A DNA stretch of 43,021 bases from Anaerolineae bacterium (lineage in GTDB: Bacteria; Chloroflexota; Anaerolineae; JACIWR01): NCBI GenBank assembly GCA_014360845.1, contig JACIWR010000003.1, forward strand, positions 1 to 43,021, read 5' to 3'. The position numbers were made by a program, and so were the translations under genes. This document shows, in pieces, positions 1 through 43,021 of this stretch; positions within the stretch are counted from its first letter, which is position 1, and the number at the start of each line of letters is the position of its first letter. The notes beneath the pieces are model-generated. The model was not told the DNA's origin. It saw only the letters and a program-made list of their open reading frames with translations, and did not search any database.

Positions 1-696
1 GAACCTCGTTACCGCCTGATCATGAACTTTTTCAAAGGGTCTTTTGTACACTATTGGTACTCTTCACAACAACACCAAGGCTTCGAAGCAGTTCTCTCTC
101 CCCCCCTGCCAGCCGAGAAACTCTGGCTTATCGTAGATCGAGTGCACCTGCTACCTGAGGATTCAGGTAATGAACTAGGGTGGTTTCTGAATCGGCATCT
201 CTACCGGTACTCGAACGACTGGGCTGGCAGTGGCTACGAGATATTTGGCTACGTCTATCCCAGGGCATCAATGACAAGGAAGCAAACGTCCATCCGCTGG
301 GAGAATGCCATTGAGCTCGATGAGTTCGCACAGCAGACAGAAGCAATGGCACCAGGAGACATCTTGCGGTTAGAGTTCAACTTTAAATGCTTAAACGAAA
401 TGACACCAAACTATGCGTTTTTCGCACACCTCGTCGCTCCAGACGGAAAAGTGATCGGCGGCGTTGACGGCGAACCGCAATTTGGGGCAGCGCCCACGTC
501 TACTTGGCGGGTGGGGGATGAAATCCACGACAAACGAGGTTGTCTTATCCCTATGGAGACCCCGCCCGGCATTTATAGCCTCGAGATAGGGTTTTACGAT
601 TATACAACAGGACAGCGCCTCACCATAAGCACCCCACAGGAGCAAGCAAGTCAGAATAGCATCACTGTGGGACAGGTGATCGTAGAGCATAAGTGA
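1..696 (+). CDS. Probably the C-terminal part of a larger protein whose start lies left of the window. It carries the C-terminal beta-rich domain also found in the two neighbouring glycosyltransferase-type proteins.
   Basis: Frame 1 has no stop between nt 1 and the listed ATG at 22. Residues APGDILRLEFNF..FFAHLV..PTSTWRVGDEI..PPGIYSLEIGFYDYTTGQRL align with the C-termini of the 711..3374 and 3378..5327 products. Confidence 0.5.
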   Translation, partial: EPRYRLIMNFFKGSFVHYWYSSQQHQGFEAVLSPPLPAEKLWLIVDRVHLLPEDSGNELGWFLNRHLYRYSNDWAGSGYEIFGYVYPRASMTRKQTSIRWENAIELDEFAQQTEAMAPGDILRLEFNFKCLNEMTPNYAFFAHLVAPDGKVIGGVDGEPQFGAAPTSTWRVGDEIHDKRGCLIPMETPPGIYSLEIGFYDYTTGQRLTISTPQEQASQNSITVGQVIVEHK

Positions 697-710
697 CTAT
701 CCATCAGCAA

Positions 711-3374
711 TCATTCCTCAACCACGGAAATGGGCACCAGGACGAGATGGTCTGTTGGTGGATACCCTTCCCTGCGAACCAGCAGTCTCCTGCCCGTAAG
801 CGGTTCGTACATTCCTACCTCGACTATGTACTCTCCTGGAGGTGCATCCTCGGAAACTGGGATAGCATAGGGGTCCCTGACGATCTCGCCTTCTCGCCAG
901 ACCCAGACGGGATAAGTACCGAAATAGGGAGGGTTATCTTTCTGCCCCCAAATCTCGTTATTACTATCCAGTAGATGGGTGAAGACAGTGTAAGATTCCT
1001 TAGTAGGTGTAATGGCTTGCCAGTACAAGGTGAGGTTAATCGTCTGCCCAGGCTTGACCATGGTCTTATCCACGTCGTAGCCCAGCAGCCTGACTTTGCC
1101 ACCGAGCTCAGCGGATAGAGGATGGGTAGGTGTGACTGGTTCCGGACGAAACTCACCCTGCCAGAACCAATAGTAGAAAGGCGCATGCCAGCGAAAATGG
1201 GGAGACTCGGTGACAGCTTCGAAGCGCAACTTCGTCCGTCCAGAGGTAATGTGCTTGCCTGGCACCAAGTACGCCGTTTCTATCCACTCCCCTGGCCCAG
1301 CCGGGTAAGCCCACAAGCCGAGATACATATCGTTGACGAAGACCCGCAGGCGGACATCGTTCATAGCATGAGCACGCATGACAATCATCATGTCCTCCCC
1401 GGGTTCTGACCGCACCACCATCTCTTCGCCACCGCTCATCATTCGACCTCCATCCAAGACGACACGGGAAGGGTCGGCGCGATAAGAGAACTGTCTGACT
1501 TCAGTGGGAAACCCAGCAGGCCGGCCAGTTTGCCACCACCGGTAGCTATGCATCTTCTCACTTCGTAGATCTGCCACGTCCAGTGTATCCACTAGATGCA
1601 TCCCTTGTATTTGGCTCAGGATATTCGTCTGAACTATCTCGCTGCCACTGTCACCCAGTCGCCAGTCAACCCTGTAGACCGCCTGTTCAGAGAAGGCACT
1701 GGCAACCTTGGAGAAATCGGGCACTTCCACACGGTAAAGCTCCTGAGCAAACATGTCGGTATCGGCGAAGTAGATAGCCGGCGGGAAAGCTCCCGTGTAG
1801 ACAGCAATGTAGTCAGGGCGGGCCAGAACCGATCGCCCGGACAGAGAGATTTCATGCGATTCCATAGCCTCAAAAACACTACCCGGTCCATTGCGCCCCG
1901 CCTCTGCTGCGCCGTTGGTGACCAATCCCACCAAATCGTAAACGTATCTGTGGCCAAAATATTTTAATACACCTACGTCATGAACAGCAACACGAGCCTG
2001 AGGTGGCAAGTGATCGTCGATCCACCTGGCCATCGCCATTTGCTGCCTGCTAATTGTGAAGCAGGCCATTCCGTATCGCCCGGCAAAGGTATGGACCGTT
2101 AAAAGAGAATAGGCAATAAGAGGGGAAGCTACAGCTACTAGTACCCACTCCCGCTGCCGCAAAATGTAGCGGCGGACGGCTCTATACGCTATAAGGCCAA
2201 CAGCACGACGGTTACCCGCTACACCTGCACTAATTATACGGGTGAATTTCGTCACCAACCATCTAACCACAGCAGACAACCCCCAGCTCCCATAGACAAT
2301 GACCAGGGGGAAAAAAGGCATTTGGTAACGGGCATAATGCCACAGCGCATTGTAAAGAGTAGCGGTAGAGGCTAGCCCAATAAAAAACCAGAGCATCACC
2401 AGGATAGCCGGTCCGATTGTTCGGCGACGCCATTCCTTGAGAGCTCCCAGTAGCACCCCTCCCAAGAAGAACAGGAAGAAAAAAGGCGGCAGGTAGTAAC
2501 GCCACTCGTCCCCCACGCCTCCAAATACACCAACCATTATCTCGCGATAGTATGCCAGAATCGAGTTGAGAACGTAAGTGGGGTACATAGGCACAGAATA
2601 GAACCACGATTTAGCTTTCATCCCATTGGCAGATAGACTGCCGGTCAGAACATAATTCAGGAGAGGCTGGATGAGACCTGCCAGGATAGGTAACAAGATT
2701 GCAGGTAGGATACGTCTGGCTCGCCCGCCTTCTCGGAGCCACAGTGCTAGAGCCAGTAGGCCAGCTAGTATCAACCCCTCTGGACGAGTCATCGCCATCA
2801 GCGAGGCACAAAGGCTCAGACGACGAAACCGCCGCTGGATGAAACTATCCAAAGTAGCCAGAATCAGAGTAGTGAACAGACCGGTCTCCATCCCACTGGA
2901 GAAGCTCCACAGGAGCGGTCCGTTTAGCAAGAAAAAGAGCCCAGCCAGTAGAGCAACTGCAGACGAAGATAGCTTATGCTCGCTGCTTTGCTCCTGAGCG
3001 CCGCTTGCTATCGAGAATGTAATACGGTATACCAAGATAGCAGACACTGCCAACAACAGCGCGTTGAGACCGAGGGCAAAAACAATGAGCCTGGTGTCAC
3101 TGAACCCCAGAAGGTATCCTATAGCAAGTACAAATGGATAAAGCAAACTCGTGGCGCCAGTGCTGGGCGGGTCCTCGCTGTTGTAACAAAAAAAGCATCC
3201 CTGAGCCAACTGGCGAGCGTACTGGAAGTGGATAAATGCATCATCCAGGGGCATCACCAGTTCACCCCCTGTGTAGGAAAGCATAGTGTACAGAAAAAAC
3301 AGTACCATGATAAAGGCCATAATGACAAGTACTGCTATATGTCTATGGGAGACCGATGTGCGATTCGCTTTCAT
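711..3374 (-). CDS. Large polytopic membrane protein, putative GT-C-fold glycosyltransferase, with an extracytoplasmic C-terminal region.
   Basis: 887-aa ORF with many hydrophobic helices in the N-terminal ~430 aa. An early loop motif PLDDAFIHFQYARQLAQG resembles GT-C enzymes. ATG at 3372-3374 lies 3 nt after the stop of the upstream gene. The C-terminal domain is shared with the neighbours. Confidence 0.6.
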   Translation of the reverse strand: MKANRTSVSHRHIAVLVIMAFIMVLFFLYTMLSYTGGELVMPLDDAFIHFQYARQLAQGCFFCYNSEDPPSTGATSLLYPFVLAIGYLLGFSDTRLIVFALGLNALLLAVSAILVYRITFSIASGAQEQSSEHKLSSSAVALLAGLFFLLNGPLLWSFSSGMETGLFTTLILATLDSFIQRRFRRLSLCASLMAMTRPEGLILAGLLALALWLREGGRARRILPAILLPILAGLIQPLLNYVLTGSLSANGMKAKSWFYSVPMYPTYVLNSILAYYREIMVGVFGGVGDEWRYYLPPFFFLFFLGGVLLGALKEWRRRTIGPAILVMLWFFIGLASTATLYNALWHYARYQMPFFPLVIVYGSWGLSAVVRWLVTKFTRIISAGVAGNRRAVGLIAYRAVRRYILRQREWVLVAVASPLIAYSLLTVHTFAGRYGMACFTISRQQMAMARWIDDHLPPQARVAVHDVGVLKYFGHRYVYDLVGLVTNGAAEAGRNGPGSVFEAMESHEISLSGRSVLARPDYIAVYTGAFPPAIYFADTDMFAQELYRVEVPDFSKVASAFSEQAVYRVDWRLGDSGSEIVQTNILSQIQGMHLVDTLDVADLRSEKMHSYRWWQTGRPAGFPTEVRQFSYRADPSRVVLDGGRMMSGGEEMVVRSEPGEDMMIVMRAHAMNDVRLRVFVNDMYLGLWAYPAGPGEWIETAYLVPGKHITSGRTKLRFEAVTESPHFRWHAPFYYWFWQGEFRPEPVTPTHPLSAELGGKVRLLGYDVDKTMVKPGQTINLTLYWQAITPTKESYTVFTHLLDSNNEIWGQKDNPPYFGTYPVWVWREGEIVRDPYAIPVSEDAPPGEYIVEVGMYEPLTGRRLLVRREGYPPTDHLVLVPISVVEE

Positions 3375-3377
3375 GGT

Positions 3378-5327
3378 TTATTGACACTCCACATGTACAT
3401 AACCAAGGCGTACAGCCCCCTCTTGACCGTTAACATTGCGTACCGCCAGACGGCTTCCATCCGACAAGCGATATAGTCCCACTGTGACTTGATAGCGCCC
3501 CGGTGCCATGTCATCCGGCAACGATAGCACCCGCCGGTCGAGCACTTCCCGGCCCACCGCCCACACGCTGGTGGGAGCCAGGCCATTCTGCGGGATACCA
3601 TCATTCTGGGCCAGAGGCGGAGCGCCCGGCAGGCCCAGGTGGACAAAGGCGTTATACTCTTCGTCCAGGGGAGTCAGAGCACGCCAGCGCAGTGGTAAGG
3701 CCATCACTTCGCCAGGGTGGAGATGGGCATCCACCACAGGGTAGCGCAGCTCCACCCACCCACCAAAGTAAGCTGTCCCCTCCTCTGGCCCGACACCCGG
3801 CGTCTGGAAGTGCGGAGCCAGATACAAAGCCAGGTGGTGACGCCCGTACCAGTTGCTCTCCACCTTATACGCCTCGGCCTCCAGCCAGGAAGCAGAAAGG
3901 TTATGAGCATCTTCCGCCGCTATGCGATAGCTGAGCAGCCAGAGTCTGGGATGGGTAGCGAAGATGCTCTCCAACTCCGGGCCTACGGTTTGGGGGGTGA
4001 AGTAGGCCCGGTAGAAACTGAGCTGGTGCTGGGGATAGTAACTGAGCAGGTAACCCACCTGCCAGACGTAAACGTAGACGAGAGCATCGTCGGGTTGGGC
4101 CAAGGCGCTGAGATGAGCCATAGCCGGTCGCGGGTCTTCCAGTTCATCAACTGCTGCGGTGTAGACGCGCCCCAGCGCGGGAATCCACAGGACGATGACC
4201 ACGAGCAGCAGAACCAGCATGGCGGCCTTGGGCCCCCGCCGCCCCAGAGCCTCCAACCCACGAGCCATCAGCAAATAGAAAACCGGTCCCAAATACAGCA
4301 GAAAACGGGGGAAGAAAAAGGGGTAAGCTCTCTGCAAAAAATACGCAGCCGTCAGGGGTATGACGACCCAGGTGAGGAGAAAGGCCCGGCGCTCACCCGT
4401 CAAAACACCAACCACAGCCAAAGCCGTCATGGCACTGCTGGCTATCAAAACGCCGTAGCTCTCATCCCCTGTCCCCCAGCAGAACTCGCCCAGCACCCGG
4501 CTGAGATAGGCCCACCACGATAGGGCCTCCCCCCGCGACAAGCCCATCACCCCGCGCACGGTGGTGCCGAACACGATGAGCGTCCACGGCAGAAGAAGCA
4601 AAGCCACCGCTCCCACCGCCAGAGTCCATTGTCCCAGATGCGCGAGCGCACGATGGCGCACCGGGCTCCTGCGGATCAAGGACAAACCCTCGCATCCCAG
4701 CAGCCACACACCCTGCCACACCACCAGCAGACCCAGATAGTAATGCGCGCCGATGGCCGCCGCCGTACTCAGGACGTAAAGGACCCACCAGCAAATAGCC
4801 TCACTACGCGAAGGTTGCCCGCTGTTGAAATATCCCGTTCCTCGCCCCCAGGCGTAGACGGACAGCAATCCGCAAACCGTGGCCCACACATAACCCTTAG
4901 CTTCGCGGGAGTAGTACACCTGCATCGGCGACAGAGCGACGAGTAGCGCGACCAGCAAAGCCGTGCGCCTGCTCCCCAGCCAGCGACCCACCATCCCGGT
5001 GAGAGCCACCACCAACACCCCCAACCCCACCGAGAGAAAGCGCAGAGCAAAGGGAGAACTGCCGCCCAGTTCCTTCCACACCCCCAAGGCCAGGCGATAG
5101 ACCGGCGGGTCAGTGTCATTGGTGGTGCGCGTCTCGCTGACCAGGTCCGACAAGCTCTGGTGAGCAAAGTACACGCTATTGCCCTCATCCCACCATAAAG
5201 GACGGTGGTCCAGTTGCAACACCCGCAGGGCAAAGGCCATCAACAGAATGAGCAACAGGATCACCGTCCACCGGTTGTCTCGCTTCAACTCCACCCCCAC
5301 GGTCCACTCCCGCTCAGGCTTGGACAC
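3378..5327 (-). CDS. GT39/ArnT-like (PMT_2 type) membrane glycosyltransferase.
   Basis: 649-aa ORF with a GTG start. It has an N-terminal TM helix followed by LWWDEGNSVYFA (DE motif in the first loop), about 10 further TM helices, and a C-terminal soluble domain homologous to those of the 1..696 and 711..3374 products. Confidence 0.7.
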   Translation of the reverse strand: MSKPEREWTVGVELKRDNRWTVILLLILLMAFALRVLQLDHRPLWWDEGNSVYFAHQSLSDLVSETRTTNDTDPPVYRLALGVWKELGGSSPFALRFLSVGLGVLVVALTGMVGRWLGSRRTALLVALLVALSPMQVYYSREAKGYVWATVCGLLSVYAWGRGTGYFNSGQPSRSEAICWWVLYVLSTAAAIGAHYYLGLLVVWQGVWLLGCEGLSLIRRSPVRHRALAHLGQWTLAVGAVALLLLPWTLIVFGTTVRGVMGLSRGEALSWWAYLSRVLGEFCWGTGDESYGVLIASSAMTALAVVGVLTGERRAFLLTWVVIPLTAAYFLQRAYPFFFPRFLLYLGPVFYLLMARGLEALGRRGPKAAMLVLLLVVIVLWIPALGRVYTAAVDELEDPRPAMAHLSALAQPDDALVYVYVWQVGYLLSYYPQHQLSFYRAYFTPQTVGPELESIFATHPRLWLLSYRIAAEDAHNLSASWLEAEAYKVESNWYGRHHLALYLAPHFQTPGVGPEEGTAYFGGWVELRYPVVDAHLHPGEVMALPLRWRALTPLDEEYNAFVHLGLPGAPPLAQNDGIPQNGLAPTSVWAVGREVLDRRVLSLPDDMAPGRYQVTVGLYRLSDGSRLAVRNVNGQEGAVRLGYVHVECQ

Positions 5328-5706
5328 CGGCCCGAAGAGCCAGTGCCAAGCCGGTTTCTAACCGGGCGACGCCTGGTTCTTTCTACAGATGCTCATTTTA
5401 CCACATTCCTGAAGTTGTGGCAAGCGCGACAGCTTCCTCGGGCGTATTTCACTTTGGGGGCGCGTTGCTGCTGTGCCCTGGCCTCGGAGACCTCTCCCAT
5501 CCCCCCAGCCGTCGGCCGCGCTATGGAAAGCGCGGCTACCCCAACTTCGCTCAGGACGCAGCCCTTCGCCGGGCTCAGGACGCAGCAGCGGTCGGCCGCT
5601 ACGGGACAAACCTGCCCCACATAGCGGTGACAGCTCCCATCGGACCAGCACAACTGGCGGAGTTCAACTCCGCGAGATCAGGCAGTGAAGTGGAGCGGTG
5701 ATAGCT

Positions 5707-5725
5707 CCCTCGCCTGCGGCGAGGG
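5707..5725. terminator. GC-rich hairpin ccctcgcc-tgc-ggcgaggg placed 4 nt past the stop of the kinase gene. It has a T-run on the plus-strand side.
   Basis: 8-bp perfect stem seen directly. On the plus strand it is followed by tttctt. On the minus strand it directly follows the kinase stop codon TAA (5730-5732) but has no U tract. Confidence 0.45.
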
Positions 5726-5729
5726 TTTC

Positions 5730-8700
5730 TTACCCGGAACCGACCCCTTGAAGAGTCACGGCCGTCTTAAACCTTGCGTACTCCTTCTCGAGCTGGGCCA
5801 GTTTTTCCTCTGCGCCCGTCAGTTCTCCCTGTTGCCCCATGCATTCCAAATCAAGACATAAGGCCGAGAGTCTCGTGGCCCCCAAAGTGGCAGCGCTCCC
5901 TTTCAGCGTGTGGGCCGCGCGCCGCATCAGCTCCGGGTCCCCTTGTGCCACCGCCTGCCGCAACTCTGCTAAGAGCCGGACCGCGTCCATCTGGAAGGCT
6001 TCCACCAGCTCGGCTATAAACAGCGGAGCATCCTGCCCCATCACAGCCCGAAACTTTTCCAGCACCGTTGGATCTATGACGGCACCAGGTAAATCCGCTG
6101 GTGGCGCTGGCGATTCATGGGGCACTGCTGTCGGCCCGCGTCCGGATGCTTTCCCTCCCCGCGGCTGACACCGTTCCAGGGCCTGCACCAGCTCCTCTAC
6201 CCGCACCGGCTTGCTGATGTAGTCATCCATCCCCGCCTCCAGATACCGCTCCCGGTCCCCGGACAAGGCGTGTGCCGTCATGGCGATGATCCGCGGTCGC
6301 CCATTGCTCCCCCAAATCTCGTGAATCCGCCGCGTCGCCTCCACACCGTCCATCTCCGGCATCTGCACATCCATCAACACCACGTCATAGGACTGCCGCC
6401 CCAGCGCGTCCAGCACCTCCAGCCCATTGGCCGCCACGTCCGCCCGATACCCCAGCCGCTCCAGGATGCGCAGCGCCACCTTCTGGTTCACCACGTTGTC
6501 CTCCGCCAGCAAAATGCGCAGCGGATGCCGCTGCCCCAACTCCCGATCGAAACGCTCTTTCATCGCCCCCGCTCCCATCCGCACCGTCACCCCACCAAAC
6601 ACTCCCATCAAAACCTCATAAAACTGCCCCGCCTTCACCGGCTTCGTCATGTAGGCCGTGAACAGCCCTTCCTCACCTACCCGCTCCCCCAGAGAGCTCA
6701 ACATCACCAACGGCAACTCCGCTCCACCCCGCTCCTTCCGTATCTCCTGCGCCAAAGTCACCCCGTCCATCTCCGGCATGTGCATGTCCAGAATGCCTGC
6801 GTCGAAATGTTCGCCCCGTCGCACCCACTCCAGCGCCTGAACAGCGGAGCCCGTAGCGCGAGGCAACATCCCCCACGCCGCAACCTGTCGGGTGAGAATA
6901 ATGCGGTTCGTCTCGTGGTCGTCCACGATCAGCACCCGCTTGCCCGCCAGCACCGGCTGCGGCCCCCGCAGATAGACCTTCCGATGGCCCGGCACCGCCT
7001 CCGCCACAATGGTGAAGTGGAAAGTGGAACCCTTCCCTACCTCACTCTCCACCCACATCTCTCCACCCATCATCTCCGCCAACCGCTTGCTGATGGCCAA
7101 CCCCAAACCCGTGCCCCCGTACTTCCGCGTCGTCGAGGTGTCCACCTGACTGAAGGACTGGAACAAGCGCCCCATCCGCTCCGCCGGTATCCCGATCCCC
7201 GTGTCCCGCACCGCAAAATGCACCTCGTGCGCCTCCCCACCCAGAGCACGACTCTCCACCAACACCACTACCTCGCCCTTCTCCGTGAACTTCACCGCGT
7301 TGCTCAGCAGGTTCACCAGTATCTGCCGCACCCGCGTCGCATCACCCACTATCGCCCCAGGCACATCATCCTCGATGATGTACGCCAGCTCCAAACCCTT
7401 CTCCGCCGCCCCAGGCGCGATCAGGTCCAGGCTCTCCTCCACGCACAGCCGCACCTCGAAGGGCTGCTCCTCCAACTCCATCTTCCCCGCTTCGATCTTG
7501 GAAAAGTCCAGGATGTCGTTGATCAAGGCCAGCAAAGCCTCACCGCTGCGGCGGATGGTCTCCGCATACTCCGCCTGCTCCTCCGTCAACTCCGTATCCA
7601 GCAGCAGGCCCGTCATCCCTATCACCGCGTTCAACGGCGTCCGTATCTCGTGGCTCATATTGGCCAGAAAGGCCGACTTGGCCCGTGTCGCCTCTTCCGC
7701 CGCCTCATACAACCGCGCGTGTTCGATGACCACCGCCAACTGATCGGCCAGGCCGCCCAGCAGACGCACTTCCTCGTCCGCGATCACCGCTCGCTCGTCT
7801 CGCCGATAACCCACTTCCAGAACGCCTATCGTCTTCCCCCGCAGCACCAGGGGCACGAAAGCGCGTACCAAATCGGCGTGTCCCTCCCGCTCAAATATCT
7901 CGCGATCCAGGCGTTCATCCCAACCGTCAATGACCTCAATCCGTCCACTGCGGGCCACATCCATGAGGATGTCACCGACCAGATCATCCAGCGAGCGCAC
8001 CAGTCCTTCCAATCCCTGCGCCTGGCCCGCCGCCCGCACCACCCGGCTCTCGTTGGCGTCTTCGTCAATCAGGTGCAGGGCGATGTGGGTAAAGGCCATC
8101 TCCTGCGAAAGAGCGGCGATCAGCGCATCAAGCACCTGGTTCAAATCCAGGGTGCCGGAGATAGCGCGGCTCATTTTGTGCAAGACTTGCAACTCGCGTA
8201 CGCGAGCCTCAGCCTGTTGGCGGGCCTTCTGCGTCTCCTCAAACAGGCGGGAGCGCTCAATGAGCAAGGCCAGGCTGCTGGCCAGAGTGCTGAGAAGCTG
8301 TTGGTCATTTTCGTCGAAAGCATTGAGCTCAGGGCTCTCAACATTGAGCACGCCGATGACCTGGGAACCGACCATCAGCGGGACACAAAGCTCAGAACGT
8401 ATGTCTGGAATGCCCTCGTGATAACGGGGGTCCTCCCGCACATCGGGTACGAGGAGGGGCTTGCCATGCTGGGCTACCCAGCCGGTGATACCTTCACCCA
8501 AGGGCATGCGCAGGTTCTGGACCGCCTCCAGGGGATAGCCGACGCTGGCCTTCATCTGCAGCCAACCGCTTTCCCGGTCCAGCAGCATGAGGACCACGTG
8601 GGTACCCTCCAATTCAGCGGCCAGGGCCTCCGCCGCGGCCTGCAACGTCTCGTCCAGGCTGACTCCAAAAGCCGCAGCCATGCTCACCTCGTTGAGCAAC

Positions 8701-11700
8701 TGGAATTCGCGCATCCGGCGCTGGGTCTCCTCCAGCAAGCGAGCCTGCTCGATGCGCATGGCCAGGCTGGTGGCCAAGGTGCTGAGCAACCGCTGGTCGT
8801 CCTCTGTGAAGGCGTTGAACTGCGAGCTCTCGACGTTAACCGTGCCGATCACCCGCGAGCCGACGAGCAGAGGCACGCACAGCTCGGACACGGTGCTCCC
8901 GATCAAGCCCAGATAGCGGGGGTCCAGGCGCACATCCGGCACCAGCACGGGCTCACCATGGCGCACTACCCAGCCGGTGATGCCCTGGCTGATGGGCCAC
9001 TCCACCTCCGGGATTTCATCCGGGAACTCACCGGCGGTGGCGCAGGCTTTCTGCCGCAAGACGCCCTTCTCCGCATCCAGCAACGCAATCCCCACGTGAT
9101 CGCATTTCAGCCAATTGAGGATGGCCTCCGCAGAGGCCTGCAAAGCCTCACTCAGGGTAACCCCGGAGACCGCGGCCATGCTGACATCGTTGAGCACCTG
9201 CAGCTCACGCACCCGTTGGCGTGTCTCCTCGAAAAGTCGGGCGTTCTCAATGGCCATGGCCGCCTGCTGACCAAAAGCCCGGGCCAACCCGGCCGTCTCG
9301 GAAGAGTAAAAGGCGGGCTCGCCCTTGTCAATAGTGAGCAGGCCCACGACTTCGTTTTTGCTCAACAGCGGTACCCCGAGCCAGGAGCAAACCCAGCTCG
9401 TGCCGGCCAAACCGCGGAATCTGCTGTCTTGTTGGGCATCGGCGAGGATGAGAGGTCGCCGGGTGCGCTCCAGTTCCCGGAAAAGCTCATCTTCCTGCGT
9501 GAGGACCTCGAGGCCGATGACCGCCTCTGGATTCTCGAAGCCCCTTGCCGCGGAGATGTGCATCACATCCCCTTCCCGTAGCCACAGGGCAGCGGTGTCA
9601 TAGGGGATCACCCGCTCCAGTTGCTCCAGGATCAGGCGCAACACCGCCTCCAGGTCCAGGGTGGAGCTCACCGCTCGACCGATCTCGGATAGAGCTTCCA
9701 ACTGAGTGGCGCGCCGCCGCGCCTCCTCGAAGAGCCGGGCGTTCTCCACTGCCACGCCGACCTGCTGACCAATGGCAACCAACAGGTCCCACTCGCCCTC
9801 AGAAACGGGATGGGGGGCGGTATCCAACAAGCCCAGGATGCCCAACACGCGGTCCTTGTGGATGATAGGCGTGCCCACGTACGAGAGAATGCCCACCTCC
9901 AGCAACGCACTCACGTCCAGTGGCGCGCCGGCCCGCAGGTCTGCCACTGAGAGAGAGGCCCCTTGTTGATACACATAATCGCACAAAGTGCCCCCCAGGC
10001 CCTCCGCCTCCAGATGATCGAGCAGGGCCACGGGCAAGCCAGCGTAACTGGAAAGCACCAACTCGCCGCTGCGTTCATCAATCAAGCTGATTAGCCCACC
10101 GGCGAAACCCAGGGCATGAATTATGCGGGAGAGGGCTTCATCGAGCAAATCCTGCAACTCCAGCGAACCGGACAGGGCCTGAGCCAGGGCGTTCAAGGTG
10201 GCCAGTTCCAGATTGCGGCGCTGCAAATACTCCTCGGCCTGCTTACGCTCGGTGATGTCCTCTCCTGAGCCGAGAGTGCCCACGATACGCCCCTCATTGT
10301 CCCTCAGCACGGTGTTATGCCAGGCGATGATTCGTTCCTCGCCCTCGCGGGTCAGAACCGGGTTTTCAAAATATTCGGCAGATTCGATCTCCCCGGCAAT
10401 CAGCTTCTGGAAAACACCCTTCACCTCATCGCGCACCCGGTCCGGCAAGAAATTCTCGAACCAGTTCTTGCCCACAATCTCATCCTGCTCATAGCCCAAT
10501 ATCTCGCATCCGCGCTTGTTGATGAGCGTCACTTCTCCCGCGGTATTGAGGGCTACGAACATAACCCCGGCTATGTCCAGATACTGCTGGGCCCTATCCC
10601 GCTCCGCGCGTAGAGCCTCCTCCGCTTGCTTGCGCTCGGTAATATCGCGCATTATCCCTATGGCGTGCCATTTGCCTCGCAGGTTCACCGCCGAGAGCGA
10701 CAACTCCAGAGGTATCTCTACTCCGTCCTTCCTGATGGCCGGCAGTTCCAGGGTTTTGCCCACGGCCTTACCTTGTCCCGTGAGCCGGAATCTCTCAAAA
10801 GCTTCCAAATGCATGGCGAGAAGTCGCTCGGGAGCCAGGAGTTGATGCATATTCTTGCCCATTACTTCCGCTGCCGTATAGCCGAAGATCTTCTCCGCGG
10901 CCTCGTTCCAAAAAGTGATGTTGCCATCGTGATCTATCATAACGATGCCATCTTGAGCCGAAGAGGTGATAGAGCGGAGAGTCTCCTCCCTTTCACGTAG
11001 GGCTTCTTCCATTCTCTTGCGCTCGGTGATGTCCAGTTGAGCACACACGCCCATAATGACCCGGCCCTGCGCATCGCGGAGGGGGTATTCATTGACCAGC
11101 ACGTGACAGGTGGAGCCATCGGCCCGCACATCCTCGTACTCCAAATCCTGGAAGGACTGACCGGCAAAGACGGCGGCTATGTTCTTGCGGGTGACCTCAG
11201 CGTTCTCCTCTTTGACCATGAGCTCATACATGGTCTTGCCCACGGCTTCCTCGGCAGTCCACCCGTATAGCTCCTCGCAAGCGCGATTCCAGTGCAAAAT
11301 TCTGCCCTCGCGATCGAAGGTCCAGCAGCAGGCCGGTATGCCGTCGAAAAGGGTGCGGAAGTGCTCTTCGCGTTCCTGCAGGGCCCTCTCAGCCTGCTTG
11401 CGCTCGGTAATATCGGTGATAACGGCTAGGACCCCTTCAAAGTGGCCCTCGGCGTCCGTCAGCGGTGAGGCTGAGACAATGACGTTCACCTGAGAGCCGT
11501 CCTTGCGATAGAGCACAGTCTCATAGTGTTCCCTCTCCCCCTTCTGCCTGCGCTGAGTCAACTGGCGATAACGGGCGAACTCCTCAGGGTCTGTCAACTG
11601 CGACAGGTTCATGCCCACCAGTTCCTGCGGGGTGTATCCCAGCATCTGGGCAAAAGCCGTATTGGCGAACGTGATGTTCTCCTCCGGGTCCACAATGCCG

Positions 11701-12188
11701 ATACCGGTGAACACGGCCTCGGCCACAGCATTGTAAAGGGTATTGCTCTTCCACAAGGCGACATCGCGGTCCACCCGCTCCGTGACGTCCTCGATCACGG
11801 TGATGGTGCCGATGATGCGCCCATCCTCAACCAGCGGAGCAATGCGTGCGCTCTGAGCCATCAGCTTCCGGTCGGCGCTGAAATCCGAGGACATCGGCAG
11901 AAGATAGCGATGGAAGAGTTGCGACAACACCCGCACCTGCCCCTTCAGGGCATCGCGATAATAGCGGTCCAACCCACGGCTGACGAGCTCCGGGTATACC
12001 TCCAGCAAATTGCGCCCCACGACCTCGCTCGCCCGGTAGCCCGTGTGGACCTCCAGCCAGCGATTCCAGCCGCGGATGTTCAGCTCGGCATCCGTAATCA
12101 GCAAACCCTGGTCAGCAAAATCGTTCAACCATCGCAGTGTTGCTGTTGCGTAATCCGTCATAGCCCTTACCTCTACCATCCTGTTCAT
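5730..12188 (-). CDS. Hybrid sensor histidine kinase with 5 PAS, 5 GAF, HisKA, HATPase_c, 2 receiver and Hpt domains.
   Basis: 2152 aa. PAS modules each end in a DITERK(Q/R)AEEAL-like junction. GAF modules end in ENARL(F/Y)EE. H-box is [15 protein letters not shown]-box is [21 protein letters not shown]. Receivers are [21 protein letters not shown] and [22 protein letters not shown]. Hpt motif is [14 protein letters not shown]. The ATG overlaps the CheC stop (ATGA). Confidence 0.95.
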
Positions 12189-12826
12189 GAACTACCTGTA
12201 CCGGCCGGCTCTCCCTCCTGAGTGCTGGCCCAATTCTCAATAGCCTGCATCAAACGCTCCAGCGAGGTGACCCCCAAGACGATGATAAGATACCCCGCCA
12301 CCGCGCTCTCACTCAAATGAAAATCCATACGAACAACCAGCGCATAGCACAATTCTTCTTCGCCAATCACCAGCGAAGAGAGCAGAGTCTCCAAATCCTC
12401 CTGATGCACGCGCGGCACCGAAAAGGACACCGTCACTTGGAGCAGGTTGCCAAACATGCCCAGGCAAGCGTTGAGCACAATGTTGCCCACCTCGGCCAGC
12501 ACTTCCCGCCCCGAGGCCGCCAGCGGTTGTACGACCACACGCCCCTGCAGCAATAGCTGCACCAGGTGAGCCGCACTTTCGTAATCCAGCACCAACAGCG
12601 CATCGCCAGCCATAGGGCCGGTGAAAATCTGATGCACCGTGGCCAATTCATCGCAGGTCAAACCACACAAGGCATCCCGCATCCCATCTATGGGACGTAT
12701 GTCCACCTGGGGCGTACCAAGAATCACTCGCTGTCCGGTCAAATCTGAAAGCGAGGCCGCAGTGCGCCCGAAGGCGATATTGACCAGTTCCGTCAAGGCG
12801 TCCTTTTGTCGTTCAGTTATCAGCAT
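12185..12826 (-). CDS. cheC: CheC-family CheY-P phosphatase.
   Basis: Both CheC active-site motifs (D/S-x3-E-x2-N-x22-P) can be counted exactly: D-ALT-E-LV-N-(22 aa)-P and E-VLA-E-VG-N-(22 aa)-P. I place the start at the internal ATG (MLITERQKD), overlapping the cheY stop by 14 nt. The listed ORF start at 12880 lies inside cheY. Confidence 0.8.
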
Positions 12827-13190
12827 CTTCCACCTCGCTGAGTATACTGCTGACCACGTTCCGCACCTGCTCACCGGCAAAGGGCTTGGTGATGTAGCCC
12901 CTCGCGCCAGCGGCCTCCACCATGGCCCGGGTCGAGTTCTGGATGTCCGCCGTGGCGATGATCACCCGCGCTTCTTGATCCATCTCGCGCAGTTTTCTCA
13001 GGACCTCCAGGCCATACATCCCGCTCATGGTCAAGTCCAGCAGAACCAAATCAGGCTGGTGCAGAGCATACAACTCCAGCGCCGTCAGGCCCTCGGGCGC
13101 TTCAATGATTTGGTGTCCCAACGGTTCCAACGCCTGGCGCAACATGCGCCGCGATAAACTGGAATCATCTACAATCAGGATTTTAGCCAC
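12813..13190 (-). CDS. cheY: Single-domain CheY-like response regulator.
   Basis: 125 aa. Motifs KILIVDDS, DLVLLDLTMSGMYG and ATADI..YITKPF. GTG start preceded by GGGAGGAG. Confidence 0.9.
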   Translation of the reverse strand: MAKILIVDDSSLSRRMLRQALEPLGHQIIEAPEGLTALELYALHQPDLVLLDLTMSGMYGLEVLRKLREMDQEARVIIATADIQNSTRAMVEAAGARGYITKPFAGEQVRNVVSSILSEVEDADN

Positions 13191-13244
13191 ACCACTCCTC
13201 CCATAAGTTCAATTAAGCGGCCTGGTCAGCCGCCGAACCAACCG

Positions 13245-14051
13245 TTATCGCATTCGCTCATCTACGTCCTCCTCAGCCGGGCTCGGGTCATCGCGCCCGC
13301 GCTCCGGAGGCCGCAAGAATTTAATCTGAAGGTCCCGAAAGCAGACGCTGGACCCATCCCAGGCGCGCAATCCGACCCCGCCATGGGTGTATTCGCTGTG
13401 CTGCGCCTGGAGTACGACCTCGCCATCCACATAGGCGGTGAAAGTGTTGCCCTCTACGCGGAGGCGGATTTCCCGCTCCGCACCGTGCCATTCATAGTCG
13501 TTCGCCGCCCAGGCCCTGGCAAAAGGAGACTGTTCATTACCATTCACGATCCGCCGATACAGGAAAGCCCCTTTGCCGTAGCCGGGATCGTACTGGAAGA
13601 CATAGGCGTTGGCCCTCTCGTAATTCGTAGCTCGGAAGTAAACTCCGTAGCCGTTACCCTGGGTCAGCAGAGCTTTGAAGGTAATCTCGTAGTCGGTCCA
13701 GTTCTCCGCACCGTAGAAGCTGCGCTGTTCCCCTCCCGGTCCGGTGCAGTAACTATCCCCCTCCACACGCCACTTCTTTCCGGCGACTACCTGCCATCCA
13801 CTCCAATCAGCGGGCTGCGGAGTGGGCGTCGGGGTCGGGGTAGGGGTGAGGCTAACCGCCGTGGCTTGAGAACCGGGCGAGGCCCACTGACTGGCGGGTA
13901 ATTCCCCCTGCAATGCACTGTAAACATGTCCAATGCTTGGCCCCACGGCATAGGCCGTCCCGCCCACCACCACCCCCACCAGGAGGATGATCAGCGCGTA
14001 TTCCACCAGGCCCTGACCCGACTGCGATTGCCATTCTGTCCCTTTCATCAT
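13245..14051 (-). CDS. Flp-type (type IVb) prepilin-like N-terminus fused through a PT linker to a DUF1080/LamG-like jelly-roll domain.
   Basis: N-terminus is SGQGLVEYALIILLVGVVVGG (G/xxxxEY Flp motif plus hydrophobic helix). Linker is TPTPTPTPTPQP. The C-terminal ~185 aa read W..W.V..G..W.VEGD..NWTDYEI.F...NGYGVYFRA..VFQYDP..GVGLRAW..V.F.DLQI. ATG at 14051 is preceded by AAAGGAG. The listed start at 14060 is GTG. Confidence 0.7.
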   Translation of the reverse strand: MMKGTEWQSQSGQGLVEYALIILLVGVVVGGTAYAVGPSIGHVYSALQGELPASQWASPGSQATAVSLTPTPTPTPTPQPADWSGWQVVAGKKWRVEGDSYCTGPGGEQRSFYGAENWTDYEITFKALLTQGNGYGVYFRATNYERANAYVFQYDPGYGKGAFLYRRIVNGNEQSPFARAWAANDYEWHGAEREIRLRVEGNTFTAYVDGEVVLQAQHSEYTHGGVGLRAWDGSSVCFRDLQIKFLRPPERGRDDPSPAEEDVDERMR

Positions 14052-14132
14052 CGGTTGCACTCCTTTGACTCCAAAGGCGACGCACCTCCACCAGGTACGT
14101 GATGCGTACAGGGGTACATCGTCTTCCCTTCA

Positions 14133-15041
14133 TCAGTGGCAAACCGCCGGTCGCATCGTGGCGGTAAACGAGGTATTCACGTGATGACCTCTCAGGATAT
14201 GCTTCGCCAACGCCGGGTTACTCCTGAGGTCAAGCACCAGCCCGGCCTGATCGCTCTCCTCGAAAGCCCGCAGTATCGAGGAGTTTATGTCATTTCTGAT
14301 CCGCACCTGGCTGACATTGAGAGCCGGCCCCGTCATGGTGGCCTGCCGGTCACTAATCCGCAGGGTGTTAAAACTCACTTTTCCCACCAGGACCGGGTCC
14401 TTCCCCAGAGACGCGATCTGCAAGGACACGGGGGTGGGGTCCACCTCAAACTCGAAGCCGTCGGCGGATTCGGTGTAACGTCCGGTGAGACGGATAGCTC
14501 CCAAACCGATGAAATGCCAGGTCATGTAACCGCCCCTCCTCACCAGCGGGTCTCGTGGGCCATAATCCCCAGAGTTCACGTAGGCCAAACCGAATAGCAG
14601 CGCCTCGCTGAACCCGTCTCCATCTCGATCCAGCCAAAGCAGTCGCCCATCAAAACTGAAGCCAGAGCACTGCGTCACCGAGGTAGCGGTGGGCGCGGGC
14701 GTGGGCGTCGGTGTAGCAGTGGGTGGCAAAGGGGGCACCGTGGGTATAATCACCGGCGTGCCGGCCGGGGGCAACGGGGGCAGGGTAGGTGTCGGCGTAG
14801 GCGTGGCCGGGCTGAGCGTCGGCGTAGCCGTCGGCGTCGGACTGGCCATAGCGACCGGCGTGACCTCCTCCGCTGCGGGCGCGATCACCCCGGAGAGGGC
14901 AGCGTGAGCTTCGCTGAACACCCCTCCCACCTGCGGCCCCATGGCCACCAACACGCCACTGGTGACCACGCTGACCAGCAGCAGCATCAATGCGACTTCC
15001 ACCACCCCCTGGCCTTTTTCACACATCCACTTCCTCTGCAT
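14133..15041 (-). CDS. Second Flp-like prepilin N-terminus with a long PT-rich linker and a ~190-aa C-terminal domain of unknown function.
   Basis: N-terminus is EKGQGVVEVALMLLLVSVVTSGVLVAMG. The linker is about 60 aa of P/T/A-rich sequence. The C-terminal domain has no motif I recognise. Confidence 0.6.
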   Translation of the reverse strand: MQRKWMCEKGQGVVEVALMLLLVSVVTSGVLVAMGPQVGGVFSEAHAALSGVIAPAAEEVTPVAMASPTPTATPTLSPATPTPTPTLPPLPPAGTPVIIPTVPPLPPTATPTPTPAPTATSVTQCSGFSFDGRLLWLDRDGDGFSEALLFGLAYVNSGDYGPRDPLVRRGGYMTWHFIGLGAIRLTGRYTESADGFEFEVDPTPVSLQIASLGKDPVLVGKVSFNTLRISDRQATMTGPALNVSQVRIRNDINSSILRAFEESDQAGLVLDLRSNPALAKHILRGHHVNTSFTATMRPAVCH

Positions 15042-15060
15042 TATCCTCTCACCCCCTATG

Positions 15061-16290
15061 CTATGGACAAGCTTGTAGACCCTCTTGAGCGCTTTGCAGC
15101 GTGGGGTCCAGCACCAAAGCCTGTTGGAACATCAATTTCGCCTGCTCGCACTGTCCCATCTGGACCTGGCTCCACCCCAGTCCAGCATAGGCCAAGGCGC
15201 TTTCGGGATCGAAGTATATGGCCTCCTGGAACAAGGTCGCGGCCTCTGCATAACGCTCCAGATGATAGTATGACCAGCCCAGGAGAGGGTAGGTGATGCG
15301 CTGCACCGGGCTGTTGCGGGTGAGGGCCAGGGCTTCGTTAAACTGCGCCACCGCCTGATCGTAGTCCCCGGCCTGGTAGAAACACTGCCCCAGGTAAGCG
15401 TAGAGCAACGCGTCGTCCGGCTGACGTAACAACAAACTCCGAAATTGATACGAAGCCTGATCGTAATTGCCCAGGGCGTAATACGTCAGACCCAGATACT
15501 CCTGGACCTGGGGGTCATCCGGCTTCATCTCCAGAGCCTTGCGCAGGGGCTGTAGGGCCTCTTCCGGATAGCCCGCCTCGTAGTAAGCCCGCCCCATGAA
15601 CTCAAGAGAGTCGGCATCGGTCGGATTGAGGGTCACGGCCTGCTTCAGCAGCGAGATGGCCGTCTCGTAATCCTTCTGCCAGAACTTGACCGTCCCCAGA
15701 TAGCCGTAAGCCTCGGCCAGGTTGGGGTCCAGTTCGAGGGCCTTCTGGAGGTATGCGGCGGATTCCGCATATTGGCGGAGATAATAATAGGCCTTGCCCA
15801 GCCCCAGATAAGCGTCGCCGCGCTGCGGGTCCAGCTCCACCGCGCGGCGGAAATAAGGGATGGCCGCTGCATCTTGTTCCAGATGATAATAGCACCACCC
15901 AATACGGGTTTGCACCAGCGGTTGATTCGGCATCAGCTCCGCCGCCCGGAGGTAGGCGGCCAGCGCCGTCTCGTACTGCTGATGATAGTAAGCCTGCTCA
16001 CCCTGGCGGAAGTAGTAGTTACCGTCCTTGCGGAAACGGGTCACGTAGATCAGCGTGCCGACCATTACCACCGCTACTCCCAGAGCGGCCAAGAGAATCC
16101 TTCGCAGCGTCCTCTGGGATAGACGAACTCCTCTCTTCTTCCCCGGTACGACTGCCTTGCCCGGTGAGGCCTCGTACACTGTCTCTGACGAAGCCTGCTC
16201 CACCTGCTGCACTGCTGTCAGACGAGCCAAACAGTTGGGACACACCACCTCATCGCCTTTGAGTGCCGCACCACATTCTGGACAATTCAT
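15061..16290 (-). CDS. Zinc-ribbon, single TM helix and TPR-repeat protein, possibly TadD-like.
   Basis: N-terminus MNCPECGAALKGDEVVCPNCLARL. TM helix ILLAALGVAVVMVGTLIYV. About 9 TPR-like 34-aa repeats (A..Y...L.L.P....A...LG..Y). AAGGAG lies 9 nt upstream of the ATG. Confidence 0.75.
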   Translation of the reverse strand: MNCPECGAALKGDEVVCPNCLARLTAVQQVEQASSETVYEASPGKAVVPGKKRGVRLSQRTLRRILLAALGVAVVMVGTLIYVTRFRKDGNYYFRQGEQAYYHQQYETALAAYLRAAELMPNQPLVQTRIGWCYYHLEQDAAAIPYFRRAVELDPQRGDAYLGLGKAYYYLRQYAESAAYLQKALELDPNLAEAYGYLGTVKFWQKDYETAISLLKQAVTLNPTDADSLEFMGRAYYEAGYPEEALQPLRKALEMKPDDPQVQEYLGLTYYALGNYDQASYQFRSLLLRQPDDALLYAYLGQCFYQAGDYDQAVAQFNEALALTRNSPVQRITYPLLGWSYYHLERYAEAATLFQEAIYFDPESALAYAGLGWSQVQMGQCEQAKLMFQQALVLDPTLQSAQEGLQACP

Positions 16291-16315
16291 AGTAGAATCT
16301 CCTTCATCCTGACCA

Positions 16316-17503
16316 TTATCGAACGGATTTAGCTACCCGCTTCGGAGAGAGCCGACCGCTGAGCTGCTGAGCCAATTGCTGCAACACCTGCGCTGCCGGA
16401 GTCTGGGGCTGACCTATCACCAGCGGCACTCCGCGGTTGATAGCCTCCACAAAGGCCACCCGTTCATGGGGAATCACCGCAGTCAGAGGCATGTGCAAAG
16501 CGGCCTCGATGTTCTTCTGCGGCAGTCCGCCCTGAGCGAAAGGCCAATTCAAGACCGCTACCGTCTTCTGGGGCGGATATTCCAGCGCCTGGAAGACGTC
16601 CAGGGCCGCCGTGGTCACTTTCAGACCAGCGATCTCCGGCGTCAACAGCAACACGATCACATCAGATTGATCCAGCGCGGTCAGTGTGACCTCATCGAAA
16701 CGAGAAGGCGTATCTACGACAATGTACCGATACTTGGGTCGCAGCATGTCCAGTATGGTATCCACCAGCGTAGGCGTGATTTTGTCAGCCAGCTCTGGCG
16801 CAGGAGGAGCCGGCAACACGCATACCCCGGAATCATGGCGGACGAAAGCCCCCTCCACCAGGGCATCATCTATCACATCGGCCCCCCGGTCTCCCAGGTC
16901 GGCCAGGCTGTGCTTAGGCCGCAAATCCAGCATCAGCGCGCAGTGCCCAGACTCCAAAGCCAGGTCCAACAAAGGCACGTCGTCCTGCGCCAATTGGGCC
17001 AGAGCCACAGCCAGATTCACCGCCACCGAAGTGACCCCTACCCCGCCCCGCAGACTGAATACGGAGATCACTTTGGCCGGTGAGGCAACTCCCGTCTGCT
17101 CGGCAGCGGACTGTACGGCCTTCATGCGCGCCAACAGGACTTTGATCCGCATCTCCAGTTCTGTGGGGTCCACTGGCTTCACCAGGTAATCGTCCGCGCC
17201 GGCCTGGAAACCATCCACCTTGGCGCTGACCCCGCCCCTGGAGGTGAGCATAATCACCGGAGTGTGGATTGTGGCGGGATTCTGGCGCAACCAGCGGCAG
17301 AATTGATACCCGTCCAGCCCCGGCATGACCACATCGGAGATGACCAGATCGGGGAAGACTGCATCTGGTGCACTCAACTTGGCCATGGCTTCCTCCGCAC
17401 TGAAAGCCACGTCCACCTGGAACCCGGAGGCCATCAACCGGCTCTCTATCATCTTAGCCGAGAACTTGCTATCATCAACGACAAGAATCCGCGGCTTTCC
17501 CAT
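16316..17503 (-). CDS. Response-regulator receiver fused to a CpaE/TadZ-type (MinD/ParA-like) ATPase domain.
   Basis: Receiver motifs PRILVVDDSKF, LVISDVVMPGLDG and YLVKP. These are followed by ISVFSLRGGVGVTSVAVNLA (deviant Walker A) and VVDTP. The ATG at 17503 is preceded by AGGAGGAAGAGG. The listed start at 17527 adds 8 aa. Confidence 0.8.
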   Translation of the reverse strand: MGKPRILVVDDSKFSAKMIESRLMASGFQVDVAFSAEEAMAKLSAPDAVFPDLVISDVVMPGLDGYQFCRWLRQNPATIHTPVIMLTSRGGVSAKVDGFQAGADDYLVKPVDPTELEMRIKVLLARMKAVQSAAEQTGVASPAKVISVFSLRGGVGVTSVAVNLAVALAQLAQDDVPLLDLALESGHCALMLDLRPKHSLADLGDRGADVIDDALVEGAFVRHDSGVCVLPAPPAPELADKITPTLVDTILDMLRPKYRYIVVDTPSRFDEVTLTALDQSDVIVLLLTPEIAGLKVTTAALDVFQALEYPPQKTVAVLNWPFAQGGLPQKNIEAALHMPLTAVIPHERVAFVEAINRGVPLVIGQPQTPAAQVLQQLAQQLSGRLSPKRVAKSVR

Positions 17504-17643
17504 ACACCTCTTCCTCCTGCCCCCCATACCACGCAGTTTAATATTAACGTTCGTAACAGATGTAGTCCTTGCAATATTATAGTGGAAAACCCCGTCCTTT
17601 TGGGTAAAAGCCTCGTAAAAGGCTGTAAATTCGTCGTAAAATA

Positions 17644-17672
17644 GTAAAGGCGCAGCAATGCTGCGCCTTTAC
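17644..17672 (-). terminator. Perfect 13-bp palindromic hairpin, terminator-like on the minus strand.
   Basis: Sequence is gtaaaggcgcagc-aat-gctgcgcctttac. On the minus strand it is followed by tattttacgacgaattt. Confidence 0.4.
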
Positions 17673-17761
17673 TTCGTGTCCAGACAGGCTGGAAGGAAAA
17701 CCTGTCTCTTCTTTTCGGGGATGGCTCAGAATCGGTTAACACTTCAATCAGGCAGCATACT

Positions 17762-17936
17762 GTCAACGAATGGCGGAACGAATAAACGAATAACCATCAC
17801 CACGGTCTATTCGTTTATTCGTATCTTCTCAATAATTGGGGGTAGGGGCAGGTCTTGCACCTGCCCGCCTGGGCGACCGCAAGGGTTCGCCCCTACATTT
17901 TGAGAAGATACGTTTATTCGTTGGATATTCGTTGAC
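17762..17936. repeat. Composite nested palindromic element (REP-like).
   Basis: Outer arms are gtcaacgaatggcggaacgaataaacg and cgtttattcgttggatattcgttgac. Inner arms are tatcttctcaa and ttgagaagata. The GC-rich core at 17842-17896 is gtaggggc..ggcaggt-cttgc-acctgcc..gcccctac. Confidence 0.7.
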
Positions 17937-17973
17937 AGAGAAGCCGCCCGAGCCAAGAAACGCATAAATTGTG

Positions 17974-18022
17974 GTAGGGGCGAACGCAAGGGATCGTCCC
18001 GGCGGGCTGATTTGCCCGCTGG
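17974..18022. repeat. Second, oppositely oriented copy of the GC-rich core.
   Basis: It begins with gtaggggcgaac, identical to the reverse complement of the end of the 17842-17896 core, followed by related cggcgggc..gcccgc hairpin sequence. Confidence 0.55.
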
Positions 18023-18152
18023 ATCTGGGCACCGGGCGTAGCTCTTGAGAATTTCTCAGGGCCTCAAAAGTGTAAACCTATTTCCGCCGGGATCATGAAC
18101 CTTCCCTCTCTCCGGATAGGTTTTTAGAAGACCCCTTCGCCCGGTACCCGGC

Positions 18153-18428
18153 CTACCACGTGGTTCGACGCTGCAACGAGCGATAGGCGAAGTAACCCGA
18201 TACACAACCCAGGATCAGGTTCTGAGCCGGCCAGAAGCAACACCACACGCCCAGGGTGAAAATGCTCAGCGCTATCCCGATGGCCCAATCCAGCAGCCAG
18301 TAAGTCACCAACAGCACCAAACCCCAGCCCACTTGTCCGGCGTAAATCCAGCCCAAGCCTAGAAAACCAAAGACCCCCCCAATAACCTCCAACAGCAACG
18401 CTAAAAACGGGTCCCGATGTGTGCGCAT
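18153..18428 (-). CDS. Small integral membrane protein with 3 predicted TM helices.
   Basis: 91 aa, strongly hydrophobic, with GFLGLGWIYAG. Its start overlaps the stop of the upstream gene (TAATG). Confidence 0.6.
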   Translation of the reverse strand: MRTHRDPFLALLLEVIGGVFGFLGLGWIYAGQVGWGLVLLVTYWLLDWAIGIALSIFTLGVWCCFWPAQNLILGCVSGYFAYRSLQRRTTW

Positions 18429-18925
18429 TAACTTATCCTTTCCCTTTCCAAGAAATCAGCTACCAGCCAGTAGCGAAAATCACGTCCATTATACGTCTCA
18501 TAAGCCGCGTAGAGACCATAGACCAGTCCGGCCAGCGGTATAGCCACCAGCAACAAAGTGAACGCCAACGCTGGTGGAATCAGACAGAGGCCGACGATGA
18601 CTACCGCCAGAAGGCCCACCGCCGCCCACGCCACCCCCACCACCGCCCCGACCAACACAGTCACCGCCAACAAGGCAATCTGAAAGACCAGGGCCTGCAA
18701 AGCCTGGAAAGCCACCCAAGACGAGCGTTCCTTCTCGTAGAGCCAGATGGCCAAGGCCACCACAATACCTCCCAGGCCATTGGTGAAAAGGCCCAGCAAG
18801 ATACCGGCGTGAGCCAGAGCGGCCATCGTCAGCTCATCCTGGGTTAACTCCGCGAACTCCTCCCCAGATGTTTCCTCAGAAGGTTGAGCCATTGGTTCTT
18901 CCACGGTCATAATGCACCTCCTCAT
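18428..18925 (-). CDS. Membrane protein, DUF4870-like.
   Basis: 165 aa. An acidic N-terminus is followed by MAALAHAGILLGLF.. and 3-4 TM helices, ending YNGRDFRYWLVADFL. Confidence 0.6.
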   Translation of the reverse strand: MRRCIMTVEEPMAQPSEETSGEEFAELTQDELTMAALAHAGILLGLFTNGLGGIVVALAIWLYEKERSSWVAFQALQALVFQIALLAVTVLVGAVVGVAWAAVGLLAVVIVGLCLIPPALAFTLLLVAIPLAGLVYGLYAAYETYNGRDFRYWLVADFLERERIS

Positions 18926-19004
18926 TAATTCCTCGATATAGCCACCTGACAGTTTGAAGATGCCATTGCAGAAAGGTGCTCCGCGCCACCCTTGGGACCG
19001 TAGT

Positions 19005-19115
19005 CATCCTGAGCGGAGTGAGTCCCGAAGCGGCAGCAGAGGGACGAACGTAGTCGAAGGATGACGAAAGAGCGAGTCCCGCATCCTTCGACTCCGCTGC
19101 GCTCCGCTCAGGATG
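19005..19115. repeat. Nested imperfect palindrome (REP-like).
   Basis: Outer arms are catcctgagcggag (19005-19018) and ctccgctcaggatg (19102-19115). Inner arms are gtcgaaggatg (19053-19063) and catccttcgac (19082-19092). Confidence 0.7.
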
Positions 19116-19571
19116 CTCCCTCGTGGCCGCGAGGCTACTTCGGGGCCTTCTGCACCCTGCGCAGCGACACTTGGGCAAAACTGTCGGGTAGCTAGATTCC
19201 TCATAAACGTTTTCAAGCCGTGCAGTTAGCCCCAGGTCGCGCGCTGAGAGGGTGAAGCCCTCTTCGACGGGCTCAGGATATGCTTCAGGGCTAGACCGAG
19301 GTCGGGGCCACGCCTTGCCGCATCCTGGAACTCCCGCGCGATGAGAGATGGCATTGTAGAACGGTTACCGTTGTGATATACGTAGTTGGTAGTCGAAAAG
19401 TTGCATACCTGCAAGCATTCTTCGACCCCGCTGCGCCCCACTCGTGGGTGCCCCAAAAGTAAAATGGAGCGGCCAGTGCCACACAGTTGCCAGCAGAACA
19501 GAAATGCTATATACTTGATGCCACGGCGCCAAAGGCGCTCCCAAACCAAATCTAGACAAGGAGATGACCGC

Positions 19572-21191
19572 ATGCGATTCAAAAACATCGTTTTCTCTGC
19601 AATCGGGCTGGGGCTTTCTCTCCTTCTCACTGCCTGCCCAGCTCAACCTGCCATCAGCCCCGCCACGCCGGCAGCACCAACCGCAGGGGGCAAGCTGATC
19701 TACGGTCTCACGCTAGCCCCGTCGGGCATTGATCCCCATGTCAATGCCTCCTCGGAACTGGGCATCCCCCTCACCAGCGTGTATGATACCCTGGTCTACC
19801 AAACCGCCGACGGGGACTTCGTACCCGGCCTGGCCACCGAGTGGGAGATCTCCGATAACGGGTTGGTCTACACCTTCCACCTCCGCCAGGATGTGACTTT
19901 TCACGACGGCACACCCTTCAACGCCGAGGCCGTTAAATTCAACTTAAACCGCATCGCCGACCCGGAGACTAAATCGCAGAAAGCGGCCCTCATGCTGGGC
20001 CCCTACGATCACTGCGACGTGGTAGACGAGTACACGGTCAAAGTATTCTTCCGGGAGCCCTACGCGCCTTTCCTGGACTCCCTCAGTCAGGTGTATCTGG
20101 GCATGGCCTCCCCCACCGCCCTGGAAAAATGGGGTGCCGATTATCAGATGCATCAGGTCGGCACCGGCCCCTTCATGTTCAAGGAATACGTGCCCCAAGA
20201 CCACCTGACCTTGGTGCGCAATCCGGATTACAATTGGGCCCCGGCCATCTTCAATCACCAGGGCCCGGCCTACCTGGACGAGATAGAGTTCCGCTTCTTC
20301 GTGGACCCGGCCACCCGCGCCCTGGCCCTGGAAGCCGGGGAAGCGCACGTCATCGGCGAAATCCCGCCCCAGGATGCCGCTCGCCTGGAGGATAATCCTG
20401 CTTTCAAAATCGTGGCCGTGCCCATCCCCGGACAGCCGCTGCAGGCTTTCTTGAACACAACCAAATCACCCACCGATGACCTGCGCGTGCGCCAGGCCCT
20501 GCTCTACGCTACCGACCGCGAGGCCATTGTGCAGGCCATTTTCCGCGAATACTCCCCCGTGGCCTGGGGCCCCCTGAGCGCCGTCACCTGGGGATACAAC
20601 GAGGCCGTAGTCGGGCAATACAAGTACGATCCCGCCAGAGCCCGCGAGCTACTGGACGAGGCCGGCTGGCAGGACACGGATGGCGACGGAATACGCGAGA
20701 AAGACGGCCAGCGCCTGGTGGTCGCCGCTTACCTGATGAGCTGGGGCTACATCCCGGAAGTCGCCACCCTGCTTCAATCCCAGTGGAAAGAGGTCGGGGT
20801 GGACGTCCGCAGCCAGCAGGTGGCCTATCCCGCCGCGTTGGAAGCTGCGCGCCTGGGTAAACACAATCTCATTCTCTTCAACCTGGCCGGCAGCGACCCC
20901 GATTTGCTGCGCGGCTTCTTCCACTCTGAGGCCAACTTCAACTGGGCCAAGGTCAATGATCCGCAGCTAGACGCACTTCTCGAAGAGGGGGCACGCCTGC
21001 GCGACCAGGCCGAGCGACAGGCCATCTATGCGGATATTCAAGAGAAAATCATGGAGCAAGCTCTGATCATCCCCCTGCGGGATTACGTTAATCTGAACGG
21101 CGTCAGCGCACAAGTGCAGGATTTGCGCTACGATGCCCAGGGTTGGTTCCCCTGGCTGTATGATGTCTGGCTCAGCAGGTCCGGGGATTAG
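19572..21191 (+). CDS. ABC transporter substrate-binding lipoprotein, family 5 (peptide/nickel type).
   Basis: Internal ATG at 19572 is preceded by AAGGAG. Signal peptide and lipobox read MRFKNIVFSAIGLGLSLLLTAC. The body resembles DppA/OppA (DPH.., FHDGTPFNAEAVKFN, NPDYNW). Confidence 0.85.
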   Translation: MRFKNIVFSAIGLGLSLLLTACPAQPAISPATPAAPTAGGKLIYGLTLAPSGIDPHVNASSELGIPLTSVYDTLVYQTADGDFVPGLATEWEISDNGLVYTFHLRQDVTFHDGTPFNAEAVKFNLNRIADPETKSQKAALMLGPYDHCDVVDEYTVKVFFREPYAPFLDSLSQVYLGMASPTALEKWGADYQMHQVGTGPFMFKEYVPQDHLTLVRNPDYNWAPAIFNHQGPAYLDEIEFRFFVDPATRALALEAGEAHVIGEIPPQDAARLEDNPAFKIVAVPIPGQPLQAFLNTTKSPTDDLRVRQALLYATDREAIVQAIFREYSPVAWGPLSAVTWGYNEAVVGQYKYDPARARELLDEAGWQDTDGDGIREKDGQRLVVAAYLMSWGYIPEVATLLQSQWKEVGVDVRSQQVAYPAALEAARLGKHNLILFNLAGSDPDLLRGFFHSEANFNWAKVNDPQLDALLEEGARLRDQAERQAIYADIQEKIMEQALIIPLRDYVNLNGVSAQVQDLRYDAQGWFPWLYDVWLSRSGD

Positions 21192-21211
21192 GGAGCCGAA
21201 GGATCGAACAC

Positions 21212-22135
21212 ATGATCCAGTACATTGGCAAGAGGCTCCTCTCTGCCCTACCCGTCCTGTGGGGTGTAACGACGCTGGTGTTTCTGGCCATTCATCTCGT
21301 GCCCGGCGATCCCGCCGAAGTGATCCTGGCCCAGTCGGGAGGTTCCAGCGAGGCCCTGGAACAACTGCGTGCCCGACTGGGCCTCGATGCCCCACTGCTC
21401 GTGCAATATGTCCGCTTCCTGAGCAATACCCTGCGCGGCGATTTGGGGCGTTCGCTGTTCACCAATCGGCCGGTAGTGCAGACCATCGGCGAGCAATTGC
21501 CCCATACCGTGCAGCTCGCCCTGGCGGCCATGGCCGTCGCCATCGTGGTAGGAGGGGCGCTGGGCAGCGCCGCGGCCATCAAGCGCGGCTCATGGCTCGA
21601 TAATCTGTGCATGACCCTGGCCGTAGTAGGCGTTTCCACGCCTGTTTTCTGGTCCGCCCTGTTGTTCATCCTCCTGTTCACCACCACGCTGCACTGGCTG
21701 CCGGCCACAGGTCAGGGCAGCTTACGCCACCTGATCATGCCCGCCCTGGTCCTGGGACTGGCCTCATCAGGCACTATCGCCCGCCTGGTGCGCTCCAGCC
21801 TGCTGGAGGTGTTGAGCCAGGAATACATCACCGTCGCCCGCTCCAAAGGCCTGAGCGAGCGCACCTTGCTCCTGCGCCATGCCCTGCGCAACGCTCTGAT
21901 CCCCACCATCACGGTCATCGGGTTGCAATTCAGCTTTTTGCTGGGCGGGGCAGTGGTCACCGAGACGGTGTTTTCGCGCCAGGGAATGGGGCGGTTGATA
22001 GTGGATGCCATCCTGTGGAAGGATTTTCCGGTGATTCAGGGGGTGGTGCTGCTCTCGGCAGTGCTGTACACGCTGGTCAATCTGGCGGTGGATATCTCTT
22101 ACGCCTTTCTTGACCCACGAATCCGACACGAGTAA
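21212..22135 (+). CDS. ABC transporter permease, DppB/OppB-like.
   Basis: 307 aa, starting MIQYIGKRLL..LHLVPGDPA, with 6 TM segments and an EAA-like loop EYITVARSKGLSE. Confidence 0.85.
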   Translation: MIQYIGKRLLSALPVLWGVTTLVFLAIHLVPGDPAEVILAQSGGSSEALEQLRARLGLDAPLLVQYVRFLSNTLRGDLGRSLFTNRPVVQTIGEQLPHTVQLALAAMAVAIVVGGALGSAAAIKRGSWLDNLCMTLAVVGVSTPVFWSALLFILLFTTTLHWLPATGQGSLRHLIMPALVLGLASSGTIARLVRSSLLEVLSQEYITVARSKGLSERTLLLRHALRNALIPTITVIGLQFSFLLGGAVVTETVFSRQGMGRLIVDAILWKDFPVIQGVVLLSAVLYTLVNLAVDISYAFLDPRIRHE

Positions 22136-22143
22136 CCGACTCC

Positions 22144-23037
22144 ATGCCCGATAAACGCCGTTATCCTATCCCGACCCGCAAATATCCCCCCAGACGTGCG
22201 ATCCCCCAACTGGTCGTCCGCCGCGATTTAAGGCACAATGTGGGCGCTATGGCCGGGTTGGTGTTCCTGGTGATGCTCGTCCTGGCGGCTGCGCTGGCTC
22301 CCTTCCTCACCCCCTACGACCCACTGACCACACGACCGGCCAATCAATTGCAGCCCCCTAGCCACTATCACTGGGCCGGGACCGATCTCTTTGGTCGCGA
22401 TGTGTTCAGCCGATTGCTGTACGGAGCACGCATTTCGCTGTTGGTGGGTGTCCTGGCCGTGACTATCGCCGCCATACCGGGGACTCTGCTCGGTTTGCTG
22501 GCCGGTTACTACGAGGGGTGGATAGACATCATCATCAGCCGCCTGATAGAAATCCTGCAGGCGTTTCCCGGAATTCTGTTGGCGCTGAGCATCGTCGCCC
22601 TGCTGGGCAGTGGCCTACCCAATGTGATCCTGGCCGTAGGCATCGCCAGCATCCCCAGCTACACGCGCCTGGTGCGCAGCAGCGTGCTGACCGTCAAGCG
22701 CAAGTTGTTCATCCGGGCAGCGCGCATTGTCGGCTGCCGCGATTCACGCATCCTGTTCCGGCACATTCTGCCCAACGTCCTGGCCCCGGTGATCGTGCTG
22801 ACCACGCTGGACATCGCCTGGGCTATTCTCAACGCCTCGGCGCTGAATTTCCTGGGTCTGGGGGTGGAGCTGGGAACGCCGGAGTGGGGGGTGATGCTCA
22901 GCGAGGGGCGCGGTTATCTGCGCGATGCACCATGGGTCAGCGTCGCTCCGGGGTTGATGTTGACACTCACCGTGCTGGCCATCAATCTGCTGGGCGATGG
23001 CCTCCGAGATTCCCTCGATCCCCGTTGGCGGGCGTGA
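22144..23037 (+). CDS. ABC transporter permease, DppC/OppC-like.
   Basis: 297 aa with LAPFLTPYDP, GTDLFGRDVFSRLLYGARISL and the EAA-like loop FIRAARIVGCRD. Confidence 0.85.
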   Translation: MPDKRRYPIPTRKYPPRRAIPQLVVRRDLRHNVGAMAGLVFLVMLVLAAALAPFLTPYDPLTTRPANQLQPPSHYHWAGTDLFGRDVFSRLLYGARISLLVGVLAVTIAAIPGTLLGLLAGYYEGWIDIIISRLIEILQAFPGILLALSIVALLGSGLPNVILAVGIASIPSYTRLVRSSVLTVKRKLFIRAARIVGCRDSRILFRHILPNVLAPVIVLTTLDIAWAILNASALNFLGLGVELGTPEWGVMLSEGRGYLRDAPWVSVAPGLMLTLTVLAINLLGDGLRDSLDPRWRA

Positions 23038-23088
23038 GAAGGCAATGGGGAACGAGGTAACGGGTAAAGGGTGATGAGGAGTGAGAAG

Positions 23089-23739
23089 ATGGGTAAACAC
23101 TGGGAAATCAGTCGCACCGGCCCATTGGGCGTGTTCCTGGCGCTGCTGGGCTATTGGGGGGCCTGGGTAGACCATAAGACCGCGGCGTTGGTGCTCAGCG
23201 GCCTGGACATGGGGGAGTACGTCAAGTTTCTACCGGAGGTGCGCGAGGGGAGCGTGGTCGTGCTGCGAGAGCTTTTCTACCTGCCGCCGCTGGCCGCGGC
23301 GCTCTGCCTGGCTCTACTGGTCGGCTGGCTGTGGCCACGATATTCGCTCACAGCGCGCGTGCTCATGCTGGGCCTGGCCGCGGGGCTCTGTCTCATCGTC
23401 CTGCCCCCTTACCCCTTCGTGCTGCACGCTCTCTCCTCAGCGGAGTTCCGGGGGCAGTTCATCATGTCCGTGTTGTGCTTATTGGGCGTTGCCGCGGCTC
23501 CACTCTACCGCCGCCTGAGGGACCGGACGGCCCAATTGCTGCTGGCGATGCTCGCCGGCCTGGGCACGCTCCCCGCTATAGCCCAGTTCTGCGCCATCCG
23601 CCCGGCCCTGGAGCGGGCTTACGGCTGGCCGTTGCAAATCGGCTGGGGCCTGTGGGTGATGGTGGTGGGCTTTGCTTTCGTCATCGTCGCCACCATAAAG
23701 GGTGAGGTGCGACGCACTTCAGAAGCGCGTCGCACCTAA
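23089..23739 (+). CDS. Polytopic membrane protein of unknown function.
   Basis: About 6 hydrophobic helices. The ATG at 23089 is preceded by AGGAG. It sits where ABC ATPase genes would be expected. Its 3' end overlaps the convergent hdrA stop by 4 nt. Confidence 0.55.
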   Translation: MGKHWEISRTGPLGVFLALLGYWGAWVDHKTAALVLSGLDMGEYVKFLPEVREGSVVVLRELFYLPPLAAALCLALLVGWLWPRYSLTARVLMLGLAAGLCLIVLPPYPFVLHALSSAEFRGQFIMSVLCLLGVAAAPLYRRLRDRTAQLLLAMLAGLGTLPAIAQFCAIRPALERAYGWPLQIGWGLWVMVVGFAFVIVATIKGEVRRTSEARRT

Positions 23740-26309
23740 ATCAGCACCCGCACGCTACTGCTACGACAGGCGGCGCACATCCGCTCTTCGTTTCTCGCCT
23801 TTTCCGCGCTGTAGTCCTCCCGCCATTCGTGCCCGCAGCGCATACAGCGCAAGAGAGCCGGCGTCGGCTCTTTCAGCTTCCAGACCTGGCTGCTGACCGG
23901 GACTTTCGCCTCTCTCAGCACCTCCATCGTCCGTGCCACTTCCTCGGCGGTGACATGCGCGCGCAGTTCCTCCACCGCGCGCATAATTTGAGCCCAGCGC
24001 TGACCCTCGGCAGCGGAGCACCACTCCAGTTGCAGGCGCTCCGGGCGCAGGCCGTGCTTCTCCAAGCCCTCCCACAGAGCATCCACGCGGCGCACGGTGT
24101 TGCGGTTAGCGTTGATGTAGTGGCAATCGGCGTAGTGGCAGCCGCTGACCAGCACCACCGGCGCGCCCTGGCGGAAGGCATACCACACGAAATCGGCAGC
24201 GACCCGCCCCGAGCACATCGTCCTGATGATGCGCGCGTTAGGCGGGTATTCCATGCGGCCCGTGCCCGCCGTATCGGCCCCGGCGTAGGAGCACCAGTTG
24301 CAGGCAAAGGTGACAATGGTGCTCAGCGGATCGCGCTCCAGGGCAGCATCAATCTGGGCGAAGATGGCCTGATCGCTGAAATGGCGCATTTCGATGGCGT
24401 CAAAGGGGCACTCGGCGGCACAGGTGCCGCAGCCGGCGCAGGCGGCGGTGATGACCTGCGCCACCTGTTTCTTCTCCCACTTGATGGCCGAGTAAGGACA
24501 CACCTCGGCACAGCGCCCGCACTGCCTGCACTTAGCCTCGTCCACCACAGCGGTGATGGCCTCGACCTGGATTTTGCTTCTGCTGAGCAACACCTCGGCC
24601 CGCGCCGCCGCTGCCGAAGCCTGGGTCACGCTGTCTTTCACGTCCTTGGGACTTTCGGCACATCCGGCCAGGAAAACGCCTTTGGTCGTCGCGTCCACCG
24701 GTTTGAGCTTGGGGTGCGCCTCCATGAAGAAACCTTCGGGCGTGCGCGACAGGGTGAGCAATTGCTTAACCAGTTCACTATCGCCGCGCGGGATAGCCCC
24801 GATGGACAGCACCAGCATGTCCAGTTCGTACTCCTCGATGCGCCCCGCCGTGGTGTTCTCCACGAAAACCCTGAGATTGCGCGTCTGCGGGTCCTCCACC
24901 ACCTCGCCGGGCAGGCCACGCACGTAACGCACGCCCGCCGCCTTGCTGCGCATGAACAGGTCCTCGAAGCCCTTGCCAAAGGCACGGATGTCCATGTAGA
25001 ACACCGTGATGTCAGTATCGGGGTAGTGGTCCTTGAGCAGCAAGCTATCTTTGATGGTGTTCATACAACAGATGTTGGAGCAGTAGGGATTGCCCCGCGC
25101 CGGATTGCTCGTCCGCGAGCCGACGCATTGCACAAACCCGATGCGTTGGGGAGTCTGACCGTCGGTCAGGCGGACGAAGTGTCCGCCGGTGGGGCCACCG
25201 GCGCTGATCAGCCGCTCGAACTCCAGGCTGGTGATCACGTTCTCGAAGCGGGTGTAACCGTACTCGTCCAGGGCGGTGGGGTCGTACACGTCCATGCCGG
25301 TGGCGACGATGATGGCCCCCACGTTCAACTCCACGATTTCATCCTGCATGTCGAAGTCAATGCACTTTTTGTCGCAGACCTCGATGCACTTCCCACAGGC
25401 GATGGGGTTATCGCCCAGGCAGGCTTCGATGTCCACCACATAAGCCGAGGGCACCGCCTGGGGAAAGGGGATGTAAATAGCGCGGCGCGTGCTCAACCCC
25501 TGCTGGAACTCGTCCGGGCGGACGATGGGGCAGACCTTGACGCACTCGCCGCAGGCCGTGCATTCCTTCTCATCCACGTAACGCGCCTTCTTGCGCACCC
25601 GCACCCGGAAGTTGCCCACGTAGCCGGATACGTCCTCGACCTCGCTGTAGGCCAGCAGTTCAATGTTGGGATGCCGACCGGCATCCATCATCTTGGGGCC
25701 GAGGATTCATATGCTACAGTCCATGGTGGGATAGGTCTTATCCAGCATGGCCATGATGCCACCGATGGAGGGTTGCTTCTCCACCAGGTACACCTGATGC
25801 CCGGCGTCGGCCAGGTCCAGCGCGGCCTGGATGCCCGCCACCCCGCCGCCGATGACCAGCGCCGCGTCAGTGACGGGCAACTGCTCCTCGTCCTGGGGAT
25901 ACAGCCAGTGCGCCCGGGCCACGGCCACGCGCACGATGTCCTGTGCCTTGCGGGTGGCCGCTTTCCTGTCGTGCAGCGTGACCCAGGAGCAGTGCTCTCT
26001 GATGTTGGCCATCTCCAGCAGGTACGGGTTCAGCCCCACTTGCTGGACGCAAGCGCGGAAGGTCGGCTCGTGCAGGCGCGGCGAGCAGGAAGCGATGACC
26101 ACGCGGTTGAGGTTGTGCTCCACGATCGCCCGCCTGATCTCGGCCTGGCCCGGATCGGAGCAGGTGTACTTGTTGCGCACGGCGACGGCCACATCGGGCA
26201 GGGTGGCCGCGTAGTCCTTCACTGCCTCAGTATCCACGCTGCCGGCGATGTTCAGCCCGCAGTCGCAGACGAAAACGCCGATTCGCAGATCATCTTTCAC
26301 CAAAATCAT
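23736..26309 (-). CDS. hdrA: HdrA-like flavoprotein fused to an MvhD domain and a C-terminal zinc ribbon. One gene with an in-frame UGA (25707-25709), read as selenocysteine.
   Basis: ORFs 25707..26309 and 23736..25691 are in the same frame (618 nt apart). The junction reads [36 protein letters not shown], matching the HdrA motif DKTFPT.DCS.C-IL.PKM..HPNI. The N-terminus [37 protein letters not shown] is HdrA-type. The MvhD part reads [27 protein letters not shown]. The tail reads CMRCGH..CAACR. The ATG at 26309 is preceded by GAGGAGG. Confidence 0.85.
25669..25686 (-). promoter_or_regulatory. Candidate bacterial SECIS hairpin downstream of the in-frame UGA.
   Basis: The mRNA forms GGAUGCC-GGUC-GGCAUCC (7-bp perfect stem). 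The stem starts 20 nt after the UGA. The apical loop GGUC lies at +31 to +34 from the U of the UGA. Confidence 0.6.
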
Positions 26310-26337
26310 GCCTCCTCAAGCCAGTCGAATTTTCCCA

Positions 26338-26405
26338 CCGCAGAGCGCGCAGAGAGTGCGGAGAGTCAAAAAGTATTCTCTCGGCGGTCTCCGCGCTCTC
26401 GGCGG
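26338..26405. repeat. Imperfect GC-rich inverted repeat (REP-like) in the divergent intergenic region upstream of hdrA.
   Basis: Arms are ccgcagagcgcgcagagagtgcggagag and ctctcggcggtctccgcgctctcggcgg, separated by tcaaaaagtatt. Confidence 0.6.
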
Positions 26406-26740
26406 TAAAACAAACAAGACTAAGCGAGCAAGCTCACTGCCACATTGCGACAAACCATTCCGCCGATCAGCGAAATCTATTAGGTAAGACGATGAGCAGG
26501 TGGGCGTGTTTAAACGTCCTACATTTAGGAGACACTACAGCCTGATTTCCCCCACGACGAGTAGACACTCTTACGAGAAGAAACCAGATTCCCAGCAGTT
26601 CCCAATTTGCCGCGACGTTATAGCGGCAAAACAGATTCATCGAGAAAGATCCCAACAAGGAGGTGATTGTATGACCATTTGATCCATTTGAGCTAGGAAC
26701 AGACCCTCGAATCAGTTTGGTAAAGGGAAGGAGGAAACAG

Positions 26741-27289
26741 ATGCGAAACAAAATAATATTCTGGGTGACCTTGGGGGTCATCGCTCTGCTGATTCTCAGT
26801 TCTACCCCAGTCATGGCCGGTGGCCCACAGCCCACAGCAGAGGTAGAGACGAATGTATATGACCCACCCATTCCAGTTGACGCCAATGCTCCGGAATACC
26901 CCAGCGTGACACCAGGTCAAGACGCGGCCATCAACAAAGAAGCAAACTTCACAACCCGAGCAAGTCTGCTCCACGCATGGGATTCAACAATTCTCAAGGC
27001 CAGCGCGAATGAGGTGCTCCTTGACGGGTGGTCGGACGCAGGTCTCGGCAACAATATGGATGTCATCGAGGTCAAAATGTGGTTATGGAAATGGAACTTC
27101 GGGACAAGCGAATGGGAACTGCATTCTGACTACCGGAAAGCCGAGAGTAACAAGGATCTGGTACAGTTGACAGTGAGACCCTGGGTCGGCGCTGGTACAT
27201 GGACAGTGACTAGTCGGCACTATGCTCGCAAGGGGCTGAGCATTGACATCCAATACGACACCAATAATAACATCGTGACCACCCCATAG
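26741..27289 (+). CDS. Secreted protein of unknown function.
   Basis: The ATG at 26741 is preceded by GGAAGGAGGAAACAG. Signal peptide is MRNKIIFWVTLGVIALLILSSTPVMA. GC content looks lower than in the flanking genes. Confidence 0.6.
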   Translation: MRNKIIFWVTLGVIALLILSSTPVMAGGPQPTAEVETNVYDPPIPVDANAPEYPSVTPGQDAAINKEANFTTRASLLHAWDSTILKASANEVLLDGWSDAGLGNNMDVIEVKMWLWKWNFGTSEWELHSDYRKAESNKDLVQLTVRPWVGAGTWTVTSRHYARKGLSIDIQYDTNNNIVTTP

Positions 27290-27311
27290 CGAGCGAGAGT
27301 TCGAAAGCCAA

Positions 27312-27347
27312 CCCCGGGAGGACAATCAACCCTCCTGGGGTTCTTTG
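27312..27347 (+). terminator. Rho-independent terminator between convergent genes.
   Basis: Stem ccccgggagg / cctcctgggg (one G-U pair), loop acaatcaac, followed by ttctttg. Confidence 0.7.
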
Positions 27348-27364
27348 TGCTTCCCTGAGAGCTA

Positions 27365-28201
27365 TTATTCCAACGACCGAGCCACTTTCAGCAATTCTTC
27401 CAGAGAGTAAGGGCCGGACAGGAAGAAAGTCACGCCATCCTCCTGCCATAGAAGATTGGTCAACACAAAATCCCCTTCACCCCACGGCCCTGGCCCGCTA
27501 TAACCCGACTCAGCCCACTCAGCCACCACTCCAGGTTTCAACTCCACAGTCCGCGTGTCCTGGGGTATAGATTCTCTTGGTGCTCCCCATACGCACCTGT
27601 AAGCATCCAAAAGGAAGAGAGGAGAAGAACCCGTCTCTGTCTCTAGCAGTTTCAGGTCTGAAGCCCCTGTAGCTTGCACGAGATAGCTGACGATCACGAG
27701 ATTCCGCCCATCTTCCGTTTGCACGACCTGGAAGACTTGCTGCACCGGCTGCTGTACGCCAGCAACATCCTTCCACTCCTCTATCCCTGGTGGCAGATAA
27801 GCAGGCACGCGAATTGGAAAACTCACTCTCGCTTGAGCTTGCTCCCTTGAGAGCAGAGGAGCCGGCATGGGCGCTTCCCCTTCGAAAACGACAACGGGAC
27901 GGGAGGTCAAGCCCGTTGCCCCAATGCGGGCCACTATCTCCCACAGCTCCCGGGCTGCTTGGACGCCTACCGTGCCAGCGAAGGTCAGGACGAATATCAT
28001 CAGCATGGTCGCTACAACCTGTATGGAGTAGTGCAAACTACCCCATCGAAAGGCGACCCTGCGTAATAGCGAAGTCTCCCACCGCTCTGCGGACATCTCC
28101 ATTCGTTCCAGTCGGGTCAGAAACGCACGAGATGGGTTGATACTCCTCCAATAACGAGGAATATCTCGCCGAAGTATTCCCTCGAAATCATCAGTCATCA
28201 T
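27365..28201 (-). CDS. Membrane-anchored anti-sigma factor candidate with a DUF4367-like C-terminus.
   Basis: It lies directly downstream of the ECF sigma gene. It has a single TM helix (VVATMLMIFVLTFAGTVGV). The C-terminus reads LLWQEDGVTFFLSGPYSLEELLKVARSLE. The ATG at 28201 is preceded by AAGGAGG. The listed start is 28255. Confidence 0.6.
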   Translation of the reverse strand: MMTDDFEGILRRDIPRYWRSINPSRAFLTRLERMEMSAERWETSLLRRVAFRWGSLHYSIQVVATMLMIFVLTFAGTVGVQAARELWEIVARIGATGLTSRPVVVFEGEAPMPAPLLSREQAQARVSFPIRVPAYLPPGIEEWKDVAGVQQPVQQVFQVVQTEDGRNLVIVSYLVQATGASDLKLLETETGSSPLFLLDAYRCVWGAPRESIPQDTRTVELKPGVVAEWAESGYSGPGPWGEGDFVLTNLLWQEDGVTFFLSGPYSLEELLKVARSLE

Positions 28202-28268
28202 CTCTCGTCCCTCCTTGCTTTCGCAATCGTGTATAGGTAGTACCACCTTCACCATTGCCCTTTTCCTG

Positions 28269-28799
28269 CTACTTTTCCTTCAGATACTCCCGTAACATCT
28301 GACGAGCCTCGCTCAACATACGCCGCACAGTCCCCGCTGGTCGGTCCAGGGAACGAGCAATTTCGCCAGTGTTATAACCTTCTCCATAGTAGAGTAAGAT
28401 CACCAGGCGGTACACACACGGCAAACTACCAATGGCTTCATACAGGTCAGAAAAACGCTCCCGCTCCGCGAGGGATTCCATATTCTCTGCCATCTGGCTC
28501 ACGAGCTCACGGTCACGCTTGCGTTTCCGAAGCAGATCACGAGCGCGGTTAACAACAATGCTATTCAACCAAAACTCAAAAGATGTCCTCTTTTTCAATC
28601 CGCGCAGGGAACGATAGGCAGCAATAAAAGCTTCCTGTACAACATCTTCTGCATCAGCGTGATTGCCTAATAGAGCGAACGCGATGCGGTACAGCCGCGT
28701 GCTGTGCTCACGCACGAGGGTAGCGAAGGCTATTCTGTCCCCATCTTGCGCCCGGGTAATGAGAACGATCTCCTCTGTTGCGGTCAACTCGTTATCCAC
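28269..28799 (-). CDS. ECF-type RNA polymerase sigma-70 family factor.
   Basis: Region 2 reads RLYRIAFALLGNHADAEDVVQEAFIAAYRSL. Region 4 helix-turn-helix reads YNTGEIARSLDRPAGTVRRMLSEARQML. Confidence 0.9.
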   Translation of the reverse strand: MDNELTATEEIVLITRAQDGDRIAFATLVREHSTRLYRIAFALLGNHADAEDVVQEAFIAAYRSLRGLKKRTSFEFWLNSIVVNRARDLLRKRKRDRELVSQMAENMESLAERERFSDLYEAIGSLPCVYRLVILLYYGEGYNTGEIARSLDRPAGTVRRMLSEARQMLREYLKEK

Positions 28800-28993
28800 C
28801 TGCTTGAATCACACGTGTTCAATGTAATCTATCGGACATCCGGTCTACTATAAAGACGAACGGCTAGGGCTTCTTGCTCACCCGCCCTATTCCAAATAGA
28901 TTGAGCCTTCGATGCCGTCTGTATAGTCTTCGGGATATTTTTCTTGCTTGGGCGACCCCGGTGCGTTAGGGAAATGTGGTCATTCTTCAGCTA

Positions 28994-30121
28994 TCAATCG
29001 AGCGGGGTAGCGTACAACCTGATCTCGTCACCCACCACCTGGCCGCACCATGTCCCGCCGGCCAGCGCTCCCACCGGCAGATGGAAAAAGTCCAGCGGGT
29101 AGCACAGCCCTTCGCCCAGGCGGAAGCCATTGTCTTTGCTGGTGATCAAGCGCTCATCGGGCACGCCGGGGAAGTCCGGTCCGGCTGCCTCGCCCTGCAC
29201 CCAGCCCACACCGGGTAGGTAGACCTCGACCCAGACGTGCATGCCCAGGTTCTGCCCAAACCAACTGGCCAGCGGCTCGAAGTGGGGCGGACGCGGCTCG
29301 CCGATGCGCGCCGGGCGCAATCCCGCTATCACCCGCGCTGGAATCCCCGCCGCCCGGCAGAGGGCGACGAAGACCTTGCTCTGACCGTTGCAGTCGCCCA
29401 ACCCCTCCTGAATGCAGCCTAGCGTGTCCGAGGGATAGGGGTCGCCCAGCCTGGGATAGATGATGTGCTCCTCCACCCACTGCTGGATGAGCAAGACTTT
29501 CCGCCACGGGTTGGTCTCATCCCCGACGATGGATTCGGCCAGAGCGCGTACCTCTTCGCGGTCCGAGGGGATGACCGCGTTGGGCGCGGTGTAGGTCTGG
29601 TACAACTCGCTCGTCTCGTCGTAGTCCCCTATCTGCTCCGCATCAATCGTGTACACCGCCGGGGCCACGCTGACCTCGAACTCCACGCCGAAGATGCAAT
29701 CGCCAGACTGGCAGAGGGCAGGCACTTCCGCCCAATGCACCACCTGATTGCCGGCCCGGTCCAAAAGCTCGTACCCGTCCGGGTAAGCGCGCAGGAACTC
29801 GACATCGAGGGTGCCCTGCCCATCCCAATCGCGGGGCACGGGCAGCCACAGGTGATCCACCATCCTATCCTTGCGGTAGACCGTTGGCCGCTCGATCTCG
29901 TAACGCATGCGGTAGCGGCGGGTGGGCACCGGCGTTGGGGTGGGCGTGCTGGTCGGTGTTGGGGTCGCCGTCGGGGTGGGTGTGGGGGTATAAGTCGCTG
30001 TCGCCGTGGGCGATGGGGTCGCCGATGGAGTAGGCGAAGGCGACGGTGTAGGCGTCGGGCTCGATAGTGCCGGCGCGCAGCCGCTGATCAAAAGCAACAG
30101 AATACACAACCACTTTCTCAT
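28994..30121 (-). CDS. Lipoprotein with a PT-rich linker and a transglutaminase-like cysteine protease core.
   Basis: Lipobox [10 protein letters not shown]. About 45 aa of PT repeats. Core motifs [23 protein letters not shown] and [14 protein letters not shown]. The ATG at 30121 is preceded by GGAAGAGGA. The listed start at 30139 is TTG. Confidence 0.75.
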
Positions 30122-30151
30122 GAGTTCCTCTTCCCTCAACCTCCCGCAGGT

Positions 30152-30997
30152 TCAGAACCCGCGGGAGGTTCGTTGCGCCAGCCAATCCCGCATGAAGGCC
30201 AGGACCTGGTCCTTTTCTGGCTCGTTAAAAATCTCGTGGTACAGGCCATCCCACAGTTTGAGCGTTTTGTCCTGGGACGAGATGGACTCGTACAGCTCGC
30301 GGCTGGCGGCGGGATCGGCCAGCTTATCCTCGGTGCCGTGCATGATGAGCACCGGACAGGTGATCGCGTGTGCGTCGCGCAGCACCTGGCGGGCGGTTCT
30401 GAGCATTTCCACGCAGACACAGGCGGGCACCTGTCCCCGGTAATTCAGCGGGTCGCTGTCGTAGCAGGCCACGACTTCGGGGTCACGGGAGATAGCTGTC
30501 GCTGCCAGGCGCGTCACTCCCATGCCGGGGAACAGGCGGGCAACAACCCCGCTCAGCGCCTGCAACAGCGGTGACACGCCCTCGCTGGGTCTAAACCAGG
30601 GACCGGATAACACCAGTCCATCCACCCGATCAGGATGCTGGATGGTGTAGGCCGTCGCTAACAGGCCTCCCATGCTGTGACCGACGAGAAAAAGAGGCCC
30701 CACTCCCCCGATGGCGCGAACCACGGTGACGAACTTGTCCAGGTCGTCCACCAGAAACTGGAAGCGCTCGAAGTACCCCCGCCGGCCCGCCGATTCGCCG
30801 TGGCCCCGATGATCGAGGGCGTACACGACGTAGCCCTGGCCGACGAAGTAGTCCGCCACGTGGGTGTAGCGACCGCTATGCTCGGCGTATCCGTGGGCCA
30901 CCACCAACACGGCACGGGGATCACCCTCCGGCTCCCATCCTCGATAGTAGATAATAGAATCGTTAAACCCTGTGAAAATACCTTCAATATCGCTCAT
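30152..30997 (-). CDS. Alpha/beta hydrolase, monoacylglycerol lipase/lysophospholipase-like.
   Basis: Motifs HGYAEHSGRY, the nucleophile elbow GHSMGG, and HGTEDKL..YHEIFNE. Confidence 0.8.
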   Translation of the reverse strand: MSDIEGIFTGFNDSIIYYRGWEPEGDPRAVLVVAHGYAEHSGRYTHVADYFVGQGYVVYALDHRGHGESAGRRGYFERFQFLVDDLDKFVTVVRAIGGVGPLFLVGHSMGGLLATAYTIQHPDRVDGLVLSGPWFRPSEGVSPLLQALSGVVARLFPGMGVTRLAATAISRDPEVVACYDSDPLNYRGQVPACVCVEMLRTARQVLRDAHAITCPVLIMHGTEDKLADPAASRELYESISSQDKTLKLWDGLYHEIFNEPEKDQVLAFMRDWLAQRTSRGF

Positions 30998-31053
30998 TTT
31001 CCGCTGGCCTCCTGACTTTTCGAAAGCCTCACTGGTCGGGTAGCAAACCCCAC

Positions 31054-32229
31054 CTACTCCAGGGCATTCGCCACCAGGGTAATCAGGTCGCGCACTGGCA
31101 TTTCAATCTCCGCGCCCAACCTGGGATCGTCCATGGCGCACAAGAAATGAATCTGGCACTTGGCGCAGGCCGTGACCAGCATCTCGGCGCCGGTGGCCCG
31201 TGCCTCCCGCAGGCGTTCCACCTGGATAGCCTTGCTCGTCGCGCCGCAGTTCGTCCATCCGCTGGTGCCGCAACAAGTGGAGGTTTTGCCCGCGTGTGCC
31301 ATCTCCACTATCTCGATGCCCAGGGCCCGCAGAAGCTGGCGTGGGGCATCGTACACGTGCATGTAGCGTCCCAGCCGGCATGGGTCCTGGTAGGTGGCGG
31401 ATGGTGAATGGTGGGTGGCAGATGGCGGATGGCGGGTGGCAGATAGCAGATGGCGAATGGCGGATAGCAGGTCACTGGCGGACAGTAACTCGGCGATGTG
31501 CAGCACTTCCATGCCGGTATTGCCCACGAAGGCCGGGTAGTCCACTTTGAGGGTGTAGGCACATTCCGGACAGGAGGTGACGATGCGTCGGGCTCCGGTG
31601 CTCCGCAGCAGTTCCAGGTTCAGTTCGGCCAGGTGGCGGAAGGTGTTCACGTCGCCTTGCCACAGCAAGTCGTGACCGCAGCAGCGTTCGTCGGCCAGGA
31701 CGGCGGGTACGATGTCCAGCGCGTTGAGCACGCGCACCGCAGCGCGGGCGATGTCCACGCCCTGGAAGCCCTGTCGGCGGAAAAGCACGTCATAATACGG
31801 CAGACAACCCACCCAGTACACCGTATCCGAGGTAGGTGAGACCTGCAGGTCCCCCATCAACCAGTCCAGCCGGTTCTGCTTCAGCGCCGGATCGGCCATC
31901 ATGCGCATCCAGGTGTGGATGGTATCGCCGTGAGTGCACGCGCCCTGGTGGCCGATCTCGCGAGCCAGGATGCGCAGCTCGCGAGTGAACTCGGAGTAGT
32001 GCACATCCGAGGGGCAGATTTCGCTGCACCGTCGGCAGGTGAGGCAGGCCCAGGCCAAAGGGCTTTCCAGGACAGCATGAGCACGTCCGGCAACCACCTC
32101 TTCCACAATCCGGCGCGGCGAAAACCCGCTGTCCTGTCGCGCCACGGGACACGTCGCCGTGCATTTACCGCATTCCAGGCAATAGTAAGCCCGGTGGCGG
32201 GTGATTGTTTGTTTGATAGGGTCTGGCAA
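31054..32229 (-). CDS. HdrD-like Fe-S oxidoreductase: a fused HdrC-type 2x[4Fe-4S] domain plus two HdrB-type CCG domains.
   Basis: Motifs CLECGKCTATCPV, CLTCRRCSEICPS, CCGHDL, YQDPCRLGRY and CCGTSGW. I place the start at TTG 32229, which lies 8 nt after AGGAG and 11 nt after the mvhD stop. The listed ORF start at 32535 would overlap all of mvhD. Confidence 0.75.
   Translation of the reverse strand: MPDPIKQTITRHRAYYCLECGKCTATCPVARQDSGFSPRRIVEEVVAGRAHAVLESPLAWACLTCRRCSEICPSDVHYSEFTRELRILAREIGHQGACTHGDTIHTWMRMMADPALKQNRLDWLMGDLQVSPTSDTVYWVGCLPYYDVLFRRQGFQGVDIARAAVRVLNALDIVPAVLADERCCGHDLLWQGDVNTFRHLAELNLELLRSTGARRIVTSCPECAYTLKVDYPAFVGNTGMEVLHIAELLSASDLLSAIRHLLSATRHPPSATHHSPSATYQDPCRLGRYMHVYDAPRQLLRALGIEIVEMAHAGKTSTCCGTSGWTNCGATSKAIQVERLREARATGAEMLVTACAKCQIHFLCAMDDPRLGAEIEMPVRDLITLVANALE
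31389..31472. repeat. 12 tandem heptamers (consensus GGCRGAT on the plus strand) inside the hdrD-like coding sequence.
   Basis: Units read ggtaggt ggcggat ggtgaat ggtgggt ggcagat ggcggat ggcgggt ggcagat agcagat ggcgaat ggcggat agcaggt. That is 84 nt or 28 codons, and it encodes LLSAIRHLLSATRHPPSATHHSPSAT. Confidence 0.85.
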
Positions 32230-32240
32230 TGTGCGATCTC

Positions 32241-32657
32241 CTAATGGGATGGCGGAAGAGTGGAAGGTTGGAAGGAGCACAACTGCTCGATGAACGCTGT
32301 CACTTTCTCCACAAAGGCGTGCCCATCGCCGACATCCAGCCAATCCAGGCGCAATCGCTCCTCGGCGATACCCAGCAAATGCGCCAGCGCCCGTGCCTCG
32401 GCAAAGACTTCTTCCGCGTGGCGGTTTCCGAAGCCGTAGTGACATTCGCCCGGCGGGCAACCCAGCAGAAGCACGCTGTCGGCCCCCTGCTCGAATGCCT
32501 TGAGGATCAGCCCCGGATGCAGGCGGCCCAGACACATCACCTTGACCGCATACACGCCGGCCGGATAGCTCAAACCCTCGACGCCCGCCGCCTCCAAACT
32601 GCTATACGCATTCCAGTTACAGGTGAACACAATAACCCGTGTTTCCGTTTTTTCCAT
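32241..32657 (-). CDS. mvhD: MvhD-like protein (methyl-viologen-reducing hydrogenase delta-subunit family [2Fe-2S] protein).
   Basis: Reads VIVFTCNWNAYSSLEAAG..VKVMCLGRLHP..LLLGCPPGECHYGFGN. The ATG at 32657 is preceded by GGAAGGTG. The last ~8 codons lie in octamer repeats at 32252-32275. Confidence 0.8.
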   Translation of the reverse strand: MEKTETRVIVFTCNWNAYSSLEAAGVEGLSYPAGVYAVKVMCLGRLHPGLILKAFEQGADSVLLLGCPPGECHYGFGNRHAEEVFAEARALAHLLGIAEERLRLDWLDVGDGHAFVEKVTAFIEQLCSFQPSTLPPSH

Positions 32658-32712
32658 CACCTTCCGTCCTCGGGTCGCCCGCGCAGATGAAACCCAGCAA
32701 TCAGGCCTTATC

Positions 32713-33333
32713 TCAGTCGTCAAAGCAAGTCAGCATTACCACCGTATAGTCGTCGTTTACGCTGAACGCCAGCATAACGTTGGCACGTTCCTCTTCACGC
32801 ACAAAATCTAAAACAACGGCGGGGCCCCCGAACAAACCTGCCTCACTATACTGACGCTTATACAACTGCCAGCCCAGTACTGCCATTTGTTCCTGGTAAT
32901 AAGCCTCTACGTCTTCCACCATAGCCTCAACCGCATAAACATAGCTGAAGCCAGCAGGCCGCCCCTCGATAGCCCCCGGCATGACAGGCAATCCTTCCCA
33001 TGAGGGCACAGGCGTTCCCATGGTATCTGATTGACCGCTTACAGTAGACGTAGGCTCTGGCAGTGTGGCGGTCGGGGCTATTACCGATGGCGTCGGAGTG
33101 TCCACCGGCAATTGAGTCGCGGTGGGGAGTGGTGTCGCAGTAGGAAGGGGTGTCGTGGTGGGGAGTGGTGTCACGGTAGGAAGCGGTGTTTTAGTGGATT
33201 CTGGTGTTGCGGTAGGTGTTGATGTCTCAATTGCCGTCGTCGCGGTGGTGATAGACGATACCTGGAAAGATGAATCACAGGACGACAACACAATAACGCA
33301 AAAAATCATCACGGCAAACAAGCCTCGCTGCAT
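32713..33333 (-). CDS. Lipoprotein with a PT-rich linker and a small C-terminal domain of unknown function.
   Basis: Lipobox VIVLSSCDSS. The linker is TPTATPESTKTPLPTVTPLPTTTPLPTATPLPTAT. It is embedded between the hdrL-like gene and mvhD. Confidence 0.6.
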   Translation of the reverse strand: MQRGLFAVMIFCVIVLSSCDSSFQVSSITTATTAIETSTPTATPESTKTPLPTVTPLPTTTPLPTATPLPTATQLPVDTPTPSVIAPTATLPEPTSTVSGQSDTMGTPVPSWEGLPVMPGAIEGRPAGFSYVYAVEAMVEDVEAYYQEQMAVLGWQLYKRQYSEAGLFGGPAVVLDFVREEERANVMLAFSVNDDYTVVMLTCFDD

Positions 33334-33430
33334 TGGATGTCCTCCTTTAGCTAAGAGTCCCTCAATTACTCATCCAAATAAGCGGTCACACATCAAACGC
33401 CCCCAAAATGCTATTCGTCCTCCCCGCTCC

Positions 33431-33480
33431 ATCCGTTCAATCCGTTCCATCCGCTTAATCCGCTGACTAATCCGCTGACA
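33431..33480. repeat. Tandem nonamer-type repeat (ATCCGYTYA) spanning the hdrL-like stop codon.
   Basis: The atccg motif recurs at 33431, 33440, 33449, 33458 and 33470. The last unit supplies the final codons (..LSAD) and sits beside the TAG at 33467-33469. Confidence 0.7.
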
Positions 33481-36400
33481 ATACCGCCTTTAGCATAGCC
33501 TCGATTTGTGCATCCGTCGAGTAACCGGCCACGATAGCGCCCGACGGGCAATGCGCCGCGCAGGTCCCGCACCCGGTACAGGCCGCCGCATTGACCACGG
33601 CATGCCACCCTCCTGCCGCCGTCTGCCGCACGGCGATGGCTCCGAACTCGCACAGCGATTCACAAGTGCCGCACGCCCGGCAGCGCACCGCCTCCACCTG
33701 GGCCACGTTGCCGTCCGCCCCCCGCCGGCTGCGCCCCAGCAGGGCCATCACCTGGGCCGCAACCGCCGCGCCGGACTTCTCCGTTTCCTGCTCTGGAGAA
33801 CAGACGAAGAGGCCCGGTCGTCGGCCCGCCAGCCCCCCTAGATCAAAAACCCGTTCCCAGGGCGCGAAATCGGTAGCGCTGGCGGGAGCAAGCACTATCA
33901 CCGCGGCGGACACGGTACGCGACGCGTCATTGTATCCCAGGGTCACGGTGTAATCGCCCAGGGAACCCCGCGCCTCGACTGGTTGACTCGCCTCGCGTAT
34001 CACAGCCACGCCCTGGCGAGCGAGAAGTCCGGCGCAGGTCTCGGCGGCCTGGCCCCGCCCCCACACCAGCACCGGCCCCGTCACAGGCTCTACCACTCGA
34101 CGGCGCGCATCCGGTTCCCGCAGCCTGGCAACCGCCGCCGCTATCAAGCGCCGCGCCTTGGCCGTGGCTCGCGCCGCATCGTCGGCGTGCACCCAGGCGC
34201 ACTGTTCACGGATGTTCACCAGCTCTATGCGTGCCGGGATTTGCTGGCCGCCGTCCGCCAACACCCCCAAATGCGTCCGGCATCGCACCCGCTGTGACGT
34301 GCACCCGTAGCAGACCTGATCCAGCGTACAGCACGAGCAGGCGGCCAGGACCACGCCGTCCAACCCGTGGACTCTCACCGCAGCGGCTATCGTCTCCGCC
34401 CCTTCTGCCTGGCAGGCAAAATCCAGAGGGGCAGCGTAGACCACGCCTGGCCAGTGAGTCGCCTGGGCCACCACCGTGGAGACGTCCACCACGTCGGCGA
34501 TCTCGCTCCCGCATTTGCAGACGAAGACCCCGATGCGGATGGCGAAGGGCGGATGGCGGATAGCAAGTGGCAGACGGCGAGTGGCGGATGGGGTGGGGAG
34601 GACCTCTAGAGCAACGCCCAAATCGGCCATGACCCGCGCGGCCACCGCCGAAGCGCCCACCACATCGTCAGCCGCCACGTGATACACGCGATCATCGCCG
34701 CCGGTCACCTGCCCCTCACCCACGAGGACAACCGCTCCCACGTCCAGAGTGGCCGTCTCCTCGCGCATGGCGTGGTCAATCGCCCGCGGCTGGCAGACCT
34801 TCTCGCAGGCCAGGCACTCGGCGCAAGGACCGCAGCTCAGACAGCGACTGGCCTCGGCCAAGGCCGTCGCCTCGTCGAAACCCAGCTCCACCTCCGCGTA
34901 CCCGCCAGTCCGCTCCGCCGGGGAGATGGTCGGCATGGGCTGGCGCGGTTTGGGCCCTTTCTCCTCCGGCAGCAGTTCGCGGCGGGCCACCGGCATCGGG
35001 GGCGCTTCCACCGCCAACTCGTCCGGCAATCTGAGGCCGCGCAGGAAAGCGTCCATGGCTCGCGCGGCCCGCTTCCCCTTGCCGATGGCGTCAATCACCG
35101 ACCAGGGCTGGCCGATGGCGTCGCCCGCGGCGAACACGCCCGGCTTGCCGGTCATGTAAGTCACCGGGTCCACAAGCAGATTGCCCTGGCGGGTGACACC
35201 GCACTCACCCAGCGCCTCGCCCAGAAAATCCAGGTCGGGCTGCTGACCGATGGCCGGCACCACCAAATCCACCTCCACGATGAACTCCGAACCGGCGATG
35301 GGCACCGGGCGGCGGCGACCGCTCTCGTCAGGTTCGCCCAATTCCATGCGCACGCACTCCAGCCCCACCACCTGCTCGCTTTCACCTATCACGCGGATGG
35401 GCTGAGTGAGAAATTCGATGGGAATCCCCTCCCGCTCGGCGTCCTCCACCTCGTCGGGGATGGCCGGCATCTCGTCCCGCGAGCGACGATAGAGAACGCG
35501 CACATCGCGCACGCCCTGGCGCAGCAGACAGCGGGCCACATCTATGGCCGTGTTTCCCCCGCCGATAACCGCTGCCCGTCGCACGTGAGGGGGTAAGAGC
35601 TGCCGCAACCGCTCCGGCCACTCCGAATCCGGCAATTGCTGCGCCAGATTGATCGTCCGCAGCAACTCGATCCCCTGCACCACGCCCGGCAGCTCCTCAC
35701 CGGGGATGACCAGATTCCGCGGGCGGTGTGCACCGACGCCCAGGAACACCGCATCGTACTTATCCAGCAAATCATCCACGCTGAGGTCGCCGTCCGGCCC
35801 GATGCGCGTATTGCAGCGTATCTCCACGCCCATCTCCTGGAGGCGCGCCACCTCGCGGCGGATCACCTCTCGGGGCAGCCGATAGGCCGGAATGCCCACA
35901 GCCATCATCCCGCCAACCACCGGCAGCGCCTCGAAGACCGTCACCGCATGCCCGCGCCTGACCAGTTCGTAGGCCACGGTGAGGCCAGAGGGACCGGAGC
36001 CGACGATGGCGACGTGTTTTCCAGTGGAAGGGCGGAAGGGCGGAGGGTTGGAAGGGTGGAAGGGTGGAAGGGTGCAGTCGGCGACGAAGCGCTTCAGGTT
36101 GCGTATGCTCAGCGCCTGGTCCACCTCCGCGCGGCGGCAGTTGGTCTCGCAGGGATGGTGACACACACGGCCCAGGATGCCAGGGAAGGGCACCGCCTCG
36201 TAAATCAAATCCAGGGCCTCGCGATAGCGTCCAGCAGCGATGAGGGCCACGTAGCCCTGTACGTGGATGCCGCCCGGGCAGGCGTCGGTACAGGGGGCGC
36301 GGCCCTGCCTGTCAATCACATAGATATTGGGCACCGAGACACCGGGCAGCTTGTGGATGGCAGTATGTCCCTGGCCCGGCACCACCACCGGGCAGACTTC

Positions 36401-36757
36401 CTCACAATCGCCGCAGGCCGTGCAGCGCTGTGCGTCCACAAAGCGGGGCCAGGAGCGAACCTCAGCGCGCAGGTCGGCCCCCTCCCCCGCCAGGCGAGTG
36501 AGGGTGGTATTCGTCCACACGGTGATACGCGGATGCTTCACCGCCTCCAACCGTAGGCCGGGTTGGTAACTCGTCTTACGGTTCCCGCCGAGAAAAGGCG
36601 AAGGTTCAACTAAATGAACCTGCAACCCGGCGTCCGCCAAATCCAGAGCAGCGCGGAGCCCCGCCGCATCGCTGCCCAGGATCAACACCTCTCGCGCCAA
36701 CCCTCTCCTCCTATCCGCCACCCACCAACCGCCGCCCGTATTCGTACCCCAGCTCAA
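33467..36757 (-). CDS. HdrL-like giant flavo-Fe-S fusion. Order: truncated HdrA-type FAD domain, ferredoxin, GltD/NfnB-type NAD(P)H:FAD module, Fe-S domain, HdrA N-terminal-type domain, 2x[4Fe-4S] ferredoxin.
   Basis: Motifs in order: [21 protein letters not shown]; CTACGDCEEVCP; GILGRVCHHPCETNCRR; HVAIVGSGPSGLTVAYEL..GGMM.GIP.YRLP; AAVIGGGNTAIDVAR; VFAAGDA; CLSCGPCAECLACEKVC; IGVFVCKCGSEIADVVD..VNIREQCAWVH; CRACGTCESLCE..CTGCGTCAAHCP. An alternative start is TTG 36700, which is 6 nt after AGGAGG and 10 nt after the korG stop. Confidence 0.8.
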   Translation of the reverse strand: MSWGTNTGGGWWVADRRRGLAREVLILGSDAAGLRAALDLADAGLQVHLVEPSPFLGGNRKTSYQPGLRLEAVKHPRITVWTNTTLTRLAGEGADLRAEVRSWPRFVDAQRCTACGDCEEVCPVVVPGQGHTAIHKLPGVSVPNIYVIDRQGRAPCTDACPGGIHVQGYVALIAAGRYREALDLIYEAVPFPGILGRVCHHPCETNCRRAEVDQALSIRNLKRFVADCTLPPFHPSNPPPFRPSTGKHVAIVGSGPSGLTVAYELVRRGHAVTVFEALPVVGGMMAVGIPAYRLPREVIRREVARLQEMGVEIRCNTRIGPDGDLSVDDLLDKYDAVFLGVGAHRPRNLVIPGEELPGVVQGIELLRTINLAQQLPDSEWPERLRQLLPPHVRRAAVIGGGNTAIDVARCLLRQGVRDVRVLYRRSRDEMPAIPDEVEDAEREGIPIEFLTQPIRVIGESEQVVGLECVRMELGEPDESGRRRPVPIAGSEFIVEVDLVVPAIGQQPDLDFLGEALGECGVTRQGNLLVDPVTYMTGKPGVFAAGDAIGQPWSVIDAIGKGKRAARAMDAFLRGLRLPDELAVEAPPMPVARRELLPEEKGPKPRQPMPTISPAERTGGYAEVELGFDEATALAEASRCLSCGPCAECLACEKVCQPRAIDHAMREETATLDVGAVVLVGEGQVTGGDDRVYHVAADDVVGASAVAARVMADLGVALEVLPTPSATRRLPLAIRHPPFAIRIGVFVCKCGSEIADVVDVSTVVAQATHWPGVVYAAPLDFACQAEGAETIAAAVRVHGLDGVVLAACSCCTLDQVCYGCTSQRVRCRTHLGVLADGGQQIPARIELVNIREQCAWVHADDAARATAKARRLIAAAVARLREPDARRRVVEPVTGPVLVWGRGQAAETCAGLLARQGVAVIREASQPVEARGSLGDYTVTLGYNDASRTVSAAVIVLAPASATDFAPWERVFDLGGLAGRRPGLFVCSPEQETEKSGAAVAAQVMALLGRSRRGADGNVAQVEAVRCRACGTCESLCEFGAIAVRQTAAGGWHAVVNAAACTGCGTCAAHCPSGAIVAGYSTDAQIEAMLKAVLSAD
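34534..34596. repeat. 9 tandem heptamers of the GGCGGAT family in frame inside the hdrL-like gene.
   Basis: Units read tgcggat ggcgaag ggcggat ggcggat agcaagt ggcagac ggcgagt ggcggat ggggtgg. That is 63 nt or 21 codons. It encodes PTPSATRRLPLAIRHPPFAIR immediately before IGVFVCKCG. Confidence 0.8.
36024..36071. repeat. 6 tandem octamers (GYGGAAGG) in frame inside the hdrL-like gene.
   Basis: Units read gtggaagg gcggaagg gcggaggg ttggaagg gtggaagg gtggaagg. That is 48 nt or 16 codons. It encodes TLPPFHPSNPPPFRPS just before the Rossmann motif GKHVAIVGSGPSG. Confidence 0.85.
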
Positions 36758-37265
36758 AAGCGCGACTGTTGAGCTCCTCCGTGCCCTTAGGCACCGACTC
36801 CAGCACGGCCCGGCGCAAGGCCTCCACCGAGACCACGTCGGTCACGGCGGCGAAGAAACCCAGCATCACCACGTTGGCCACAATCCTGCGCCCCAGCTCC
36901 TCCTCGGCCAGACGAGTGGCAGGAATGGAGAGAACACGCAGACCCGCCGCTTCCTCCCCCAGCTCAACCAGGTCCTCATCTACGAGCAGAACCCCCTCGC
37001 GGTTGAAATCGGGCACGTACTTGCTGTAAGCCCCCTGGGACATCACCACCAGAATGCGCGGGTCCAGAAGATGGGGGTAGTGGATGGGTTCATCGGAGAT
37101 GATAACCTGCGCCGCACAGGCTCCGCCTCGCGATTCCGGCCCGTAGCTCTGGGTGAAAGTGGCGTACTTGCCATCGTGAATGGCCGCCGCCATGCCAACT
37201 ATCTCCCCGCTACGTATGATTCCCTGCCCACCGAAGCCGGCTATACGCACCTCGATTCTGCTCAT
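36711..37265 (-). CDS. korC: 2-oxoacid:ferredoxin oxidoreductase gamma subunit.
   Basis: Starts MSRIEVRIAGFGGQGIIRSGEI, followed by SYGPESRGG. 184 aa. GGAG lies 7 nt upstream of the ATG. The last codons and the stop lie in three heptamer units at 36713-36733. Confidence 0.85.
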   Translation of the reverse strand: MSRIEVRIAGFGGQGIIRSGEIVGMAAAIHDGKYATFTQSYGPESRGGACAAQVIISDEPIHYPHLLDPRILVVMSQGAYSKYVPDFNREGVLLVDEDLVELGEEAAGLRVLSIPATRLAEEELGRRIVANVVMLGFFAAVTDVVSVEALRRAVLESVPKGTEELNSRAFELGYEYGRRLVGGG

Positions 37266-37283
37266 TTCTATGCTCCACTCATC

Positions 37284-37340
37284 AGGTGACAGTCACTTCC
37301 AAAGTGACTGTCACCTGGCTGTCACCTGGCTGTCACCTGG
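37284..37340. repeat. 14-bp perfect hairpin whose right arm is the first of three perfect 11-nt tandem repeats (CTGTCACCTGG).
   Basis: The hairpin is aggtgacagtcact-tccaa-agtgactgtcacct (37284-37316). The ctgtcacctgg copies lie at 37308, 37319 and 37330. The korB stop (37322-37324) is inside copy 2. Confidence 0.85.
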
Positions 37341-38182
37341 CAATCCAGGAACGTCGGCTTCTCGATGTCTATGAACTTGCCCTCGACAATCTCTCCGCCC
37401 AGTTCTATATCCACGCTCTTTGGATCCGCACCATGGCGGATGACACCTTTTTCGTGATAGTACTTCAACGTATCAAGCCCCGTGCGCTGCTTATGTCGCC
37501 GCCCGAAGTTAGTGGGACAAGGGGAGATCACCTCCACAAAGCTGAATCCGCGCTTGGCCAACGCCTCGCCTATGGCTCGCTCCAGGCGGCGCACGTGAAG
37601 CACCGTCCACCGCGCCACGTATACCGCCCCGCTGGCCACCGCCAGATACGGCAGGTTGAAGGGGTGCTCGTAGTTGCCGTAAGGGGTAGTGGTGGTAATG
37701 CTCCCCACCGGCGTCGTGGCCCCGTGTTGACCGCCGGTCATCCCGTAATTGAAATTATTGACGCAGATGACCGTCATGTCTATGTTGCGCCGCGCGGCAT
37801 GGATGAAGTGATTGCCGCCGATAGTCACCAGATCACCATCACCGGAGAAGACCACCACCTTCAGCTCCGGATTGGCCAGCTTGAGCCCCGTGGCGAAGGG
37901 TATCGCCCGCCCGTGCGTGGTGTGGAATGAATCCAGTTGCACGTAGCCCGCCACCCGCCCCGTGCAACCGATGCCGCTGACCACGACCACCTTGTCCAGG
38001 TCCAAACCCGATTTCAGCAGAGCACTGATGAAACAGGTCAGCGCCGTGCCAATCCCGCAGCCCGAACACCAGATGTGCGGCAGCCGCTCCTCACGCAGCA
38101 GAGCATCCATCGGGTGGCGTTCCGGCGAGACGGCCCCCGGTTCCACCGAATTCACCTCCATGTGACCCGTCAGCTCGCTCAT
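37322..38182 (-). CDS. korB: 2-oxoacid:ferredoxin oxidoreductase beta subunit (TPP-binding).
   Basis: Motifs WCSGCGIG, SGIGC and GDGD.. IGGNHFIHAARRNIDMTVICVNN. The internal ATG at 38182 overlaps the korA stop (ATGA). The listed N-terminal extension is G/A/R-rich and lies inside korA. Confidence 0.85.
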   Translation of the reverse strand: MSELTGHMEVNSVEPGAVSPERHPMDALLREERLPHIWCSGCGIGTALTCFISALLKSGLDLDKVVVVSGIGCTGRVAGYVQLDSFHTTHGRAIPFATGLKLANPELKVVVFSGDGDLVTIGGNHFIHAARRNIDMTVICVNNFNYGMTGGQHGATTPVGSITTTTPYGNYEHPFNLPYLAVASGAVYVARWTVLHVRRLERAIGEALAKRGFSFVEVISPCPTNFGRRHKQRTGLDTLKYYHEKGVIRHGADPKSVDIELGGEIVEGKFIDIEKPTFLDCQVTAR

Positions 38183-39336
38183 GTCACTGCCCTCCTGATC
38201 GCCGCCAGCACCTGTTCCGGCTTGTGGATGTCCCCGCCAGGATGGGGCACCAGGTAAACGGGCGCCCGCCCCGCCGCGCAACGCTCCACTTCCAGCGCGA
38301 TCTGCCCCCAGTTTATCTCCGGCACCACGAAGGCCTGCACCCGCTGCGCCAGCTCCCGAATCCTCTCCTCGGCGAAAGGCCACACCGTGATCAAGCGCAG
38401 CATACCCACCCTGATGCCCTCCCGGCGGGCCAATTCCAGGGGCCACATGGCCGCGCGGGCGGCGATGCCATAGGAAACGACCACCACTTCAGCGTCCTCC
38501 AGATACAGTTCCTCCACCTCGATAATCTCGTCTTTGTACAACCGTATCTTGTTCACCAGACGCTGAATCAACGGCCACTGGGCGGAATCATCGTTGGTGG
38601 ATGGATAACCCCGCTCGTCGTGGGTCAGCCCCGTAATGTGGATGCGATAGCCTTCGCCGGCGACGGCCATGGGCGGCACCAGGTCCTCATCGGGCAGATA
38701 AGGCTGATAACCGTCGCCGGGCGGGACCCGGGGCCGACGGCGGGGAACGATTTCCACTTCCTCCAGCGGCGGGATGACCACCTTCTCGGTCATGTGCCCC
38801 ACCTCGGCATCGGTCATAACCAGCACCGGGGTACGGAATCGTTCCGAGAGGTTGAAGGCGCGGATGGTGAGATCGAACAGCTCCTGGGGAGAGCTAGGCG
38901 ATAAAGCGATGATCTCGTAAGGACCGTGCGATCCCCAGCGGGCCTGCATCATGTCCCCCTGCCCCACCAGGGTCGGCAACCCGGTGGAAGGCCCGCCCCG
39001 CTGTACGTTCACCAGCACGCATGGCGTCTCGGTCATAATCCCCAGCCCCAGGTTTTCCATCATCAGGGAAAAGCCCGGCCCCGAGGTGGCGGTCATGGCC
39101 TTGACCCCGGCCCAGGAAGCTCCCAGGACGGCGTTCATGGAGGCCAATTCGTCTTCCATCTGAATGTAAGTACCGCCCACCTGAGGCATACGTTCGGCCA
39201 TGCGCTGGGCGATCTCGGTGGCCGGGGTGATGGGGTAACCGGCGAAGAAGCGGCAACCGGCCACAATGGCCCCTTCCGCACAGGCGATGTCCCCCTGCAT
39301 GAAGAAACTTCCGGTCAGAAGACCCTTCTCGCTCAT
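38179..39336 (-). CDS. korA: 2-oxoacid:ferredoxin oxidoreductase alpha subunit.
   Basis: 385 aa. Reads GDIACAEGAIVAGCRFFAGYPITPATEI..MEDELASMNAVLGASWAG.KAMTATSGPGFSLM. The ATG overlaps the korD stop. Confidence 0.85.
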   Translation of the reverse strand: MSEKGLLTGSFFMQGDIACAEGAIVAGCRFFAGYPITPATEIAQRMAERMPQVGGTYIQMEDELASMNAVLGASWAGVKAMTATSGPGFSLMMENLGLGIMTETPCVLVNVQRGGPSTGLPTLVGQGDMMQARWGSHGPYEIIALSPSSPQELFDLTIRAFNLSERFRTPVLVMTDAEVGHMTEKVVIPPLEEVEIVPRRRPRVPPGDGYQPYLPDEDLVPPMAVAGEGYRIHITGLTHDERGYPSTNDDSAQWPLIQRLVNKIRLYKDEIIEVEELYLEDAEVVVVSYGIAARAAMWPLELARREGIRVGMLRLITVWPFAEERIRELAQRVQAFVVPEINWGQIALEVERCAAGRAPVYLVPHPGGDIHKPEQVLAAIRRAVT

Positions 39337-39608
39337 AAAGCCCCCACCTCCCGCTCTTCCTCCACCCGGTAGATGGCGAACTCAGGACAGAGCATCTCAC
39401 AAAGCCCGCAACTCACACATGCCGTTTCATTCACAACACGAGGTGGATGGTACCCCTTGGAGTTGAACTCGTCCGACACTTCCAGCACCTGACGGGGGCA
39501 GAAAGCTACACACCACCCGCAACCTTTACAGCGCTCACGGATGATGTAAATCCGTCCATGGGGTACGCGGATGGACGCCAAATCTAGCGGTTTTCTCCAG
39601 TACTTCAC
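39333..39608 (-). CDS. korD: 2-oxoacid:ferredoxin oxidoreductase delta subunit (2x[4Fe-4S] ferredoxin).
   Basis: Motifs CKGCGWCVAFCP and CVSCGLCEMLCP. GTG at 39608 lies 6 nt after GGGAGAG. The listed GTG at 39656 sits inside the heptamer repeat. Confidence 0.75.
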   Translation of the reverse strand: MKYWRKPLDLASIRVPHGRIYIIRERCKGCGWCVAFCPRQVLEVSDEFNSKGYHPPRVVNETACVSCGLCEMLCPEFAIYRVEEEREVGAL

Positions 39609-39646
39609 TGTACTCTCCCGTTGCGCGAAGCGTGACCCAGTCACCC

Positions 39647-39702
39647 CACGCTTCACGCTTCACGTTTCCCGTTTCACGCCTTACGTTTTACGCCTCACGC
39701 CC
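39647..39702. repeat. 8 tandem heptamers (CACGCTT family) filling the sucD-korD spacer.
   Basis: Units read cacgctt cacgctt cacgttt cccgttt cacgcct tacgttt tacgcct cacgccc. The repeat ends 2 nt from the sucD stop. Confidence 0.85.
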
Positions 39703-39704
39703 CA

Positions 39705-40571
39705 TCAACCAAGCTCCCGAATCAACTCCGGTATCTCGTCGGGCCGGCTGGCGACGCGCACTCCCACTTTCTCAAAAGCAGCGATCTTCTCCGCGGCAGT
39801 ACCGGTGCCTCCCTCGATAATCGCTCCCGCGTGTCCCATGCGCTTGCCCGGCGGTGCGGTCCGTCCGGCGATGAAGGCCACCACTGGCTTGCTCATCTCC
39901 GCGGCGATGAACTCCGCCGCCCGCTCCTCGTCCGTGCCCCCTATTTCGCCGATGAGCACCACGTAATCGGTCAGCGGGTCATCCTCAAAGAGAGCCAGGA
40001 TGTCCACGAAAGTGCTGCCGATAACGGGATCGCCGCCAATGCCCACCGCCGTGGATTGGCCCAGCCCGGCCATGGTCAGAGCGTGCACCACCTCGTAGGT
40101 CAACGTGCCACTGCGCGAGACTACACCCACCGGCCCCGGGATATGGATGTGTCCGGGCATAATGCCTACCTTGGCCTCTCCGGGCGTAATCACCCCCGGA
40201 CAGTTGGGCCCGATGAGCCGCGTGCCCTTGGCCTGCAAATACGCCTTGACGCGCACCATGTCCAGCACGGGAATGCCCTCGGTGATGCACACCACCAACT
40301 CAATGCCCGCATCCGCGGCCTCATACATGGCATCTGGGGCGAAACGGGCCGGCACGTAAATGATGGCCGTGTTGGGACCGGTGGCAGCTACGGCCTCCCG
40401 CACAGTGTCGAACACGGGCACGCCAGCCACCCACTCCCCGCCTTTACCCGGGGTGACTCCGGCCACCACCTGCGTGCCATACTCCAACATCTGGCGGGTG
40501 TGAAACTGGCCTTCACGGCCTGTGATACCTTGCACCAAAAGACGTGTATCCTTATCAACCAGAATGCTCAT
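39705..40571 (-). CDS. sucD: Succinyl-CoA synthetase alpha subunit.
   Basis: Reads [24 protein letters not shown], followed by [15 protein letters not shown] and MGHAGAII. Confidence 0.95.
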
Positions 40572-40618
40572 TGGCTCTCTCCTGTGATGTGGTGTAGGAC
40601 AACTCTTGAGGAGTTGTC

Positions 40619-41026
40619 TTACAGACGCTCTCGGATTCGCGCCGCGATCTCCTGCAGGACCGAGAAGTCCGTCCGCTGCACCTGGGGCGGCAGTCGCAGC
40701 TCGTCGCCGAACCAGCGGGGAATGATATGCACATGAAAGTGAAACACGCTCTGGAAAGCGGCTCTTTCACTGGATTGGAACAGATTCATCCCGTCGGGGC
40801 GCAAAGCCTCGCGCACGGCACGAGCCACGCGCACCGTGGTGCGCATCACCGCCGCCGCCGATTCGGGATCAATGTCGTACAGATTGCGATAGTGTTCTTT
40901 GGGCACCACCAGGACATGCCCCTGGCTCACCGGGTTAATGTCCATGAAAGCCAGGGTCTCCTCGTCCTCCCAAACCACAGCCGCCGGCGCTTTCCCGGCC
41001 ACAATGGCGCAGAAAATGCAGCTCAT
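40619..41026 (-). CDS. HIT-family (histidine triad) nucleotide hydrolase/transferase.
   Basis: Reads [13 protein letters not shown], followed by [10 protein letters not shown] and HFHVHIIPR. Confidence 0.9.
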
Positions 41027-41029
41027 CGC

Positions 41030-42172
41030 TTACGCCATCCTCCCCTGAGCCAGGGCCACCGCCTTCTGCGCGGCCTCGGCCAAAGTCTCCGCCGTGACCA
41101 TATCCGCTCCGGCCAGAAGGGCCCGCCCCTCTTCCTCGTTAGTGCCCACCAGACGGGCCACCATAGGCACCTGCGGCTTGACCTCCTCCAGAGCTGCCAG
41201 GATGCCTCTGGCCACCTCATCACAGCGGGTAATCCCGCCAAAGATGTTGAACAGCACTGCTTTGACATTCTCATCGGAAAGAATGATGCGCAAGGCCGCG
41301 GCTACTTTCTCGGCCTTGGCCCCGCCGCCGATGTCCAGGAAATTGGCCGGCGCGCCGCCGTACAACTTGGTGAGGTCCATCGTGGCCATGGCCAGCCCCG
41401 CCCCGTTGACCATACACCCAATCTCCCCATCCAGCCGCACGTAACTCAGGCCAAAGAGACGCGCCTCCTGCTCGTAGGGGTCCTCCTCGGCCAAATCGCG
41501 CAACTCGGCCAAGTCGGGATGGCGGAAAAGGGCATTGTCGTCAATGATCATCTTGCCATCCAGGGCCAATAACTCCCCCGCGGCGGTGATGACCAGCGGA
41601 TTGATCTCCGCCAGGGTAGCATCAGAGCCGAGGAAAGCAGCGTACAGGCCCCGGGCAATGCGGACGAAATCGCGTAGATAGGCGCGGCTCAATCCGATAC
41701 CGAAGGCCAGCTCGCGGGCCTGATATTCCCGCAGGCCGAGGAAGGGGTCCACCGTTACCTTCACAATGCGCTCCGGTGTGAGACGAGCCACCTCTTCGAT
41801 GTCCACACCGCCCTCACTGGAGGCCATCATCACCGGGCGACCAGCGGCGCGGTCAATGACCACGCCCAGATAAATCTCCTGGACGATGTCCGCCGCCTCG
41901 TCCACCAGGACCTTGCCCACCGTCAGGCCCTTGATCTCCATGCCCAAAATGCGCTCGGCCATGACCTCGGCCTCGGCGGGGTCGCGGGCCAAAAGAATAC
42001 CACCAGCCTTACCCCGCCCTCCGACCAGCACCTGGGCTTTGATCACCACCGGCTTGCCCAGACGGTCGGCGATCTGGCGCGCTTCCTCGGCGGAACGGGC
42101 CACGTCGCCCTGGGGGATAGGGACGCCATACTCGGCAAAGATTCGTTTAGATTGGTATTCGTGTAACCTCAT
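41030..42172 (-). CDS. sucC: Succinyl-CoA synthetase beta subunit (ADP-forming).
   Basis: Reads [18 protein letters not shown], followed by [31 protein letters not shown] and [13 protein letters not shown]. The ATG at 42172 is preceded by GAAGGAG. Confidence 0.95.
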
Positions 42173-42194
42173 CACTCGCTCCTTCTTCAAGGCA

Positions 42195-42227
42195 AGAAAC
42201 CCGTTTTCTTGTGGAAAACGGGTTTCT
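42195..42227. other. Perfect 14-bp hairpin in the sucC leader.
   Basis: Sequence is agaaacccgttttc-ttgtg-gaaaacgggtttct. It ends about 13 nt upstream of the sucC Shine-Dalgarno sequence (12-16 nt depending on how the SD is delimited). Confidence 0.6.
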
Positions 42228-42453
42228 ATACAAAATACACCAACGCCATAACGTCCTTTAATGACAGATTTGCCGCCACCCTTGACGAGCGGTTCAGGAA
42301 AACAAAAGTCTTAACAGTTCCAGCCCATCCGATTACGCTAATGACCACGTTGAAAATCGCCCCTTTGCGATGGAATTATCAAAAGCGACCTGCTAGCACT
42401 GCGCTTCCGCCGCCGCGCGGTGCTAGCTGAGCGCGGTCGGCCACAAGTGCTGA

Positions 42454-42634
42454 CTAGATTTCATCCTTCAACATTTTGATAATATGTCTCGCCAGATACT
42501 CCTTAATCTCCCTATGACGAGGAACAGGCTGAGATACTTTCGTCCTTGGGTTCTGATACCAGTCGTGTTTCGCCCCGTGACGAATCAATACGCACCCCAT
42601 TTTCTAATTCGCGTGTCAAATCTCTGCGCTTCAT
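42454..42634 (-). pseudogene. hicA: hicA-like toxin with a +1 frameshift in a G4 run.
   Basis: The ATG overlaps the hicB stop (ATGA) and encodes MKRRDLTRELEN. After the GGGG run (plus strand cccc, 42595-42598) the frame shifts. The shifted frame reads GCVLIRHGAKHDWYQNPRTKVSQPVPRHREIKEYLARHIIKMLKDEI and ends at the stop 42454-42456. The span is 181 nt, not a multiple of 3. Confidence 0.65.
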
Positions 42635-42822
42635 GCTACTTCTAGCTCGGCAACCCTTCGAACGTAAGGGATACTCCCGCCGGTAAGTTCCCGGTATATA
42701 TCCCTCAGATTTTCCTCCAGCTCTTCTATCGTTTTCCCTTGAGTCCAGTAGTCAGGGTATTCTTCTAAGTACCCCAGCCACATATCATCATCTTGCCAGT
42801 AGATGTACTTTATCGCTTTCAT
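42631..42822 (-). CDS. hicB: HicB-family antitoxin-like small protein.
   Basis: 63 aa. Reads YWQDDDMWLGYLEEYPDYWTQGKTIEELEENLRDIYRELTGG. The local region has lower GC. Confidence 0.7.
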   Translation of the reverse strand: MKAIKYIYWQDDDMWLGYLEEYPDYWTQGKTIEELEENLRDIYRELTGGSIPYVRRVAELEVA

Positions 42823-43021
42823 CTCCCTTACTCCGTATTACTCTTCCCCCCATTCTGCCTGTTCAGCGTGTCTTTCCTGGCTTCGCTAGCGGTGATTAAT
42901 CCCAAGAACGTGACTACTCAGCCTATGCTCCAAGTCCCCGTCCCGGGGACGTTCCATGCGGCAAGATGCTGTCTTTTGCGCGGTTTTCTCAGCCGAGACG
43001 CCCCCGGGACGGGGGCTACGA

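Follow-up and report, generated by a model that had tools for sequence, protein, structure and literature searches.

An Anaerolineae bacterium (Chloroflexota) of an oil reservoir, of oil-field water origin, carries seven genes that raise a question. What is the function of a TadZ/CpaE-like protein and two Flp-type proteins encoded together with a hybrid sensor kinase, a CheY-like receiver and a CheC-type phosphatase, apart from any Tad motor? We have analyzed the stretch of 43,021 nucleotides in which they lie (the window). Its features, in the direction of transcription, are as follows.

17504-18152, minus strand: non-coding leader or spacer 5′ of the operon
16316-17503, minus strand: REC-TadZ/CpaE-like protein (REC-ATPase), 395 aa, assigned by Pfam, alignments and tree
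15061-16290, minus strand: zinc-ribbon-TM-TPR protein, 409 aa, with Pfam TPR repeats and a weak zinc ribbon
14133-15041, minus strand: FlpA, modular Flp-type prepilin, 302 aa
13245-14051, minus strand: FlpB, modular Flp-type prepilin, 268 aa, from the database start ATG 14051
12813-13190, minus strand: CheY-like single-domain receiver, 125 aa, Pfam Response_reg 92 bits
12185-12826, minus strand: CheC-type phosphatase, 213 aa, Pfam CheC 33.4 bits (cut-off 22) and CheX
5730-12188, minus strand: hybrid sensor kinase, 2152 aa, with 5 PAS, 5 GAF, HisKA, HATPase_c, 2 Response_reg and Hpt
5707-5725, no strand assigned: GC-rich hairpin of 8 pairs, starting 5 nt past the kinase stop codon

Organization and transcription of the operon

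A check of open reading frames and junctions bears out seven close-packed, co-directional genes at 5730-17503, and Pfam agrees with the domain content first read from them, including the kinase with 5 PAS and 5 GAF domains, two receivers and Hpt. The intergenic gaps, in operon order from the REC-ATPase, are 25, 19, 81 and 54 nt, cheY and cheC overlap by 14 nt, and cheC and the kinase gene by 4 nt (ATGA). The sequence-only reading had put the gaps at 19-72 nt. The lower end stands, while the upper end becomes 81 nt with the database start of FlpB; a gap of 72 nt between FlpA and FlpB presupposes a start at GTG 14060. An SD-like motif precedes every non-overlapping start. The REC-ATPase begins at ATG 17503, which has a GGAGGA ribosome binding site and is the start used by its orthologues; the in-frame ATG 17527 is therefore less likely.

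Metatranscriptome X2 contigs of 100% identity bridge the TadZ-TPR junction (16057-16649), the run of CheY, FlpB and FlpA (12910-14243) and the cheY/cheC overlap (12753-12939). RNA coverage is uneven and is zero across the 3′ two-thirds of the kinase, in contrast to the flat coverage of the DNA run. These contigs, which are unstranded Logan contigs with a possible admixture of DNA, show that the operon genes are expressed in situ. The tight or overlapping junctions, the lack of a terminator-like site in any intergenic gap of the seven genes and the bridging of several junctions by RNA contigs support the earlier proposal of co-transcription, with the genes behaving as one transcription unit in a single operon.

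The hairpin at 5707-5725 is likely to be the 3′ boundary of this unit, and a promoter-like site for the gene next after the kinase lies at 5423-5395. At the other end there is a TATAAT-like hexamer ~70 nt upstream of the start. The leader contains a hairpin and T-run at ~17640-17680, an inverted repeat (17863-17896/17974-18007) and a short repeat of very high copy (17797-17938). It is overlain by RNA contigs 17429-17715 and 17948-18228, so that transcription of the operon may start far upstream of the first gene.

The REC-ATPase is a TadZ-like paralogue

In the first protein of the operon a receiver (Pfam Response_reg 92 bits) is fused to a MinD/ParA-fold domain (AAA_31/ParA/CBP_BcsQ). The receiver is canonical and intact, with the DD pair, phospho-acceptor Asp, Thr and Lys. 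The Walker A motif is RGGVGVTS, and alignment of the family shows that [RK]GG[VA]GV[TS] is invariant. The P-loop lysine is absent in every member, which makes the ATP-hydrolysis cycle of ParC, PpfA and MinD unlikely. The motif fits the TadZ Walker A consensus K/RGGXGXS/T (bioRxiv 10.64898/2026.07.08.737194), and TadZ has been described as an ATP-binding hub protein of low activity (PMC6668835).

Aligned along its entire length, the REC-ATPase shares 28% identity (E 3e-45) with CpaE of a true Anaerolineae tad locus, L022 (Flp-Flp-CpaB-CpaE-CpaF-TadB-TadC), and the two proteins have the same REC+ATPase architecture and the same length. A PDB sequence search with the ATPase domain gave as best match 3ea0, deposited merely as 'ParA family', and then archaeal MinD; no match to the TadZ structure of E. 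rectale was obtained. In NCBIfam the domain scores best against archaeal MinD, with 90 bits, which is under the cut-off.

Phylogenetic analysis places the REC-ATPase in a paralogue clade that is sister to CpaE of true Anaerolineae tad loci, with support of 100/97 for the paralogues and 98/94 for tad-linked CpaE. CpaF, TadB and TadC are found within 10 kb at all ten tad-clade loci and at none of the ten paralogue-clade lineages with context. The genes had initially been taken for a Tad-like fragment, but the tree shows a separate paralogue module and no piece of a tad locus. With TadZ/CpaE of Tad (type IVc) pili, such as A. actinomycetemcomitans TadZ, C. crescentus CpaE and E. rectale TadZ, the REC-ATPase has in common the receiver-fold and MinD/ParA-fold domains, the atypical Walker A, the sister position to Anaerolineae tad-locus CpaE and the Flp-type genes behind it. 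It differs in that the 'atypical receiver domain' of TadZ is degenerate whereas its own has all the phospho-acceptor residues, and in that it forms its own clade, never adjoins CpaF/TadB/TadC and has Hpt-bearing signalling genes behind it.

Pfam scans of the remaining large ORFs and tblastn probes agree that the 43-kb window contains no CpaF, TadB, TadC or peptidase, and no CheA, CheW or MCP, as had been noted from the letters. Absence of a secretin is to be expected because the Tad systems of Chloroflexota, present in about one-third of the genomes, lack secretins (PMC12488501).

Signalling genes follow the paralogue in related genomes

Co-directional signalling genes lie directly downstream of the REC-TadZ paralogue in eight of ten lineages. 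All seven lineages with complete downstream sequence have an Hpt-type donor, either the Hpt of a hybrid kinase, a stand-alone Hpt or CheA P1. No signalling genes are found beside the tad-clade CpaE genes. Downstream of the paralogue are:

Window and L001/L003: orthologous hybrid kinase (HK core of the window kinase 82% identical to that of L003)
L025: REC, HAMP-HK, hybrid HK (76% core identity to the window kinase), REC, Hpt
L026 and L028: Hpt, REC, REC, GGDEF, giant PAS kinase
L005: CheR-MCP-CheW-CheY-CheA-CheD
L027: CheR-MCP-CheW-MCP-CheY-CheB-CheA-MCP
L110: PAS/GAF sensor, its gene cut by the contig end

This Hpt-signalling neighbourhood is conserved, but the order of the seven genes is not: CheY-CheC occurs only in the window lineage, and the TPR and Flp genes are missing in some relatives. 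The zinc-ribbon-TPR protein and Flp fusions stand behind the paralogue in the window, L001/L003, L004, L005, L026 and L028, while L027 and L110 have signalling genes and no TPR/Flp block. Two family members, L108 and L109, are orphans amid housekeeping genes. L002 carries the TPR-Flp-kinase block behind unrelated genes, without a REC-ATPase.

Modular Flp-type proteins and the TPR protein

FlpA comprises a leader, the sequence GQG/VVEVAL (the slash marking the predicted point of processing), a hydrophobic helix, a conserved ~70-aa Pro/Thr linker and a beta-rich C-terminal domain of ~180 aa with an invariant flanking Cys pair. AF2 modelled FlpA poorly (pLDDT 52), and no fold match was obtained. 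The C-terminal domain has just five relatives among 1.84 billion representatives, with an Flp N-terminus in three of the four inspected, and is an orphan beta domain. FlpB has a leader, GQG/LVEYAL, a long N-terminal helix, a PT linker and a DUF1080 domain (Pfam PF06439, E 4e-10). Its AF2 model has a mean pLDDT of 83.5, rising to 95-98 in this domain, and Foldseek gave CBM66 of B. subtilis as best match (E 3e-12, target TM 0.84, rmsd 2.2). The domain is thus predicted to be CBM66-like, with a lectin fold. FlpB has homologues in at least 210 clusters in Chloroflexota.

Neither protein matches Pfam Flp_Fap, even at E<=1. Yet when their N-terminal 45 residues are compared with a 51-aa Flp that Pfam does recognize, taken from an Anaerolineae tad locus, FlpA shows 56% identity and FlpB 48%. 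The identity reaches the final residue of that Flp, so the whole Flp pilin is retained, and G and E of the processing motif G/xxxxE are invariant in the Flp fusions. The description of both as Flp-like holds for their N-termini; they are not small pilins, each having a linker and a globular domain.

A globular adhesion module on a pilin is also found in the modular pilins of Streptococcus sanguinis, PilB (vWA) and PilC, whose module is a lectin (PMC9934059) as FlpB has a ConA-like/CBM66-like lectin fold. Tad tip minor pilins (TadG, KilN) have varying C-terminal modules that customize Tad pili (PMC12075869). In FlpA and FlpB, however, the pilin part is a complete Flp, of the type IVc major-pilin type, with a long PT linker. 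They are neither type IVa, as in S. sanguinis, nor TadE/TadG-type minor pilins, and they may be incorporated into filaments.

The zinc-ribbon-TPR protein has one TM helix (~residues 61-86) and ~8 TPR repeats. No other protein of the module is as well conserved: its counterparts in close relatives are 83-89% identical and those in L026/L028 47%. It reaches no NCBIfam family-specific cut-off (PilW 105.6 against 154; Tgl 70.7 against 225).

A candidate phosphorelay

The kinase retains HisKA His1513, the N, G1 and G2 boxes of the HATPase, REC1 Asp1801, REC2 Asp1940 and Hpt His2093. There is no convincing TM segment, and the protein is predicted to be cytoplasmic and soluble. Its nearest NCBIfam families are TorS, BarA and ArcB, each under cut-off. 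It shares with these tripartite kinases the HisKA-HATPase-REC-Hpt layout and conserved residues, but has tandem receivers, ten cytoplasmic PAS/GAF domains and no membrane anchor.

The CheY-like protein has the DD pair, phospho-acceptor Asp52, Thr80, Lys102 and an aromatic residue at K-3, and is only 38% identical to CheY of the L005 che operon. Although first named CheY, it is no more than a CheY-like single-domain receiver, and it lies outside any chemosensory system. CheC has two active-site motifs, DxxxExxN-x22-P and ExxxExxN-x22-P, and scores 60 bits against the NCBIfam CheC equivalog, under the cut-off of 250. No CheC homologue was found in any of 110 related loci, and the CheY-CheC pair is an insertion unique to the window lineage. 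The two ExxN-x22-P motifs, the length of ~210 aa and the translational coupling to a CheY-like receiver resemble CXY phosphatases (CheC/CheX/FliY) and CheY phosphate sinks. In contrast to those systems the window has no CheD, CheA, MCP, flagellar or archaellar switch, and CheC is partnered with a hybrid kinase.

Every phospho-site required for a relay is intact across the operon proteins. Across relatives the paralogue consistently stands directly upstream of Hpt-bearing genes, as would be expected if these act on its receiver. The earlier idea of a phosphorelay to TadZ is thereby partly supported, on the basis of gene context, although the seven-gene order on which it was drawn is not conserved. 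There are parallels in Pil-Chp (PilG/PilH), which acts on type IVa pili, and Wsp, where a CheA-like kinase acts on the REC-GGDEF protein WspR. In each, a Che-type or Hpt pathway and a receiver are encoded together, and the receiver either is fused to a surface-behaviour output or acts on it; L005 and L027 carry full che operons right behind the REC-TadZ paralogue. Here, however, the output is a TadZ-like pseudo-ATPase, a Che or phosphorelay output that we did not find in the literature searched, and in the window a PAS/GAF hybrid kinase takes the place of the Che core, the CheY-like protein and CheC alone being kept.

Alternative explanations

The REC-MinD-fold protein could have a general role in Anaerolineae as a phospho-regulated positioning or scaffold protein, not dedicated to Tad, with TPR and Flp proteins as lineage-specific passengers. 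What it positions might be a different envelope machine, the division site or the signalling complexes, after the manner of MinD4 in Haloferax or of ParC/PpfA with chemoreceptor arrays. We consider this unlikely, yet the strongest of the alternatives. The family is large and frequently solitary (L108, L109), Tad motor genes are near no member, and archaeal MinD scores best in NCBIfam and high in the PDB search. ParA-like ATPases of che operons position arrays (PMC11407121), and MinD-like proteins have been discussed for Chloroflexota motility machines (PMC12488501). The orphans, together with the signalling genes of L027 and L110 that lack Flp and TPR neighbours, suggest that the role of the paralogue may be more general than pilus control. 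Against this, the Walker A is the TadZ variant without the lysine, the nearest identified relatives are CpaE of true tad loci, and Flp-type prepilins are the next genes in at least six lineages. Moreover, among signalling-linked loci without MCP and CheA, most (window, L001/L003, L025, L026) have no array to position.

Less probable still is that the Flp N-termini serve only as class III signal and anchor, FlpA and FlpB being surface lectin-like proteins held in the membrane or in a short pseudopilus, like the archaeal bindosome, the display being organized by the REC-ATPase together with the TPR protein. In mature form both are 5-6 times the size of Flp pilins, the long PT linkers would carry the domains through the wall, and the operon has no major short Flp gene. 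Flp N-termini in the class bear varied modules (DUF1080, LTD, Peptidase_M23), and DUF1080 is also found on an N_methyl prepilin. But retention of the entire Flp, and not the signal alone, argues for packing interactions of a filament subunit, and filament-incorporated modular pilins are known (PMC8179133, PMC9934059; TadG/KilN tips PMC12075869). A prepilin peptidase would still be required, and probably a platform too. We find it very improbable that the kinase-CheY-CheC and Tad-like genes are neighbours lacking a functional link, the kinase signalling to regulators elsewhere. Chloroflexota commonly have giant PAS/GAF kinases, which are promiscuous, CheY-CheC is lineage-specific, and the L002 block has no REC-ATPase. 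However, across lineages an orthologous kinase core, 76-82% identical, is retained downstream of paralogues that are just 57-78% identical, che operons or stand-alone Hpt/REC sets take the same position in other lineages, tad-clade CpaE genes have no signalling neighbours, and the junctions are tight or overlapping and bridged by RNA contigs.

A proposed signal-controlled TadZ paralogue

Taken as a whole, the explanation to which we give an even chance is that the operon encodes a signal-controlled TadZ paralogue governing the deployment of Flp-type subunits. The soluble kinase would sense intracellular cues through its PAS and GAF domains and autophosphorylate at His1513. Phosphate would pass via its own receiver or receivers to Hpt His2093, and from there to both operon receivers, those of the REC-TadZ paralogue and the CheY-like protein. 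The paralogue would be a nucleotide-binding, probably non-hydrolysing MinD-fold hub, with its phosphorylation state setting dimerization, location or both. Together with the membrane zinc-ribbon-TPR protein it would control where and when FlpA and FlpB are processed and deployed. The CheY-like protein would be dephosphorylated by the co-translated CheC, the pair acting as a phosphate sink or reset. Since the peptidase and CpaF/TadB/TadC motor lie outside the operon, a canonical tad locus elsewhere would have to supply both in trans. The module suggests that signalling has direct control over the place or the timing of adhesive pilus subunit deployment.

A probable seven-gene operon on the minus strand

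The sequence-only reading had described seven co-directional genes between 5730 and 17503. These are found where it placed them, all on the minus strand, and its domain calls are upheld by Pfam. In gene order they are

16316-17503, minus strand: REC-ATPase gene (receiver fused to a MinD/ParA-fold domain); GGAGGA stands ahead of its ATG at 17503, a start shared with the orthologues
15061-16290, minus strand: Zn-ribbon-TPR gene
14133-15041, minus strand: FlpA gene
13245-14051, minus strand: FlpB gene
12813-13190, minus strand: CheY-like gene
12185-12826, minus strand: CheC gene
5730-12188, minus strand: hybrid kinase gene

The first four gaps are 25, 19, 81 (72 from an upstream GTG) and 54 nt, after which cheY and cheC overlap by 14 nt and cheC and the kinase gene through ATGA. 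Within the 2152-aa kinase Pfam finds five PAS and five GAF stretches, HisKA, HATPase_c, two receivers and an Hpt domain. Pfam scans of the other large ORFs together with tblastn probes detected no CpaF, TadB/C or CpaB in the 43 kb, which make up the entire contig, and no CheA, CheW, MCP, CheR, CheB or CheD, which upholds the earlier statement that the Tad core and the usual CheC partners (CheA/CheW/MCP) are missing from the window. The remaining genes encode an Opp-type transporter, Hdr-like proteins, 2-oxoacid:ferredoxin oxidoreductase, succinyl-CoA synthetase, an ECF sigma factor and the like, and the window has no match to an RNA family in Rfam. At 23071-23739 (plus strand) lies the gene for a conserved 222-aa polytopic membrane protein that has no Pfam match and no likeness to prepilin peptidase; it lies beside the Opp transporter in three related loci also (L001, L004 and L110).

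The window sequence was found in oil-field and oil-production metagenomes, and a run labelled as metatranscriptomic from the source sample, X2, contains contigs identical to it. The RNA contigs extend over the TadZ-like/TPR junction (16057-16649), the junctions of FlpA, FlpB and CheY (14269-15036 and 12910-14243), the cheY/cheC overlap (12753-12939) and the 5' third of the kinase gene (10189-12145). X2 has no RNA contig at 6306-9611, in contrast to the even 8-10x depth of the DNA run. Pieces of the kinase and FlpA genes from a related strain occur in another RNA run, which belongs to a separate study. By a consensus scan all four intergenic gaps are free of terminator-like sites; the scan placed a GC hairpin 5 nt past the kinase stop and a promoter-like site ahead of the next gene. 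The bridging contigs and the uninterrupted gaps are good evidence for the single transcript that had been proposed, although they are not decisive because the contigs are unstranded and could contain DNA.

From the 5' end of the first gene upstream, RNA contigs cover 17429-17715 and 17948-18228, with no RNA on 18294-18650, so that transcripts of the operon may carry a several-hundred-nucleotide leader, starting near 18.23-18.29 kb and reading through a hairpin and T-run at about 17640-17680. Three short intergenic segments that bracket the operon on both sides (17797-17938, 19004-19145 and about 5204-5754) have a summed contig depth 100-1500 times that of their flanks, in the DNA run and the RNA run alike. 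They are adjoined by many different sequences, which suggests dispersed repeats in high copy number at which the assembly breaks off. The first segment includes an inverted repeat (17863-17896/17974-18007). The palindrome GTAGGGGCGAAC was considered as a dispersed repeat and rejected, having only two copies in the window and a count at chance level when two mismatches are allowed.

The REC-ATPase is a paralogue of the CpaE proteins of tad loci

TadZ/CpaE proteins are thought to place Tad pilus machines by means of a degenerate, unphosphorylated receiver domain; PDB entry 3ea0 we take to be the ATPase domain of TadZ. The receiver of the REC-ATPase encoded in the window is canonical, with the DD pair, the phospho-acceptor aspartate D57 (numbered from the ATG at 17503), Thr and Lys, and scores 92 bits against Response_reg. 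Its Walker A motif reads RGGVGVTS where MinD/ParA proteins have KGGxGK[ST], and the pattern [RK]GG[VA]GV[TS] is invariant across seven family members. The motif fits the TadZ Walker A consensus K/RGGXGXS/T (bioRxiv 10.64898/2026.07.08.737194). TadZ has been described as an ATP-binding protein of low ATPase activity that serves as a hub for recruitment (PMC6668835).

Through the Flp motif a genuine Anaerolineae tad locus, L022, was recovered, with the order Flp, Flp, CpaB, REC-CpaE (410 aa), CpaF, TadB, TadC. The REC-ATPase aligns over its full length with the CpaE of this locus, at 28% identity (E 3e-45). In a maximum-likelihood tree of 45 sequences, ten CpaE sequences form a tad clade (support 98/94), all ten adjoined by CpaF/TadB/TadC. 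Its sister is a clade of 31 sequences (support 100/97) that holds the window protein and all its relatives of 42-95% identity, compared with 25-30% identity between the window protein and the tad-type proteins. By the tree, then, the window protein lies outside the clade of tad-locus CpaE and fails as an orthologue of TadZ/CpaE; the TadZ-type Walker A is present, and the degenerate receiver and the location in a tad locus are not. By these sequence comparisons the REC-ATPase is a paralogue, and its architecture and motif suggest that it works like TadZ. The tad loci of other Anaerolineae have 41-56% GC, compared with 60% in the window.

The CpaE proteins of genuine tad loci (L022 at 11191-12423, and other loci of the tad clade) have canonical receivers too (DD, D, S/T, K), together with KGGSGCT. 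Phospho-control of TadZ may thus be general in the Anaerolineae. On a short metagenome contig, L032, two paralogue-type REC-ATPase genes are apparently in tandem (2379-4162).

Signalling genes lie downstream of the paralogue

Ten lineages of the paralogue clade have neighbourhoods that could be compared, and in eight of them co-directional signalling genes follow the paralogue directly. In the window these are the CheY-like receiver, CheC and the hybrid kinase. L001 and L003 have an orthologous hybrid kinase, its HK core 82% identical, and then a CHASE4-HAMP-PAS protein; the set in L025 is REC, HAMP-HK, a GAF hybrid kinase whose core is 76% identical, REC and Hpt. Two loci, L026 and L028, encode Hpt, REC, REC, GGDEF and a PAS kinase longer than 1800 aa. 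Chemosensory operons take this place in L005 (CheR-MCP-CheW-CheY-CheA-CheD) and L027 (CheR-MCP-CheW-GAF-MCP-CheY-CheB-CheA-MCP), and in L110 a PAS/GAF sensor runs off the contig end. The other two lineages, L108 and L109, have the paralogue as an orphan among housekeeping genes. An Hpt-type phosphodonor, whether a hybrid-kinase Hpt, a stand-alone Hpt or the P1 domain of CheA, is present in all seven linked loci with complete downstream sequence, while a kinase core, Hpt or CheA was matched in none of the ten tad-clade loci. This pattern is as expected if the receiver of the paralogue were the target of the downstream signalling systems.

The seven-gene order itself is not conserved in relatives. 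The CheY-CheC pair has no counterpart among the 110 related loci, and alignment of the DNA reveals it as an insertion relative to L001, along with about 280 extra N-terminal residues of the kinase. L110 is syntenic with the window upstream of the paralogue, which is 74% identical, and there (9685-13408) the paralogue leads straight to the PAS/GAF sensor, with TPR, FlpA, FlpB, CheY and CheC all missing. In L002, which is of the same species as L001 (99.99% over 6,984 nt), the TPR-Flp-kinase block stands behind unrelated genes, with a breakpoint 28 nt past the paralogue stop codon. The sequences diverge at 6464 of L002 and 8586 of L001, and L002 has MTTB and aminotransferase genes there; the breakpoint could be a strain rearrangement or a chimeric assembly. 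In L005 a CheB-like stretch at 11038-11592, 53% identical to the probe and without a called gene, lies between CheY and CheA, and may be a missed or decayed cheB. Array positioning of the ParC/PpfA type was considered as a general role for the paralogue and rejected, the P-loop lysine being missing and most loci lacking MCP or CheA.

The kinase, the CheY-like receiver and CheC

The kinase has no convincing transmembrane segment. Every catalytic and phospho-acceptor residue is in place (H1513 in SHEIRTP, the N, G1 and G2 boxes, D1801, D1940, and H2093 in the HTLKGS motif of the Hpt domain), and by its Pfam domains and these residues the protein is a hybrid histidine kinase of the phosphorelay type.

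In the 125-aa receiver the acidic pocket is complete, and Thr, Lys and an aromatic switch residue are present; it shares 38% identity with the CheY of L005. Its best NCBIfam match is CheY_Halo, at 82.8 bits against a threshold of 200. The name CheY calls for a chemosensory context, as cautioned in PMC13747009. The receiver is not embedded in a chemosensory cluster, and because the chemosensory core is missing from the window it cannot strictly be called CheY, although its receiver residues are intact.

The CheC assignment similarly stands in part. Both motifs are found, DALTELVN-x22-P and EVLAEVGN-x22-P, the second beginning with E, and the Pfam thresholds are passed (PF04509 33.4 against 22, PF13690 28.2 against 27), as for a CXY phosphatase. 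However, the NCBIfam equivalog score is not reached (NF041093, 60 bits against 250), and the protein is not associated with CheD, CheA or MCP in the window. A link of CheC/CheY to an archaellum or F1 chemosensory system, an idea taken from PMC12488501 and PMC13747009, was set aside as background, as the window has neither archaellum genes nor CheA.

The TPR protein and modular Flp proteins

The Zn-ribbon-TPR protein (409 aa) comprises a cytoplasmic zinc ribbon, one transmembrane helix and some eight TPRs. No other protein of the block is as well conserved, its identity in close relatives being 83-89%. It reaches no family-specific cut-off.

FlpA and FlpB each have a short leader, a Flp processing motif of the form G|xxxxE(Y) and a hydrophobic helix, the sequences being GQG|VVEVALMLLLV and GQG|LVEYALIILLV respectively. 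The G and E of the motif are invariant in the orthologues, and the helix spans residues 14-49 in the AF2 model of FlpB. Over their first 45-50 residues FlpA and FlpB align end to end with complete Anaerolineae Flp pilins of 51-57 aa, at 56% and 48% identity. The earlier designation of both as Flp-like is thus sustained by their N-termini, but N-terminal 60-aa pieces of either have no match to Pfam Flp_Fap (PF04964) at E<=1, a model passed by the 51-aa Flp with these identities (35.4 against 32.2 bits). Moreover, with a linker and a globular domain, FlpA (302 aa) and FlpB (268 aa) exceed the roughly 40-80 aa of a small mature pilin.

The pilin moiety is followed by a Pro/Thr linker, nearly invariant among FlpA orthologues. 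The C-terminal domain of FlpB is DUF1080 (PF06439, 40.5 against 26.8 bits), modelled with a pLDDT of 95-98. Foldseek matches it to the B. subtilis CBM66 (4b1m/4azz) with E 3e-12, a target TM of 0.84 and an rmsd of 2.2 Å over 163 columns, so it has the ConA-like beta-sandwich of the CBM66/DUF1080 lectin fold. From the model it is probably a glycan-binding module. The C-terminal domain of FlpA is beta-rich and bracketed by an invariant Cys pair; it gave no fold match, and the FlpA model is poor (pLDDT 52). A deep HMMER search of 1.84 billion representatives returned only five relatives of this domain, and three of the four inspected have a Flp N-terminus. Flp-DUF1080 fusions occur in at least 210 clusters in Chloroflexota, and beside paralogue genes Flp N-termini are joined to other modules, a lamin-tail domain (LTD) at L026 12427-13092 and an M23 peptidase at L025 5625-6197. 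FlpA, FlpB and their kin are best described as modular Flp pilins, alike in concept to PilB and PilC, modular pilins from S. sanguinis, and to the variable TadG/KilN tips of Tad pili. In addition, DUF1080 follows N_methyl prepilin N-termini (PF07963) of type IVa style.

In the region 3' of the kinase (711-5327, minus strand) are genes for a weak PMT_2-like membrane glycosyltransferase of 649 aa, scoring below the Pfam cut-off, and for an 887-aa protein without a Pfam match. A PMT_2 gene likewise follows the che operon of L005. A link between these PMT_2-like genes and O-glycosylation of the linkers in the Flp fusions is possible.

A model for the operon and its alternatives

From gene neighbourhood, conserved residues and the unstranded RNA contigs, on which all the functional links are based, we propose the following mechanism. 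The kinase would take cytoplasmic cues and pass phosphate from His to Asp to its Hpt domain, and from there to the REC-TadZ paralogue as the output and to the CheY-like receiver. CheC would drain the latter, making the pair a sink or reset. Once phosphorylated, the paralogue would act with the membrane-bound Zn-ribbon-TPR protein to set the place and time at which the lectin-bearing Flp subunits undergo processing and assembly by a prepilin peptidase and CpaF/TadBC encoded elsewhere. We regard this scheme as a whole, with the Tad machinery acting in trans, as evenly poised between right and wrong. Secretin-less Tad systems have been described in about one third of Chloroflexota genomes (PMC12488501), and supply of the Tad core in trans in this genome is therefore plausible but unproven.

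Three rival readings were weighed. The signalling and Tad-like genes might merely be adjacent, and the shifting gene order has to be set against the phosphorelay-to-TadZ proposal of the sequence-only reading. The main support for that proposal comes from the signalling neighbours in eight of ten lineages and the Hpt-type donors in seven of seven loci, and we consider mere adjacency very improbable. Should the paralogue instead be a general positioning or scaffold protein, it would be unrelated to Tad; no Tad motor gene lies within 10 kb of it in any of the ten lineages, while its fold and Walker A are those of TadZ. We judge this unlikely, although the most serious of the competitors. The Flp N-termini might alternatively serve only for surface display without filaments, as in a bindosome. 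The large globular domains stand beside N-termini that align with complete pilins, and we find display alone less probable than a scaffold role.

Returning to the kinase relay acting through the paralogue, every component comes from a known family. In the literature searched we found no description of a phospho-controlled TadZ/CpaE, of a TadZ-like gene at the head of a che operon or Hpt relay, or of Flp pilins fused to CBM/DUF1080 modules. Control of Tad pili as known so far is mostly transcriptional, or operates via c-di-GMP or polarity landmarks. A broader possibility, which we advance tentatively and think doubtful, is that chemosensory and Hpt-phosphorelay pathways in the Anaerolineae have a TadZ-like pseudo-ATPase as their direct phosphorylated output, with the signal gating in space or time a second Tad hub (the REC-TadZ paralogue and Zn-ribbon-TPR protein) that loads lectin-tipped modular Flp subunits.

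The whole clade of TadZ paralogues has intact receivers and is repeatedly tied by gene neighbourhood to Hpt-type donors, either hybrid kinases or CheA. This makes signal-dependent, post-translational control of a type IV filament hub open to direct test, in a phylum that is poorly studied and environmentally dominant. The large, previously undescribed family of Flp pilins with grafted modules (CBM66-like lectin, LTD, M23 peptidase and orphan domains) extends the idea of modular pilins to type IVc pili, and could explain why Anaerolineae are adhesive in digesters and oil reservoirs. If the broader possibility is true, filamentous monoderm bacteria would have a form of 'sensory adhesion', or of taxis based on Tad, that parallels Pil-Chp with other components.

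Follow-up and report, generated by a model that had tools for sequence, protein, structure and literature searches.

Candidate modular Flp-type pilins carrying a CBM66-like lectin module and a second extracellular domain in an Anaerolineae operon

Two adjacent minus-strand genes of an uncultured member of the Anaerolineae (Chloroflexota), here called A and B, encode proteins in which a short leader and a single Flp-type helix are coupled through a Pro/Thr-rich linker to a C-terminal module. We consider it fairly probable that the two products are modular type IVc (Flp/Tad-class) pilins displaying a lectin and a second putative binder. The genes lie in a 43,021-nucleotide (43-kb) stretch of DNA that was analysed as a whole and is called the window below. 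In the GTDB collection, 223 species genomes encode a Flp-class head fused to a lectin-type module; most of them belong to Chloroflexota, and cultured Chloroflexus is among them.

Gene organization and Flp-type N-termini

The operon runs from a REC-CpaE/TadZ-like ATPase through a Zn-ribbon/TPR membrane protein, B and A to phosphorelay or chemotaxis genes. Its features are listed below in the order of transcription.

16316..17527, minus strand: response-regulator receiver fused to a MinD/ParA-type ATPase (CpaE/TadZ-like), 403 aa
15061..16290, minus strand: protein with a Zn-ribbon, one transmembrane segment and TPR repeats, 409 aa (TPR families, Zn_ribbon_3)
14133..15041, minus strand: gene B, candidate modular Flp-type pilin with a novel C-terminal domain, 302 aa
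14886..15041, minus strand: B leader (aa 1-10, predicted cleavage after Gly10) and pilin module (aa 11-52)
14670..14885, minus strand: B Pro/Thr-rich linker (aa 53-124), pLDDT <50
14136..14669, minus strand: B C-terminal domain (aa 125-302), predicted all-beta, no match to a known family
13245..14051, minus strand: gene A, candidate modular Flp-type pilin with a CBM66-like/DUF1080 module, 268 aa
14016..14051, minus strand: A leader (aa 1-12, MMKGTEWQSQSG), predicted prepilin-peptidase cleavage after Gly12
13914..14015, minus strand: A pilin module, predicted single alpha-helix, mature residues 1-34 (AF2, profile alignment)
13812..13913, minus strand: A linker (aa 47-80), disordered, ending in TPTPTPTPTPQP, pLDDT 47-58, no secondary structure
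13317..13808, minus strand: A beta-sandwich module (aa 82-245), CBM66-like lectin fold within DUF1080, pLDDT 92-99
12813..13190, minus strand: single-domain response regulator (CheY-like), Response_reg E=2.6e-26
12185..12880, minus strand: CheC/CheX-type phosphatase, CheC E=4e-8, CheX E=2e-6
5730..12188, minus strand: hybrid histidine kinase, 2152 aa, last gene of the operon

The start of gene A was placed at the ATG at 14051 because AGGAG lies 8 nt 5' of it and because P0011, the copy of the protein in the database, has 268 aa; the ORF as listed (13245..14060, 271 aa) uses a GTG at 14060, which is an alternative start. The ATG of gene B is preceded by a ribosome-binding site, GAGAGG. The preliminary description of this DNA had given lengths of 269 and 302 aa, of which the second is exact and the first is one residue too long.

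That description had also attributed to both products a short leader, a G/xxxxE(Y/V) motif and the hydrophobic helix of Flp-like prepilins, and both ORFs do carry these elements. The leader MMKGTEWQSQSG of A is followed by QGLVEYALIILLVGVVVGG, and the leader MQRKWMCEKG of B by a pilin module running from QGVVEVALMLLLVSVV to GPQVGGVFSEAHAAL. Both leaders are short and hydrophilic. The processing motifs are G/QGLVEY in A and G/QGVVEV in B, with Gly at -1 and Glu at +5 in both and with Tyr (A) or Val (B) at +6, and about 20 hydrophobic residues come after the motif. In type IV pilins the role of Gly-1 is in cleavage and that of Glu+5 in the packing of subunits rather than in export. Cleavage at the predicted sites would give mature proteins of 256 (A) and 292 (B) residues, against the 40-60 expected of Flp/Fap pilins.

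Scans with Flp_Fap, TadE, N_methyl and Class_IIIsignal (Pfam and NCBIfam, E<=10) gave no match to A, to B or to their 64-aa N-termini, and family-level tests were therefore used. Flp_Fap matched 21 of 92 A-family members (best 1.5e-8), and the archaeal Class_IIIsignal model matched four of the 92. The HMM similarity to Flp or TadE that the preliminary description had put up for checking was thus recovered for Flp among relatives of A, and for neither model in A and B themselves. Positions 14-52 of the A-family profile aligned to the Caulobacter Tad pilins, which are 45 residues long when mature, over their residues 3-41 (E=4.5e-4 with 8U1K, E=1.3e-3 with 8U2B). In the AF2 model of A (mean pLDDT 85 over the whole model) the helix spans residues 11-46, and the pilin module of A is, as judged from sequence, equivalent to a whole mature Tad pilin. 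By direct BLASTP, A gave a weak match to Caulobacter PilA in a single comparison (27% identity, E=3e-4) and B gave none. The N-termini of A and B are 45% identical over 55 aa (E=5e-13), and hhalign placed the B N-terminus with the A family at 97.5% probability (E=8e-12), so that the link of B to Flp runs only through the family of A.

Conservation was strongest at the motif. Across the 92-sequence alignment of the A family, with a mean column identity of 32%, Glu+5 never varies, and conservation of Gly-1 and Gln+1 is 90% or higher; G10, Q11, G12 and E15 are invariant in the B alignment (n=7). Among the 120 best A homologues, 106 have G-x4-E-[YVFI] followed by a hydrophobic run, five have a type IVa leader of the form GF(T/S)L(I/V)E (PF07963), and nine are unclassified, being mostly truncated or with miscalled starts. 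When all six frames of the window were searched with a loose G-x4-E-hydrophobic pattern, the A and B sites were the only ones returned. In 1.1 Mb of related loci the same pattern turns up by chance about once every 40 kb and is therefore weak evidence by itself; the identity between the two N-termini and the conservation of Gly-1, Gln+1 and Glu+5 place the motif far beyond chance. A Flp-type identity of both heads is accordingly supported by sequence at the family level only.

Operon context and the choice between pilus and surface display

The A/B cassette is conserved in six related loci (L001-L005 and L094). In L001-L005, L091 and L094-L097 the Zn-ribbon/TPR gene keeps its place, with the REC-CpaE gene on one side and the Flp genes on the other. 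Its product is a cassette-specific partner; used as a metagenome query, it returned only four informative loci. On the other side, the CheY-like gene lies 54 nt downstream of gene A, and the hybrid histidine kinase gene starts with a 4-nt overlap with the CheC/CheX gene. PAS and GAF arrays are on record for the kinase orthologues in L001 and L003, and in L003 the gene that follows encodes HATPase, REC and Hpt domains. Promoter and terminator scans gave counts equal to background, and operon boundaries were not found by them.

The first gene of the operon matched Response_reg (E=3e-26) together with AAA_31, ParA and CBP_BcsQ. Its Walker-A-like sequence SLRGGVGVTS fits the TadZ consensus K/RGGXGXS/T, and its homologues are named 'pilus assembly protein CpaE' by JGI. 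The receiver retains the phospho-acceptor set (DD, D in ISD, T in MLTS, K in LVKP), and the gene product matches PleD at 1e-34; TadZ proteins have an atypical, non-phosphorylatable receiver, whereas this one is canonical. In locus L092 a homologue heads a chemotaxis cluster with no pilin nearby. Given the canonical receiver and the L092 cluster, the REC-CpaE-like gene may be something other than a Tad factor.

The window contains no gene for a prepilin peptidase, CpaF/TadA or TadB/C, and no short flp gene. Tad core genes, the peptidase and a short flp gene were likewise not recurrent within 10 kb of 80 related loci, and Tad core or short flp genes were absent from loci L001-L010 and from the surroundings of three REC-CpaE homologues on long contigs. 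A cpaF gene does not adjoin the REC-CpaE gene in the window, in L001-L004 or in L091-L093. The cpaE-like gene is the only link of A and B to a Tad machine.

In the proposed mechanism, the class III signal peptide would insert A and B into the membrane and a TadV/CpaA-type prepilin peptidase would cut after the leader Gly of each motif. What remains at the N-terminus would be a helix some 35 residues long, corresponding to an entire ordinary Tad pilin, and it would either anchor the protein in the membrane or be packed by a Tad machine into a filament, where A and B would probably be low-abundance or tip subunits. The flexible Pro/Thr linker would keep the C-terminal module clear of the filament or cell surface, A presenting a CBM66-like lectin as a glycan binder and B a disulfide-bracketed beta domain in a slot that can hold a lamin-tail domain. 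Since A and B would be co-transcribed with a phosphorylatable REC-CpaE/TadZ-like ATPase and the TPR membrane protein, with phosphorelay or chemotaxis genes after them, their display or assembly is probably switched by signalling. True pilin behaviour of A and B is favoured on account of the invariant Glu+5, the cpaE/tadZ-like gene within the operon and the relatives with type IVa leaders. The latter leaders occur in four of 84 family-A ORFs (80 loci, GTDB species genomes); two of these relatives adjoin PilB-like ATPases (L010, L075) and one adjoins another pilin (L082). A REC-CpaE neighbour was present for 32 of 79 Flp-type A-family members versus none of the four with a type IVa leader.

The alternative that survives best, although we regard it as somewhat unlikely, is display at the surface without a pilus, as in the archaeal bindosome, with A and B cut by the peptidase, held by their helices or in a short pseudopilus, and with linkers crossing the wall or S-layer so as to expose a lectin and a further binder on the cell. 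Archaeal sugar-binding proteins use class III signal peptides for surface display. None of more than 80 loci has a gene for a Tad motor or platform, or a major flp gene, in its vicinity; the 35-70-residue PT linkers could cross a wall; distant B-family members have a plain hydrophobic anchor without G-x4-E; and the commonest A-family partner, a small membrane protein with a CarboxypepD_reg domain (63 of 80 loci; not in the window), is not a pilus gene. An invariant Glu+5 would, however, be hard to account for in a mere anchor, and most A-family members (about 230 aa) lack a long linker, their domain being attached straight to the helix, as in a pilin. The cpaE-like gene inside the operon and the PilB-like ATPases beside relatives with type IVa leaders also argue against it.

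A bolder and more doubtful proposal is that the locus represents an undescribed Chloroflexota accessory system, in which a chemosensory or phosphorelay pathway would phosphorylate the REC-TadZ-like ATPase and so switch the assembly or placement of cargo-bearing Tad-class filaments. The subunits or tips of such filaments, in this equally tentative proposal, would be Flp helices with an interchangeable CBM66-like lectin, lamin-tail or B domain. If true, filamentous bacteria would possess a pilus for adhesion or motility that is directed at glycans and controlled by signals. Short-linker members might then polymerise as major subunits like archaeal pilins, and would bridge archaeal type IV pilins and bare-helix Tad pilins.

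Linkers and C-terminal modules

The preliminary description had each helix continuing through a PT-rich linker into a globular domain, one of them resembling a DUF1080/LamG jelly-roll and the other without recognisable motif. All three observations held. The Pro/Thr-rich linkers measure about 35 aa in A and 70 aa in B, and conserved Cys pairs are present in the globular domains of both; linkers and Cys pairs alike point to a location outside the cytoplasm.

The jelly-roll of A could be refined to a CBM66-like lectin fold, which the model and searches confirmed. PF06439 (DUF1080/3-keto-disaccharide hydrolase) matched residues 85-247 of the 271-aa form at E=4e-10 (40.5 bits versus a cut-off of 26.8) and was matched by 91 of 92 A-family members. 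The top Foldseek matches of the module, 4B1M, 4AZZ and 4B1L, are the CBM66 of B. subtilis levanase and were aligned over the whole module (E about 7e-12, TM 0.83-0.85, rmsd 2.2 A); the A-family profile searched against PDB sequences also gave CBM66 (E=7e-16). With a CBM66-like lectin as its module, A most likely has a glycan as ligand, e.g. fructan or another exopolysaccharide.

It is improbable that A is instead a surface-tethered DUF1080-type 3-keto-glycoside hydrolase, eliminase or hydratase, a reading that could be combined with any export model. PF06439 is named for a 3-keto-disaccharide hydrolase and A exceeds its cut-off, and Foldseek also returned 3-keto-glycoside eliminases/hydratases (9FBE, 8TDA, 8RR2) and GH16 with probability 1.0. 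These enzymes align only at TM of about 0.42-0.47 and rmsd of 5-10 A, however, while the best matches by both sequence and structure are the non-catalytic CBM66, and the module of 165 residues is like CBM66 in size, compared to about 250 for the enzymes.

The C-terminal domain of B is bracketed by invariant Cys125 and Cys301. It had no Pfam or NCBIfam match, no match in a profile search against PDB sequences, and nothing below E=0.03 (TM <0.25) when its model was searched against the PDB with Foldseek. Its strands were modelled at pLDDT of about 60-79, in a whole model that is of low confidence (mean pLDDT 52) and was built from a 7-sequence alignment; with this pLDDT and no Foldseek match, a fold was not assigned. 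A divergent lamin-tail domain was considered and rejected (hhalign probability 0.2%). The domain occurs in only 16 clusters among 1.84 billion representatives searched by profile, and would thus represent a rare, uncharacterised extracellular fold. Six close homologues of B (62-67% identity) always lie beside an A orthologue where the contig reaches. Four related loci (L091, L095-L097) have, in the slot of B, a Flp_Fap head (E=1.5e-5) with an LTD domain (E=2e-18), i.e. a lamin-tail domain in place of the B domain.

Six distant B-family members have lost G-x4-E and retained the helix and domain, which indicates that the B domain can work from a plain membrane anchor. That the N-termini of A and B themselves are ordinary uncleaved signal anchors or Sec signals, Flp-like by composition only, is nevertheless very improbable: the missing direct Flp_Fap matches, the ease of chance matches to short hydrophobic motifs and the motif loss in distant B-family members are outweighed by Gly-1, Gln+1 and Glu+5 conserved over 92 divergent sequences, by the profile matches to solved Tad pilins and Pfam Flp_Fap, by type IVa prepilin leaders on independent members, and by the Glu at +5, a charge inside a membrane helix that a plain anchor would not be expected to carry.

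Significance and comparison with known systems

Module grafting also operates in the type IVc pilin class and its extent is probably underestimated, given the 223 species genomes with a Flp head on a lectin-type module. The two genes are steadily accompanied by that of a phosphorylatable CpaE/TadZ-like ATPase and by chemotaxis or phosphorelay genes, which suggests a new chemosensory output, regulated adhesion. In digesters and sediments the filament-forming Anaerolineae are abundant and little understood, and it has been proposed that Tad-type adhesion gives them their selective advantage (PMC4877987). A lectin-bearing pilin would offer a concrete hypothesis for what these organisms adhere to.

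The closest layout is that of the S. sanguinis modular pilins PilB, with a vWA module, and PilC, with a ConA-like lectin module, for which presentation by the filament, probably at its tip, has been proposed (Raynaud et al. 2021, PMC8179133; Shahin et al. 2023, PMC9934059). Like A and B, they combine a class III signal peptide, a small pilin module, a linker and a grafted binding module, and the modules of PilC and A both belong to the ConA-like lectin/glucanase superfamily. The modular type IV pilin layout of pilin module, linker and non-pilus module is found in A and, analogously, in B. PilB and PilC are type IVa pilins (N_methyl/IPR012902) with short linkers and a pil locus, whereas A and B are Flp-type (type IVc), with a bare helix without globular pilin core, much longer linkers and an operon containing a REC-CpaE-like ATPase and signalling genes. 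Neither A nor B carries the N_methyl/IPR012902 signature, the only one searched in the published survey of modular pilins (PMC8179133).

Known Tad/Flp pilins are bare helices of 40-60 mature residues without any C-terminal domain, and Tad systems are thought to be archaeal in origin (PMC10710030). Caulobacter PilA (8U1K, 8U2B; PMC10710030) shares with A and B the G/xxxxEY motif and a hydrophobic-then-polar helix of about 40 residues, and lacks their additional globular modules of 165-180 residues; A and B therefore challenge the bare-helix generalisation. The minor-pilin tip complexes TadE/TadF/TadG and KilL/M/N have swappable C-terminal domains with a proposed role in tip customisation (Herrou et al. 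2025, PMC12075869). They resemble A and B in being large pilin-like proteins with variable exposed C-terminal domains, theirs with many disulfides, and differ in their beta-stranded pilin fold and tad or kil loci. A and B, compared to TadE/F/G, have no TadE match, have Flp-type heads, form a pair instead of a trio and lie away from tad core genes.

The CBM66 of B. subtilis levanase SacC is described as a module of GH32 fructanases that binds the terminal fructose of levan (Cuskin et al. 2012, as cited in PMC8715580 and PMC12678895). The A module matches it (4AZZ, 4B1L, 4B1M) at TM 0.85 and rmsd 2.2 A over 163 columns, with an identity of about 21%. CBM66 sits on GH32 fructanases, whereas the A module sits on a pilin head. 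The Sulfolobus 'bindosome' consists of sugar-binding proteins with a prepilin-type (class III) signal that function outside pili; they are substrate-binding proteins of archaeal transporters, and their polymerisation is not established. A resembles them in having a prepilin-type signal on a putative carbohydrate-binding protein of a single-membrane cell, and differs in that its cargo is a lectin-type module, in being bacterial and in having a cpaE-like gene alongside.

Flp-like N-terminal heads of A and B

Two adjacent genes of the window, A and B, most likely encode modular type IVc pilins in which an Flp head is joined by a flexible linker to a predicted binding module. The preliminary description had proposed two Flp-like heads, linkers and globular domains in this interval, and both open reading frames are present there with that layout.

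13245-14051, minus strand: gene A, 268 aa (listed ORF 13245-14060, GTG start, 271 aa)
14133-15041, minus strand: gene B, 302 aa, with GAGAGG before the ATG

The shorter form of A was adopted because AGGAG is located 8 nt 5' of the ATG at 14051 and because the database copy of A is 268 aa long. The N-termini read MMKGTEWQSQSG/QGLVEYALIILLVGVVVGG for A and MQRKWMCEKG/QGVVEVALMLLLVSVV for B, with the predicted cleavage point indicated by a slash. Both contain a short hydrophilic leader with a terminal Gly, Glu at +5, Tyr or Val at +6 and approximately 20 hydrophobic residues, followed by a Pro/Thr-rich linker and the globular domain. When the whole window was scanned in six frames, these N-termini were the sole sites with the G-x4-E-type pattern. 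Since this loose pattern matches by chance about once per 40 kb in related DNA, the case for Flp identity rests on family-level evidence and not on the pattern.

The proposed Flp identity was not detected by HMM for A and B themselves and was recovered at the level of the family. Pfam Flp_Fap, TadE and N_methyl and the NCBIfam models gave no match to A, B or the isolated N-termini, even at E ≤ 10, and Caulobacter PilA matched A weakly and B not at all by BLASTP. Homologues of A form at least 212 clusters, nearly all from Anaerolineae/Chloroflexota metagenome-assembled genomes. Among the 120 best, G-x4-E-[YVFI] and a hydrophobic run were found in 106 (Tyr in 96), the type IVa leader GF(T/S)L(I/V)E in five, and unclassified leaders in nine, mostly truncated sequences or miscalled starts. 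A 92-sequence alignment of the A family (32% mean column identity) shows no variation at Glu+5 and at least 90% conservation of Gly-1 and Gln+1. When these members were scanned singly, PF06439 was matched by 91, Flp_Fap by 21 (best 1.5e-8) and the archaeal Class_IIIsignal model by four. Searched against PDB sequences, the family profile matched 8U1K (E = 4.5e-4) and 8U2B (E = 1.3e-3), the 45-residue mature Tad pilins of two Caulobacter strains. Profile positions 14-52 align with pilin residues 3-41, so the A head covers almost the full length of a Tad pilin. AlphaFold2 models A (mean pLDDT 85) with a single helix at residues 11-46 and disorder at 47-80. The B head is 45% identical to that of A over 55 residues (E = 5e-13) and matches the A-family profile with 97.5% probability (E = 8e-12); G10, Q11, G12 and E15 are invariant in seven sequences of close B relatives.

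Modules carried by A and B

The module of A is a beta-sandwich spanning residues 82-245 (pLDDT 92-99 by AlphaFold2). A DUF1080 jelly-roll had been suspected on one of the pilins, and the module indeed exceeds the Pfam threshold for DUF1080/3-keto-disaccharide hydrolase. By both sequence and structure, its nearest solved relative is CBM66 from the levanase SacC of Bacillus subtilis, a module without catalytic function (profile E = 7e-16; Foldseek E ~7e-12, TM 0.83-0.85, rmsd 2.2 Å over the whole 163-residue module). At 21% identity, the similarity is too low for transferring the ligand to A. The 3-keto-glycoside eliminases/hydratases of the DUF1080 family exceed it in size and give a far poorer fit (TM ~0.45). 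Because CBM66 fits better than these enzymes, sequence and model comparison favour a lectin over an enzyme for A. Past the lectin module, aa 246-268 (13248-13316) form a highly charged tail, RPPERGRDDPSPAEEDVDERMR; a similar tail, DRDRDDRDGQ, ends the distant A orthologues in loci L091 (13149-14051) and L095-L097.

The second domain, previously described as lacking a recognisable motif, remained unmatched: the B module (aa 125-302) has no relative in Pfam, PDB sequences or Foldseek. The model, of modest confidence (pLDDT 52 for the whole protein and 60-79 within the module), is all-beta, and invariant Cys125 and Cys301 bracket the module. Its profile retrieved only 16 clusters from 1.84 billion representative proteins. 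Flp-type heads occur in four of the 16, and six have a hydrophobic N-terminus devoid of G-x4-E and keep the GPxxGGxF...H segment and the Cys pair.

P0134, P0136, P0138, P0140, P0142 and P0145: distant B relatives without G-x4-E, N-terminal helix e.g. SGFFDYAPWVLF

These six retain the C-terminal domain of B and, judged by sequence, look like cases in which the pilin head is degenerating to a simple membrane anchor. Assignment of the B module as a divergent lamin-tail domain was rejected (hhalign probability 0.2%).

Operon and neighbourhoods of relatives

A and B lie inside a tight seven-gene minus-strand operon, with gaps of 19-81 nt except at two places where genes overlap, and a sequence scan gave no convincing terminator inside it. 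The order of transcription is REC-CpaE, TPR gene, B, A, CheY-like receiver, CheC/CheX and hybrid kinase.

16316-17527, minus strand: receiver fused to a MinD/ParA-type ATPase (REC-CpaE)
15061-16290, minus strand: Zn-ribbon, single-transmembrane, TPR protein
12813-13190, minus strand: CheY-like receiver
12185-12880, minus strand: CheC/CheX phosphatase
5730-12188, minus strand: hybrid kinase, 2152 aa

The Walker-A-like RGGVGVT of REC-CpaE is without the P-loop lysine and matches the TadZ consensus K/RGGXGXS/T, and its many homologues are labelled "pilus assembly protein CpaE" by JGI. Unlike in classical TadZ, all phospho-acceptor residues are kept in its receiver, which matches PleD at 1e-34. 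Downstream of the kinase, on the minus strand, are a directly adjoining 649-aa protein (3378-5327) with a weak PMT_2 (GT-C glycosyltransferase) match (E = 6e-4) and an 887-aa protein (711-3374) with no Pfam match. A PMT_2 gene is also present in L004 (15930-15945), ~1.8 kb past the end of its chemotaxis cluster. Such a GT-C enzyme could, from this sequence match, add O-linked glycans to the Pro/Thr linkers in A and B.

The core of four (REC-CpaE, TPR, B, A) is also found in L001-L005 and L094, as far as the contigs extend, followed by a giant kinase or, in L004, by a full set of chemotaxis genes (CheR, MCP, CheW, CheY, CheA and CheD). Loci L091 and L095-L097, which form a more distant clade, have in the B slot a 221-aa protein that joins a Flp_Fap head (E = 1.5e-5) to a lamin-tail domain (E = 2e-18); it is followed by the A orthologue, Hpt, REC, REC, GGDEF and PAS kinase. 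Because the B module is unrelated to the lamin-tail domain, the slot has been refilled with a different module, the head being retained. A close REC-CpaE homologue in L092:10001-20815 (GCA_049324835.1, JBMOMT010000043.1) stands directly at the head of a complete chemotaxis cluster (CheR, MCP, CheW, GAF-MCP, CheY, CheB, CheA, MCP) with no pilin gene nearby, which suggests that a chemosensory pathway may have this phosphorylatable REC-MinD ATPase as one of its outputs.

Scanning one genome per GTDB species, relatives of A were found in 223 species, most of them Chloroflexota with a few Planctomycetota and Caldisericota. Carriers include the cultured Chloroflexus islandicus and Chloroflexus sp. 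MS-G, as well as Candidatus Oscillochloris and Chloroploca. Neighbours were counted by clustering ORFs from the 80 best GTDB loci (L011-L090). A 148-aa CarboxypepD_reg (PF13620) membrane protein lies directly 3' of the A relative in 63 of the 80 (median gap 14 nt) and consists of a cytoplasmic N-terminus, one transmembrane segment and CarboxypepD_reg (e.g. L061:10723-11169); it is absent from the window, which has the B and TPR genes instead. Candidatus Chloroploca asiatica B7-9, a genome from a cultured lineage, carries three A-type paralogues in tandem, close together on one strand (L078:7874-10717), with a CarboxypepD_reg gene after the first. A REC-CpaE-like neighbour, usually directly 5' of the A relative (median gap 19 nt), was present in 30 of the 80 loci and a hybrid kinase in 20. 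All three partners occur only beside Flp-type members, and none accompanies the four type IVa-leader members (Planctomycetota, Thermodesulfobacteriota). Type IVa-leader members adjoin PilB-like ATPases in L010 and L075 and another type IVa pilin in L082; small as these numbers are, leader class follows the neighbouring machinery. Genes for CpaF, TadB/C, prepilin peptidase or a short flp do not recur within 10 kb in the 80 loci.

Elsewhere in the window, an energy-metabolism block unrelated to A and B (23736-26309 and 31054-42190) encodes an MvhD-type protein, whose Pfam family carries the misleading name 'FlpD'. Its other products are HdrD-like CCG-domain and Fe-S/flavin oxidoreductases, among them a 1096-aa protein, together with succinyl-CoA synthetase and a 2-oxoacid:ferredoxin oxidoreductase set. 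A minus-strand group (27365-30139) contains an ECF sigma factor (28269-28799) and two neighbours. One, of 296 aa (27365-28255), has no match beyond a faint one to DUF4367 and may, as a guess, be the anti-sigma factor; the other is a 381-aa transglutaminase-core protein whose N-terminus matches 'New_glue'. A 1154-aa plus-strand ORF (6117-9581) antisense to the giant histidine-kinase gene, and several other long antisense ORFs, are most likely by-products of high G+C and not genes.

Proposed display of the modules and comparison with known pilins

In the solved Tad pilus, the C-terminal end of each helix is located at the filament surface, and subunit packing is that of archaeal pilins, which bear outer domains (PMC10710030); a cargo at the C-terminus is therefore compatible with the filament topology. 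Given the bulk of the modules and the length of the linkers, a minor or tip position would be likelier than a homopolymer, as has been argued for modular pilins in S. sanguinis (PMC8179133). We propose that the REC-CpaE and phosphorelay genes would control display of A and B. Anaerolineales genomes generally contain a separate, highly transcribed flp/pilA, cpaB, cpaE, cpaF, tadBC locus (PMC4877987).

Bindosome-like surface display without a long pilus is a possible, if unlikely, alternative, favored by the missing tad core genes nearby, linkers able to span the wall, the non-pilus CarboxypepD_reg partner and the B relatives that lost the processing motif. An enzymatic A, which could be combined with any export model, is improbable given that A is nearer to CBM66 than to DUF1080 enzymes. 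Plain uncleaved anchors are highly improbable, as the conservation pattern and profile matches speak against them. The head is read as a pilin module and not a generic anchor because Gly-1, required for prepilin cleavage, and Glu+5, required for subunit packing and not export, are both conserved, and because the lectin module is found on two prepilin classes.

As modular pilins, A and B would contradict the published claim that Tad pilins have no C-terminal domains. A-type proteins are widespread in a poorly studied phylum, linked to signalling and testable in cultured Chloroflexus. Some A members are automatically annotated as "Flp pilus assembly pilin Flp" or "DUF1080 domain-containing protein". 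Full-text searches turned up no paper describing Flp-class pilins that carry grafted modules, DUF1080 attached to a pilin, or the four-gene cassette. The large Tad minor pilins TadG and KilN, with their variable tips, are a functional parallel (PMC12075869), although A and B match none of those families. The closest concept is that of the modular type IV pilins (Raynaud et al. 2021, PMC8179133), a survey based on the N_methyl signature only, in which S. sanguinis PilC also bears a ConA-like lectin.

Follow-up and report, generated by a model that had tools for sequence, protein, structure and literature searches.

HdrA2-MvhD gene with an internal TGA

The window (the whole stretch of DNA analysed, 43 kb long) comes from an Anaerolineae-like Chloroflexota bacterium and encodes on its minus strand an HdrA2-MvhD fusion flavoprotein whose reading frame contains an internal TGA. 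The gene has the following features.

23736..26309, minus strand: complete hdrA2-mvhD coding sequence, 857 codons, with selenocysteine (Sec) proposed at codon 201 and the stop codon TAG at 23738..23736
25707..25709, minus strand: in-frame UGA, proposed Sec codon, at the second position of the CxxU motif DCSIU; equivalent to Cys197/Sec197 of HdrA
25692..25706, minus strand: five codons (ILGPK) from the UGA to the first downstream ATG, translated only if the UGA is decoded
25669..25686, minus strand: hairpin of the bacterial SECIS type, GGAUGCC-GGUC-GGCAUCC (5' arm 25686..25680, loop GGUC 25679..25676, 3' arm 25675..25669)
23967..24317, minus strand: fused MvhD (FlpD) domain, residues 665-781 (Pfam PF02662, E = 3.2e-44; PDB MvhD chains, E ~1e-37)
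23766..23846, minus strand: C-terminal CxxC...CxxC zinc-ribbon-like tail, residues 822-848, read from the sequence

Two open reading frames, 25707..26309 (200 aa) and 23736..25691 (651 aa), share one frame on the minus strand. A sequence-only reading of the locus had proposed that together they rebuild one HdrA, and this is borne out by their coordinates and by the 857 codons obtained on read-through. Translation may in fact start at the GTG at 26300, whose distance from a GAGGAGG Shine-Dalgarno sequence is more favourable. The merged protein scores 1180.1 bits against the HdrA2 family NCBIfam NF040770 (cut-off 1100), covering profile positions 1-774 of 777, and it is the only version of the protein to pass that cut-off. 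It also matches the HdrA structure PDB 5odc_A over residues 7-656 (E = 1.6e-248). Pfam places a Pyr_redox_2 / FAD domain from residue 151, Fer4 at 587-641 and FlpD at 665-781. Given that the Pyr_redox_2 match (151-249) runs across the TGA position, the earlier argument that two separate genes are unlikely, as the split would cut the FAD fold, stands.

The closest locus, in MAG AUK198, is 93% identical, and the TGA-type Anaerolineae loci align as far as residue 857, tail included. Cys-type homologs have about 805-822 aa and align with 93-95% of the query. A promoter and terminator scan around hdrA2-mvhD gave signals at background level. We conclude that 23736..26309 on the minus strand is a single gene for an 857-residue HdrA2-MvhD fusion flavoprotein.

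The TGA codon in orthologous genes

Query residue 201 aligns with residue 197 of 5odc_A, and Cys is also found in 8rvu_a at the aligned column. In all 118 full-length homologs from the databases whose alignment covers the site, the residue is Cys, as expected from the original suggestion that the TGA replaces the second Cys of a CxxC motif to give CxxU. At the nucleotide level, the site is TGA in each of the 110 nearest orthologous gene copies, with TAA and TAG both at zero. These copies come from about 11 bacterial phyla, including Chloroflexota, Ignavibacteria, Eisenbacteria, Acidobacteriota, Planctomycetota and Desulfobacterota. Cys-type homologs use TGC (31) or TGT (27). Both the alignment of Cys with the UGA and the conservation of the TGA are thus direct observations.

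One third-position substitution is enough to turn TGC or TGT into TGA, and the codon could in principle be a nonsense mutation or a sequencing or assembly error, in which case the gene would be a pseudogene or a misread gene. However, the same TGA recurs in 110 of 110 independent ortholog assemblies, purifying selection acts on both sides of it, and the hairpin downstream is conserved. These comparative data effectively refute an error or a pseudogene, to which we assign a negligible probability.

A second possibility is that HdrA is truly made here as two polypeptides, of 200 and 651 aa, which come together after translation. Other organisms do have split and tandem HdrA genes (PMC9012536, PMC1794560), and the ATG at 25691, 15 nt past the TGA, is accepted by gene callers. 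The 15 nt between TGA and ATG nevertheless encode the conserved peptide ILGPK. Across 104 distinct TGA-type sequences the first and second positions of these codons are invariant or nearly so and the third positions vary freely (H = 0.97-1.87 bits); the peptide stays in frame, and its variation is synonymous only. Moreover, no Shine-Dalgarno sequence precedes the ATG at 25691 (GGCCCCAAG), neither TAA nor TAG ever takes the place of the TGA, and a split would cut the FAD domain match. Homologs genuinely divided at this position, which would have spoken for two polypeptides, were sought among the 110 copies; all carry TGA followed by an in-frame ILGPK. A true split is therefore extremely unlikely.

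A conserved hairpin downstream of the TGA

The hairpin begins 20 nt past the UGA, and its loop occupies +30 to +33 when the U of the UGA is 0 (31-34 counted from 1), so that all of the coordinates first given for it (25669-25686, 20 nt past the UGA, loop at 31-34 nt) are confirmed. The 18-mer has a minimum free energy (MFE) of -11.5 kcal/mol (z = -3.42), and none of 200 shuffled sequences was as stable; variants in relatives reach -9.4 and -8.8 kcal/mol. Folding of the full 60-nt stretch as a single sequence gave no significant result (z = -1.70, 10 of 200 shuffles), and the significance of the structure consequently rests on comparative data. Searches against Rfam gave no SECIS or other relevant match in the whole window at the gathering threshold, and only a chance snoRNA match (E = 8.6) within 25560..25800 at E <= 10.

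Published rules for bacterial SECIS elements (bSECIS) specify a loop of 3-9 nt on an upper stem of 4-16 bp, with G at loop position 1 or 2 (then G or U), a UGA-loop distance of 16-37 nt and an MFE of at most -7.5 kcal/mol (PMC13188914). The hairpin has a 4-nt loop on a 7-bp stem, G at loop positions 1 and 2 (GGUC), 27 nt from the A of the UGA to the first loop base, and the MFE of -11.5 kcal/mol given above. The fit to bacterial SECIS geometry that had been proposed from the letters thus extends to all four published rules.

Comparison among orthologs gives a stronger signal. The hairpin is kept in all 100 distinct TGA-type sequences, in which the loop GGUC is invariant and 99.6% of cells are paired, compared with 19-57% in slid controls. 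None of 47 Cys-type orthologs has the hairpin, and all seven pairs form in only 1 of 48. Four synonymous sites within the hairpin (+26, +29, +32 and +38) have zero entropy in 104 TGA-type sequences and 0.99-1.79 bits in 49 Cys-type orthologs, where the peptide is mostly the same (DVGRHP). Synonymous sites flanking the hairpin vary equally in the two classes. We therefore take it as observed that the hairpin is under selection at the nucleotide level.

Stem pair 6 is the variable one. In the 100 distinct TGA-type sequences it is U-A in 60, C-G in 25 and U·G in 15, with no mismatch. Its covariation score was reached by none of 500 shuffles, and parsimony puts the number of its state changes on the tree at about 26. 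The other six of the seven pairs show no variation, or rare mismatches only, so that structural covariation rests on this one pair.

That near-invariance leaves room for a hairpin conserved as sequence rather than as structure. It might have a role other than SECIS, as a translational pause, an attenuator or an mRNA stability element, or be a by-product of the peptide D(A/V)GRHP. Such explanations are set against three observations. Cys-type orthologs mostly encode the same DVGRHP with their synonymous sites free and, as noted, almost never form the full stem. The position, loop and energy match the bSECIS model exactly. Finally, the choice of Ala or Val in D(A/V)GRHP tracks the Arg codon in such a way that pairing is always preserved. 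We consider a non-SECIS origin of the hairpin extremely improbable.

Replicated switches between Sec and Cys were considered as an independent test of the link between TGA and hairpin, and were dropped when parsimony gave a single switch. In the sampled sequences, the co-occurrence of TGA and hairpin accordingly counts as one evolutionary event and not as replicates, and the argument rests on constraint within the TGA-type clade and on the changes at pair 6.

Probable decoding of the UGA as selenocysteine

Low-level read-through of UGA occurs in bacteria. The codon could thus be read as something other than Sec, with Cys or Trp inserted by near-cognate tRNAs, or TGA could have been reassigned. 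This would be compatible with the content of the window, where we found no selA, selB, selD or tRNA-Sec within the 43 kb, and no tRNA at all with ARAGORN. Reassignment is contradicted by the use of TGA as the ordinary stop of 10 of the 26 window genes. A scan of the window for further TGAs inside genes returned only out-of-frame shadow ORFs and true gene ends, and HdrA2 is the only product with an internal TGA.

Read-through as another amino acid is also at odds with a hairpin that follows the bSECIS rules and for which strict selection at the nucleotide level is seen only in TGA-type genes, and with the Sec machinery that lies beside the gene in relatives. In two related loci, L054 and L057, a selD-selB-selA-tRNA-SeC cluster adjoins a TGA-type hdrA-hdrC-hdrB cluster. 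When SelA, SelB and SelD of L054 were compared by tblastn with the related loci and the window, matches were confined to L054, L057, L078 (SelB) and L065 (SelD); in the flanks of the Chloroflexota loci examined in this way there was no Sec-machinery gene. SelB-type factors have been reported from Anaerolineales genomes (PMC4959059). Overall, decoding as an amino acid other than Sec is very unlikely.

We are thus highly confident that this is an 857-residue HdrA2-MvhD gene in which the UGA of codon 201 (25709..25707) is read as Sec under the direction of the hairpin. Selenocysteine is very probably the residue at the internal TGA, while Sec insertion itself and the binding of SelB are what we infer from the bacterial Sec pathway. 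In this pathway, a ribosome on the UGA would meet the hairpin 20 nt downstream, which would recruit SelB·GTP·Sec-tRNA(Sec) via the apical GGUC loop. After insertion of Sec, the ribosome would read on beyond the UGA. The product would carry the CxxU motif (DCSIU) at the Cys197/Sec197 position in the thioredoxin-reductase-like FAD domain of HdrA.

Comparison with known selenoproteins

As the sequence-only reading had stated, HdrA is a known selenoprotein family, documented in bacteria and archaea (PMC1794560, PMC13188914). It is listed among CxxU selenoproteins (PMC13188914), and Sec197 has been observed in the HdrA of M. maripaludis (PMC13518236). The gene described here is a new example within this long-known family, and the phenomenon is textbook bacterial selenoprotein biology. 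With the Sec-containing HdrA and HdrA2 proteins (NF040770) of Methanococcales, Syntrophobacter fumaroxidans and Desulfobacterium autotrophicum it shares the domain architecture, namely an N-terminal Fe-S domain, a TrxR-like FAD domain, inserted and C-terminal ferredoxin domains and an MvhD fused as in HdrA2, as well as the Sec site at 197 and the CxxU motif (PMC13188914, PMC1794560, PMC2702500, PMC13518236). Unlike the Sec-HdrA of methanogens, it belongs to an Anaerolineae-like Chloroflexota bacterium. It further differs from known Sec-HdrA in its extra C-terminal CxxC...CxxC tail and in that no CoM/CoB metabolism, hydrogenase or hdrBC adjoins the gene. The SECIS is of the bacterial in-frame type and not of the 3'-UTR type found in archaea.

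The hairpin resembles the bSECIS consensus of Zhang and Gladyshev, for which E. coli fdhF and fdnG are prototypes, in its small apical loop starting G-G/U, its spacing within 16-37 nt and its MFE below -7.5 kcal/mol. It differs in its shape, a short stem of seven perfect base pairs capped by a GGUC tetraloop and lacking a bulged U. Across about 11 phyla its primary sequence hardly changes, whereas a review stresses how little the bSECIS elements of different families resemble each other (PMC13188914).

Consequences for annotation

The main value of the finding is for annotation. Prodigal-type callers split the gene into fragments of 200 and 651 aa. The expectation that standard callers would report two truncated proteins is matched by the public records of two relatives (JGI, ENA), in which the gene is divided into 144 (cut) + 653 aa and 198 + 652 aa. 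When the metabolism of Anaerolineae and many other anaerobes is reconstructed, an intact flavoprotein of electron bifurcation may for this reason be overlooked or mis-scored, and with it a dependence on selenium. The 18-nt sequence GGAUGYCGGUCGRCAUCC, 20 nt past a TGA, is a simple and specific marker with which such genes could be rescued. The Sec-type and Cys-type orthologs also form a clean natural contrast that could aid study of the role of Sec197 in HdrA, which a 2026 structural paper treats as an unresolved question.

Neighbouring genes and possible function

Two genes upstream of hdrA2-mvhD encode probable partners.

31054..32535, minus strand: HdrD-like protein with 4Fe-4S dicluster and CCG domains (Pfam CCG, E = 1.3e-27)
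33467..36757, minus strand: HdrL-like fusion of a GltD/NAD(P)-binding part with rearranged HdrA-like parts (Pfam, NCBIfam, BLASTP against HdrA2)

In 40 of 46 related loci the gene immediately upstream of TGA-type hdrA2 is HdrD-like, and in 31 of 46 the HdrL-like gene is syntenic with hdrA2. In the window, the HdrD-like CCG gene is 5.3 kb upstream of hdrA2, unrelated genes spanning about 4.7 kb break up the cluster, hdrBC is not adjacent, and 2-oxoacid:ferredoxin oxidoreductase genes precede the cluster. BLASTP against HdrA2 aligned no residue of the HdrL-like fusion to the Cys197 position. The HdrD-like protein is the probable disulfide-reducing partner of HdrA2, and CoM-S-S-CoB is an unlikely substrate in a Chloroflexota bacterium.

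Judging from this synteny, HdrA2 probably acts together with the HdrD-like CCG protein and the NAD(P)H-binding HdrL-like fusion. The three would make up a ferredoxin-linked disulfide reductase that bifurcates or confurcates electrons by means of flavin. In published HdrA complexes, residue 197 has one of two roles: it is a ligand of the N-terminal [4Fe-4S] cluster of the partner protomer, or it takes part in a Cys-Sec bridge that links this cluster to the bifurcating FAD.

A broader interpretation, which we offer tentatively and regard as rather doubtful as a whole, is that the Sec-type hdrA2-mvhD is the signature subunit of a conserved and biochemically uncharacterised operon in about 11 bacterial phyla, with Sec197 obligatory and the SECIS sequence fixed. 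Such an operon may comprise a 2-oxoacid:ferredoxin oxidoreductase, the HdrL-like NAD(P)H module, the HdrD-like CCG protein and HdrA2(Sec)/MvhD. Sec at position 197 appears to be obligatory in the clade because none of the 100 distinct members has a Cys variant. The SECIS sequence, beyond its fold, also appears to be fixed in the TGA-type clade, which could result from lateral spread of the gene and its SECIS together or from an unusually strict SelB-RNA interface.

The arrangement recalls the HdrL/HdrA/HdrD loci of D. autotrophicum HRM2, which likewise combine an HdrL-like fusion, a soluble HdrD-like CCG protein and an HdrA with MvhD function; in locus VIII of that organism, tandem hdrL/hdrA4 is followed by hdrD2 (PMC2702500). 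The window differs from those loci in the oxidoreductase genes that precede the cluster and in the unrelated genes that interrupt it.

The gene and its reading frame

Translated in one frame, hdrA2-mvhD (23736..26309, minus strand) gives 857 codons with one internal stop, a TGA at codon 201, and it is very probably a single selenocysteine (Sec)-encoding gene with a functional bacterial SECIS element (bSECIS). On the minus strand the TGA is preceded by the codons ACC ATG GAC TGT AGC ATA and followed by ATC CTC GGC CCC AAG ATG, then by ATG GAT GCC GGT CGG CAT CCC.

Elements of the interrupted gene
25707..26309, minus strand: N-terminal ORF, 200 aa (mechanical ORF list), in the frame of 23736..25691
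25709..25707, minus strand: in-frame TGA (sequence)
25686..25669, minus strand: palindrome GGATGCC-GGTC-GGCATCC, beginning 20 nt past the TGA
23736..25691, minus strand: C-terminal ORF, 651 aa (mechanical ORF list), in the frame of 25707..26309

Domains of the merged protein (Pfam, Cys put in for the stop)
From residue 151: FAD/pyridine-nucleotide-disulfide oxidoreductase region
Residues 587-641: 4Fe-4S ferredoxin domains
Residues 665-781: MvhD/FlpD domain (E = 3.2e-44)

The Pyr_redox_2 match (Pfam, residues 151-249) runs across the TGA. Against the NCBIfam HdrA2 model NF040770, which has a curated cut-off of 1100 bits, the merged protein scores 1180.1 bits over profile positions 1-774 of 777. 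A PDB search matches residues 7-656, end to end, to the HdrA chain of the Hdr-Mvh crystal structure (5odc_A, E = 1.6e-248) and residues 664-784 to MvhD chains. The sequence-only reading had joined the two same-frame ORFs into one continuous HdrA, and this fit to the HdrA2 model and to the PDB chains bears it out; its coordinates and sequence statements were all correct when sequence, ORF list and translation were re-read.

HdrA2 ends in an additional zinc-ribbon-like CxxC...CxxC tail (23766..23846, minus strand; residues 822-848), which is also present in TGA-type Anaerolineae relatives and apparently missing in Cys-type homologs of ~805-822 aa (TGA-type and Cys-type refer to the codon at the codon-201 column). 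From the hdrA2 stop codon onward lies a strong GC-rich palindrome, GGTGCGACGC...GCGTCGCACC (23706..23736), overlapping the 3' end of a convergent ORF (23071..23739). The palindrome, which lacks a T-run, may terminate transcription in both directions; a consensus scan for terminators missed it.

Position and conservation of the TGA

Query residue 201 corresponds in the PDB alignment to residue 197 of 5odc_A, the Cys of the motif DCSIC-IL. According to published summaries of that structure (PMC9012536), Cys197 is the residue through which the TrxR-like domain of one HdrA ligates the N-terminal [4Fe-4S] cluster of the other protomer. The Methanococcus maripaludis complex (cryo-EM, 2026) has Sec197 at the same position, modelled in a Cys-Sec bridge from cluster A3 to FAD (PMC13518236). 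Given this alignment, the TGA lies at the canonical Cys/Sec position of HdrA, as had been proposed from the sequence; a protein database search agrees, with Cys at the column in all 118 full-length relatives (~805-865 aa, 64-70% identity). Several of these, from Chloroflexota or Dehalococcoidia, are named "CoB-CoM heterodisulfide reductase HdrA2".

Two nearer metagenomic proteins, P0001 (93%) and P0107 (84%), are 652-653 aa long and truncated at the same point. Their contigs (JGI metagenome; ENA hydrothermal-vent assembly) carry TGA at the same codon, and gene calling put the N-terminal fragment in a gene of its own immediately upstream. Gene callers thus do report two truncated proteins, as had been anticipated.

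A locus scan with one genome per GTDB species gave 80 loci, in which all 87 orthologous copies, paralogs included, have TGA in the motif [DE]C[SA]I*ILGPK; the nearest locus (93%) is from an Anaerolineae MAG, which makes an Anaerolineae-like bacterium the most likely source of the window. With metagenome loci added there are 110 TGA-type and 58 Cys-type copies (TGC 31, TGT 27), and 56 of the 58 are orthologs that form the Cys-type set. By record titles, TGA-type genes occur in Chloroflexota (Anaerolineae, Caldilineae, Thermoflexia, Ardenticatenales, Dehalococcoidia), Ignavibacteriaceae, Eisenbacteria, Neomarinimicrobiota, Acidobacteriota, Zixiibacteriota, Planctomycetota, Gemmatimonadota, Calditrichia, Glassbacteria and Desulfobacterota, including the isolate Desulfocarbo indianensis. 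In some genomes a second hdrA paralog lies ~5 kb upstream of the main copy (loci L054:5451, L057:5453, L058:5007 and L066:3564) and shares both its TGA and its GGAUGYC-GGUC-GRCAUCC hairpin.

The bacterial selenoprotein families listed in 2006 already included HdrA; 16 Sec-containing members were then known, and Syntrophobacter, Syntrophus, Moorella and others had more than one copy (PMC1794560). A 2026 review lists it as a CxxU selenoprotein (PMC13188914). The family is thus a known one, as the sequence-only reading had said. Since the gene shows every family feature that could be checked, we regard it as a probable further Sec member of this established family rather than a new kind. The phenomenon itself being established, the main use of the finding is annotation correction.

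Probable translation through the TGA

The stop codon is TGA in all 110 TGA-type copies, and TAA and TAG occur in none. Across 104 distinct TGA-type sequences, the five ILGPK codons that separate the TGA from the following ATG have first and second positions that are invariant or nearly so, and third positions that vary (0.97-1.87 bits), the pattern left by purifying selection when a peptide is translated. The downstream ATG has no Shine-Dalgarno sequence in front of it (GGCCCCAAG). Together, these three observations argue that translation continues through the TGA. Genome-wide reassignment of TGA could also produce read-through; it is excluded because TGA terminates 10 of the 26 well-supported window genes (TAA 9, TAG 7) and no gene other than hdrA2-mvhD has an internal TGA.

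The base after the UGA (25706 in the window) is A in 104/104 TGA-type sequences (Ile, ATH) and G in 49/49 Cys-type sequences (Val, GTN), and the Ile codon before the site (25710..25712) is ATA in 97/104 versus 33/49. This difference in codon context may reflect an effect on Sec decoding or on termination.

The hairpin as a probable SECIS element

The hairpin agrees with every rule of a published bacterial SECIS model (PMC13188914), so the geometry claimed for it from the sequence holds.

Window hairpin and published bacterial SECIS rules
Apical loop: window 4 nt; rule 3-9 nt
Upper stem: window 7 bp; rule 4-16 bp
First two loop positions: window GG; rule G in at least one of the two
UGA-to-loop spacing: window 27 nt; rule 16-37 nt
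MFE: window -11.5 kcal/mol; rule <= -7.5 kcal/mol

The 18-mer folds with z = -3.42, and none of 200 shuffles was as stable. Because the fold of the 60-nt context is unremarkable by itself (z = -1.70), the case for a SECIS rests on comparative evidence. Among 100 distinct TGA-type sequences, 97 form seven pairs and three form six, and the GGUC loop is invariant. Paired cells reach 99.6% (dedicated counter), compared with 19-57% after shifting the partners by 1-3 columns.

Such conservation might simply follow from the protein code. That explanation is rejected: 31 of 48 Cys-type genes encode the same DVGRHP peptide, yet seven pairs form in only 1/48, and the mean 18-mer MFE is -4.2 kcal/mol for Cys-type versus -9.7 kcal/mol for TGA-type. 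Third codon positions within the hairpin, counted from the U of UGA as 0 (+26 GAT, +29 GxC, +32 GGT, +38 CAT), have zero entropy in the 104 TGA-type sequences; for 49 Cys-type orthologs the values are 1.20, 1.51, 1.79 and 0.99 bits. Just outside the hairpin (+5 to +17, +41 to +59), synonymous sites vary as much in one type as in the other.

At the sixth stem pair, 60 sequences have U-A, 25 have C-G and 15 have U·G; C·A does not occur. Its covariation score was reached by 0/500 shuffles, and it changes state ~26 times on a neighbour-joining tree made from protein sequence outside the hairpin. The 5' change from C to U replaces Ala by Val and the 3' change from G to A (CGG to CGA) leaves the amino acid as it is, so RNA pairing here ties amino-acid choice to a silent site. 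The other six pairs show no variation or only rare mismatches, so structural covariation comes from this one pair. The association between TGA and hairpin (100/100 versus 0/47) counts as one evolutionary event, because the tree shows just one switch between Sec and Cys. The primary sequence of the putative SECIS is nearly fixed across ~11 phyla, which is mildly notable and leaves the verdict unchanged.

Selenocysteine machinery

Within the 43,021-nt window we found no tRNA and no selA, selB or selD homolog. In the Ignavibacteriaceae MAGs L054 (14970..20608) and L057 (14982..20618), the machinery directly follows a TGA-type hdrA-hdrC-hdrB: a NifS-SelD fusion, a SelB with EF-Tu domains and SelB winged-helix and beta-barrel domains, a SelA (E = 1.5e-128) and a tRNA-SeC with anticodon TCA. 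These two loci thus have the selenoprotein gene and the entire Sec machinery together in one place. The flanks of two more related loci also have a SelB homolog (L078) and a SelD homolog (L065), and Sec-specific elongation factors and Sec-containing formate dehydrogenases were reported in Anaerolineales single-cell genomes (PMC4959059).

Operon context and likely function

No hdrBC lies beside hdrA2-mvhD in the window. The genes upstream are the following.

36711..39336, minus strand: 2-oxoacid:ferredoxin oxidoreductase subunits, first in the order
33467..36757, minus strand: HdrL-like fusion, 1096 aa, rearranged HdrA parts joined to a GltD/NAD(P)-binding module
Between the HdrL-like and HdrD-like genes, minus strand: 206-aa protein of no known function
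31054..32535, minus strand: HdrD-like protein, 493 aa, dicluster and CCG domains

Upstream sequence of 8 kb or more was available for 46 TGA-type loci (from L004-L081). Of these, 40 have a CCG gene just upstream of hdrA2, often 9-130 nt away; POR gamma is present in 40, an HdrL-like gene in 31 and all three in 30. The order POR, HdrL-like, small gene, HdrD-like CCG, hdrA2(TGA)-mvhD is conserved between the window (31054..39336, minus strand) and its relatives, and hdrA2-mvhD lies in a widely conserved, uncharacterised operon, which is mildly notable and does not alter the verdict. This order resembles the hdrL/hdrA/hdrD loci of Desulfobacterium autotrophicum, where HdrL, HdrD and HdrA with MvhD were described in combination, several as selenoproteins (PMC2702500). 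By inference, the product would be the flavin-bifurcating subunit of a soluble NAD(P)H- and ferredoxin-linked disulfide reductase.

At its N-terminus the HdrL-like protein has an HdrA-type FAD-binding segment (residues 25-149); the GltD module comes next, and the Fe-S domain found at the N-terminus of HdrA lies at 740-960. Where Cys197 would align there is a gap, reminiscent of the proposal that in heterodimeric HdrA pairs Cys197 and the N-terminal domain complement each other (PMC9012536).

In the window, a ~4.7-kb block (26310..30997) separates the CCG gene from hdrA2; since most relatives lack this separation, the block appears to have been inserted into the operon.

30152..30997: alpha/beta hydrolase
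28994..30139: transglutaminase-like protein
28269..28799: ECF sigma factor
27365..28255: unknown 296-aa ORF
26310..27364: ORF-poor stretch, ~1 kb

Elsewhere in the window, a 2152-aa hybrid sensor kinase (5730..12188, minus strand) has five PAS, five GAF, HisKA/HATPase, two receiver and one Hpt domains, and is followed by chemotaxis-like CheC/CheX and response-regulator genes.

Follow-up and report, generated by a model that had tools for sequence, protein, structure and literature searches.

A Kor–Hdr gene module shared by Chloroflexota and Desulfobacterales is probably an uncharacterised redox machine

Does a 2-oxoacid:ferredoxin oxidoreductase (OFOR, here Kor) encoded among Hdr-type proteins belong to a single redox machine, or is it only a neighbour of separate enzymes? 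The question is raised by contig JACIWR010000003.1 of an Anaerolineae bacterium (assembly GCA_014360845.1), of which positions 1 to 43,021, a stretch of 43,021 nucleotides, are referred to as the window. An earlier note on this DNA described eleven co-directional genes with short or overlapping junctions, and proposed a flavin-based bifurcating or confurcating complex physically tied to TCA/rTCA steps. The refined coordinates and the sequence bear out the block and its junctions, with all eleven genes, sucC through hdrD-like, on the minus strand. The domain calls were checked with Pfam and NCBIfam profiles and every one was confirmed. The features of the locus are as follows.

41030-42172, minus strand: sucC, ADP-forming succinate-CoA ligase beta subunit (NF001913, 529 bits against a cut-off of 370)
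40619-41026, minus strand: HIT-family hydrolase, between sucC and sucD (PF01230, 96.5 bits)
39705-40571, minus strand: sucD, succinate-CoA ligase alpha subunit (NF004230, 459 bits against a cut-off of 336)
39333-39608, minus strand: korD, delta subunit with Fer4 domains and two CX2CX2CX3CP motifs (2x[4Fe-4S])
38179-39336, minus strand: korA, 2-oxoacid:ferredoxin oxidoreductase alpha subunit (POR_N, PFOR_II; NF006412, 570.8 bits against a cut-off of 411)
37322-38182, minus strand: korB, TPP-binding beta subunit (PF02775, 118 bits)
36711-37265, minus strand: korG, gamma subunit (PF01558, 119.8 bits)
33467-36700, minus strand: hdrL-like gene, TTG start, 1077 aa
32713-33333, minus strand: Thr/Pro-rich lipoprotein gene, outside the module
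32241-32657, minus strand: mvhD, [2Fe-2S] electron-connector (PF02662, 131 bits)
31054-32229, minus strand: hdrD-like gene, HdrC+HdrB fusion with two CX2CX2CX3C and two CCG motifs
23736-26309, minus strand: Sec-containing HdrA2-type HdrA with ferredoxin domains and fused MvhD (NF040770 (HdrA2); N-terminal piece 308 bits, C-terminal piece 839 bits)
25707-25709, minus strand: in-frame TGA, read as a selenocysteine codon, motif DCSI-U-ILGPKMM
25669-25686, minus strand: SECIS-like hairpin GGAUGCC-GGUC-GGCAUCC, starting 21 nt past the TGA

In the window sequence, spacers of 3 nt (sucC to HIT), 47 nt (HIT to sucD) and 96 nt (sucD to korD) lead into the kor genes, where ATGA overlaps join korD to korA and korA to korB. 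A further 56 nt separate korB from korG, 10 nt korG from hdrL, 133 nt hdrL from the lipoprotein gene, 55 nt the latter from mvhD, and 11 nt mvhD from hdrD. The minus-strand spacers of the window contain no promoter-like or terminator-like site.

The earlier note had staked its reading on synteny beyond the source genome, and this was found. The comparison set comprises 78 species-representative genomes or loci of Chloroflexota and Desulfobacterales containing an HdrL orthologue. The korDABG genes precede hdrL, with korG directly upstream, in 62 of 64 loci; mvhD follows it in all 66 and the hdrD-like gene in 64 of 66. The Sec-HdrA2-MvhD gene lies downstream in 46 of 49, often 15-60 nt past hdrD. 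Stop and start of korG and hdrL overlap in 17 of 66 species, and 20 more have a spacer of at most 30 nt. The same gene order is thus kept in about 75 species of two phyla, a recurrence that places the arrangement far beyond chance and suggests that the genes probably encode one redox machine. Both loci in which kor is missing (L062 and L065) have a shortened HdrL match, that of L062 being a divergent, shorter HdrL-MvhD fusion. A search begun from KorA homologues recovers the same cluster (L087). In the leaf order of the trees for KorA, HdrA2 and HdrD, the Desulfobacterales sequences stand together without a break, a pattern that fits transfer of the whole module at once. Co-inheritance is very strong.

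By gene order, the conserved operon-like unit is korD-korA-korB-korG-hdrL-mvhD-hdrD-hdrA2(Sec). The eleven-gene block of the earlier note therefore keeps its kor-hdrL-mvhD-hdrD core but loses three other elements. The first two, sucCD and the HIT gene, are accessory and not core on the same comparison: sucCD is linked to the module, with sucD upstream of kor, in 19 of 49 species, every one a member of the Chloroflexota, and the HIT gene is confined to closer Anaerolineae relatives. No sucCD linkage occurs at the Desulfobacterales loci. The third element, the lipoprotein gene, is by alignment a lineage-specific insertion and not a module member. Positions 32659-33438 stand where the close relative L010 has a spacer of ~80 nt between flanks of 94% nucleotide identity, and no lipoprotein homologue was found across 86 related loci. 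A further 4.7 kb of inserted, unrelated genes lie between hdrD and hdrA2. With hdrL and mvhD split by the lipoprotein gene and hdrA2 displaced, co-transcription is less certain here than in relatives.

The earlier description of HdrL, a GltD/NfnB-type module joined to HdrA-type and ferredoxin domains, proves correct by profile and structure comparison. Residues 5-132 comprise the HdrA Rossmann fold and half of the inserted ferredoxin domain, residues 133-655 an NfnB/GltD-like NADPH-FAD module, residues 721-907 the HdrA N-terminal Cys-rich domain and a degenerate Rossmann fold, and residues 975-1076 a C-terminal 2x[4Fe-4S] domain. The best Foldseek matches for its AF2 model (pLDDT 77) are NfnABC, StnABC and NfnI-L. 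The NfnB module is 35-43% identical to solved bifurcating Nfn enzymes (target-normalised TM-score 0.79, 5jca_L). A YRR motif is invariant across the HdrL family, which suggests NADPH as the cofactor. The window protein has G-S-D-A-A-G where GxGxxG is expected, and HdrA2 residues 336-562 have no counterpart in it, so that most of the HdrA flavin domain is missing. By domain content HdrL is an NfnB-like NADPH/FAD module set into a cut-down HdrA scaffold, and its HdrA-like part may serve as an Fe-S scaffold only. The bifurcating flavin would then more likely reside in HdrA2, unless the NfnB-like FAD itself bifurcates. According to PMC9012536, NfnB holds a bifurcating FAD, and NADPH use has been proposed for HdrA-NfnB fusions.

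HdrA2 carries the canonical GGGVAG motif and the Sec site and is, as judged from its sequence, a full HdrA. The same position of hdrA2 is TGA in 58 related loci and TGC (Cys) in 4 paralogues, which makes the TGA a genuine selenocysteine codon. The SECIS-like hairpin forms a perfect local stem, with a z-score of only -1.5 over a 68-nt stretch. The earlier note had placed a second, Sec-containing HdrA-MvhD 5 kb away; the gene exists, but it belongs to the module and is not separate. In HdrD both CCG motifs are complete (C142, CC183/184 and C220xxC223; C284, CC319/320 and C355xxC358). MvhD had been described as normally wired to a hydrogenase that is missing here. The absence was confirmed, as no ORF scanned across the window has a hydrogenase domain, but an MvhD unaccompanied by a hydrogenase is nothing unusual in bacteria (PMC2702500).

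The Kor-Hdr module may well be a reversible flavin-based bifurcating or confurcating system that joins Kor/ferredoxin, NADP(H) and a CCG-site acceptor, a reading held with slightly better than even confidence. This part of the earlier proposal gains from the synteny, the domains and fusions among the Hdr parts: HdrL-MvhD (P0098 and others), HdrA-MvhD-HdrL and HdrA-MvhD-NfnB. It required revision in the composition of the unit and in the loss of most of the HdrA flavin domain from HdrL. We infer complex formation, bifurcation, direction and acceptor from the observed gene content, domains and cofactor motifs. At low potential, KorDABG would interconvert a 2-oxoacid, most likely 2-oxoglutarate, and acyl-CoA plus CO2, with electrons passing to or from ferredoxin, or else straight to or from the ferredoxin domains of HdrA2 or HdrL. 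NADP(H) would act at middle potential at the NfnB-like FAD module of HdrL, and at high potential a disulfide/dithiol or other acceptor would be reduced or oxidised at the two HdrD CCG domains. No conserved gene for a thiol-carrier candidate was found in the module neighbourhood. MvhD would connect HdrL to the HdrA2 flavin, by analogy with its hydrogenase-HdrA link in methanogens. Run as bifurcation, the system would split the electrons of NADPH, one passing downhill to HdrD and the other uphill to Kor, which would use it to carboxylate succinyl-CoA reductively. In reverse, 2-oxoglutarate oxidation and thiol oxidation would yield NADPH. SucCD could provide or use the succinyl-CoA in the window lineage.

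An unlikely alternative is that two independent enzymes, a free-standing OFOR and an NADPH:ferredoxin:disulfide oxidoreductase made of HdrL-MvhD-HdrD-HdrA2, form no complex and have a ferredoxin pool and regulon in common. Neither the 120 close homologues nor the 150 representatives examined include a Kor-Hdr fusion protein, which leaves physical contact between Kor and Hdr unsupported; KorD already gives the usual ferredoxin-docking subunit, and the korG-hdrL spacer exceeds 100 nt in 9 of 66 species. The near-invariant gene order in two phyla, the frequent stop/start overlaps and the apparent co-inheritance as a unit stand against it. Such enzymes would couple the same three redox pools and differ from the bifurcating system in wiring only.

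It is distinctly doubtful that Kor is a non-bifurcating NADP+-linked 2-oxoacid dehydrogenase with HdrL as its built-in ferredoxin:NADP+ reductase, leaving HdrD and HdrA2 a separate job. PadEFGHI, a phenylglyoxylate:NAD+ oxidoreductase, offers a likeness in its additional flavoprotein subunit. The position of HdrL directly past korG fits this role, as does its complete NADPH-FAD module with several Fe-S clusters and little HdrA flavin domain. The mvhD, hdrD and hdrA2 genes are nevertheless conserved with kor as tightly as hdrL, and in the variant locus L088 (kor, then three HdrA-like genes, mvhD, hdrD and hdrCB) kor remains linked to Hdr genes even though HdrL is absent. Pad-specific NCBIfam scores also fall far under their cut-offs (66.5 against 700, 55.8 against 700 and 61.6 against 300).

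For the bifurcating system, the Kor substrate is most likely 2-oxoglutarate, as predicted from homology. The korB translation shows a GDG...NN motif and four cluster cysteines, and korB and korG are fused in most relatives (KorBG of 517-541 aa in L002-L008). The closest PDB entries to KorA are 1yd7, 8ys5 (2-oxoglutarate synthase alpha) and 6n2n. The top NCBIfam models are 2-oxoglutarate:Fd oxidoreductase beta for KorB and OGOR_delta for KorD, and the 2-oxoglutarate-specific cut-offs are unmet for all four subunits (alpha 377 against 579, beta 251 against 364, gamma 104 against 216, delta 68.7 against 125). A role of Kor on pyruvate or a branched-chain or aromatic 2-oxoacid, in amino-acid/pyruvate catabolism and not a TCA step, would fit these shortfalls, the Desulfobacterales loci without sucCD and the name 'POR' given in the literature to a Syntrophobacter fumaroxidans cluster (PMC5947623), but it is highly improbable given the 2-oxoglutarate enzymes among the top models and solved relatives, the much lower scores of Por- and Vor-type models, the adjacent sucCD of 19 species and the glutamate-yielding 5-oxoprolinase genes within the sucC-sucD block of relatives.

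The literature searched yielded no characterised equivalent of this gene set, in line with the earlier note, which knew of none. The only precedent found is that 'HdrAL/POR' cluster (Sfum_0012-0018), which PMC5947623 mentions in passing, in one sentence and with no function assigned, and whose proteins it gives as undetected under any growth condition tested. An Hdr-like set is there associated with a pyruvate (2-oxoacid):ferredoxin oxidoreductase, the seven locus tags equal the korDABG-hdrL-mvhD-hdrD core in number, and the host is a deltaproteobacterium; the Desulfobacterales loci carry the module as well. Judged by description and gene number, the cluster is presumably equivalent to the window module.

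HdrL of Desulfobacterium autotrophicum (PMC2702500) and HdrA9-11 of ANME-1 (PMC9012536) are likewise large HdrA-related proteins with a GltD/NfnB-like NAD(P)H-FAD module and mvhD next after the gene. In the ANME-1 proteins this module sits within the inserted ferredoxin domain of HdrA, as in the window. Their neighbours, in contrast, are dsrABC, fdh or hdrBC and no OFOR, and the window HdrL differs in lacking most of the thioredoxin-reductase-like HdrA domain and in placing the HdrA N-terminal domain after the NfnB module.

The methanogen Hdr super-assembly also combines an HdrA flavin (Cys/Sec site), an MvhD connector, clusters of the HdrC type and CCG clusters of the HdrB type. In the available text of PMC13518236, Hdr is hard-wired to the CO2-reducing enzyme, which receives the low-potential electrons directly. 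In the Kor-Hdr module, an NADPH module would replace the hydrogenase as donor, HdrD unites HdrB and HdrC in one chain, and an OFOR takes the place of formylmethanofuran dehydrogenase as candidate low-potential partner; CoM-S-S-CoB cannot serve these bacteria as substrate. Methanosarcina acetivorans HdrA2B2C2, as outlined in PMC12142623 (citing Yan et al. 2017), has the same HdrA2 type with extra ferredoxin domains and fused MvhD and uses F420H2 and CoM-S-S-CoB; the window HdrA2, unlike it, has selenocysteine and, as its partner, an HdrD-type fusion.

The NfnAB, NfnABC and StnABC transhydrogenases (PDB 4ylf, 5jca, 9bov, 9n5u, 8oh5) link ferredoxin and NADPH to a third carrier, and their NADPH/FAD part superposes on that of HdrL. 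Unlike them, the window has no NfnA (PyrK-like) or NuoEF-like BfuBC partner, and the third branch is Hdr-type. Desulfovibrio FlxABCD-HdrABC is a bacterial NAD(P)H-linked Hdr with an MvhD-like connector and proposed bifurcation to ferredoxin and disulfide (DsrC). FlxA/B/C homologues are missing from the window. Its putative NADPH entry is NfnB-like, and the module is linked to an OFOR.

The gene block proposed earlier at 31054-42172 was recovered as eleven co-directional open reading frames (ORFs), all on the minus strand, with Pfam and NCBIfam in agreement with each assignment. Gene starts were refined through translation, start codons and upstream purine-rich sequences.

Features of the gene block and of the hdrA2 region (evidence in brackets)
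41030-42172, minus strand, sucC (ORF, Pfam/NCBIfam)
40619-41026, minus strand, HIT (ORF, Pfam/NCBIfam)
39705-40571, minus strand, sucD (ORF, Pfam/NCBIfam)
39333-39608, minus strand, korD (ORF, Pfam/NCBIfam)
38179-39336, minus strand, korA (ORF, Pfam/NCBIfam)
37322-38182, minus strand, korB (ORF, Pfam/NCBIfam)
36711-37265, minus strand, korG (ORF, Pfam/NCBIfam)
33467-36700, minus strand, hdrL-like (ORF, Pfam/NCBIfam)
32713-33333, minus strand, Thr/Pro-rich lipoprotein (ORF)
32241-32657, minus strand, mvhD (ORF, Pfam/NCBIfam)
31054-32229, minus strand, hdrD-like (ORF, Pfam/NCBIfam)
28269-28799, minus strand, ECF sigma factor, between hdrD and hdrA2
23736-26309, minus strand, hdrA2, HdrA-MvhD with in-frame TGA (ORF pair, NF040770)
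25707-25709, minus strand, selenocysteine codon TGA, in-frame in hdrA2, motif DCSI-U-ILGPKMM
25669-25686, minus strand, SECIS-like hairpin, perfect 7 bp, GGUC loop, starting 21 nt 3' of the TGA

The module considered here is korDABG-hdrL-mvhD-hdrD-hdrA2, in which Kor is a 2-oxoacid:ferredoxin oxidoreductase (OFOR) and the remainder are Hdr-like proteins. The short junctions described in the earlier note were also found: korD/korA and korA/korB overlap at ATGA, and gaps of 10 and 11 nt lie between korG and hdrL and between mvhD and hdrD, with the remaining spacers of the eleven-gene block spanning 3 to 133 nt. A promoter and terminator scan of the spacers returned zero coding-strand sites with an E. 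coli-type consensus, which is weak for Chloroflexota. The reported lack of a hydrogenase also held, with zero hydrogenase domains among the window ORFs scanned.

The lipoprotein gene is the only one that parts hdrL from mvhD in the window. The stretch holding it (32659-33438) stands where a close relative, L010, has a spacer of ~80 nt, with flanks of 94% nucleotide identity, and on this alignment the gene is a local insertion. It is without a homologue in 86 related loci and was rejected as a module component. The interval between hdrD and hdrA2 (26467-30997, minus strand) holds an alpha/beta hydrolase, a transglutaminase-like gene, the ECF sigma factor and two ORFs that match no family. Of these, L001, a close relative (HdrL 84% identity), carries just the hydrolase and transglutaminase-like genes, and in many relatives hdrD and hdrA2 adjoin. 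Adjoining hdrA2 is a plus-strand ABC transporter of the nickel/oligopeptide type (19386-23037), made up of two permeases and a substrate-binding protein, which is also present in L001. Further along, a 2152-aa hybrid sensor kinase (5730-12188, minus strand), with approximately five PAS and five GAF domains, HisKA/HATPase, two receivers and Hpt, is followed by a CheC/CheX-like gene.

A search for HdrL homologues gave 7750 matches at E < 1e-20, more than 100 of them ~50% identical over the full length; full-architecture homologues are labelled Anaerolineae or Chloroflexota in the source records. All five neighbourhoods inspected (5/5) read sucCD-korD-korA-korB(G)-hdrL-mvhD-hdrD, with a split HdrA-MvhD gene close by. 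Alignment of HdrL against one genome per GTDB species yielded 78 loci, which were mapped by tblastn with the window proteins. The korG gene lies immediately 5' of hdrL in 62/64 loci with enough flank, and mvhD downstream of hdrL in 66/66. Next in order come a hdrD-like gene (64/66) and an HdrA2-type gene (46/49), the latter often just 15-60 nt past hdrD. The selenocysteine-containing HdrA-MvhD, once described as a second one 5 kb away, is therefore better placed within the conserved order. Sixteen of the 78 loci are from Desulfobacterales or 'Deltaproteobacteria' MAGs, and the others from Anaerolineae, Caldilineae, Ardenticatenia and other Chloroflexota, so that korDABG, hdrL, mvhD and hdrD occur together in two phyla and the synteny reaches well beyond one genome. 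Of the unit outlined in the earlier note, the kor-hdrL-mvhD-hdrD linkage stands, but its boundaries do not: sucD is upstream of kor-hdrL in merely 19/49 loci, HIT is restricted to nearer relatives, and the lipoprotein gene is an insertion. This conservation speaks strongly for a functional link of Kor to the Hdr-like proteins.

The two loci without kor, L062 and L065, both have a shortened HdrL match. L062 was rejected as a counter-example to the linkage, its HdrL being a divergent, shorter HdrL-MvhD fusion. As a reverse check, KorA homologues were picked irrespective of Hdr. One such locus, L087, carries the same kor-hdrL cluster as the window; in another, L088, three HdrA-like genes, mvhD, hdrD, hdrC and hdrB come after kor and HdrL is missing, so the Kor-Hdr link is not confined to HdrL. 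By estimate, the korG-hdrL junction is an overlap in 17/66 species and 0-30 nt in 20 more, while mvhD and hdrD overlap in 34/64. When KorA, HdrA2 and HdrD were placed in neighbour-joining trees, sequences from Desulfobacterales kept together between flanking Chloroflexota groups, a pattern consistent with the module having been transferred and inherited as a single unit.

Several variations on the arrangement were seen. A block of two or three HdrA-like/QmoAB-like genes, mvhD, hdrD, hdrC and hdrB lies downstream of kor in L002, L003, L013, L058 and L088, alongside HdrL in most of these five loci and replacing it in L088. Two tandem hdrL copies, ~40% and ~46% identical to the window HdrL, follow korG in L019, L021, L028, L054, L055, L057, L059, L072 and L082. 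A second, more distant OFOR set (korDABG or korABG; KorA ~48-55% identical to that of the window) is found <10 kb from the module in L023, L025, L028, L031, L042 and L050, which include several Desulfobacterales as well as Chloroflexota. All-against-all ORF clustering of the 78 loci yielded no further conserved partner, for example a ferredoxin or thiol carrier. The only recurrent genes near the module, each in a subset of the loci, are a GAF histidine kinase with a response regulator, between hdrD and hdrA2 in ~17-21 loci, and UDP-glucose 6-dehydrogenase, in the same interval in L002, L003, L008, L053 and L087. In just two species (L008:4661-5107 and L016:9559-9984), the interval from korBG to hdrL encodes a small cysteine protein of the C_GCAxxG_C_C type ('putative redox-active'); being unconserved, it is unlikely to be a general substrate of the CCG site.

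The Hdr-like proteins retain the expected cofactor ligands. The MvhD cysteines are present, and an MvhD unaccompanied by a hydrogenase is nothing unusual in bacteria (PMC2702500). HdrD, an HdrC+HdrB fusion, matches PF02754 at 96.2 bits across two stretches, with both five-cysteine CCG motifs, which supply the HdrB active-site ligands, complete. It also carries two ferredoxin-type motifs (HdrC-type 2x[4Fe-4S]), with PDB HdrC matches at E = 1e-12. Between the CCG domains there is an insert rich in His, Ser, Pro, Ala and Thr (…SATRHPPSATHHSPSAT…; aa ~262-285, window ~31375-31446, minus strand), and owing to this repetitive insert HdrD is ~14 aa longer than that of L001. HdrA2 matches NF040770 over its full length (308 + 839 bits) and carries the FAD motif GGGVAG. 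Its TGA is kept in 58 loci, whereas paralogous HdrA genes have TGC (Cys), which as a codon pattern is the classic selenocysteine/cysteine signature. The position corresponds to one that some methanogen HdrA proteins fill with selenocysteine.

Fusion proteins joining Hdr parts were found in the forms HdrL-MvhD, HdrA-MvhD-HdrL and HdrA-MvhD-NfnB, and provide Rosetta-stone support for predicted contact among these parts. A stable Hdr-type complex that would bifurcate electrons to ferredoxin and a heterodisulfide is a prediction drawn from co-inheritance and fusions. The fusion search returned Hdr-Hdr fusions only; no Kor-Hdr fusions were seen among 120 close HdrL homologues, 150 representatives of 1.84 billion proteins, or a Pfam scan of four unusually long matches. 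Kor and Hdr could on this side be two separate enzymes drawing on a common ferredoxin pool; set beside the conserved gene order, this is a rather unlikely reading.

The composition of HdrL (1077 aa) described in the earlier note, a GltD/NfnB-type NAD(P)H-FAD module joined to HdrA-type and ferredoxin domains, was confirmed by alignment, by NF009410 (519.7 bits, cut-off 516) and by Foldseek against 5jca_L (TM-score 0.79 normalised to target, rmsd 2.7). The domain map rests on alignment to the window's own HdrA2.

Domain map of HdrL
aa 5-132, HdrA Rossmann start and first half of the inserted ferredoxin domain, Cys/Sec loop deleted (aligns with HdrA2 150-295)
aa 133-655, NfnB/GltD-like module with two N-terminal Fe-S clusters (35-43% identity to NADPH/FAD subunits or domains of NfnABC, StnABC and NfnI)
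aa 614-660, second half of the inserted ferredoxin domain (aligns with HdrA2 291-336)
aa 721-907, HdrA N-terminal Cys-rich domain and degenerate Rossmann (aligns with HdrA2 8-180)
aa 975-1076, C-terminal 2x[4Fe-4S] domain

By this map, an HdrA scaffold carries the NfnB module within its inserted ferredoxin domain, and residues 5-130 of the PDB HdrA 5odc_A match HdrL (E = 1e-39). The AF2 model has a mean pLDDT of 77; its whole-protein Foldseek search is dominated by the NfnB module and gives no independent view of the HdrA-like parts. The complete thioredoxin-reductase-like FAD domain of HdrA is absent, with no counterpart of HdrA2 336-562, and the first dinucleotide (Rossmann) motif reads G-S-D-A-A-G. 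For these reasons HdrL resembles an Fe-S scaffold bearing an NADPH-FAD entry module rather than a second complete HdrA. The NfnB-like module has the motifs GSGPSG, GGGNTA and YRR. The YRR after the second Rossmann is invariant across the HdrL family and, by analogy with NfnB and GltD, suggests that NADPH is bound. HdrL might then be no more than the reductase of a simple NADP+-reducing Kor; next to its NADPH module stand the mvhD, hdrD and hdrA2 genes that accompany it, and this reading is considered decidedly unlikely. HdrL was defined in Desulfobacterium autotrophicum (PMC2702500), and HdrA-NfnB fusions of the same design idea have been described in ANME-1 (PMC9012536).

Domains and translations show a full set of four OFOR subunits that carry TPP and Fe-S motifs. 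KorA has the alpha-subunit domains POR_N and PFOR_II (PF01855, 239.9 bits; PF17147, 66.9 bits) and passes the generic 2-oxoacid:acceptor oxidoreductase model NF006412 (570.8 bits, cut-off 411). KorB matches PF02775 (118 bits), with the TPP motif FSGDGD...VNNFNYG and cluster cysteines CSGC, GIGC and SPCP in the translation, and KorG matches PF01558 (119.8 bits). KorD contains two [4Fe-4S] motifs, CKGCGWCVAFCP and CVSCGLCEMLCP. Models specific to 2-oxoglutarate-type OFOR (OGOR) were the top specific NCBIfam matches at scores under their cut-offs (alpha 377 < 579, beta 251 < 364, delta 68.7 < 125), and the nearest solved KorA relatives include the 2-oxoglutarate synthase 8ys5 and the Magnetococcus OGOR 6n2n. 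In several Anaerolineae relatives, pxpABC (LamB_YcsF, CT_C_D, CT_A_B) lies between sucC/HIT and sucD (L014:1731-5973, L087:4726-7688); the 5-oxoprolinase that it encodes yields glutamate, and its position hints at a link to glutamate metabolism. The same interval of L014 also holds creatininase-family and DHDPS-family genes. The sucCD adjacency (19/49) and pxpABC in relatives favour, without proving, 2-oxoglutarate as the Kor substrate. That Kor acts on a different 2-oxoacid, to which the sub-threshold OGOR scores might be set, appears improbable. Chance adjacency of the Kor and Hdr genes is rejected on the synteny counts over the 78 loci.

What the data show is gene content, motifs and co-inheritance; the mechanism of the Kor-Hdr module is hypothetical, with the whole electron path inferred by analogy with MvhAGD-HdrABC. 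NADPH would enter through the NfnB-like FAD of HdrL, and electrons would pass along its Fe-S clusters to MvhD and on to the HdrA2 flavin. Of the two electrons, one would take the downhill route to the CCG site by way of HdrD's HdrC-like clusters. The other would be pushed to low potential, either onto ferredoxin or straight onto KorD and KorB, and at Kor would drive succinyl-CoA + CO2 to 2-oxoglutarate. Confurcation, the reverse direction, would be equally permitted thermodynamically, because the textbook potentials of the 2-oxoglutarate couple (approximately -500 mV) and a dithiol (approximately -150 mV) average close to that of NADP+ (approximately -320 mV). In some Chloroflexota, the pxpABC and sucCD context hints at glutamate catabolism, that is, the oxidative direction. 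A bolder and doubtful possibility is that Kor, HdrL, MvhD, HdrD and HdrA2 form one hard-wired supercomplex feeding bifurcated NADPH electrons straight into 2-oxoglutarate synthase without free ferredoxin; it would be a counterpart, in bacteria and for the formation of carbon-carbon bonds, to the methanogen Hdr-Fwd super-assembly. Within such a supercomplex, the downhill electron might go to a non-classical acceptor at the CCG site, e.g., menaquinone or a protein disulfide.

Bacteria encode many HdrA/HdrL paralogues, and a partner or substrate is known for almost none. Across ~75 Chloroflexota and Desulfobacterales species, one HdrL orthologous group is now tied to a defined catalytic partner, an OFOR. 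Should the coupling prove real, NADPH could let anaerobes that lack a strong reductant drive the very low-potential carboxylation of succinyl-CoA to 2-oxoglutarate, or the energy of 2-oxoglutarate oxidation could be recovered as NADPH rather than lost. OFOR would then join the enzymes served by flavin-based electron bifurcation. The module also offers a concrete target of seven to eight genes for heterologous expression.

No characterised Kor-Hdr system was found in the literature searched. The closest published mention is 'HdrAL/POR (Sfum_0012-0018)' of Syntrophobacter fumaroxidans, a seven-gene span with no assigned function whose proteins were not detected in the proteomes (PMC5947623); from the description and gene count, we infer that it is this module. 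The module is not Nfn, since the NfnA partner (PyrK-like [2Fe-2S]/FAD) of the NfnAB transhydrogenase is absent from the cluster and window ORFs scanned. It is not Flx-Hdr either, because it lacks FlxA, FlxB and FlxC ORFs and shares only the MvhD (FlxD-like) component with FlxABCD-HdrABC. A Pad-type enzyme (PadEFGHI, phenylglyoxylate:NAD+ oxidoreductase) is likewise dismissed, as Kor scores far under the cut-offs of the Pad models (alpha 66.5 vs 700, beta 55.8 vs 700, gamma 61.6 vs 300). What emerges is a widespread, uncharacterised module best described as an Hdr-type bifurcating system, bifurcation itself being hypothetical, with an OFOR partner and NfnB-type NADPH entry. The methanogen Hdr-Fwd super-assembly is conceptually its nearest characterised system; bifurcated low-potential electrons there go directly to a CO2-reducing enzyme (PMC13518236).

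Follow-up and report, generated by a model that had tools for sequence, protein, structure and literature searches.

How does a tandem repeat with a 7-nt unit come to be read in frame within the gene of a core redox enzyme? Repeats whose unit length is not divisible by three are usually regarded as either excluded from genes or serving as frameshift switches. The 43,021-nt stretch of Anaerolineae DNA analysed here (the window) holds such a tract inside the gene for an HdrD-like Fe-S protein (Table 1). An earlier note on this DNA had offered two readings of it, a contingency (phase-variable) locus or repeat DNA adopted as a linker within a protein. We consider it likely that the tract is a decayed heptanucleotide repeat, fixed in this protein as a linker that joins its two CCG domains (which bind non-cubane Fe-S clusters) and tolerates changes in length.

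Table 1. Repeat arrays and genes discussed in the text, with positions in the window.
Feature	Position	Strand	Basis
HdrD-like Fe-S protein gene, 391 aa, TTG start	31054..32229	minus	Pfam, homologues, AF2, Foldseek
Imperfect heptanucleotide array (the tract), 12 units, 84 nt	31389..31472	minus (coding)	sequence and TRF
MvhD/FlpD-like gene, between the fusion gene and the HdrD-like gene	32241..32723	minus	ORF, Pfam
GltD-like/HdrA-like fusion flavoprotein gene (GltD-HdrA), ORF of 1096 aa	33467..36757	minus	ORF, Pfam, L002, NCBIfam
Sibling array of the tract's heptamer, ~8 degenerate units, in the GltD-HdrA gene	34534..34591	minus	TRF, pattern
Octanucleotide array, ~6 units of CCTTCCAC (coding strand), in the GltD-HdrA gene	36024..36074	minus	TRF
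Intergenic heptamer array, unit CACGCTT (+), ~7.7 units	39647..39701	.	TRF

The repeat tract and its host protein

The + strand consensus of the tract is GGCGGAT, corresponding to CCATCCG or ATCCGCC on the coding strand. Units 1 to 6 read GGTAGGT, GGCGGAT, GGTGAAT, GGTGGGT, GGCAGAT and GGCGGAT on the + strand, and units 7 to 12 read GGCGGGT, GGCAGAT, AGCAGAT, GGCGAAT, GGCGGAT and AGCAGGT, with 3, 0, 2, 2, 1, 0, 1, 1, 2, 1, 0 and 3 mismatches to the consensus, respectively. TRF calls the tract at periods of 7, 21 and 28 nt with scores of 54–84. A two-unit pattern with up to three mismatches allowed is matched 28 times in the window compared with 9.9 ± 3.3 times in shuffled sequences, a figure reached in 0 of 100 shuffles, and ten of these matches fall consecutively in the tract at a spacing of 7 nt. 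Identity at a lag of 7 nt is 0.71, whereas no 77-nt stretch in 50 shuffles exceeded 0.51. The earlier report of twelve tandem heptamers in frame is thus upheld by TRF, shuffles and lag identity alike, and with head-to-tail units in the range of 5–11 nt and a length beyond chance the tract belongs to the heptanucleotide class of long repeats. To call it clean was an overstatement: GGCRGAT is matched by only 5 of the 12 units, each unit differs from its neighbours, and perfect tandem repetition extends over 15 nt at most. At a lag of 21 nt, identity (0.83) is greater than at 7 or 14 nt (0.66; permutation p = 0.004). This higher-order period of 21 nt suggests that the latest changes in the tract, including its last growth, were probably made in in-frame blocks of 7 aa.

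With 19 GG runs on the + strand, the tract could conceivably have a role in DNA or RNA that merely overlaps the coding sequence, be it as a G-quadruplex on the template strand, as a site for a heptamer-reading protein or as a pause in transcription or translation. ViennaRNA does predict two-tetrad quadruplexes (−39.1 kcal/mol with this option and −24.8 kcal/mol without it), although these values were computed with RNA parameters for a strand that is not the mRNA. Moreover, quadruplex formation in vitro is documented for G-rich heptamer repeats from Xanthomonas and Nostoc (PMC4692102). With just 3 GGG runs in the tract, however, a quadruplex here could have no more than two tetrads and would be weak. 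The strand that serves as mRNA is rich in C, and its minimum free energy of −19.7 kcal/mol is poorer than that of shuffled controls (z = +1.31), which led us to reject an mRNA structure element at the tract. In addition, the unit sequences at this position differ wholly among orthologues and so no sequence-specific site is conserved. We therefore judge a function at the nucleic acid level to be very unlikely.

The host gene lies in an ORF spanning 31054–32535 on the minus strand, and the protein called from it (P0001) begins at the TTG codon at 32229 with GGAG upstream. It comprises an N-terminal 2x[4Fe-4S] ferredoxin domain (Pfam Fer4_8, 1.1e-9) and two CCG domains (1.3e-27 over two stretches, residues 149–228 and 279–362). 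Fifteen cysteines are invariant in the homologue alignment A2, namely C17, C20, C23, C27, C62, C68, C72, C142, C184, C220, C284, C319, C320, C355 and C358, and all cysteines that are invariant in the CCG family are present. The HdrC-like two-cluster ferredoxin followed by two CCG domains is the architecture of HdrD (an HdrC+HdrB fusion), which is shared with HdrBC, EtfD, GlpC, TfrB and LutA. Foldseek places the model of the protein nearest to Mycobacterium smegmatis EtfD (9ojn, TMq 0.74), with HdrB structures (8rwn_B and 5odc_B) at ~0.5. No NCBIfam equivalog cutoff is reached, the best match being TfrB at 128.5 bits against a required 385. Identity with a characterised enzyme (HdrD, TfrB, GlpC, DsrK or others) was rejected, as every NCBIfam match falls far under its cutoff, and "HdrD-like" is thus an architectural label only.

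The tract encodes residues 255–279 (LSAIRHLLSATRHPPSATHHSPSAT), after which the protein continues with YQDPC. As 7 is not divisible by 3, successive units are read in different phases, and any unit without stop codons gives rise to a peptide that repeats every 7 aa, here SA[I/T]RHPP. All three phases are indeed translated, and the minus-strand reading SAIRHLL/SATRHPP/SATHHSP/SAT bears out the 7-aa periodicity noted earlier. The Pfam hits likewise agree with the earlier placement of the tract between the CCG domains, where it adjoins the second. Whilst the AF2 model has a mean pLDDT of 90.3, confidence dips at residues 261–280 and is below 50 at residues 267–272, which form the main low-confidence segment of the model and lie within the tract-encoded part. 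A helix is predicted over the first ten repeat residues (254–264), with pLDDT dropping from ~86 to 64, and part of the insert may therefore be structured and not a floppy loop.

Linker variability and sibling arrays

In alignments of 20 and 112 homologues, the protein is highly conserved except at the tract segment, which alone is hypervariable. The distance from the invariant histidine (H244) to TYQDPC ranges from ~16 to 66 aa, the intervening sequences are unrelated and no column within them is conserved. In many Anaerolineae orthologues the linker is built of other 7- or 8-nt repeats, which give RITHHAS (ACGCATC x9.4), EFRIPNP (GAATCCC), KLEVGSW (GTTGGAA), SNIQRPI or the octamer-derived peptide GIGESANQ. 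No 7- or 8-nt periodicity was seen in the linkers of Desulfobacterales and Dehalococcoidia orthologues. It is in having an inter-CCG linker made of nucleotide repeats that the present protein departs from proteins of the HdrD, EtfD, GlpC, TfrB and LutA type.

The HdrD-like gene forms one cluster with the genes for the MvhD/FlpD-like protein and the GltD-HdrA fusion, the true start of the latter probably being near 36700, as judged from alignment with the related locus L002. About 3 kb from the tract, a sibling array of the same heptamer occupies a domain junction of the fusion, encoding ORF residues 723–742 (PSATRRLPLAIRHPPFAIRIG) immediately ahead of the HdrA-like module, which begins near residue 741. 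The octamer array of this gene is translated as PPFHPSNPPPFRPS (ORF residues 229–245) and sits between Fer4_20 (153–228) and Pyr_redox_2 (248–561). Both arrays are thus found at Pfam or NCBIfam domain boundaries. The third heptamer array of the window, which together with the octamer array completes its set, lies in the spacer between a SucD-like ORF (ending at 39705) and a ferredoxin gene, beginning 4 nt after a stop codon. Its minus-strand unit AAGCGTG creates TGA, making it untranslatable on that strand, and an orthologous array is found in L002 at 3245–3307.

Might the repeat peptide itself be functional and positively selected, for example as a His-rich loop handling a metal or cluster (H260, H267, H273 and H274) or as an arm docking to GltD-HdrA or MvhD? 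The histidines recur with the repeat both in the window and in orthologue linkers of the RITHHAS type, the early part of the insert is predicted to be helical with moderate confidence, and the unit of the tract is found again at the junction of the partner protein. However, unrelated peptides (PIADCAL, EFRIPNP, KLEVGSW, SNIQRPI and GIGESANQ) stand in the same place in orthologues, many of which have linkers of just 16–20 aa lacking histidine. Moreover, there is no conserved linker column, the pLDDT at the centre of the insert is below 50, and a unit rich in C, A and T yields His codons directly. A selected function for this peptide is therefore improbable. Instead, the location between two CCG domains, the free length and sequence, the low predicted order (despite the helix at 254–264) and the sibling arrays at domain boundaries are those of an inter-domain linker derived from a repeat, and of the two original readings it is this one that is supported.

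Copy number and reading frame among relatives

Among relatives at 77–88% protein identity the linker is 14 aa shorter at the site of the tract and retains a 7-nt periodicity. The closest have either five units or an equally long degenerate segment of period 7: 11 full units in the window compare with 5 in L001 and L005, a difference of 6 units (42 nt, 14 aa). The insert of 28 aa noted earlier is thus additional only in part, since the closest relatives are shorter without lacking all 28 residues. Similarly, the GltD-HdrA heptamer array has 8 units in the window and 5 in L002 (7 aa fewer in L002), and the octamer array ~6 units in the window and ~12 in L002 (16 aa more in L002). Each of these differences, at 6, 3 and 6 units, is divisible by three.

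Translation stays in frame through the linker in 123/123 orthologous loci. No frameshifted allele was detected when 166 sequences were searched for CPEC and DPC anchors in differing frames, 43 of which lacked one anchor as defined by the regular expression. Gain or loss of one or two units would scramble or truncate the second CCG domain, with the first stops at aa 305–378; the frame does therefore depend on a copy number that is a multiple of 3, as had been pointed out. In three independent assemblies of a relative the coding arrays are identical, whilst an intergenic 17-nt repeat differs. For the window strain itself, the nearest sequence in a single metagenome scan has 81% identity.

These data bear on the proposal that frameshifts caused by slippage of single heptamers turn the HdrD-like enzyme ON and OFF, so that a redox pathway becomes heterogeneous within the population. 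A unit of 7 nt is suited to such a switch in that gaining or losing one or two units throws the second CCG domain out of frame. Copy number has also changed in evolution (11 versus 5 units), and the lineage makes heptamer arrays at a high rate. Simple sequence repeat contingency loci of Haemophilus, Neisseria and Campylobacter (PMC11868660) share with the tract an intragenic repeat with a unit length other than a multiple of three. They are characterised by an uninterrupted hypermutable tract, by both in- and out-of-frame repeat numbers among related strains, by reversible switching at high frequency, and by location, usually close to the 5′ end or promoter, in a non-essential gene for surface structures, host interaction or restriction-modification. 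Here, in contrast, the repeats are imperfect, with no identical adjacent units and no perfect tandem above 15 nt. Only in-frame length classes, and no ON/OFF alleles, were found among the orthologous loci and the assemblies of a relative, in which the coding arrays are invariant whilst the intergenic repeat varies. Moreover, the tract lies ~65% into a cytoplasmic core redox protein (residues 255–279 of 391) of a free-living environmental organism, and the adjacent essential partner gene holds two further arrays. Phase variation is thus not supported by the degenerate units, the 21-nt period, the in-frame differences, the frame kept in every orthologous locus or the identical assemblies, and we regard it as a most unlikely explanation.

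Repeats are classic sites of assembly error, and the tract is represented by a single contig and a protein cluster with one member. That this metagenomic contig contains a repeat collapsed or mis-assembled at the tract is nonetheless barely credible. The 84 nt of non-identical units are under typical read length and can be placed uniquely, the frame and all family-invariant residues are intact, L001 and L005 share the unit and the site in independent assemblies, and the sibling arrays of GltD-HdrA have orthologues in L002–L004.

We return to the repeat-derived linker. A segment of period 7 was already present at this position before the lineage of the window and its closest relatives diverged. 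The window lineage has six more units, probably gained in blocks of 21 nt that each added one 7-aa repeat. Replication slippage or unequal recombination may create such arrays and alter their length, whilst selection would purge every unit change that is not a multiple of three because the second CCG domain would be lost. The sequence of the repeat peptide would not itself be under selection, because unrelated repeat peptides occur at the same place in orthologues. Later point mutations would then have broken up the array, leaving a stable and ordinary coding spacer or loop with no capacity to switch. This would constitute a third outcome for repeats with a unit not divisible by three, in which they are fixed in frame, read in all phases and grown in 21-nt blocks as a linker, and it is seen in both a core Fe-S redox enzyme and its partner protein. 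Repeat dynamics of a non-coding kind can in this way supply variation in protein length. It follows for annotation that such tracts in Anaerolineae MAGs should not be taken by default for pseudogene scars, contingency loci or assembly errors.

A lineage rich in 7- and 8-nt repeats

Repeats of 7 and 8 nt, the class that includes the tract, are highly abundant in a subclade of uncultured Anaerolineae. The related loci, 1.78 Mb in all, contain 144 non-redundant arrays (4 or more copies) of period 7 and 34 of period 8, with no more than 5 for each other period. Period 7 thus predominates among the many arrays of the window and its related loci, and the closest 19 loci carry 24 heptamer arrays per 100 kb. 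A stop-to-stop heuristic, applied to GC-rich DNA and compared with real gene calls for a single locus, places over half of the arrays in related loci inside ORFs. Within one locus of 21 kb there are 28 arrays with units of 7 or 8 nt, and a single protein accounts for 9 of these. In the relative L165, an AAACGTG x16.9 array repeats perfectly every 21 nt and is translated as KRETSNV x5.7; one unit in it, AAACGTC, removes the TGA. Growth in 21-nt steps as a general rule for coding arrays was ruled out, as identity at lag 21 exceeds that at lag 14 in 2/10 long ORF-embedded arrays compared with 5/10 non-embedded ones; it does fit the tract and the KRETSNV array of L165.

Heptamers are the most abundant class of long simple sequence repeats in many prokaryotes, and polymerase contacts have been proposed to favour their slippage (Mrazek et al. 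2007, as cited in PMC4679880 and PMC4692102). According to these citing papers, such repeats are head-to-tail heptamers beyond chance length, many per genome, in non-pathogenic bacteria of rather high G+C with a presumed origin by slippage, all of which resembles the situation here. Intragenic units in the cited surveys are mostly divisible by three and heptamers mainly intergenic, whereas the present array is translated. Chloroflexota do not feature in the examples quoted in these two papers, and our literature search found no paper linking heptamer repeats with Chloroflexi or Anaerolineae. The STRR of the cyanobacteria Calothrix, Nostoc and Anabaena and the G-rich repeats of GGGNATC type from Xanthomonas and Nostoc (PMC4692102) are likewise dispersed tandem heptamers with a variable number of units, often less than 50 bp from gene ends, which recalls the position of the CACGCTT array next to a stop codon. 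They differ from the repeats described here, whose units are diverse (ATCCGCC, AAGCGTG, ACGCATC, GTTGGAA, AGGGATC and others) and often lie in ORFs. Membership of an STRR family (e.g. CCCCAGT, mainly intergenic in heterocystous cyanobacteria) was rejected on the basis of the units ATCCGCC and AAGCGTG, the Anaerolineae host and the coding array; STRR unit sequences do not occur here. Many L165 arrays overlap gene ends.

A further precedent is found in the work on the TAACTGA direct repeats of marine Beggiatoaceae (PMC4679880). There it was set out that translation of heptamer arrays passes through three phases, that orientation and stop codons determine whether it can be translated, and that such arrays are possibly tolerated between the modules of modular proteins, a scenario which the tract matches exactly. 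The Beggiatoaceae repeats themselves comprise one favoured unit, which is mostly present as 2–6 copies within 5′ untranslated regions and has been proposed to be regulatory, whereas here different units occur at internal inter-domain positions of enzymes.

It is conceivable, and we put it forward tentatively as somewhat short of probable, that this subclade of Anaerolineae has a lineage-specific process that seeds and expands dense 7- and 8-nt repeats, which its proteome absorbs systematically as N- and C-terminal extensions and inter-domain linkers. If so, the same linker sites would time and again be colonised anew or have their units replaced by different ones, the tract would be one case of a proteome-wide innovation of linkers by repeats of non-multiple-of-three unit length, and the lineage would offer a natural system in which to ask why heptamers are favoured among prokaryotic repeats. 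Were the density of arrays genome-wide, it would also provide material on why they dominate the long repeats of prokaryotes. Up to 9 arrays are found in one flavoprotein of 1140 aa. The HdrD-like and GltD-HdrA genes of the window have a heptamer unit in common, and in L165 the units differ between genes.

The heptamer array and its host protein

The source organism is an uncultured member of the Anaerolineae, and its best genome matches are the Anaerolineae MAGs JANLFX01 (86% identity) and JAGGZG01 (77%). The tract consists of 84 nt, or 12 heptamers arranged head-to-tail (forward strand: GGTAGGT GGCGGAT GGTGAAT GGTGGGT GGCAGAT GGCGGAT GGCGGGT GGCAGAT AGCAGAT GGCGAAT GGCGGAT AGCAGGT). Tandem Repeats Finder (TRF) detects it at periods of 7, 21 and 28 (scores 54-84). 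A two-unit pattern, allowing <=3 mismatches, matches the window 28 times, against 9.9 +/- 3.3 in 100 dinucleotide-preserving shuffles of the window, none of which reaches 28; ten of these matches run consecutively inside the tract at 7-nt spacing. Moreover, lag-7 identity in the tract is 0.71, against 0.51 for the best 77-nt stretch in 50 window shuffles. The periodicity is well above chance, and TRF and the shuffle controls bear out the twelve heptamers reported in an earlier note. The same note had called the tract clean, which it is not: GGCRGAT fits only 5/12 units, the units depart from the consensus GGCGGAT at 3, 0, 2, 2, 1, 0, 1, 1, 2, 1, 0 and 3 positions, each unit differs from its neighbours and perfect tandem repetition extends over 15 nt at most.

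The HdrD-like protein called from the tract-bearing ORF (P0001) has 391 aa and starts at a TTG at 32229, which has GGAG 5′ of it and lies 11 nt past the stop codon of the MvhD-like gene upstream. Pfam places a two-cluster ferredoxin domain at the N-terminus, followed by two CCG domains (residues 149-228 and 279-362), and every cysteine invariant across 112 homologues is kept. AlphaFold2 models the protein confidently (mean pLDDT 90.3, pTM 0.90), and the model resembles EtfD of M. smegmatis (9ojn, TMq 0.74) and HdrB of methanogens (8rwn_B, 5odc_B; TMq about 0.5). Since P0001 reached no cutoff in an NCBIfam equivalog search, "HdrD-like" is an architecture label and implies no known substrate.

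Read on the coding strand (CTATCCG CCATTCG CCATCTG CTATCTG CCACCCG CCATCCG CCATCTG CCACCCA CCATTCA CCATCCG CCACCTA), the tract encodes LSAIRHLLSATRHPPSATHHSPSAT and is followed directly by YQDPC, with which the second CCG domain starts; translation thus upholds both the placement and the peptide first proposed. Residues 265-276 of the model are coil, with pLDDT <50 at 267-272; at residues 254-264 the preceding helix carries on while pLDDT declines from ~86 to 64. Elsewhere pLDDT is mostly >85, and one other 10-residue block (321-330) averages 61. Low pLDDT and length variation fit a putatively surface-exposed spacer between the CCG domains. An RNA element at the tract is not indicated (folding z = +1.31). 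Weak two-tetrad quadruplexes are predicted on the template strand of the tract, but the unit sequences that would form them differ between orthologues.

Linker variation and growth of the tract

Conservation is high along the whole protein in two alignments (20 and 112 homologues), with one exception: the segment from H244, an invariant His, to TYQDPC, which measures about 16 to 66 residues and contains no conserved columns. At the tract's site the closest relatives, L001 and L005 (MAG JANLFX01; 88% aa identity), carry five units of the same heptamer (CTATCCA CCATCCG CCATCCG CTATCCG CTACCTA, giving LLSTIRHPLSAT), and the related locus L002 has a linker of equal length with a degenerate period of 7 (CCAATTG CTGATTG CGCATTG TCAACCG TCACCTA). 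Therefore, a period-7 linker already existed here and has expanded in the window by six units (42 nt, 14 aa). The earlier note asked whether orthologues lack the 28-aa insert; the linkers of L001, L005 and L002 are 14 aa shorter than the window's. That the tract is an assembly artefact is unlikely: its non-identical units together span less than a typical read length, neither the frame nor any invariant residue is disrupted, and the same unit occupies the same site in the relatives' independent assemblies.

At L001:2181-3234 and in L005 no GltD-HdrA (fusion flavoprotein) or MvhD gene is found upstream of the HdrD-like gene, where a MarR-ABC transporter cluster lies instead; the downstream synteny (hydrolase, transglutaminase-like protein) is shared with the window. 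The called product there has 336 aa, without the ferredoxin domain, yet tblastn matches residues 1-390.

Different 7- or 8-nt repeats occupy the same inter-CCG linker in many other Anaerolineae orthologues, among them ACGCATC x9.4 (read as RITYHASRITHHASRIT), GAATCCC (EFRIPNPES), GTTGGAA (KLEVGSWK), a repeat giving SNIQRPISNLQHPIS and the octamer-derived GIGESANQ. Lag-7 (or lag-8) identity of these repeat-bearing linkers is about 0.55-0.70; in orthologues from Desulfobacterales, Dehalococcoidia, Calditrichota and other groups, linker DNA stays at about 0.2-0.35 at every lag. A functional His-rich repeat peptide is unlikely, because orthologues have unrelated peptides at this position, or else short linkers that lack His. 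The inter-CCG position, hypervariable length, low pLDDT and recurrence across Anaerolineae orthologues make it quite probable, as had been offered as one reading, that repeat DNA was taken up as a protein linker. Three related loci (L100:6001-7176, L101 and L102) have 8-aa linker repeats derived from octamers (GIGESGNQ / RIGESASQ; lag-8 DNA identity 0.56-0.61), and therefore both 7- and 8-nt repeats colonise this linker.

Within the tract, lag-21 identity (0.83) exceeds that at lag 7 (0.71) and lag 14 (0.66), with a unit-order permutation p of 0.004. Heptamer slippage alone, followed by decay, would make identity drop with distance; the lag-21 excess points to probable growth by 21-nt (three-unit, 7-aa) duplications. 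These would not be recent, because successive 21-mers, as read from the sequence, differ at about 14-19% of positions. Such a 21-nt superstructure is not general, being seen in 2/10 long ORF-embedded arrays.

Reading frame and phase variation

The earlier note argued that gain or loss of one or two units would frameshift the gene, and this arithmetic is right: the second CCG domain would be scrambled or truncated, with computed first stops at aa 305-378. That the tract serves as a contingency (phase-variable) locus is nevertheless very improbable. The uninterrupted repeat that SSR-mediated phase variation requires is absent here, none of the 123 loci with both flanking motifs found has an out-of-frame allele, length classes between relatives are multiples of three units only, and the tract is internal to a core redox protein of the cytoplasm, with two further arrays in the partner gene. 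In GltD-HdrA the heptamer array has 8 units in the window vs 5 in L002 (+7 aa) and the octamer array about 6 vs about 12 (-16 aa); these two copy-number differences and that of the HdrD linker are each a multiple of three units. Independent assemblies of the L002 population provide an internal control: all three (L002, L003 and L004; 99.7-99.9% identical) have identical heptamer and octamer coding arrays. The P0001 protein cluster has one member, and a metagenome scan for the window's population gave a closest match of 81% identity. The three assemblies differ by two indels only: a 17-nt repeat (AGCTACCCGACTAACGT) varies by one copy, and a second indel measures 5 nt (L002:11140-11260); both lie in the hairpin-rich intergenic spacer directly downstream of the HdrD-like gene.

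Related arrays in the window and across the lineage

Repeat arrays and associated genes in the window
Feature	Position	Strand	Remarks
Transglutaminase-like lipoprotein	28994-30139		Long TPTPSP-type linker after signal region
Tract-bearing ORF	31054-32535	-	HdrD-like
HdrD-like linker heptamer array	31389-31472	-	Between CCG domains, residues 255-279
18/36-nt repeat	33116-33216		Thr/Pro-rich repeats (TPLPT type) in 206-aa ORF; hydrophobic, signal-like N-terminus; no Pfam match
9-nt repeat CCGCTCAAT x4.6 and 12-nt repeat x2	33424-33479		Spacer directly downstream of GltD-HdrA stop codon (33467); another gene-end repeat
GltD-HdrA fusion gene (1096 aa)	33467-36757	-	N-terminal part resembles NADPH-dependent glutamate synthase small subunit (NCBIfam PRK12771, 520 bits); C-terminal part HdrA-like
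Sibling array of the tract's heptamer	34534-34591	-	In GltD-HdrA, 3 kb from tract; PSATRRLPLAIRHPPFAIRIG; bridges fusion junction, just ahead of HdrA-like module (start near residue 741)
Translated octamer array	36024-36074	-	In GltD-HdrA; PPFHPSNPPPFRPS, residues 229-245; sits exactly at junction of Fer4_20 (153-228) and Pyr_redox_2 (248-561)
Perfect 11-nt repeat CCAGGTGACAG x3	37290-37345	-	TRF 37308-37341, 100% matches; overlaps stop of 2-oxoacid:ferredoxin oxidoreductase beta-subunit ORF
Heptamer array, unit CACGCTT	39647-39701		Spacer after SucD-like ORF ending 39705

From their positions, all three translated arrays of the window lie at domain boundaries. The CACGCTT array is untranslatable on the gene strand because its unit there, AAGCGTG, creates TGA. 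The TPLPT and TPTPSP repeats are repeat linkers of an ordinary kind, their units being divisible by three. The 11-nt repeat continues into a perfect inverted repeat of 16 bp (CAGGTGACAGTCACTT/AAGTGACTGTCACCTG) that shortly precedes the gamma-subunit start; at this junction L002 has a spacer of 13 nt only.

A TRF survey of the window and 164 related loci (1.78 Mb; non-redundant arrays of >=4 copies) returned 144 arrays of period 7 nt, 34 of period 8 nt and <=5 of any other single period; by a stop-to-stop heuristic, 83/144 heptamer arrays lie inside long ORFs. Their density per 100 kb is 24 in the closest 19 loci, about 1 in the remaining Chloroflexota loci and 4.5 in non-Chloroflexota loci. 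L165:1-21161 (JGI Ga0194112_10001759), a relative of L007 with real gene calls, packs 28 arrays with 7- or 8-nt units into 21 kb; its GltD-HdrA protein (1140 aa) contains nine of them, and many of the others run across gene starts or stops, with some in spacers. Its AAACGTG x16.9 array is a perfect 21-nt repeat translated as KRETSNV x5.7, from which TGA is absent because one unit in three is AAACGTC. An Anaerolineae subclade appears to be saturated with translated 7- and 8-nt repeats, and it is this saturation that is worth pursuing, the tract alone being of modest interest.

Heptanucleotides are the commonest long simple-sequence repeat class in many prokaryotes, a polymerase-contact explanation has been proposed for their slippage, and repeats in genes usually have units divisible by three (Mrazek et al. 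2007, as cited in PMC4679880 and PMC4692102). The tract belongs to this known class. Cyanobacterial STRR, Xanthomonas/Nostoc GGGNATC and Beggiatoaceae TAACTGA are dispersed, mostly intergenic families, each limited to one fixed unit or a few; the tract, unlike these, is translated, forming the linker between two domains of a core enzyme. The Beggiatoaceae paper (PMC4679880) describes heptamer arrays translated in three phases and possibly tolerated between protein modules. Our literature search found no description of heptamer repeats in Chloroflexota, which is not proof of novelty. What is notable in the tract is its linker role in a core enzyme, the 21-nt superstructure and the clade-wide recurrence of arrays at the same site.

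Some unit families recur within L165: GTTGGAA/TCCAACC, and AGGGATC, which is present at about six sites, counting its rotations or its reverse complement. At L165:14846-14918 (also L007:14837-14909 and L011:707-785) GTTGGAA and TCCAACC form adjoining arrays whose units are nearly reverse complements of each other; in L165 a Fer4-FlpD protein includes both in translated form (LEVGSWKLEVG / SNLRPPTSNLQP), and the pair, as DNA or RNA, would fold into a long imperfect hairpin.

Follow-up and report, generated by a model that had tools for sequence, protein, structure and literature searches.

Tandem heptamer and octamer repeats translated within the inter-domain linkers of an HdrL-like protein from an Anaerolineae bacterium

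Results

Organization of the hdrL-like gene and its operon

The DNA analysed in this work (hereafter the window) is a 43,021-nt stretch of contig JACIWR010000003.1, which derives from a metagenome and has as its source an Anaerolineae bacterium of an oil reservoir. An hdrL-like gene is located in an operon with sucCD-korDABG upstream and mvhD and hdrD downstream, and a number of short tandem repeat arrays are present within this gene and around it. The genes and arrays that are considered below, with the evidence for each, are as follows.

33467..36700, minus strand: hdrL-like gene, 1077 aa from a TTG at 36700 (database entry P0002); the open frame continues to 36757
34534..34596, minus strand: worn heptamer array, nine units, 63 nt, CCATYCG family (TRF, shuffle, translation)
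36024..36071, minus strand: octamer array, six units, 48 nt, CACCCTTC/CGCCCTTC type (TRF, shuffle, Pfam borders 228/248)
33424..33479, minus strand: 9/12-mer array, GTCAGCGGATTA twice and then AGCGGATGG/AACGGATTG units, AGCGGATTA-type (TRF, sequence)
32241..32657, minus strand: mvhD, FlpD family, 138 aa (pattern match, translation, relatives, start position)
31054..32229, minus strand: hdrD-like gene, 391 aa (TRF, pattern matches, Pfam CCG domain, start position)
37308..37341, minus strand: perfect 11-mer, 3.1 copies, GCCAGGTGACA, korB/korG junction (TRF; stops in all three sense frames)
39647..39701, minus strand: GCGTGAA, 7.7 copies, sucD-korD spacer (TRF; stops in all three sense frames)

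The complete open reading frame of the hdrL-like gene (33467..36757, minus strand) amounts to 1096 aa from a TTG in the ORF list and its translation. Pfam and PDB comparisons describe the encoded protein as one with FAD/Fe-S parts of the HdrA type, into which an NAD(P)H module of the NfnB/GltD type is inserted: Fer4_20 and Pyr_redox_2 are found at residues 153-228 and 248-561, residues 153-655 match NfnB/GltD-type chains (E down to 3e-125), and residues 741-1090 match HdrA. The occurrence of both kinds of domain in one chain, and of mvhD downstream, assigns this protein to the HdrL type; hdrL and mvhD are directly adjacent in the relatives L001 and L002, whereas a lipoprotein gene lies between them in the window. 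The lipoprotein ORF (32713-33333) itself contains TPLPTA repeats with an 18-nt unit.

Repeat arrays that encode inter-domain connectors

The heptamer array occupies codons 721-741 in the middle of the hdrL-like gene and reads, on the coding strand, CCCCACC, CCATCCG, CCACTCG, CCGTCTG, CCACTTG, CTATCCG, CCATCCG, CCCTTCG, CCATCCG, with three perfect units and 1-3 mismatches to CCATCCG in the others. TRF reports it at 34535-34591 (period 7, 8.1 copies), and we refer to it as worn because only 64% of positions match. Its translation, PTPSATRRLPLAIRHPPFAIR, is immediately N-terminal of IGVFVCKCG (the start of the RIGVFVCKCG domain), and the HdrA PDB chains start to align at residue 741 (RIGVFVC), where residue 5 of 5odc_A corresponds to R741. 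The octamer array, of the CCTTCCRC type, consists of three CACCCTTC units, one CAACCCTC unit and two CGCCCTTC units (TRF: period 8, 6.4 copies, 86% matches), and is translated in frame as TLPPFHPSNPPPFRPS, corresponding to residues 229-244 between Fer4_20 and Pyr_redox_2. The preliminary description of this DNA had placed nine in-frame heptamers directly before IGVFVCKCG and six octamers between the GltD Fe-S N-domain and the Rossmann fold; the coding-strand reading and PDB alignment bear out the first placement and the Pfam borders the second.

The connectors in which the arrays reside are designated here linker 1, joining the Fe-S N-domain to the Rossmann fold within the NfnB/GltD-type module, and linker 2, joining the C-terminal extension of this module to the HdrA N-terminal-type domain. 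The AlphaFold2 model predicts coil at both, with a block pLDDT of 61-76 for residues 228-247 (linker 1) and a pLDDT below 50 for residues 718-736 (linker 2). Metatranscriptome contigs also carry both tracts unchanged, the octamer tract being intact in record 23 of RNA run X7 and the heptamer tract in record 4 of RNA run X2, and the earlier statement that these tracts are translated as inter-domain connectors is upheld by these two lines of evidence.

The arrays are head-to-tail tandem copies of short units (TRF periods 7 and 8) that occur well above chance: a three-unit pattern with at most three mismatches yields 10 heptamer and 5 octamer matches in the window versus 0.00 expected from 100 shuffles in which its dinucleotide composition was kept. 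Copy number at equivalent sites differs between related genomes, and by both characteristics the tracts are simple-sequence repeats (SSRs). A frame test revealed no stop codon in any of the three sense frames of the in-gene arrays.

Related repeats elsewhere in the operon

The same two families are found at several sites within 6 kb (two heptamer and two octamer sites in the window). The hdrD-like gene carries a heptamer-family array of about 12 units at 31388-31472, and a by-eye alignment with HdrD of L001-L003 shows a loop that is longer than in these relatives by 14 aa (42 nt, six units) and that immediately precedes the second CCG domain's TYQDPC motif. The last codons of mvhD (32252-32275) are three octamer-family units (CCTTCCAA, CCTTCCAC and TCTTCCGC) that specify the tail SFQPSTLPPSH; the orthologous mvhD-hdrD array is a non-coding spacer in L002 and L003, hence the turning of spacer repeats into coding sequence is visible within this operon. 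The 9/12-mer array spans the hdrL stop codon and takes up the spacer downstream of it. In its core, CGGATKR, the linker-2 heptamer appears in complement orientation, and the C-termini of HdrL vary among relatives at this array (VLSAD, VLSAERSADVAD, VLSADVAD and MLSTDETDLTDLDESVR).

The true spacers of the window contain mostly other families (viz. GCGTGAA, the 11-mer and the AGCGGATTA-type 9/12-mer), together with a single GGCGGAT unit at the korG stop. The GCGTGAA family is present in the L001 sucD-korD spacer as well, in forward and inverted arrays, and in L002 the heptamer is found reversed, as (CGGATGG)n, at the korG stop in the korG/hdrL junction. Thus, the claim that both repeat families also occur in hdrD-like, mvhD and the neighbouring spacers is correct for the two genes and for the spacers of L002 and L003, but for the window's own spacers only in part. 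A pattern search of the remaining 31 kb of the window detected no arrays of either family. One further contig of the source sample, of equal depth, contains a 44-nt heptamer-family array.

Recurrence of this kind could indicate that the tracts belong to a dispersed lineage-specific repeat family (STRR/GGGAATC-like) that is actively seeded or seeded from a template and that may have its effects as DNA or as RNA, translation being a side effect; the roles considered were a template-strand G-quadruplex, protein binding and transcript processing. The several sites within 6 kb and the additional contig are in line with such a family, as are the lineage of L128, which has a heptamer family of its own at two Hdr sites, and the published heptamer families that lie, as here, near stop codons between co-directional genes (PMC4692102). 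The G-rich plus strand of the octamer tract also matches the G3N1-7 x4 quadruplex motif. However, the 43-kb window has seven such motifs in all, which makes a single one in the octamer tract unremarkable, and none lies in the heptamer tract; a quadruplex role is not favoured on these grounds. Copying of the hdrL array from the hdrD array, or the reverse, was rejected, since no higher-order match between the two was found when the order of units was shuffled (p = 0.42) and their longest common words are 13 and 10 nt. Further, the rest of the window is devoid of such arrays, and in place of the mainly intergenic location of a dispersed family both tracts are gene-internal, while the neighbouring arrays at gene ends are of other families. 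On balance we consider membership of a dispersed, seeded family unlikely.

Age of the arrays relative to the gene fusion

The preliminary description had suggested that intergenic repeat DNA became part of the protein at the fusion of separate genes, taken here to be of hdrA, gltD and hdrA type; on this reading the repeat-encoded segments would coincide with former gene boundaries. For linker 2 such a coincidence is seen: it lies exactly where the N-terminus of HdrA maps, and judging from this alignment it is a genuine old joint. Linker 1 is a different matter, as it aligns almost residue for residue with the connection between the Fe-S and FAD domains inside solved NfnB/GltD-type structures (RFVGDIDL--LDDGYIPPIKPKTGKKVAIVG in 9bov_A versus RFVADCTLPPFHPSNPPPFRPSTGKHVAIVG in the window, a length gap of only 2 aa); it is thus internal to a module, and the same connection is present in unfused NfnB/GltD proteins.

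Comparison with homologs bears more directly on capture at fusion. Both connectors are found in 68 of 68 aligned homologs. Relatives of about 53% identity have the identical fused architecture, both connectors at similar length and the sucCD-kor-hdrL-mvhD-hdrD synteny, yet in most of them the connectors are non-repetitive, and in L129 both are repeat-free. Linkers equivalent in length and position are hence present in repeat-free homologs, and in these two respects this is the observation that the preliminary description had itself named as refuting; L129 in itself largely refutes capture at fusion. The 72-88%-identical relatives, in turn, differ in array copy number and in unit variant (CCATCCG in the window; CCATTCG/CTATTCG in L001, L126 and L127). 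The homogeneity of unit variants within each lineage indicates concerted evolution, and the differences among such close relatives indicate that the arrays turned over long after the fusion; together with the perfect units that remain, they suggest that the arrays are far younger than the fused gene.

The individual linkers differ in how their lengths relate to the repeat unit. Linker 2 is 27 aa in the window versus exactly 20 aa in most of the 68 homologs, an excess of 7 aa that equals 21 nt or three heptamers, and its nine units compare with about 5-6 in L001, L125, L126 and L127. The three extra heptamers are the most degenerate ones, which implies that the insertion either is not recent or was no simple duplication. 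Linker 1 measures 21 aa (range 17-61, median 24, in the 68 aligned homologs) and differs from that of the nearest relatives by 12 nt, or 1.5 units, with no clean three-unit step; it contains six units in the window, 12 in L001 and about 2-4 degenerate units in L002, L003, L126 and L127. Its last two octamers code for the conserved PPxxPxTGK stretch, and this array may have been seeded by a native CCCTTCCGCCCTTCC-like sequence. Linker 1 of L128 (a homolog of about 53% identity) carries another heptamer family, TCCAATC, and this site has therefore been repeatedly permissive.

Two other observations speak for capture, viz. the demonstration at the mvhD-hdrD boundary that operon spacer arrays can turn coding, and L130, in which korG is joined to hdrL through a heptamer-bearing junction (P0120). 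The latter is weakened by a frameshifting 31-nt deletion on the same contig, and this fused ORF was for that reason rejected as a live case of capture. Taken together, the sequence comparisons do not support the tract repeats as leftovers of an ancient gene fusion, and we judge their capture at the fusion to be very improbable.

Stability of the arrays

Mis-assembly can occur at short repeats and the window comes from a metagenome, but an assembly or sequencing artefact is refuted by independent recoveries, leaving this reading a negligible chance. Both tracts recur with 0 differences in contigs of four other oil-field runs (X1, X4/X5, X6 and X8) and in those of the RNA runs X2 and X7, which include several runs from different studies, and orthologous arrays are present in contigs of seven relatives.

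Because neither 7 nor 8 is divisible by three, the gain or loss of one unit by slippage would shift the frame, and the gene could then be a contingency locus at which HdrL is switched off and on (phase variation). In its favour, the contigs of one sample (X3) end at both tracts. Against phase variation, the arrays are interrupted and worn, hence slippage should be lower; the alleles recovered from the above runs are the same; and the intact relative genes that could be aligned over the tracts (P0003-P0008) maintain the frame through both tracts in every case. Contingency loci have a near-perfect tract, usually close to the 5' end, in a surface, restriction or otherwise dispensable gene, whereas the tracts described here are located mid-gene (codons 229-244 and 721-741) in a core redox enzyme of energy metabolism, in an operon and not in a surface or restriction gene. 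Neither splicing nor on/off switching was seen in contigs of the RNA and oil-field DNA runs, and no copy-number polymorphism between samples was seen in contigs of six runs, although contigs hide rare length variants and some hypermutability is therefore conceivable. One RNA-run contig that is 12 nt shorter belongs to a diverged relative (22 substitutions). Phase variation at this gene is thus hardly to be expected.

Discussion

Proposed origin of the arrays

The results presented here are, in our assessment, probably best explained if the arrays are slippage-born, stop-free simple-sequence repeats that are tolerated and translated in permissive linkers which were already in existence. Such arrays, microsatellite-like and with units of 7 and 8 nt, may arise through slippage during replication or through unequal exchange and turn over in the same way, and in the present case they would have grown inside freely varying connectors that predate them. 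Their persistence could have three reasons: the linker segments are predicted to lack structure or to form extended coil, and little constrains their sequence; the stop-free units give peptides rich in Pro, Ser, Ala and Arg, and the native connectors are Pro/Ala-rich too; and fixation would be confined to changes in length that preserve the frame, which a three-unit change does directly, as may be the case for the +21 nt of linker 2. The tract peptides would then serve as passive tethers between modules. That slippage generated the tracts, and that they have no function of their own, is what we infer from this pattern.

Several observations count against slippage within pre-existing linkers, among them the 1.5-unit length difference of linker 1 and the degeneracy of the three extra heptamers of linker 2. 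The heptamer is present both in hdrL and in hdrD and, in reversed form, at the korG stop of L002, and the octamer recurs in hdrL and at the end of mvhD; independent local slippage does not predict such recurrence across an operon, which hints at a spreading process or a motif-specific bias. Additionally, tandem CCATYCG arrays were detected in more than 120 public genome stretches from many phyla. Our survey set of these comprised 125 tracts in 120 genome stretches, and 58 of the tracts fall within open frames that reach 200 aa or more. Modulo 3, the unit counts came to 12/20/26 inside and 16/32/19 outside open frames, figures that are uninformative because tract ends are fuzzy and long frames arise spuriously in high-G+C DNA. 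When eight of the frames were sampled for Pfam analysis, the tract lay within a conserved domain (DUF2298) in one, and two others had domains elsewhere.

A broader proposal is that in this clade of the Anaerolineae, perhaps the whole class, lineage-specific and stop-free 7-8-nt arrays are seeded actively or from templates at many permissive sites. We hold this to be distinctly unlikely. Were it true, arrays would shift between spacer and coding sequence, for which the mvhD tail is an example and the korG-hdrL fusion a possible one, and core enzymes would be continually supplied with changes in linker length, remodelled gene ends and fused genes.

Significance

The orthologous comparisons show that a conserved enzyme of the electron-bifurcation type can have its existing linkers taken over by non-triplet repeats and stay intact, and that, at gene ends, the same arrays slide between being a non-coding spacer and being a coding tail. 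Low-complexity segments of this kind should not be taken by annotators for frameshifts or junk ORFs, and they have a bearing on ideas about linker evolvability. Knowledge of Hdr enzymes is unchanged by these findings and a special mechanism of gene fusion gains no support from them; the case is a tidy and fairly ordinary one of repeat-driven linker evolution.

Comparison with known repeat systems and HdrL proteins

Long SSRs of prokaryotes with units of 5-11 nt, among which heptamers are over-represented, have been surveyed by Mrazek, Guo and Shah (2007, as cited in PMC4692102). As far as they are characterized in that citation, the arrays described here resemble them in their head-to-tail 7-8-nt units, their presence in a high-G+C non-pathogen genome and their varying copy number between relatives, and differ in being translated in frame in conserved enzyme genes. 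The published surveys stress intergenic sites and an under-representation of non-triplet units in ORFs (PMC4692102). No report linking heptanucleotide or STRR repeats with Chloroflexi or Anaerolineae was found among the 15 best literature matches.

Dispersed G-rich heptamers include GGGAATC in Xanthomonas, GGGGA(C/T)T in Nostoc and the tandem heptanucleotides of Calothrix PCC 7601 (PMC4692102). Shared with these are lineage-specific units at several sites, location between co-directional genes and over stop codons, transcription, and the fit of one strand of the octamer array to a quadruplex motif. In contrast, the tracts reported here are coding, the heptamer lacks a G3 run and there is no preference for four units; their spread is known from the window and one source-sample contig, whereas the published dispersal is genome-wide. 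With the contingency loci of Haemophilus and Neisseria (e.g., PMC2651432) the hdrL arrays have in common non-triplet units in an ORF, but they are imperfect, mid-gene and in a core metabolic enzyme, length variants are not seen in contigs of six runs, and the relatives are in frame.

HdrL of Desulfobacterium autotrophicum HRM2 is a heterodisulfide reductase/glutamate synthase fusion that is reported to be only weakly similar in sequence to other proteins, and two of the three HdrL proteins of this organism are described as selenoproteins (PMC2702500). The likeness is one of architecture, a large HdrA-type protein with a GltD-like NAD(P)H module followed by mvhD; the present locus differs in having sucCD-korDABG upstream and hdrD downstream, and no in-frame TGA was seen in its hdrL-like gene. 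Lastly, secreted Pro/Thr-rich linkers, such as that encoded by ORF 32713-33333, are similarly flexible Pro-rich tethers of variable length that are produced from tandem DNA repeats, but their units are multiples of three, whereas the hdrL arrays need three units for each peptide period.

Domain structure and operon context of the HdrL-like protein

The HdrL-like protein is encoded in an operon with the gene order sucC, HIT, sucD, korDABG, hdrL, lipoprotein, mvhD, hdrD, and its main features are listed below.

Features of the HdrL-like gene (domains from Pfam) and of the repeat arrays in and near it
33467-36757, minus strand: hdrL-like ORF, 1096 aa from a TTG (database version 1077 aa, start at 36700)
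HdrL residues 23-60: FAD-binding start
HdrL residues 103-124: 4Fe-4S motif
HdrL residues 153-228: Fer4_20, DPD/GltD-type Fe-S domain
HdrL residues 248-561: pyridine-nucleotide-disulphide oxidoreductase domain
HdrL residues 1025-1075: C-terminal two-cluster ferredoxin
36024-36071, minus (coding) strand: octamer array, linker 1; six units, CACCCTTC x3, CAACCCTC, CGCCCTTC x2
34534-34596, minus (coding) strand: heptamer array, linker 2; nine CCATYCG-family units, three perfect, six with 1-3 changes
39647-39701, spacer: GCGTGAA array (TRF)
37308-37341, spacer: 11-mer array (TRF)
33424-33479, spacer: 9/12-mer array with core CGGATKR, the complement of the linker-2 heptamer

Among solved structures, NfnB/GltD-type modules (viz. 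9bov_A, 3e-125; NfnA 9n5u_A; 4ylf_B; 5jca_L; and 2vdc_G) match residues 153-655 and methanogen HdrA matches residues 741-1090, with residue 5 of 5odc_A aligned with RIGVFVC. Because the Pfam and structure matches show an HdrA and NfnB/GltD-type fusion, followed by mvhD, the protein is HdrL-like in the sense of PMC2702500, where HdrL is an HdrA/glutamate-synthase-type fusion with mvhD next to it. The FAD glycine motif is degenerate in the HdrA-aligned part after its N-terminal domain (LVWGRGQAA at residues about 895-915, versus VIGGGVAG in 5odc_A) and an intact GxGxxG motif is found at the protein N-terminus (residues 24-33), and for this reason HdrL seems, as judged from these motifs, to rest on an HdrA scaffold that has been split or duplicated. 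The 206 aa lipoprotein-like ORF between hdrL and mvhD (32713-33333) contains a signal peptide with Cys as well as a linker made of TPLPTA repeats (33116-33216, period 18/36 nt) and is without any Pfam match; it is present in one close relative (L003) and absent from two others (L001 and L002), and is therefore an insertion into the operon.

Two translated repeat tracts

The two in-frame tracts reported in the preliminary description were recovered when units, positions and peptides were read again. The octamer array translates to TLPPFHPSNPPPFRPS (TRF: period 8, 6.4 copies, 86% matches), and the heptamer array, which is worn (period 7, 8.1 copies, 64% matches), translates to PTPSATRRLPLAIRHPPFAIR, immediately N-terminal to IGVFVCKCG. 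With as many as three mismatches allowed, a pattern of three units matches the window 10 times (heptamer) and 5 times (octamer), with 0.00 expected in shuffles for each. The CCATYCG matches are confined to hdrL and the HdrD-like gene (31388-31472), and the octamer matches to hdrL and the mvhD 3' end (32252-32275). That the same families also occupy spacers, as first described, is only weakly true here; the window's spacers hold mostly other families.

A role of both tracts as inter-domain linkers is upheld. The octamer peptide (HdrL 229-244) lies between both Pfam domains of the NfnB/GltD-type module, and AlphaFold2, run with 68 homologs, gives a model (mean pLDDT 77) in which residues 228-247 are coil (block pLDDT 61-76), as are residues 718-736 (pLDDT < 50), which are flanked by a helix whose last residue is 713 and a strand at 742-747. 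Contigs of two metatranscriptome runs match 34300-34666 (X2) and 35539-36102 (X7) with 0 differences, so far as possible DNA carry-over in these libraries allows them to be read as transcripts, and within the same limit no removal of the tracts from the transcript was found in them. Both tracts are likewise unaltered in DNA contigs from oil-field samples of other studies (X1, X4/X5, X6 and X8), a population comparison that rests on assembler contigs. An assembly artefact is ruled out by these unaltered tracts in RNA-run and DNA contigs.

Connectors in distant homologs

No fewer than 66 full-length homologs, 48-54% identical, share the same domain order; two of them (on contigs L128 and L129) keep the sucCD-kor-hdrL-mvhD-hdrD context, and both connectors are present in 68/68 aligned proteins. 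Linker 1 (D227 to V249) is 21 aa in the window (family range 17-61, median 24), and linker 2 (L713 to R741) is 27 aa in the window and exactly 20 aa in most homologs. In the distant homologs both connectors abound in Pro and Ala, to which linker 1 adds Glu and linker 2 Arg; at the DNA level, compared for L128 and L129, a repeat is absent from both connectors of L129. The linker-1 equivalent in 9bov_A reads RFVGDIDL--LDDGYIPPIKPKTGKKVAIVG, versus RFVADCTLPPFHPSNPPPFRPSTGKHVAIVG in the window, where the last two octamers encode the conserved PPxxPxTGK stretch. Since the same connection is present inside solved NfnB/GltD-type chains, linker 1 is no fusion joint. Linker 2 adjoins the HdrA N-terminus and, because of this placement, marks an old joint; its repeat content is young, since close relatives differ in units and copy number.

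Hence, of the proposal that repeat-encoded segments match former gene boundaries, the part concerning linker 2 stands and that concerning linker 1 does not. The further proposal that intergenic repeats entered with the gene fusion is contradicted by the fused order and connectors shared by homologs at 48-54% identity, by the position of linker 1 within NfnB/GltD modules, and by L129, which has equivalent linkers devoid of DNA repeats.

Array turnover in close relatives

Seven contigs of close relatives (L001-L004 and L125-L127) encode HdrL proteins that are 72-88% identical. The CCTTCC-type units of linker 1 number about 2-4 in L002, L003, L126 and L127, where they are degenerate, against 6 for the window and 12 for L001, in which PSFQPSIP is repeated with a 24-nt super-period. 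Linker 2 contains about 5-6 units (20 aa) in L001, L125, L126 and L127 and 9 in the window, whose additional peptide TRRLPLA corresponds to exactly 21 nt; periodicity is weak in L002. The heptamer units are uniform within each lineage (CCATCCG in the window; CCATTCG/CTATTCG in L001, L126 and L127), and because of this homogenisation array turnover is considered to be ongoing. The HdrD loop of the window exceeds that of relatives by 14 aa (six heptamers), and at this HdrD site a different 7-mer, AATTGYG, is present in L002/L003. At about 53% identity, linker 1 of L128 (hdrL 10001-13258) contains the heptamer TCCAATC (YPISNLSS). These comparisons indicate that the linker and HdrD sites are repeatedly permissive, with a lineage-specific unit. 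A neighbouring HdrA-like gene of L128 also has 4.3 copies of TCCAATC (15938-15967), just before VMIQCVGARDE.

Spacer and coding status at gene ends

Conversion of spacer repeats into coding sequence, part of the original proposal, is seen at gene ends, but the two HdrL linkers were not so formed at fusion. The mvhD-hdrD octamer array (CTTCCAAY) lies past the mvhD TGA in L002/L003 and is non-coding, whereas the orthologous array in the window (32252-32275), L001 and L126 is translated as the MvhD C-terminal tail (SFQPSTLPPSH in the window); its status is thus set by stop-codon position. The hdrL stop codon falls within the 33424-33479 array (perfect 12-mer x2, then 9-mers), and relatives vary at the HdrL C-terminus in parallel with this array (VLSAD, VLSADVAD, VLSAERSADVAD and MLSTDETDLTDLDESVR). 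The korG stop TAG of the window lies inside a GGCGGAT-AG unit (36711-36719); the korG stop array of L002 is located at about 5870-5900. One further contig (L130, 2505-4754) has lost 17 nt from the junction that bears the heptamer, and this deletion fuses korG and hdrL in frame. We have set this fusion aside as evidence of capture, since a 31-nt frameshifting deletion follows further on and the contig may represent poor assembly or a decaying copy.

Origin of the tracts

The tracts are probably explained by simple-sequence repeats that arose and turned over by slippage-type processes within connectors already free to vary. Length changes that preserve the frame would survive, and the repeat peptides would serve as passive tethers. 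Ideal CCATCCG, CCATTCG and CACCCTTC arrays have no stop in any of the six frames, and all three sense frames are open in the actual tracts within genes, whereas all three are closed in the spacer arrays of GCGTGAA and of the 11-mer, which argues for a selective filter on arrays. Every frame of a heptamer array yields the identical 7-aa period, hence the look-alike peptides in HdrL (PxA[IT]R..) and HdrD (SA[IT]RH..).

One operon holds the same families of units at several sites, as would be produced by a dispersed-family process such as PMC4692102 discusses for the heptamers of Xanthomonas and Nostoc. The heptamer in reverse orientation at the L002 korG stop, (CGGATGG)2-CGGATAG, the > 120 CCATYCG stretches in many phyla (Chloroflexota being 17/80 among those listed), and an additional array on another contig of the source sample at equal depth are also in keeping with such a process. 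However, the hdrL array showed no higher-order similarity to that of hdrD (p = 0.42), the 7 quadruplex motifs of the window show nothing special about the tracts, and we regard this explanation as improbable beside slippage within variable connectors.

The kor/hdr operon (31054-42190) is enriched in non-triplet tandem arrays, likewise in L001; it makes up 26% of the window's length and contains 5/8 of the TRF arrays with periods of 7, 8, 11, 13 or 14 (p about 0.03, binomial). The sucD-korD spacer of L001 (2718-2825) holds a GCGTAAA-type array and then TCACGCT x8.9, a forward array and its reverse complement, and CCATYCG arrays occur in both orientations, about 70-200 nt apart, in several unrelated genomes (L005, L036, L046, L063 and L107); such pairs would form long hairpins.

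Comparison with known repeats

Long simple repeats rich in heptamers, and dispersed families of heptamers, have been published mainly as intergenic and under-represented in ORFs (PMC4692102), and coding repeats with phase variation have been published for pathogens (PMC2651432); our literature search found, among its 15 best results, no description of such repeats for Anaerolineae. The HdrL tracts, unlike the mostly intergenic repeats, are in frame and translated; they share their coding nature with the phase-variable repeats of pathogens but differ from these in being apparently non-switching. They represent in-frame, translated, apparently non-switching simple repeats in Anaerolineae.
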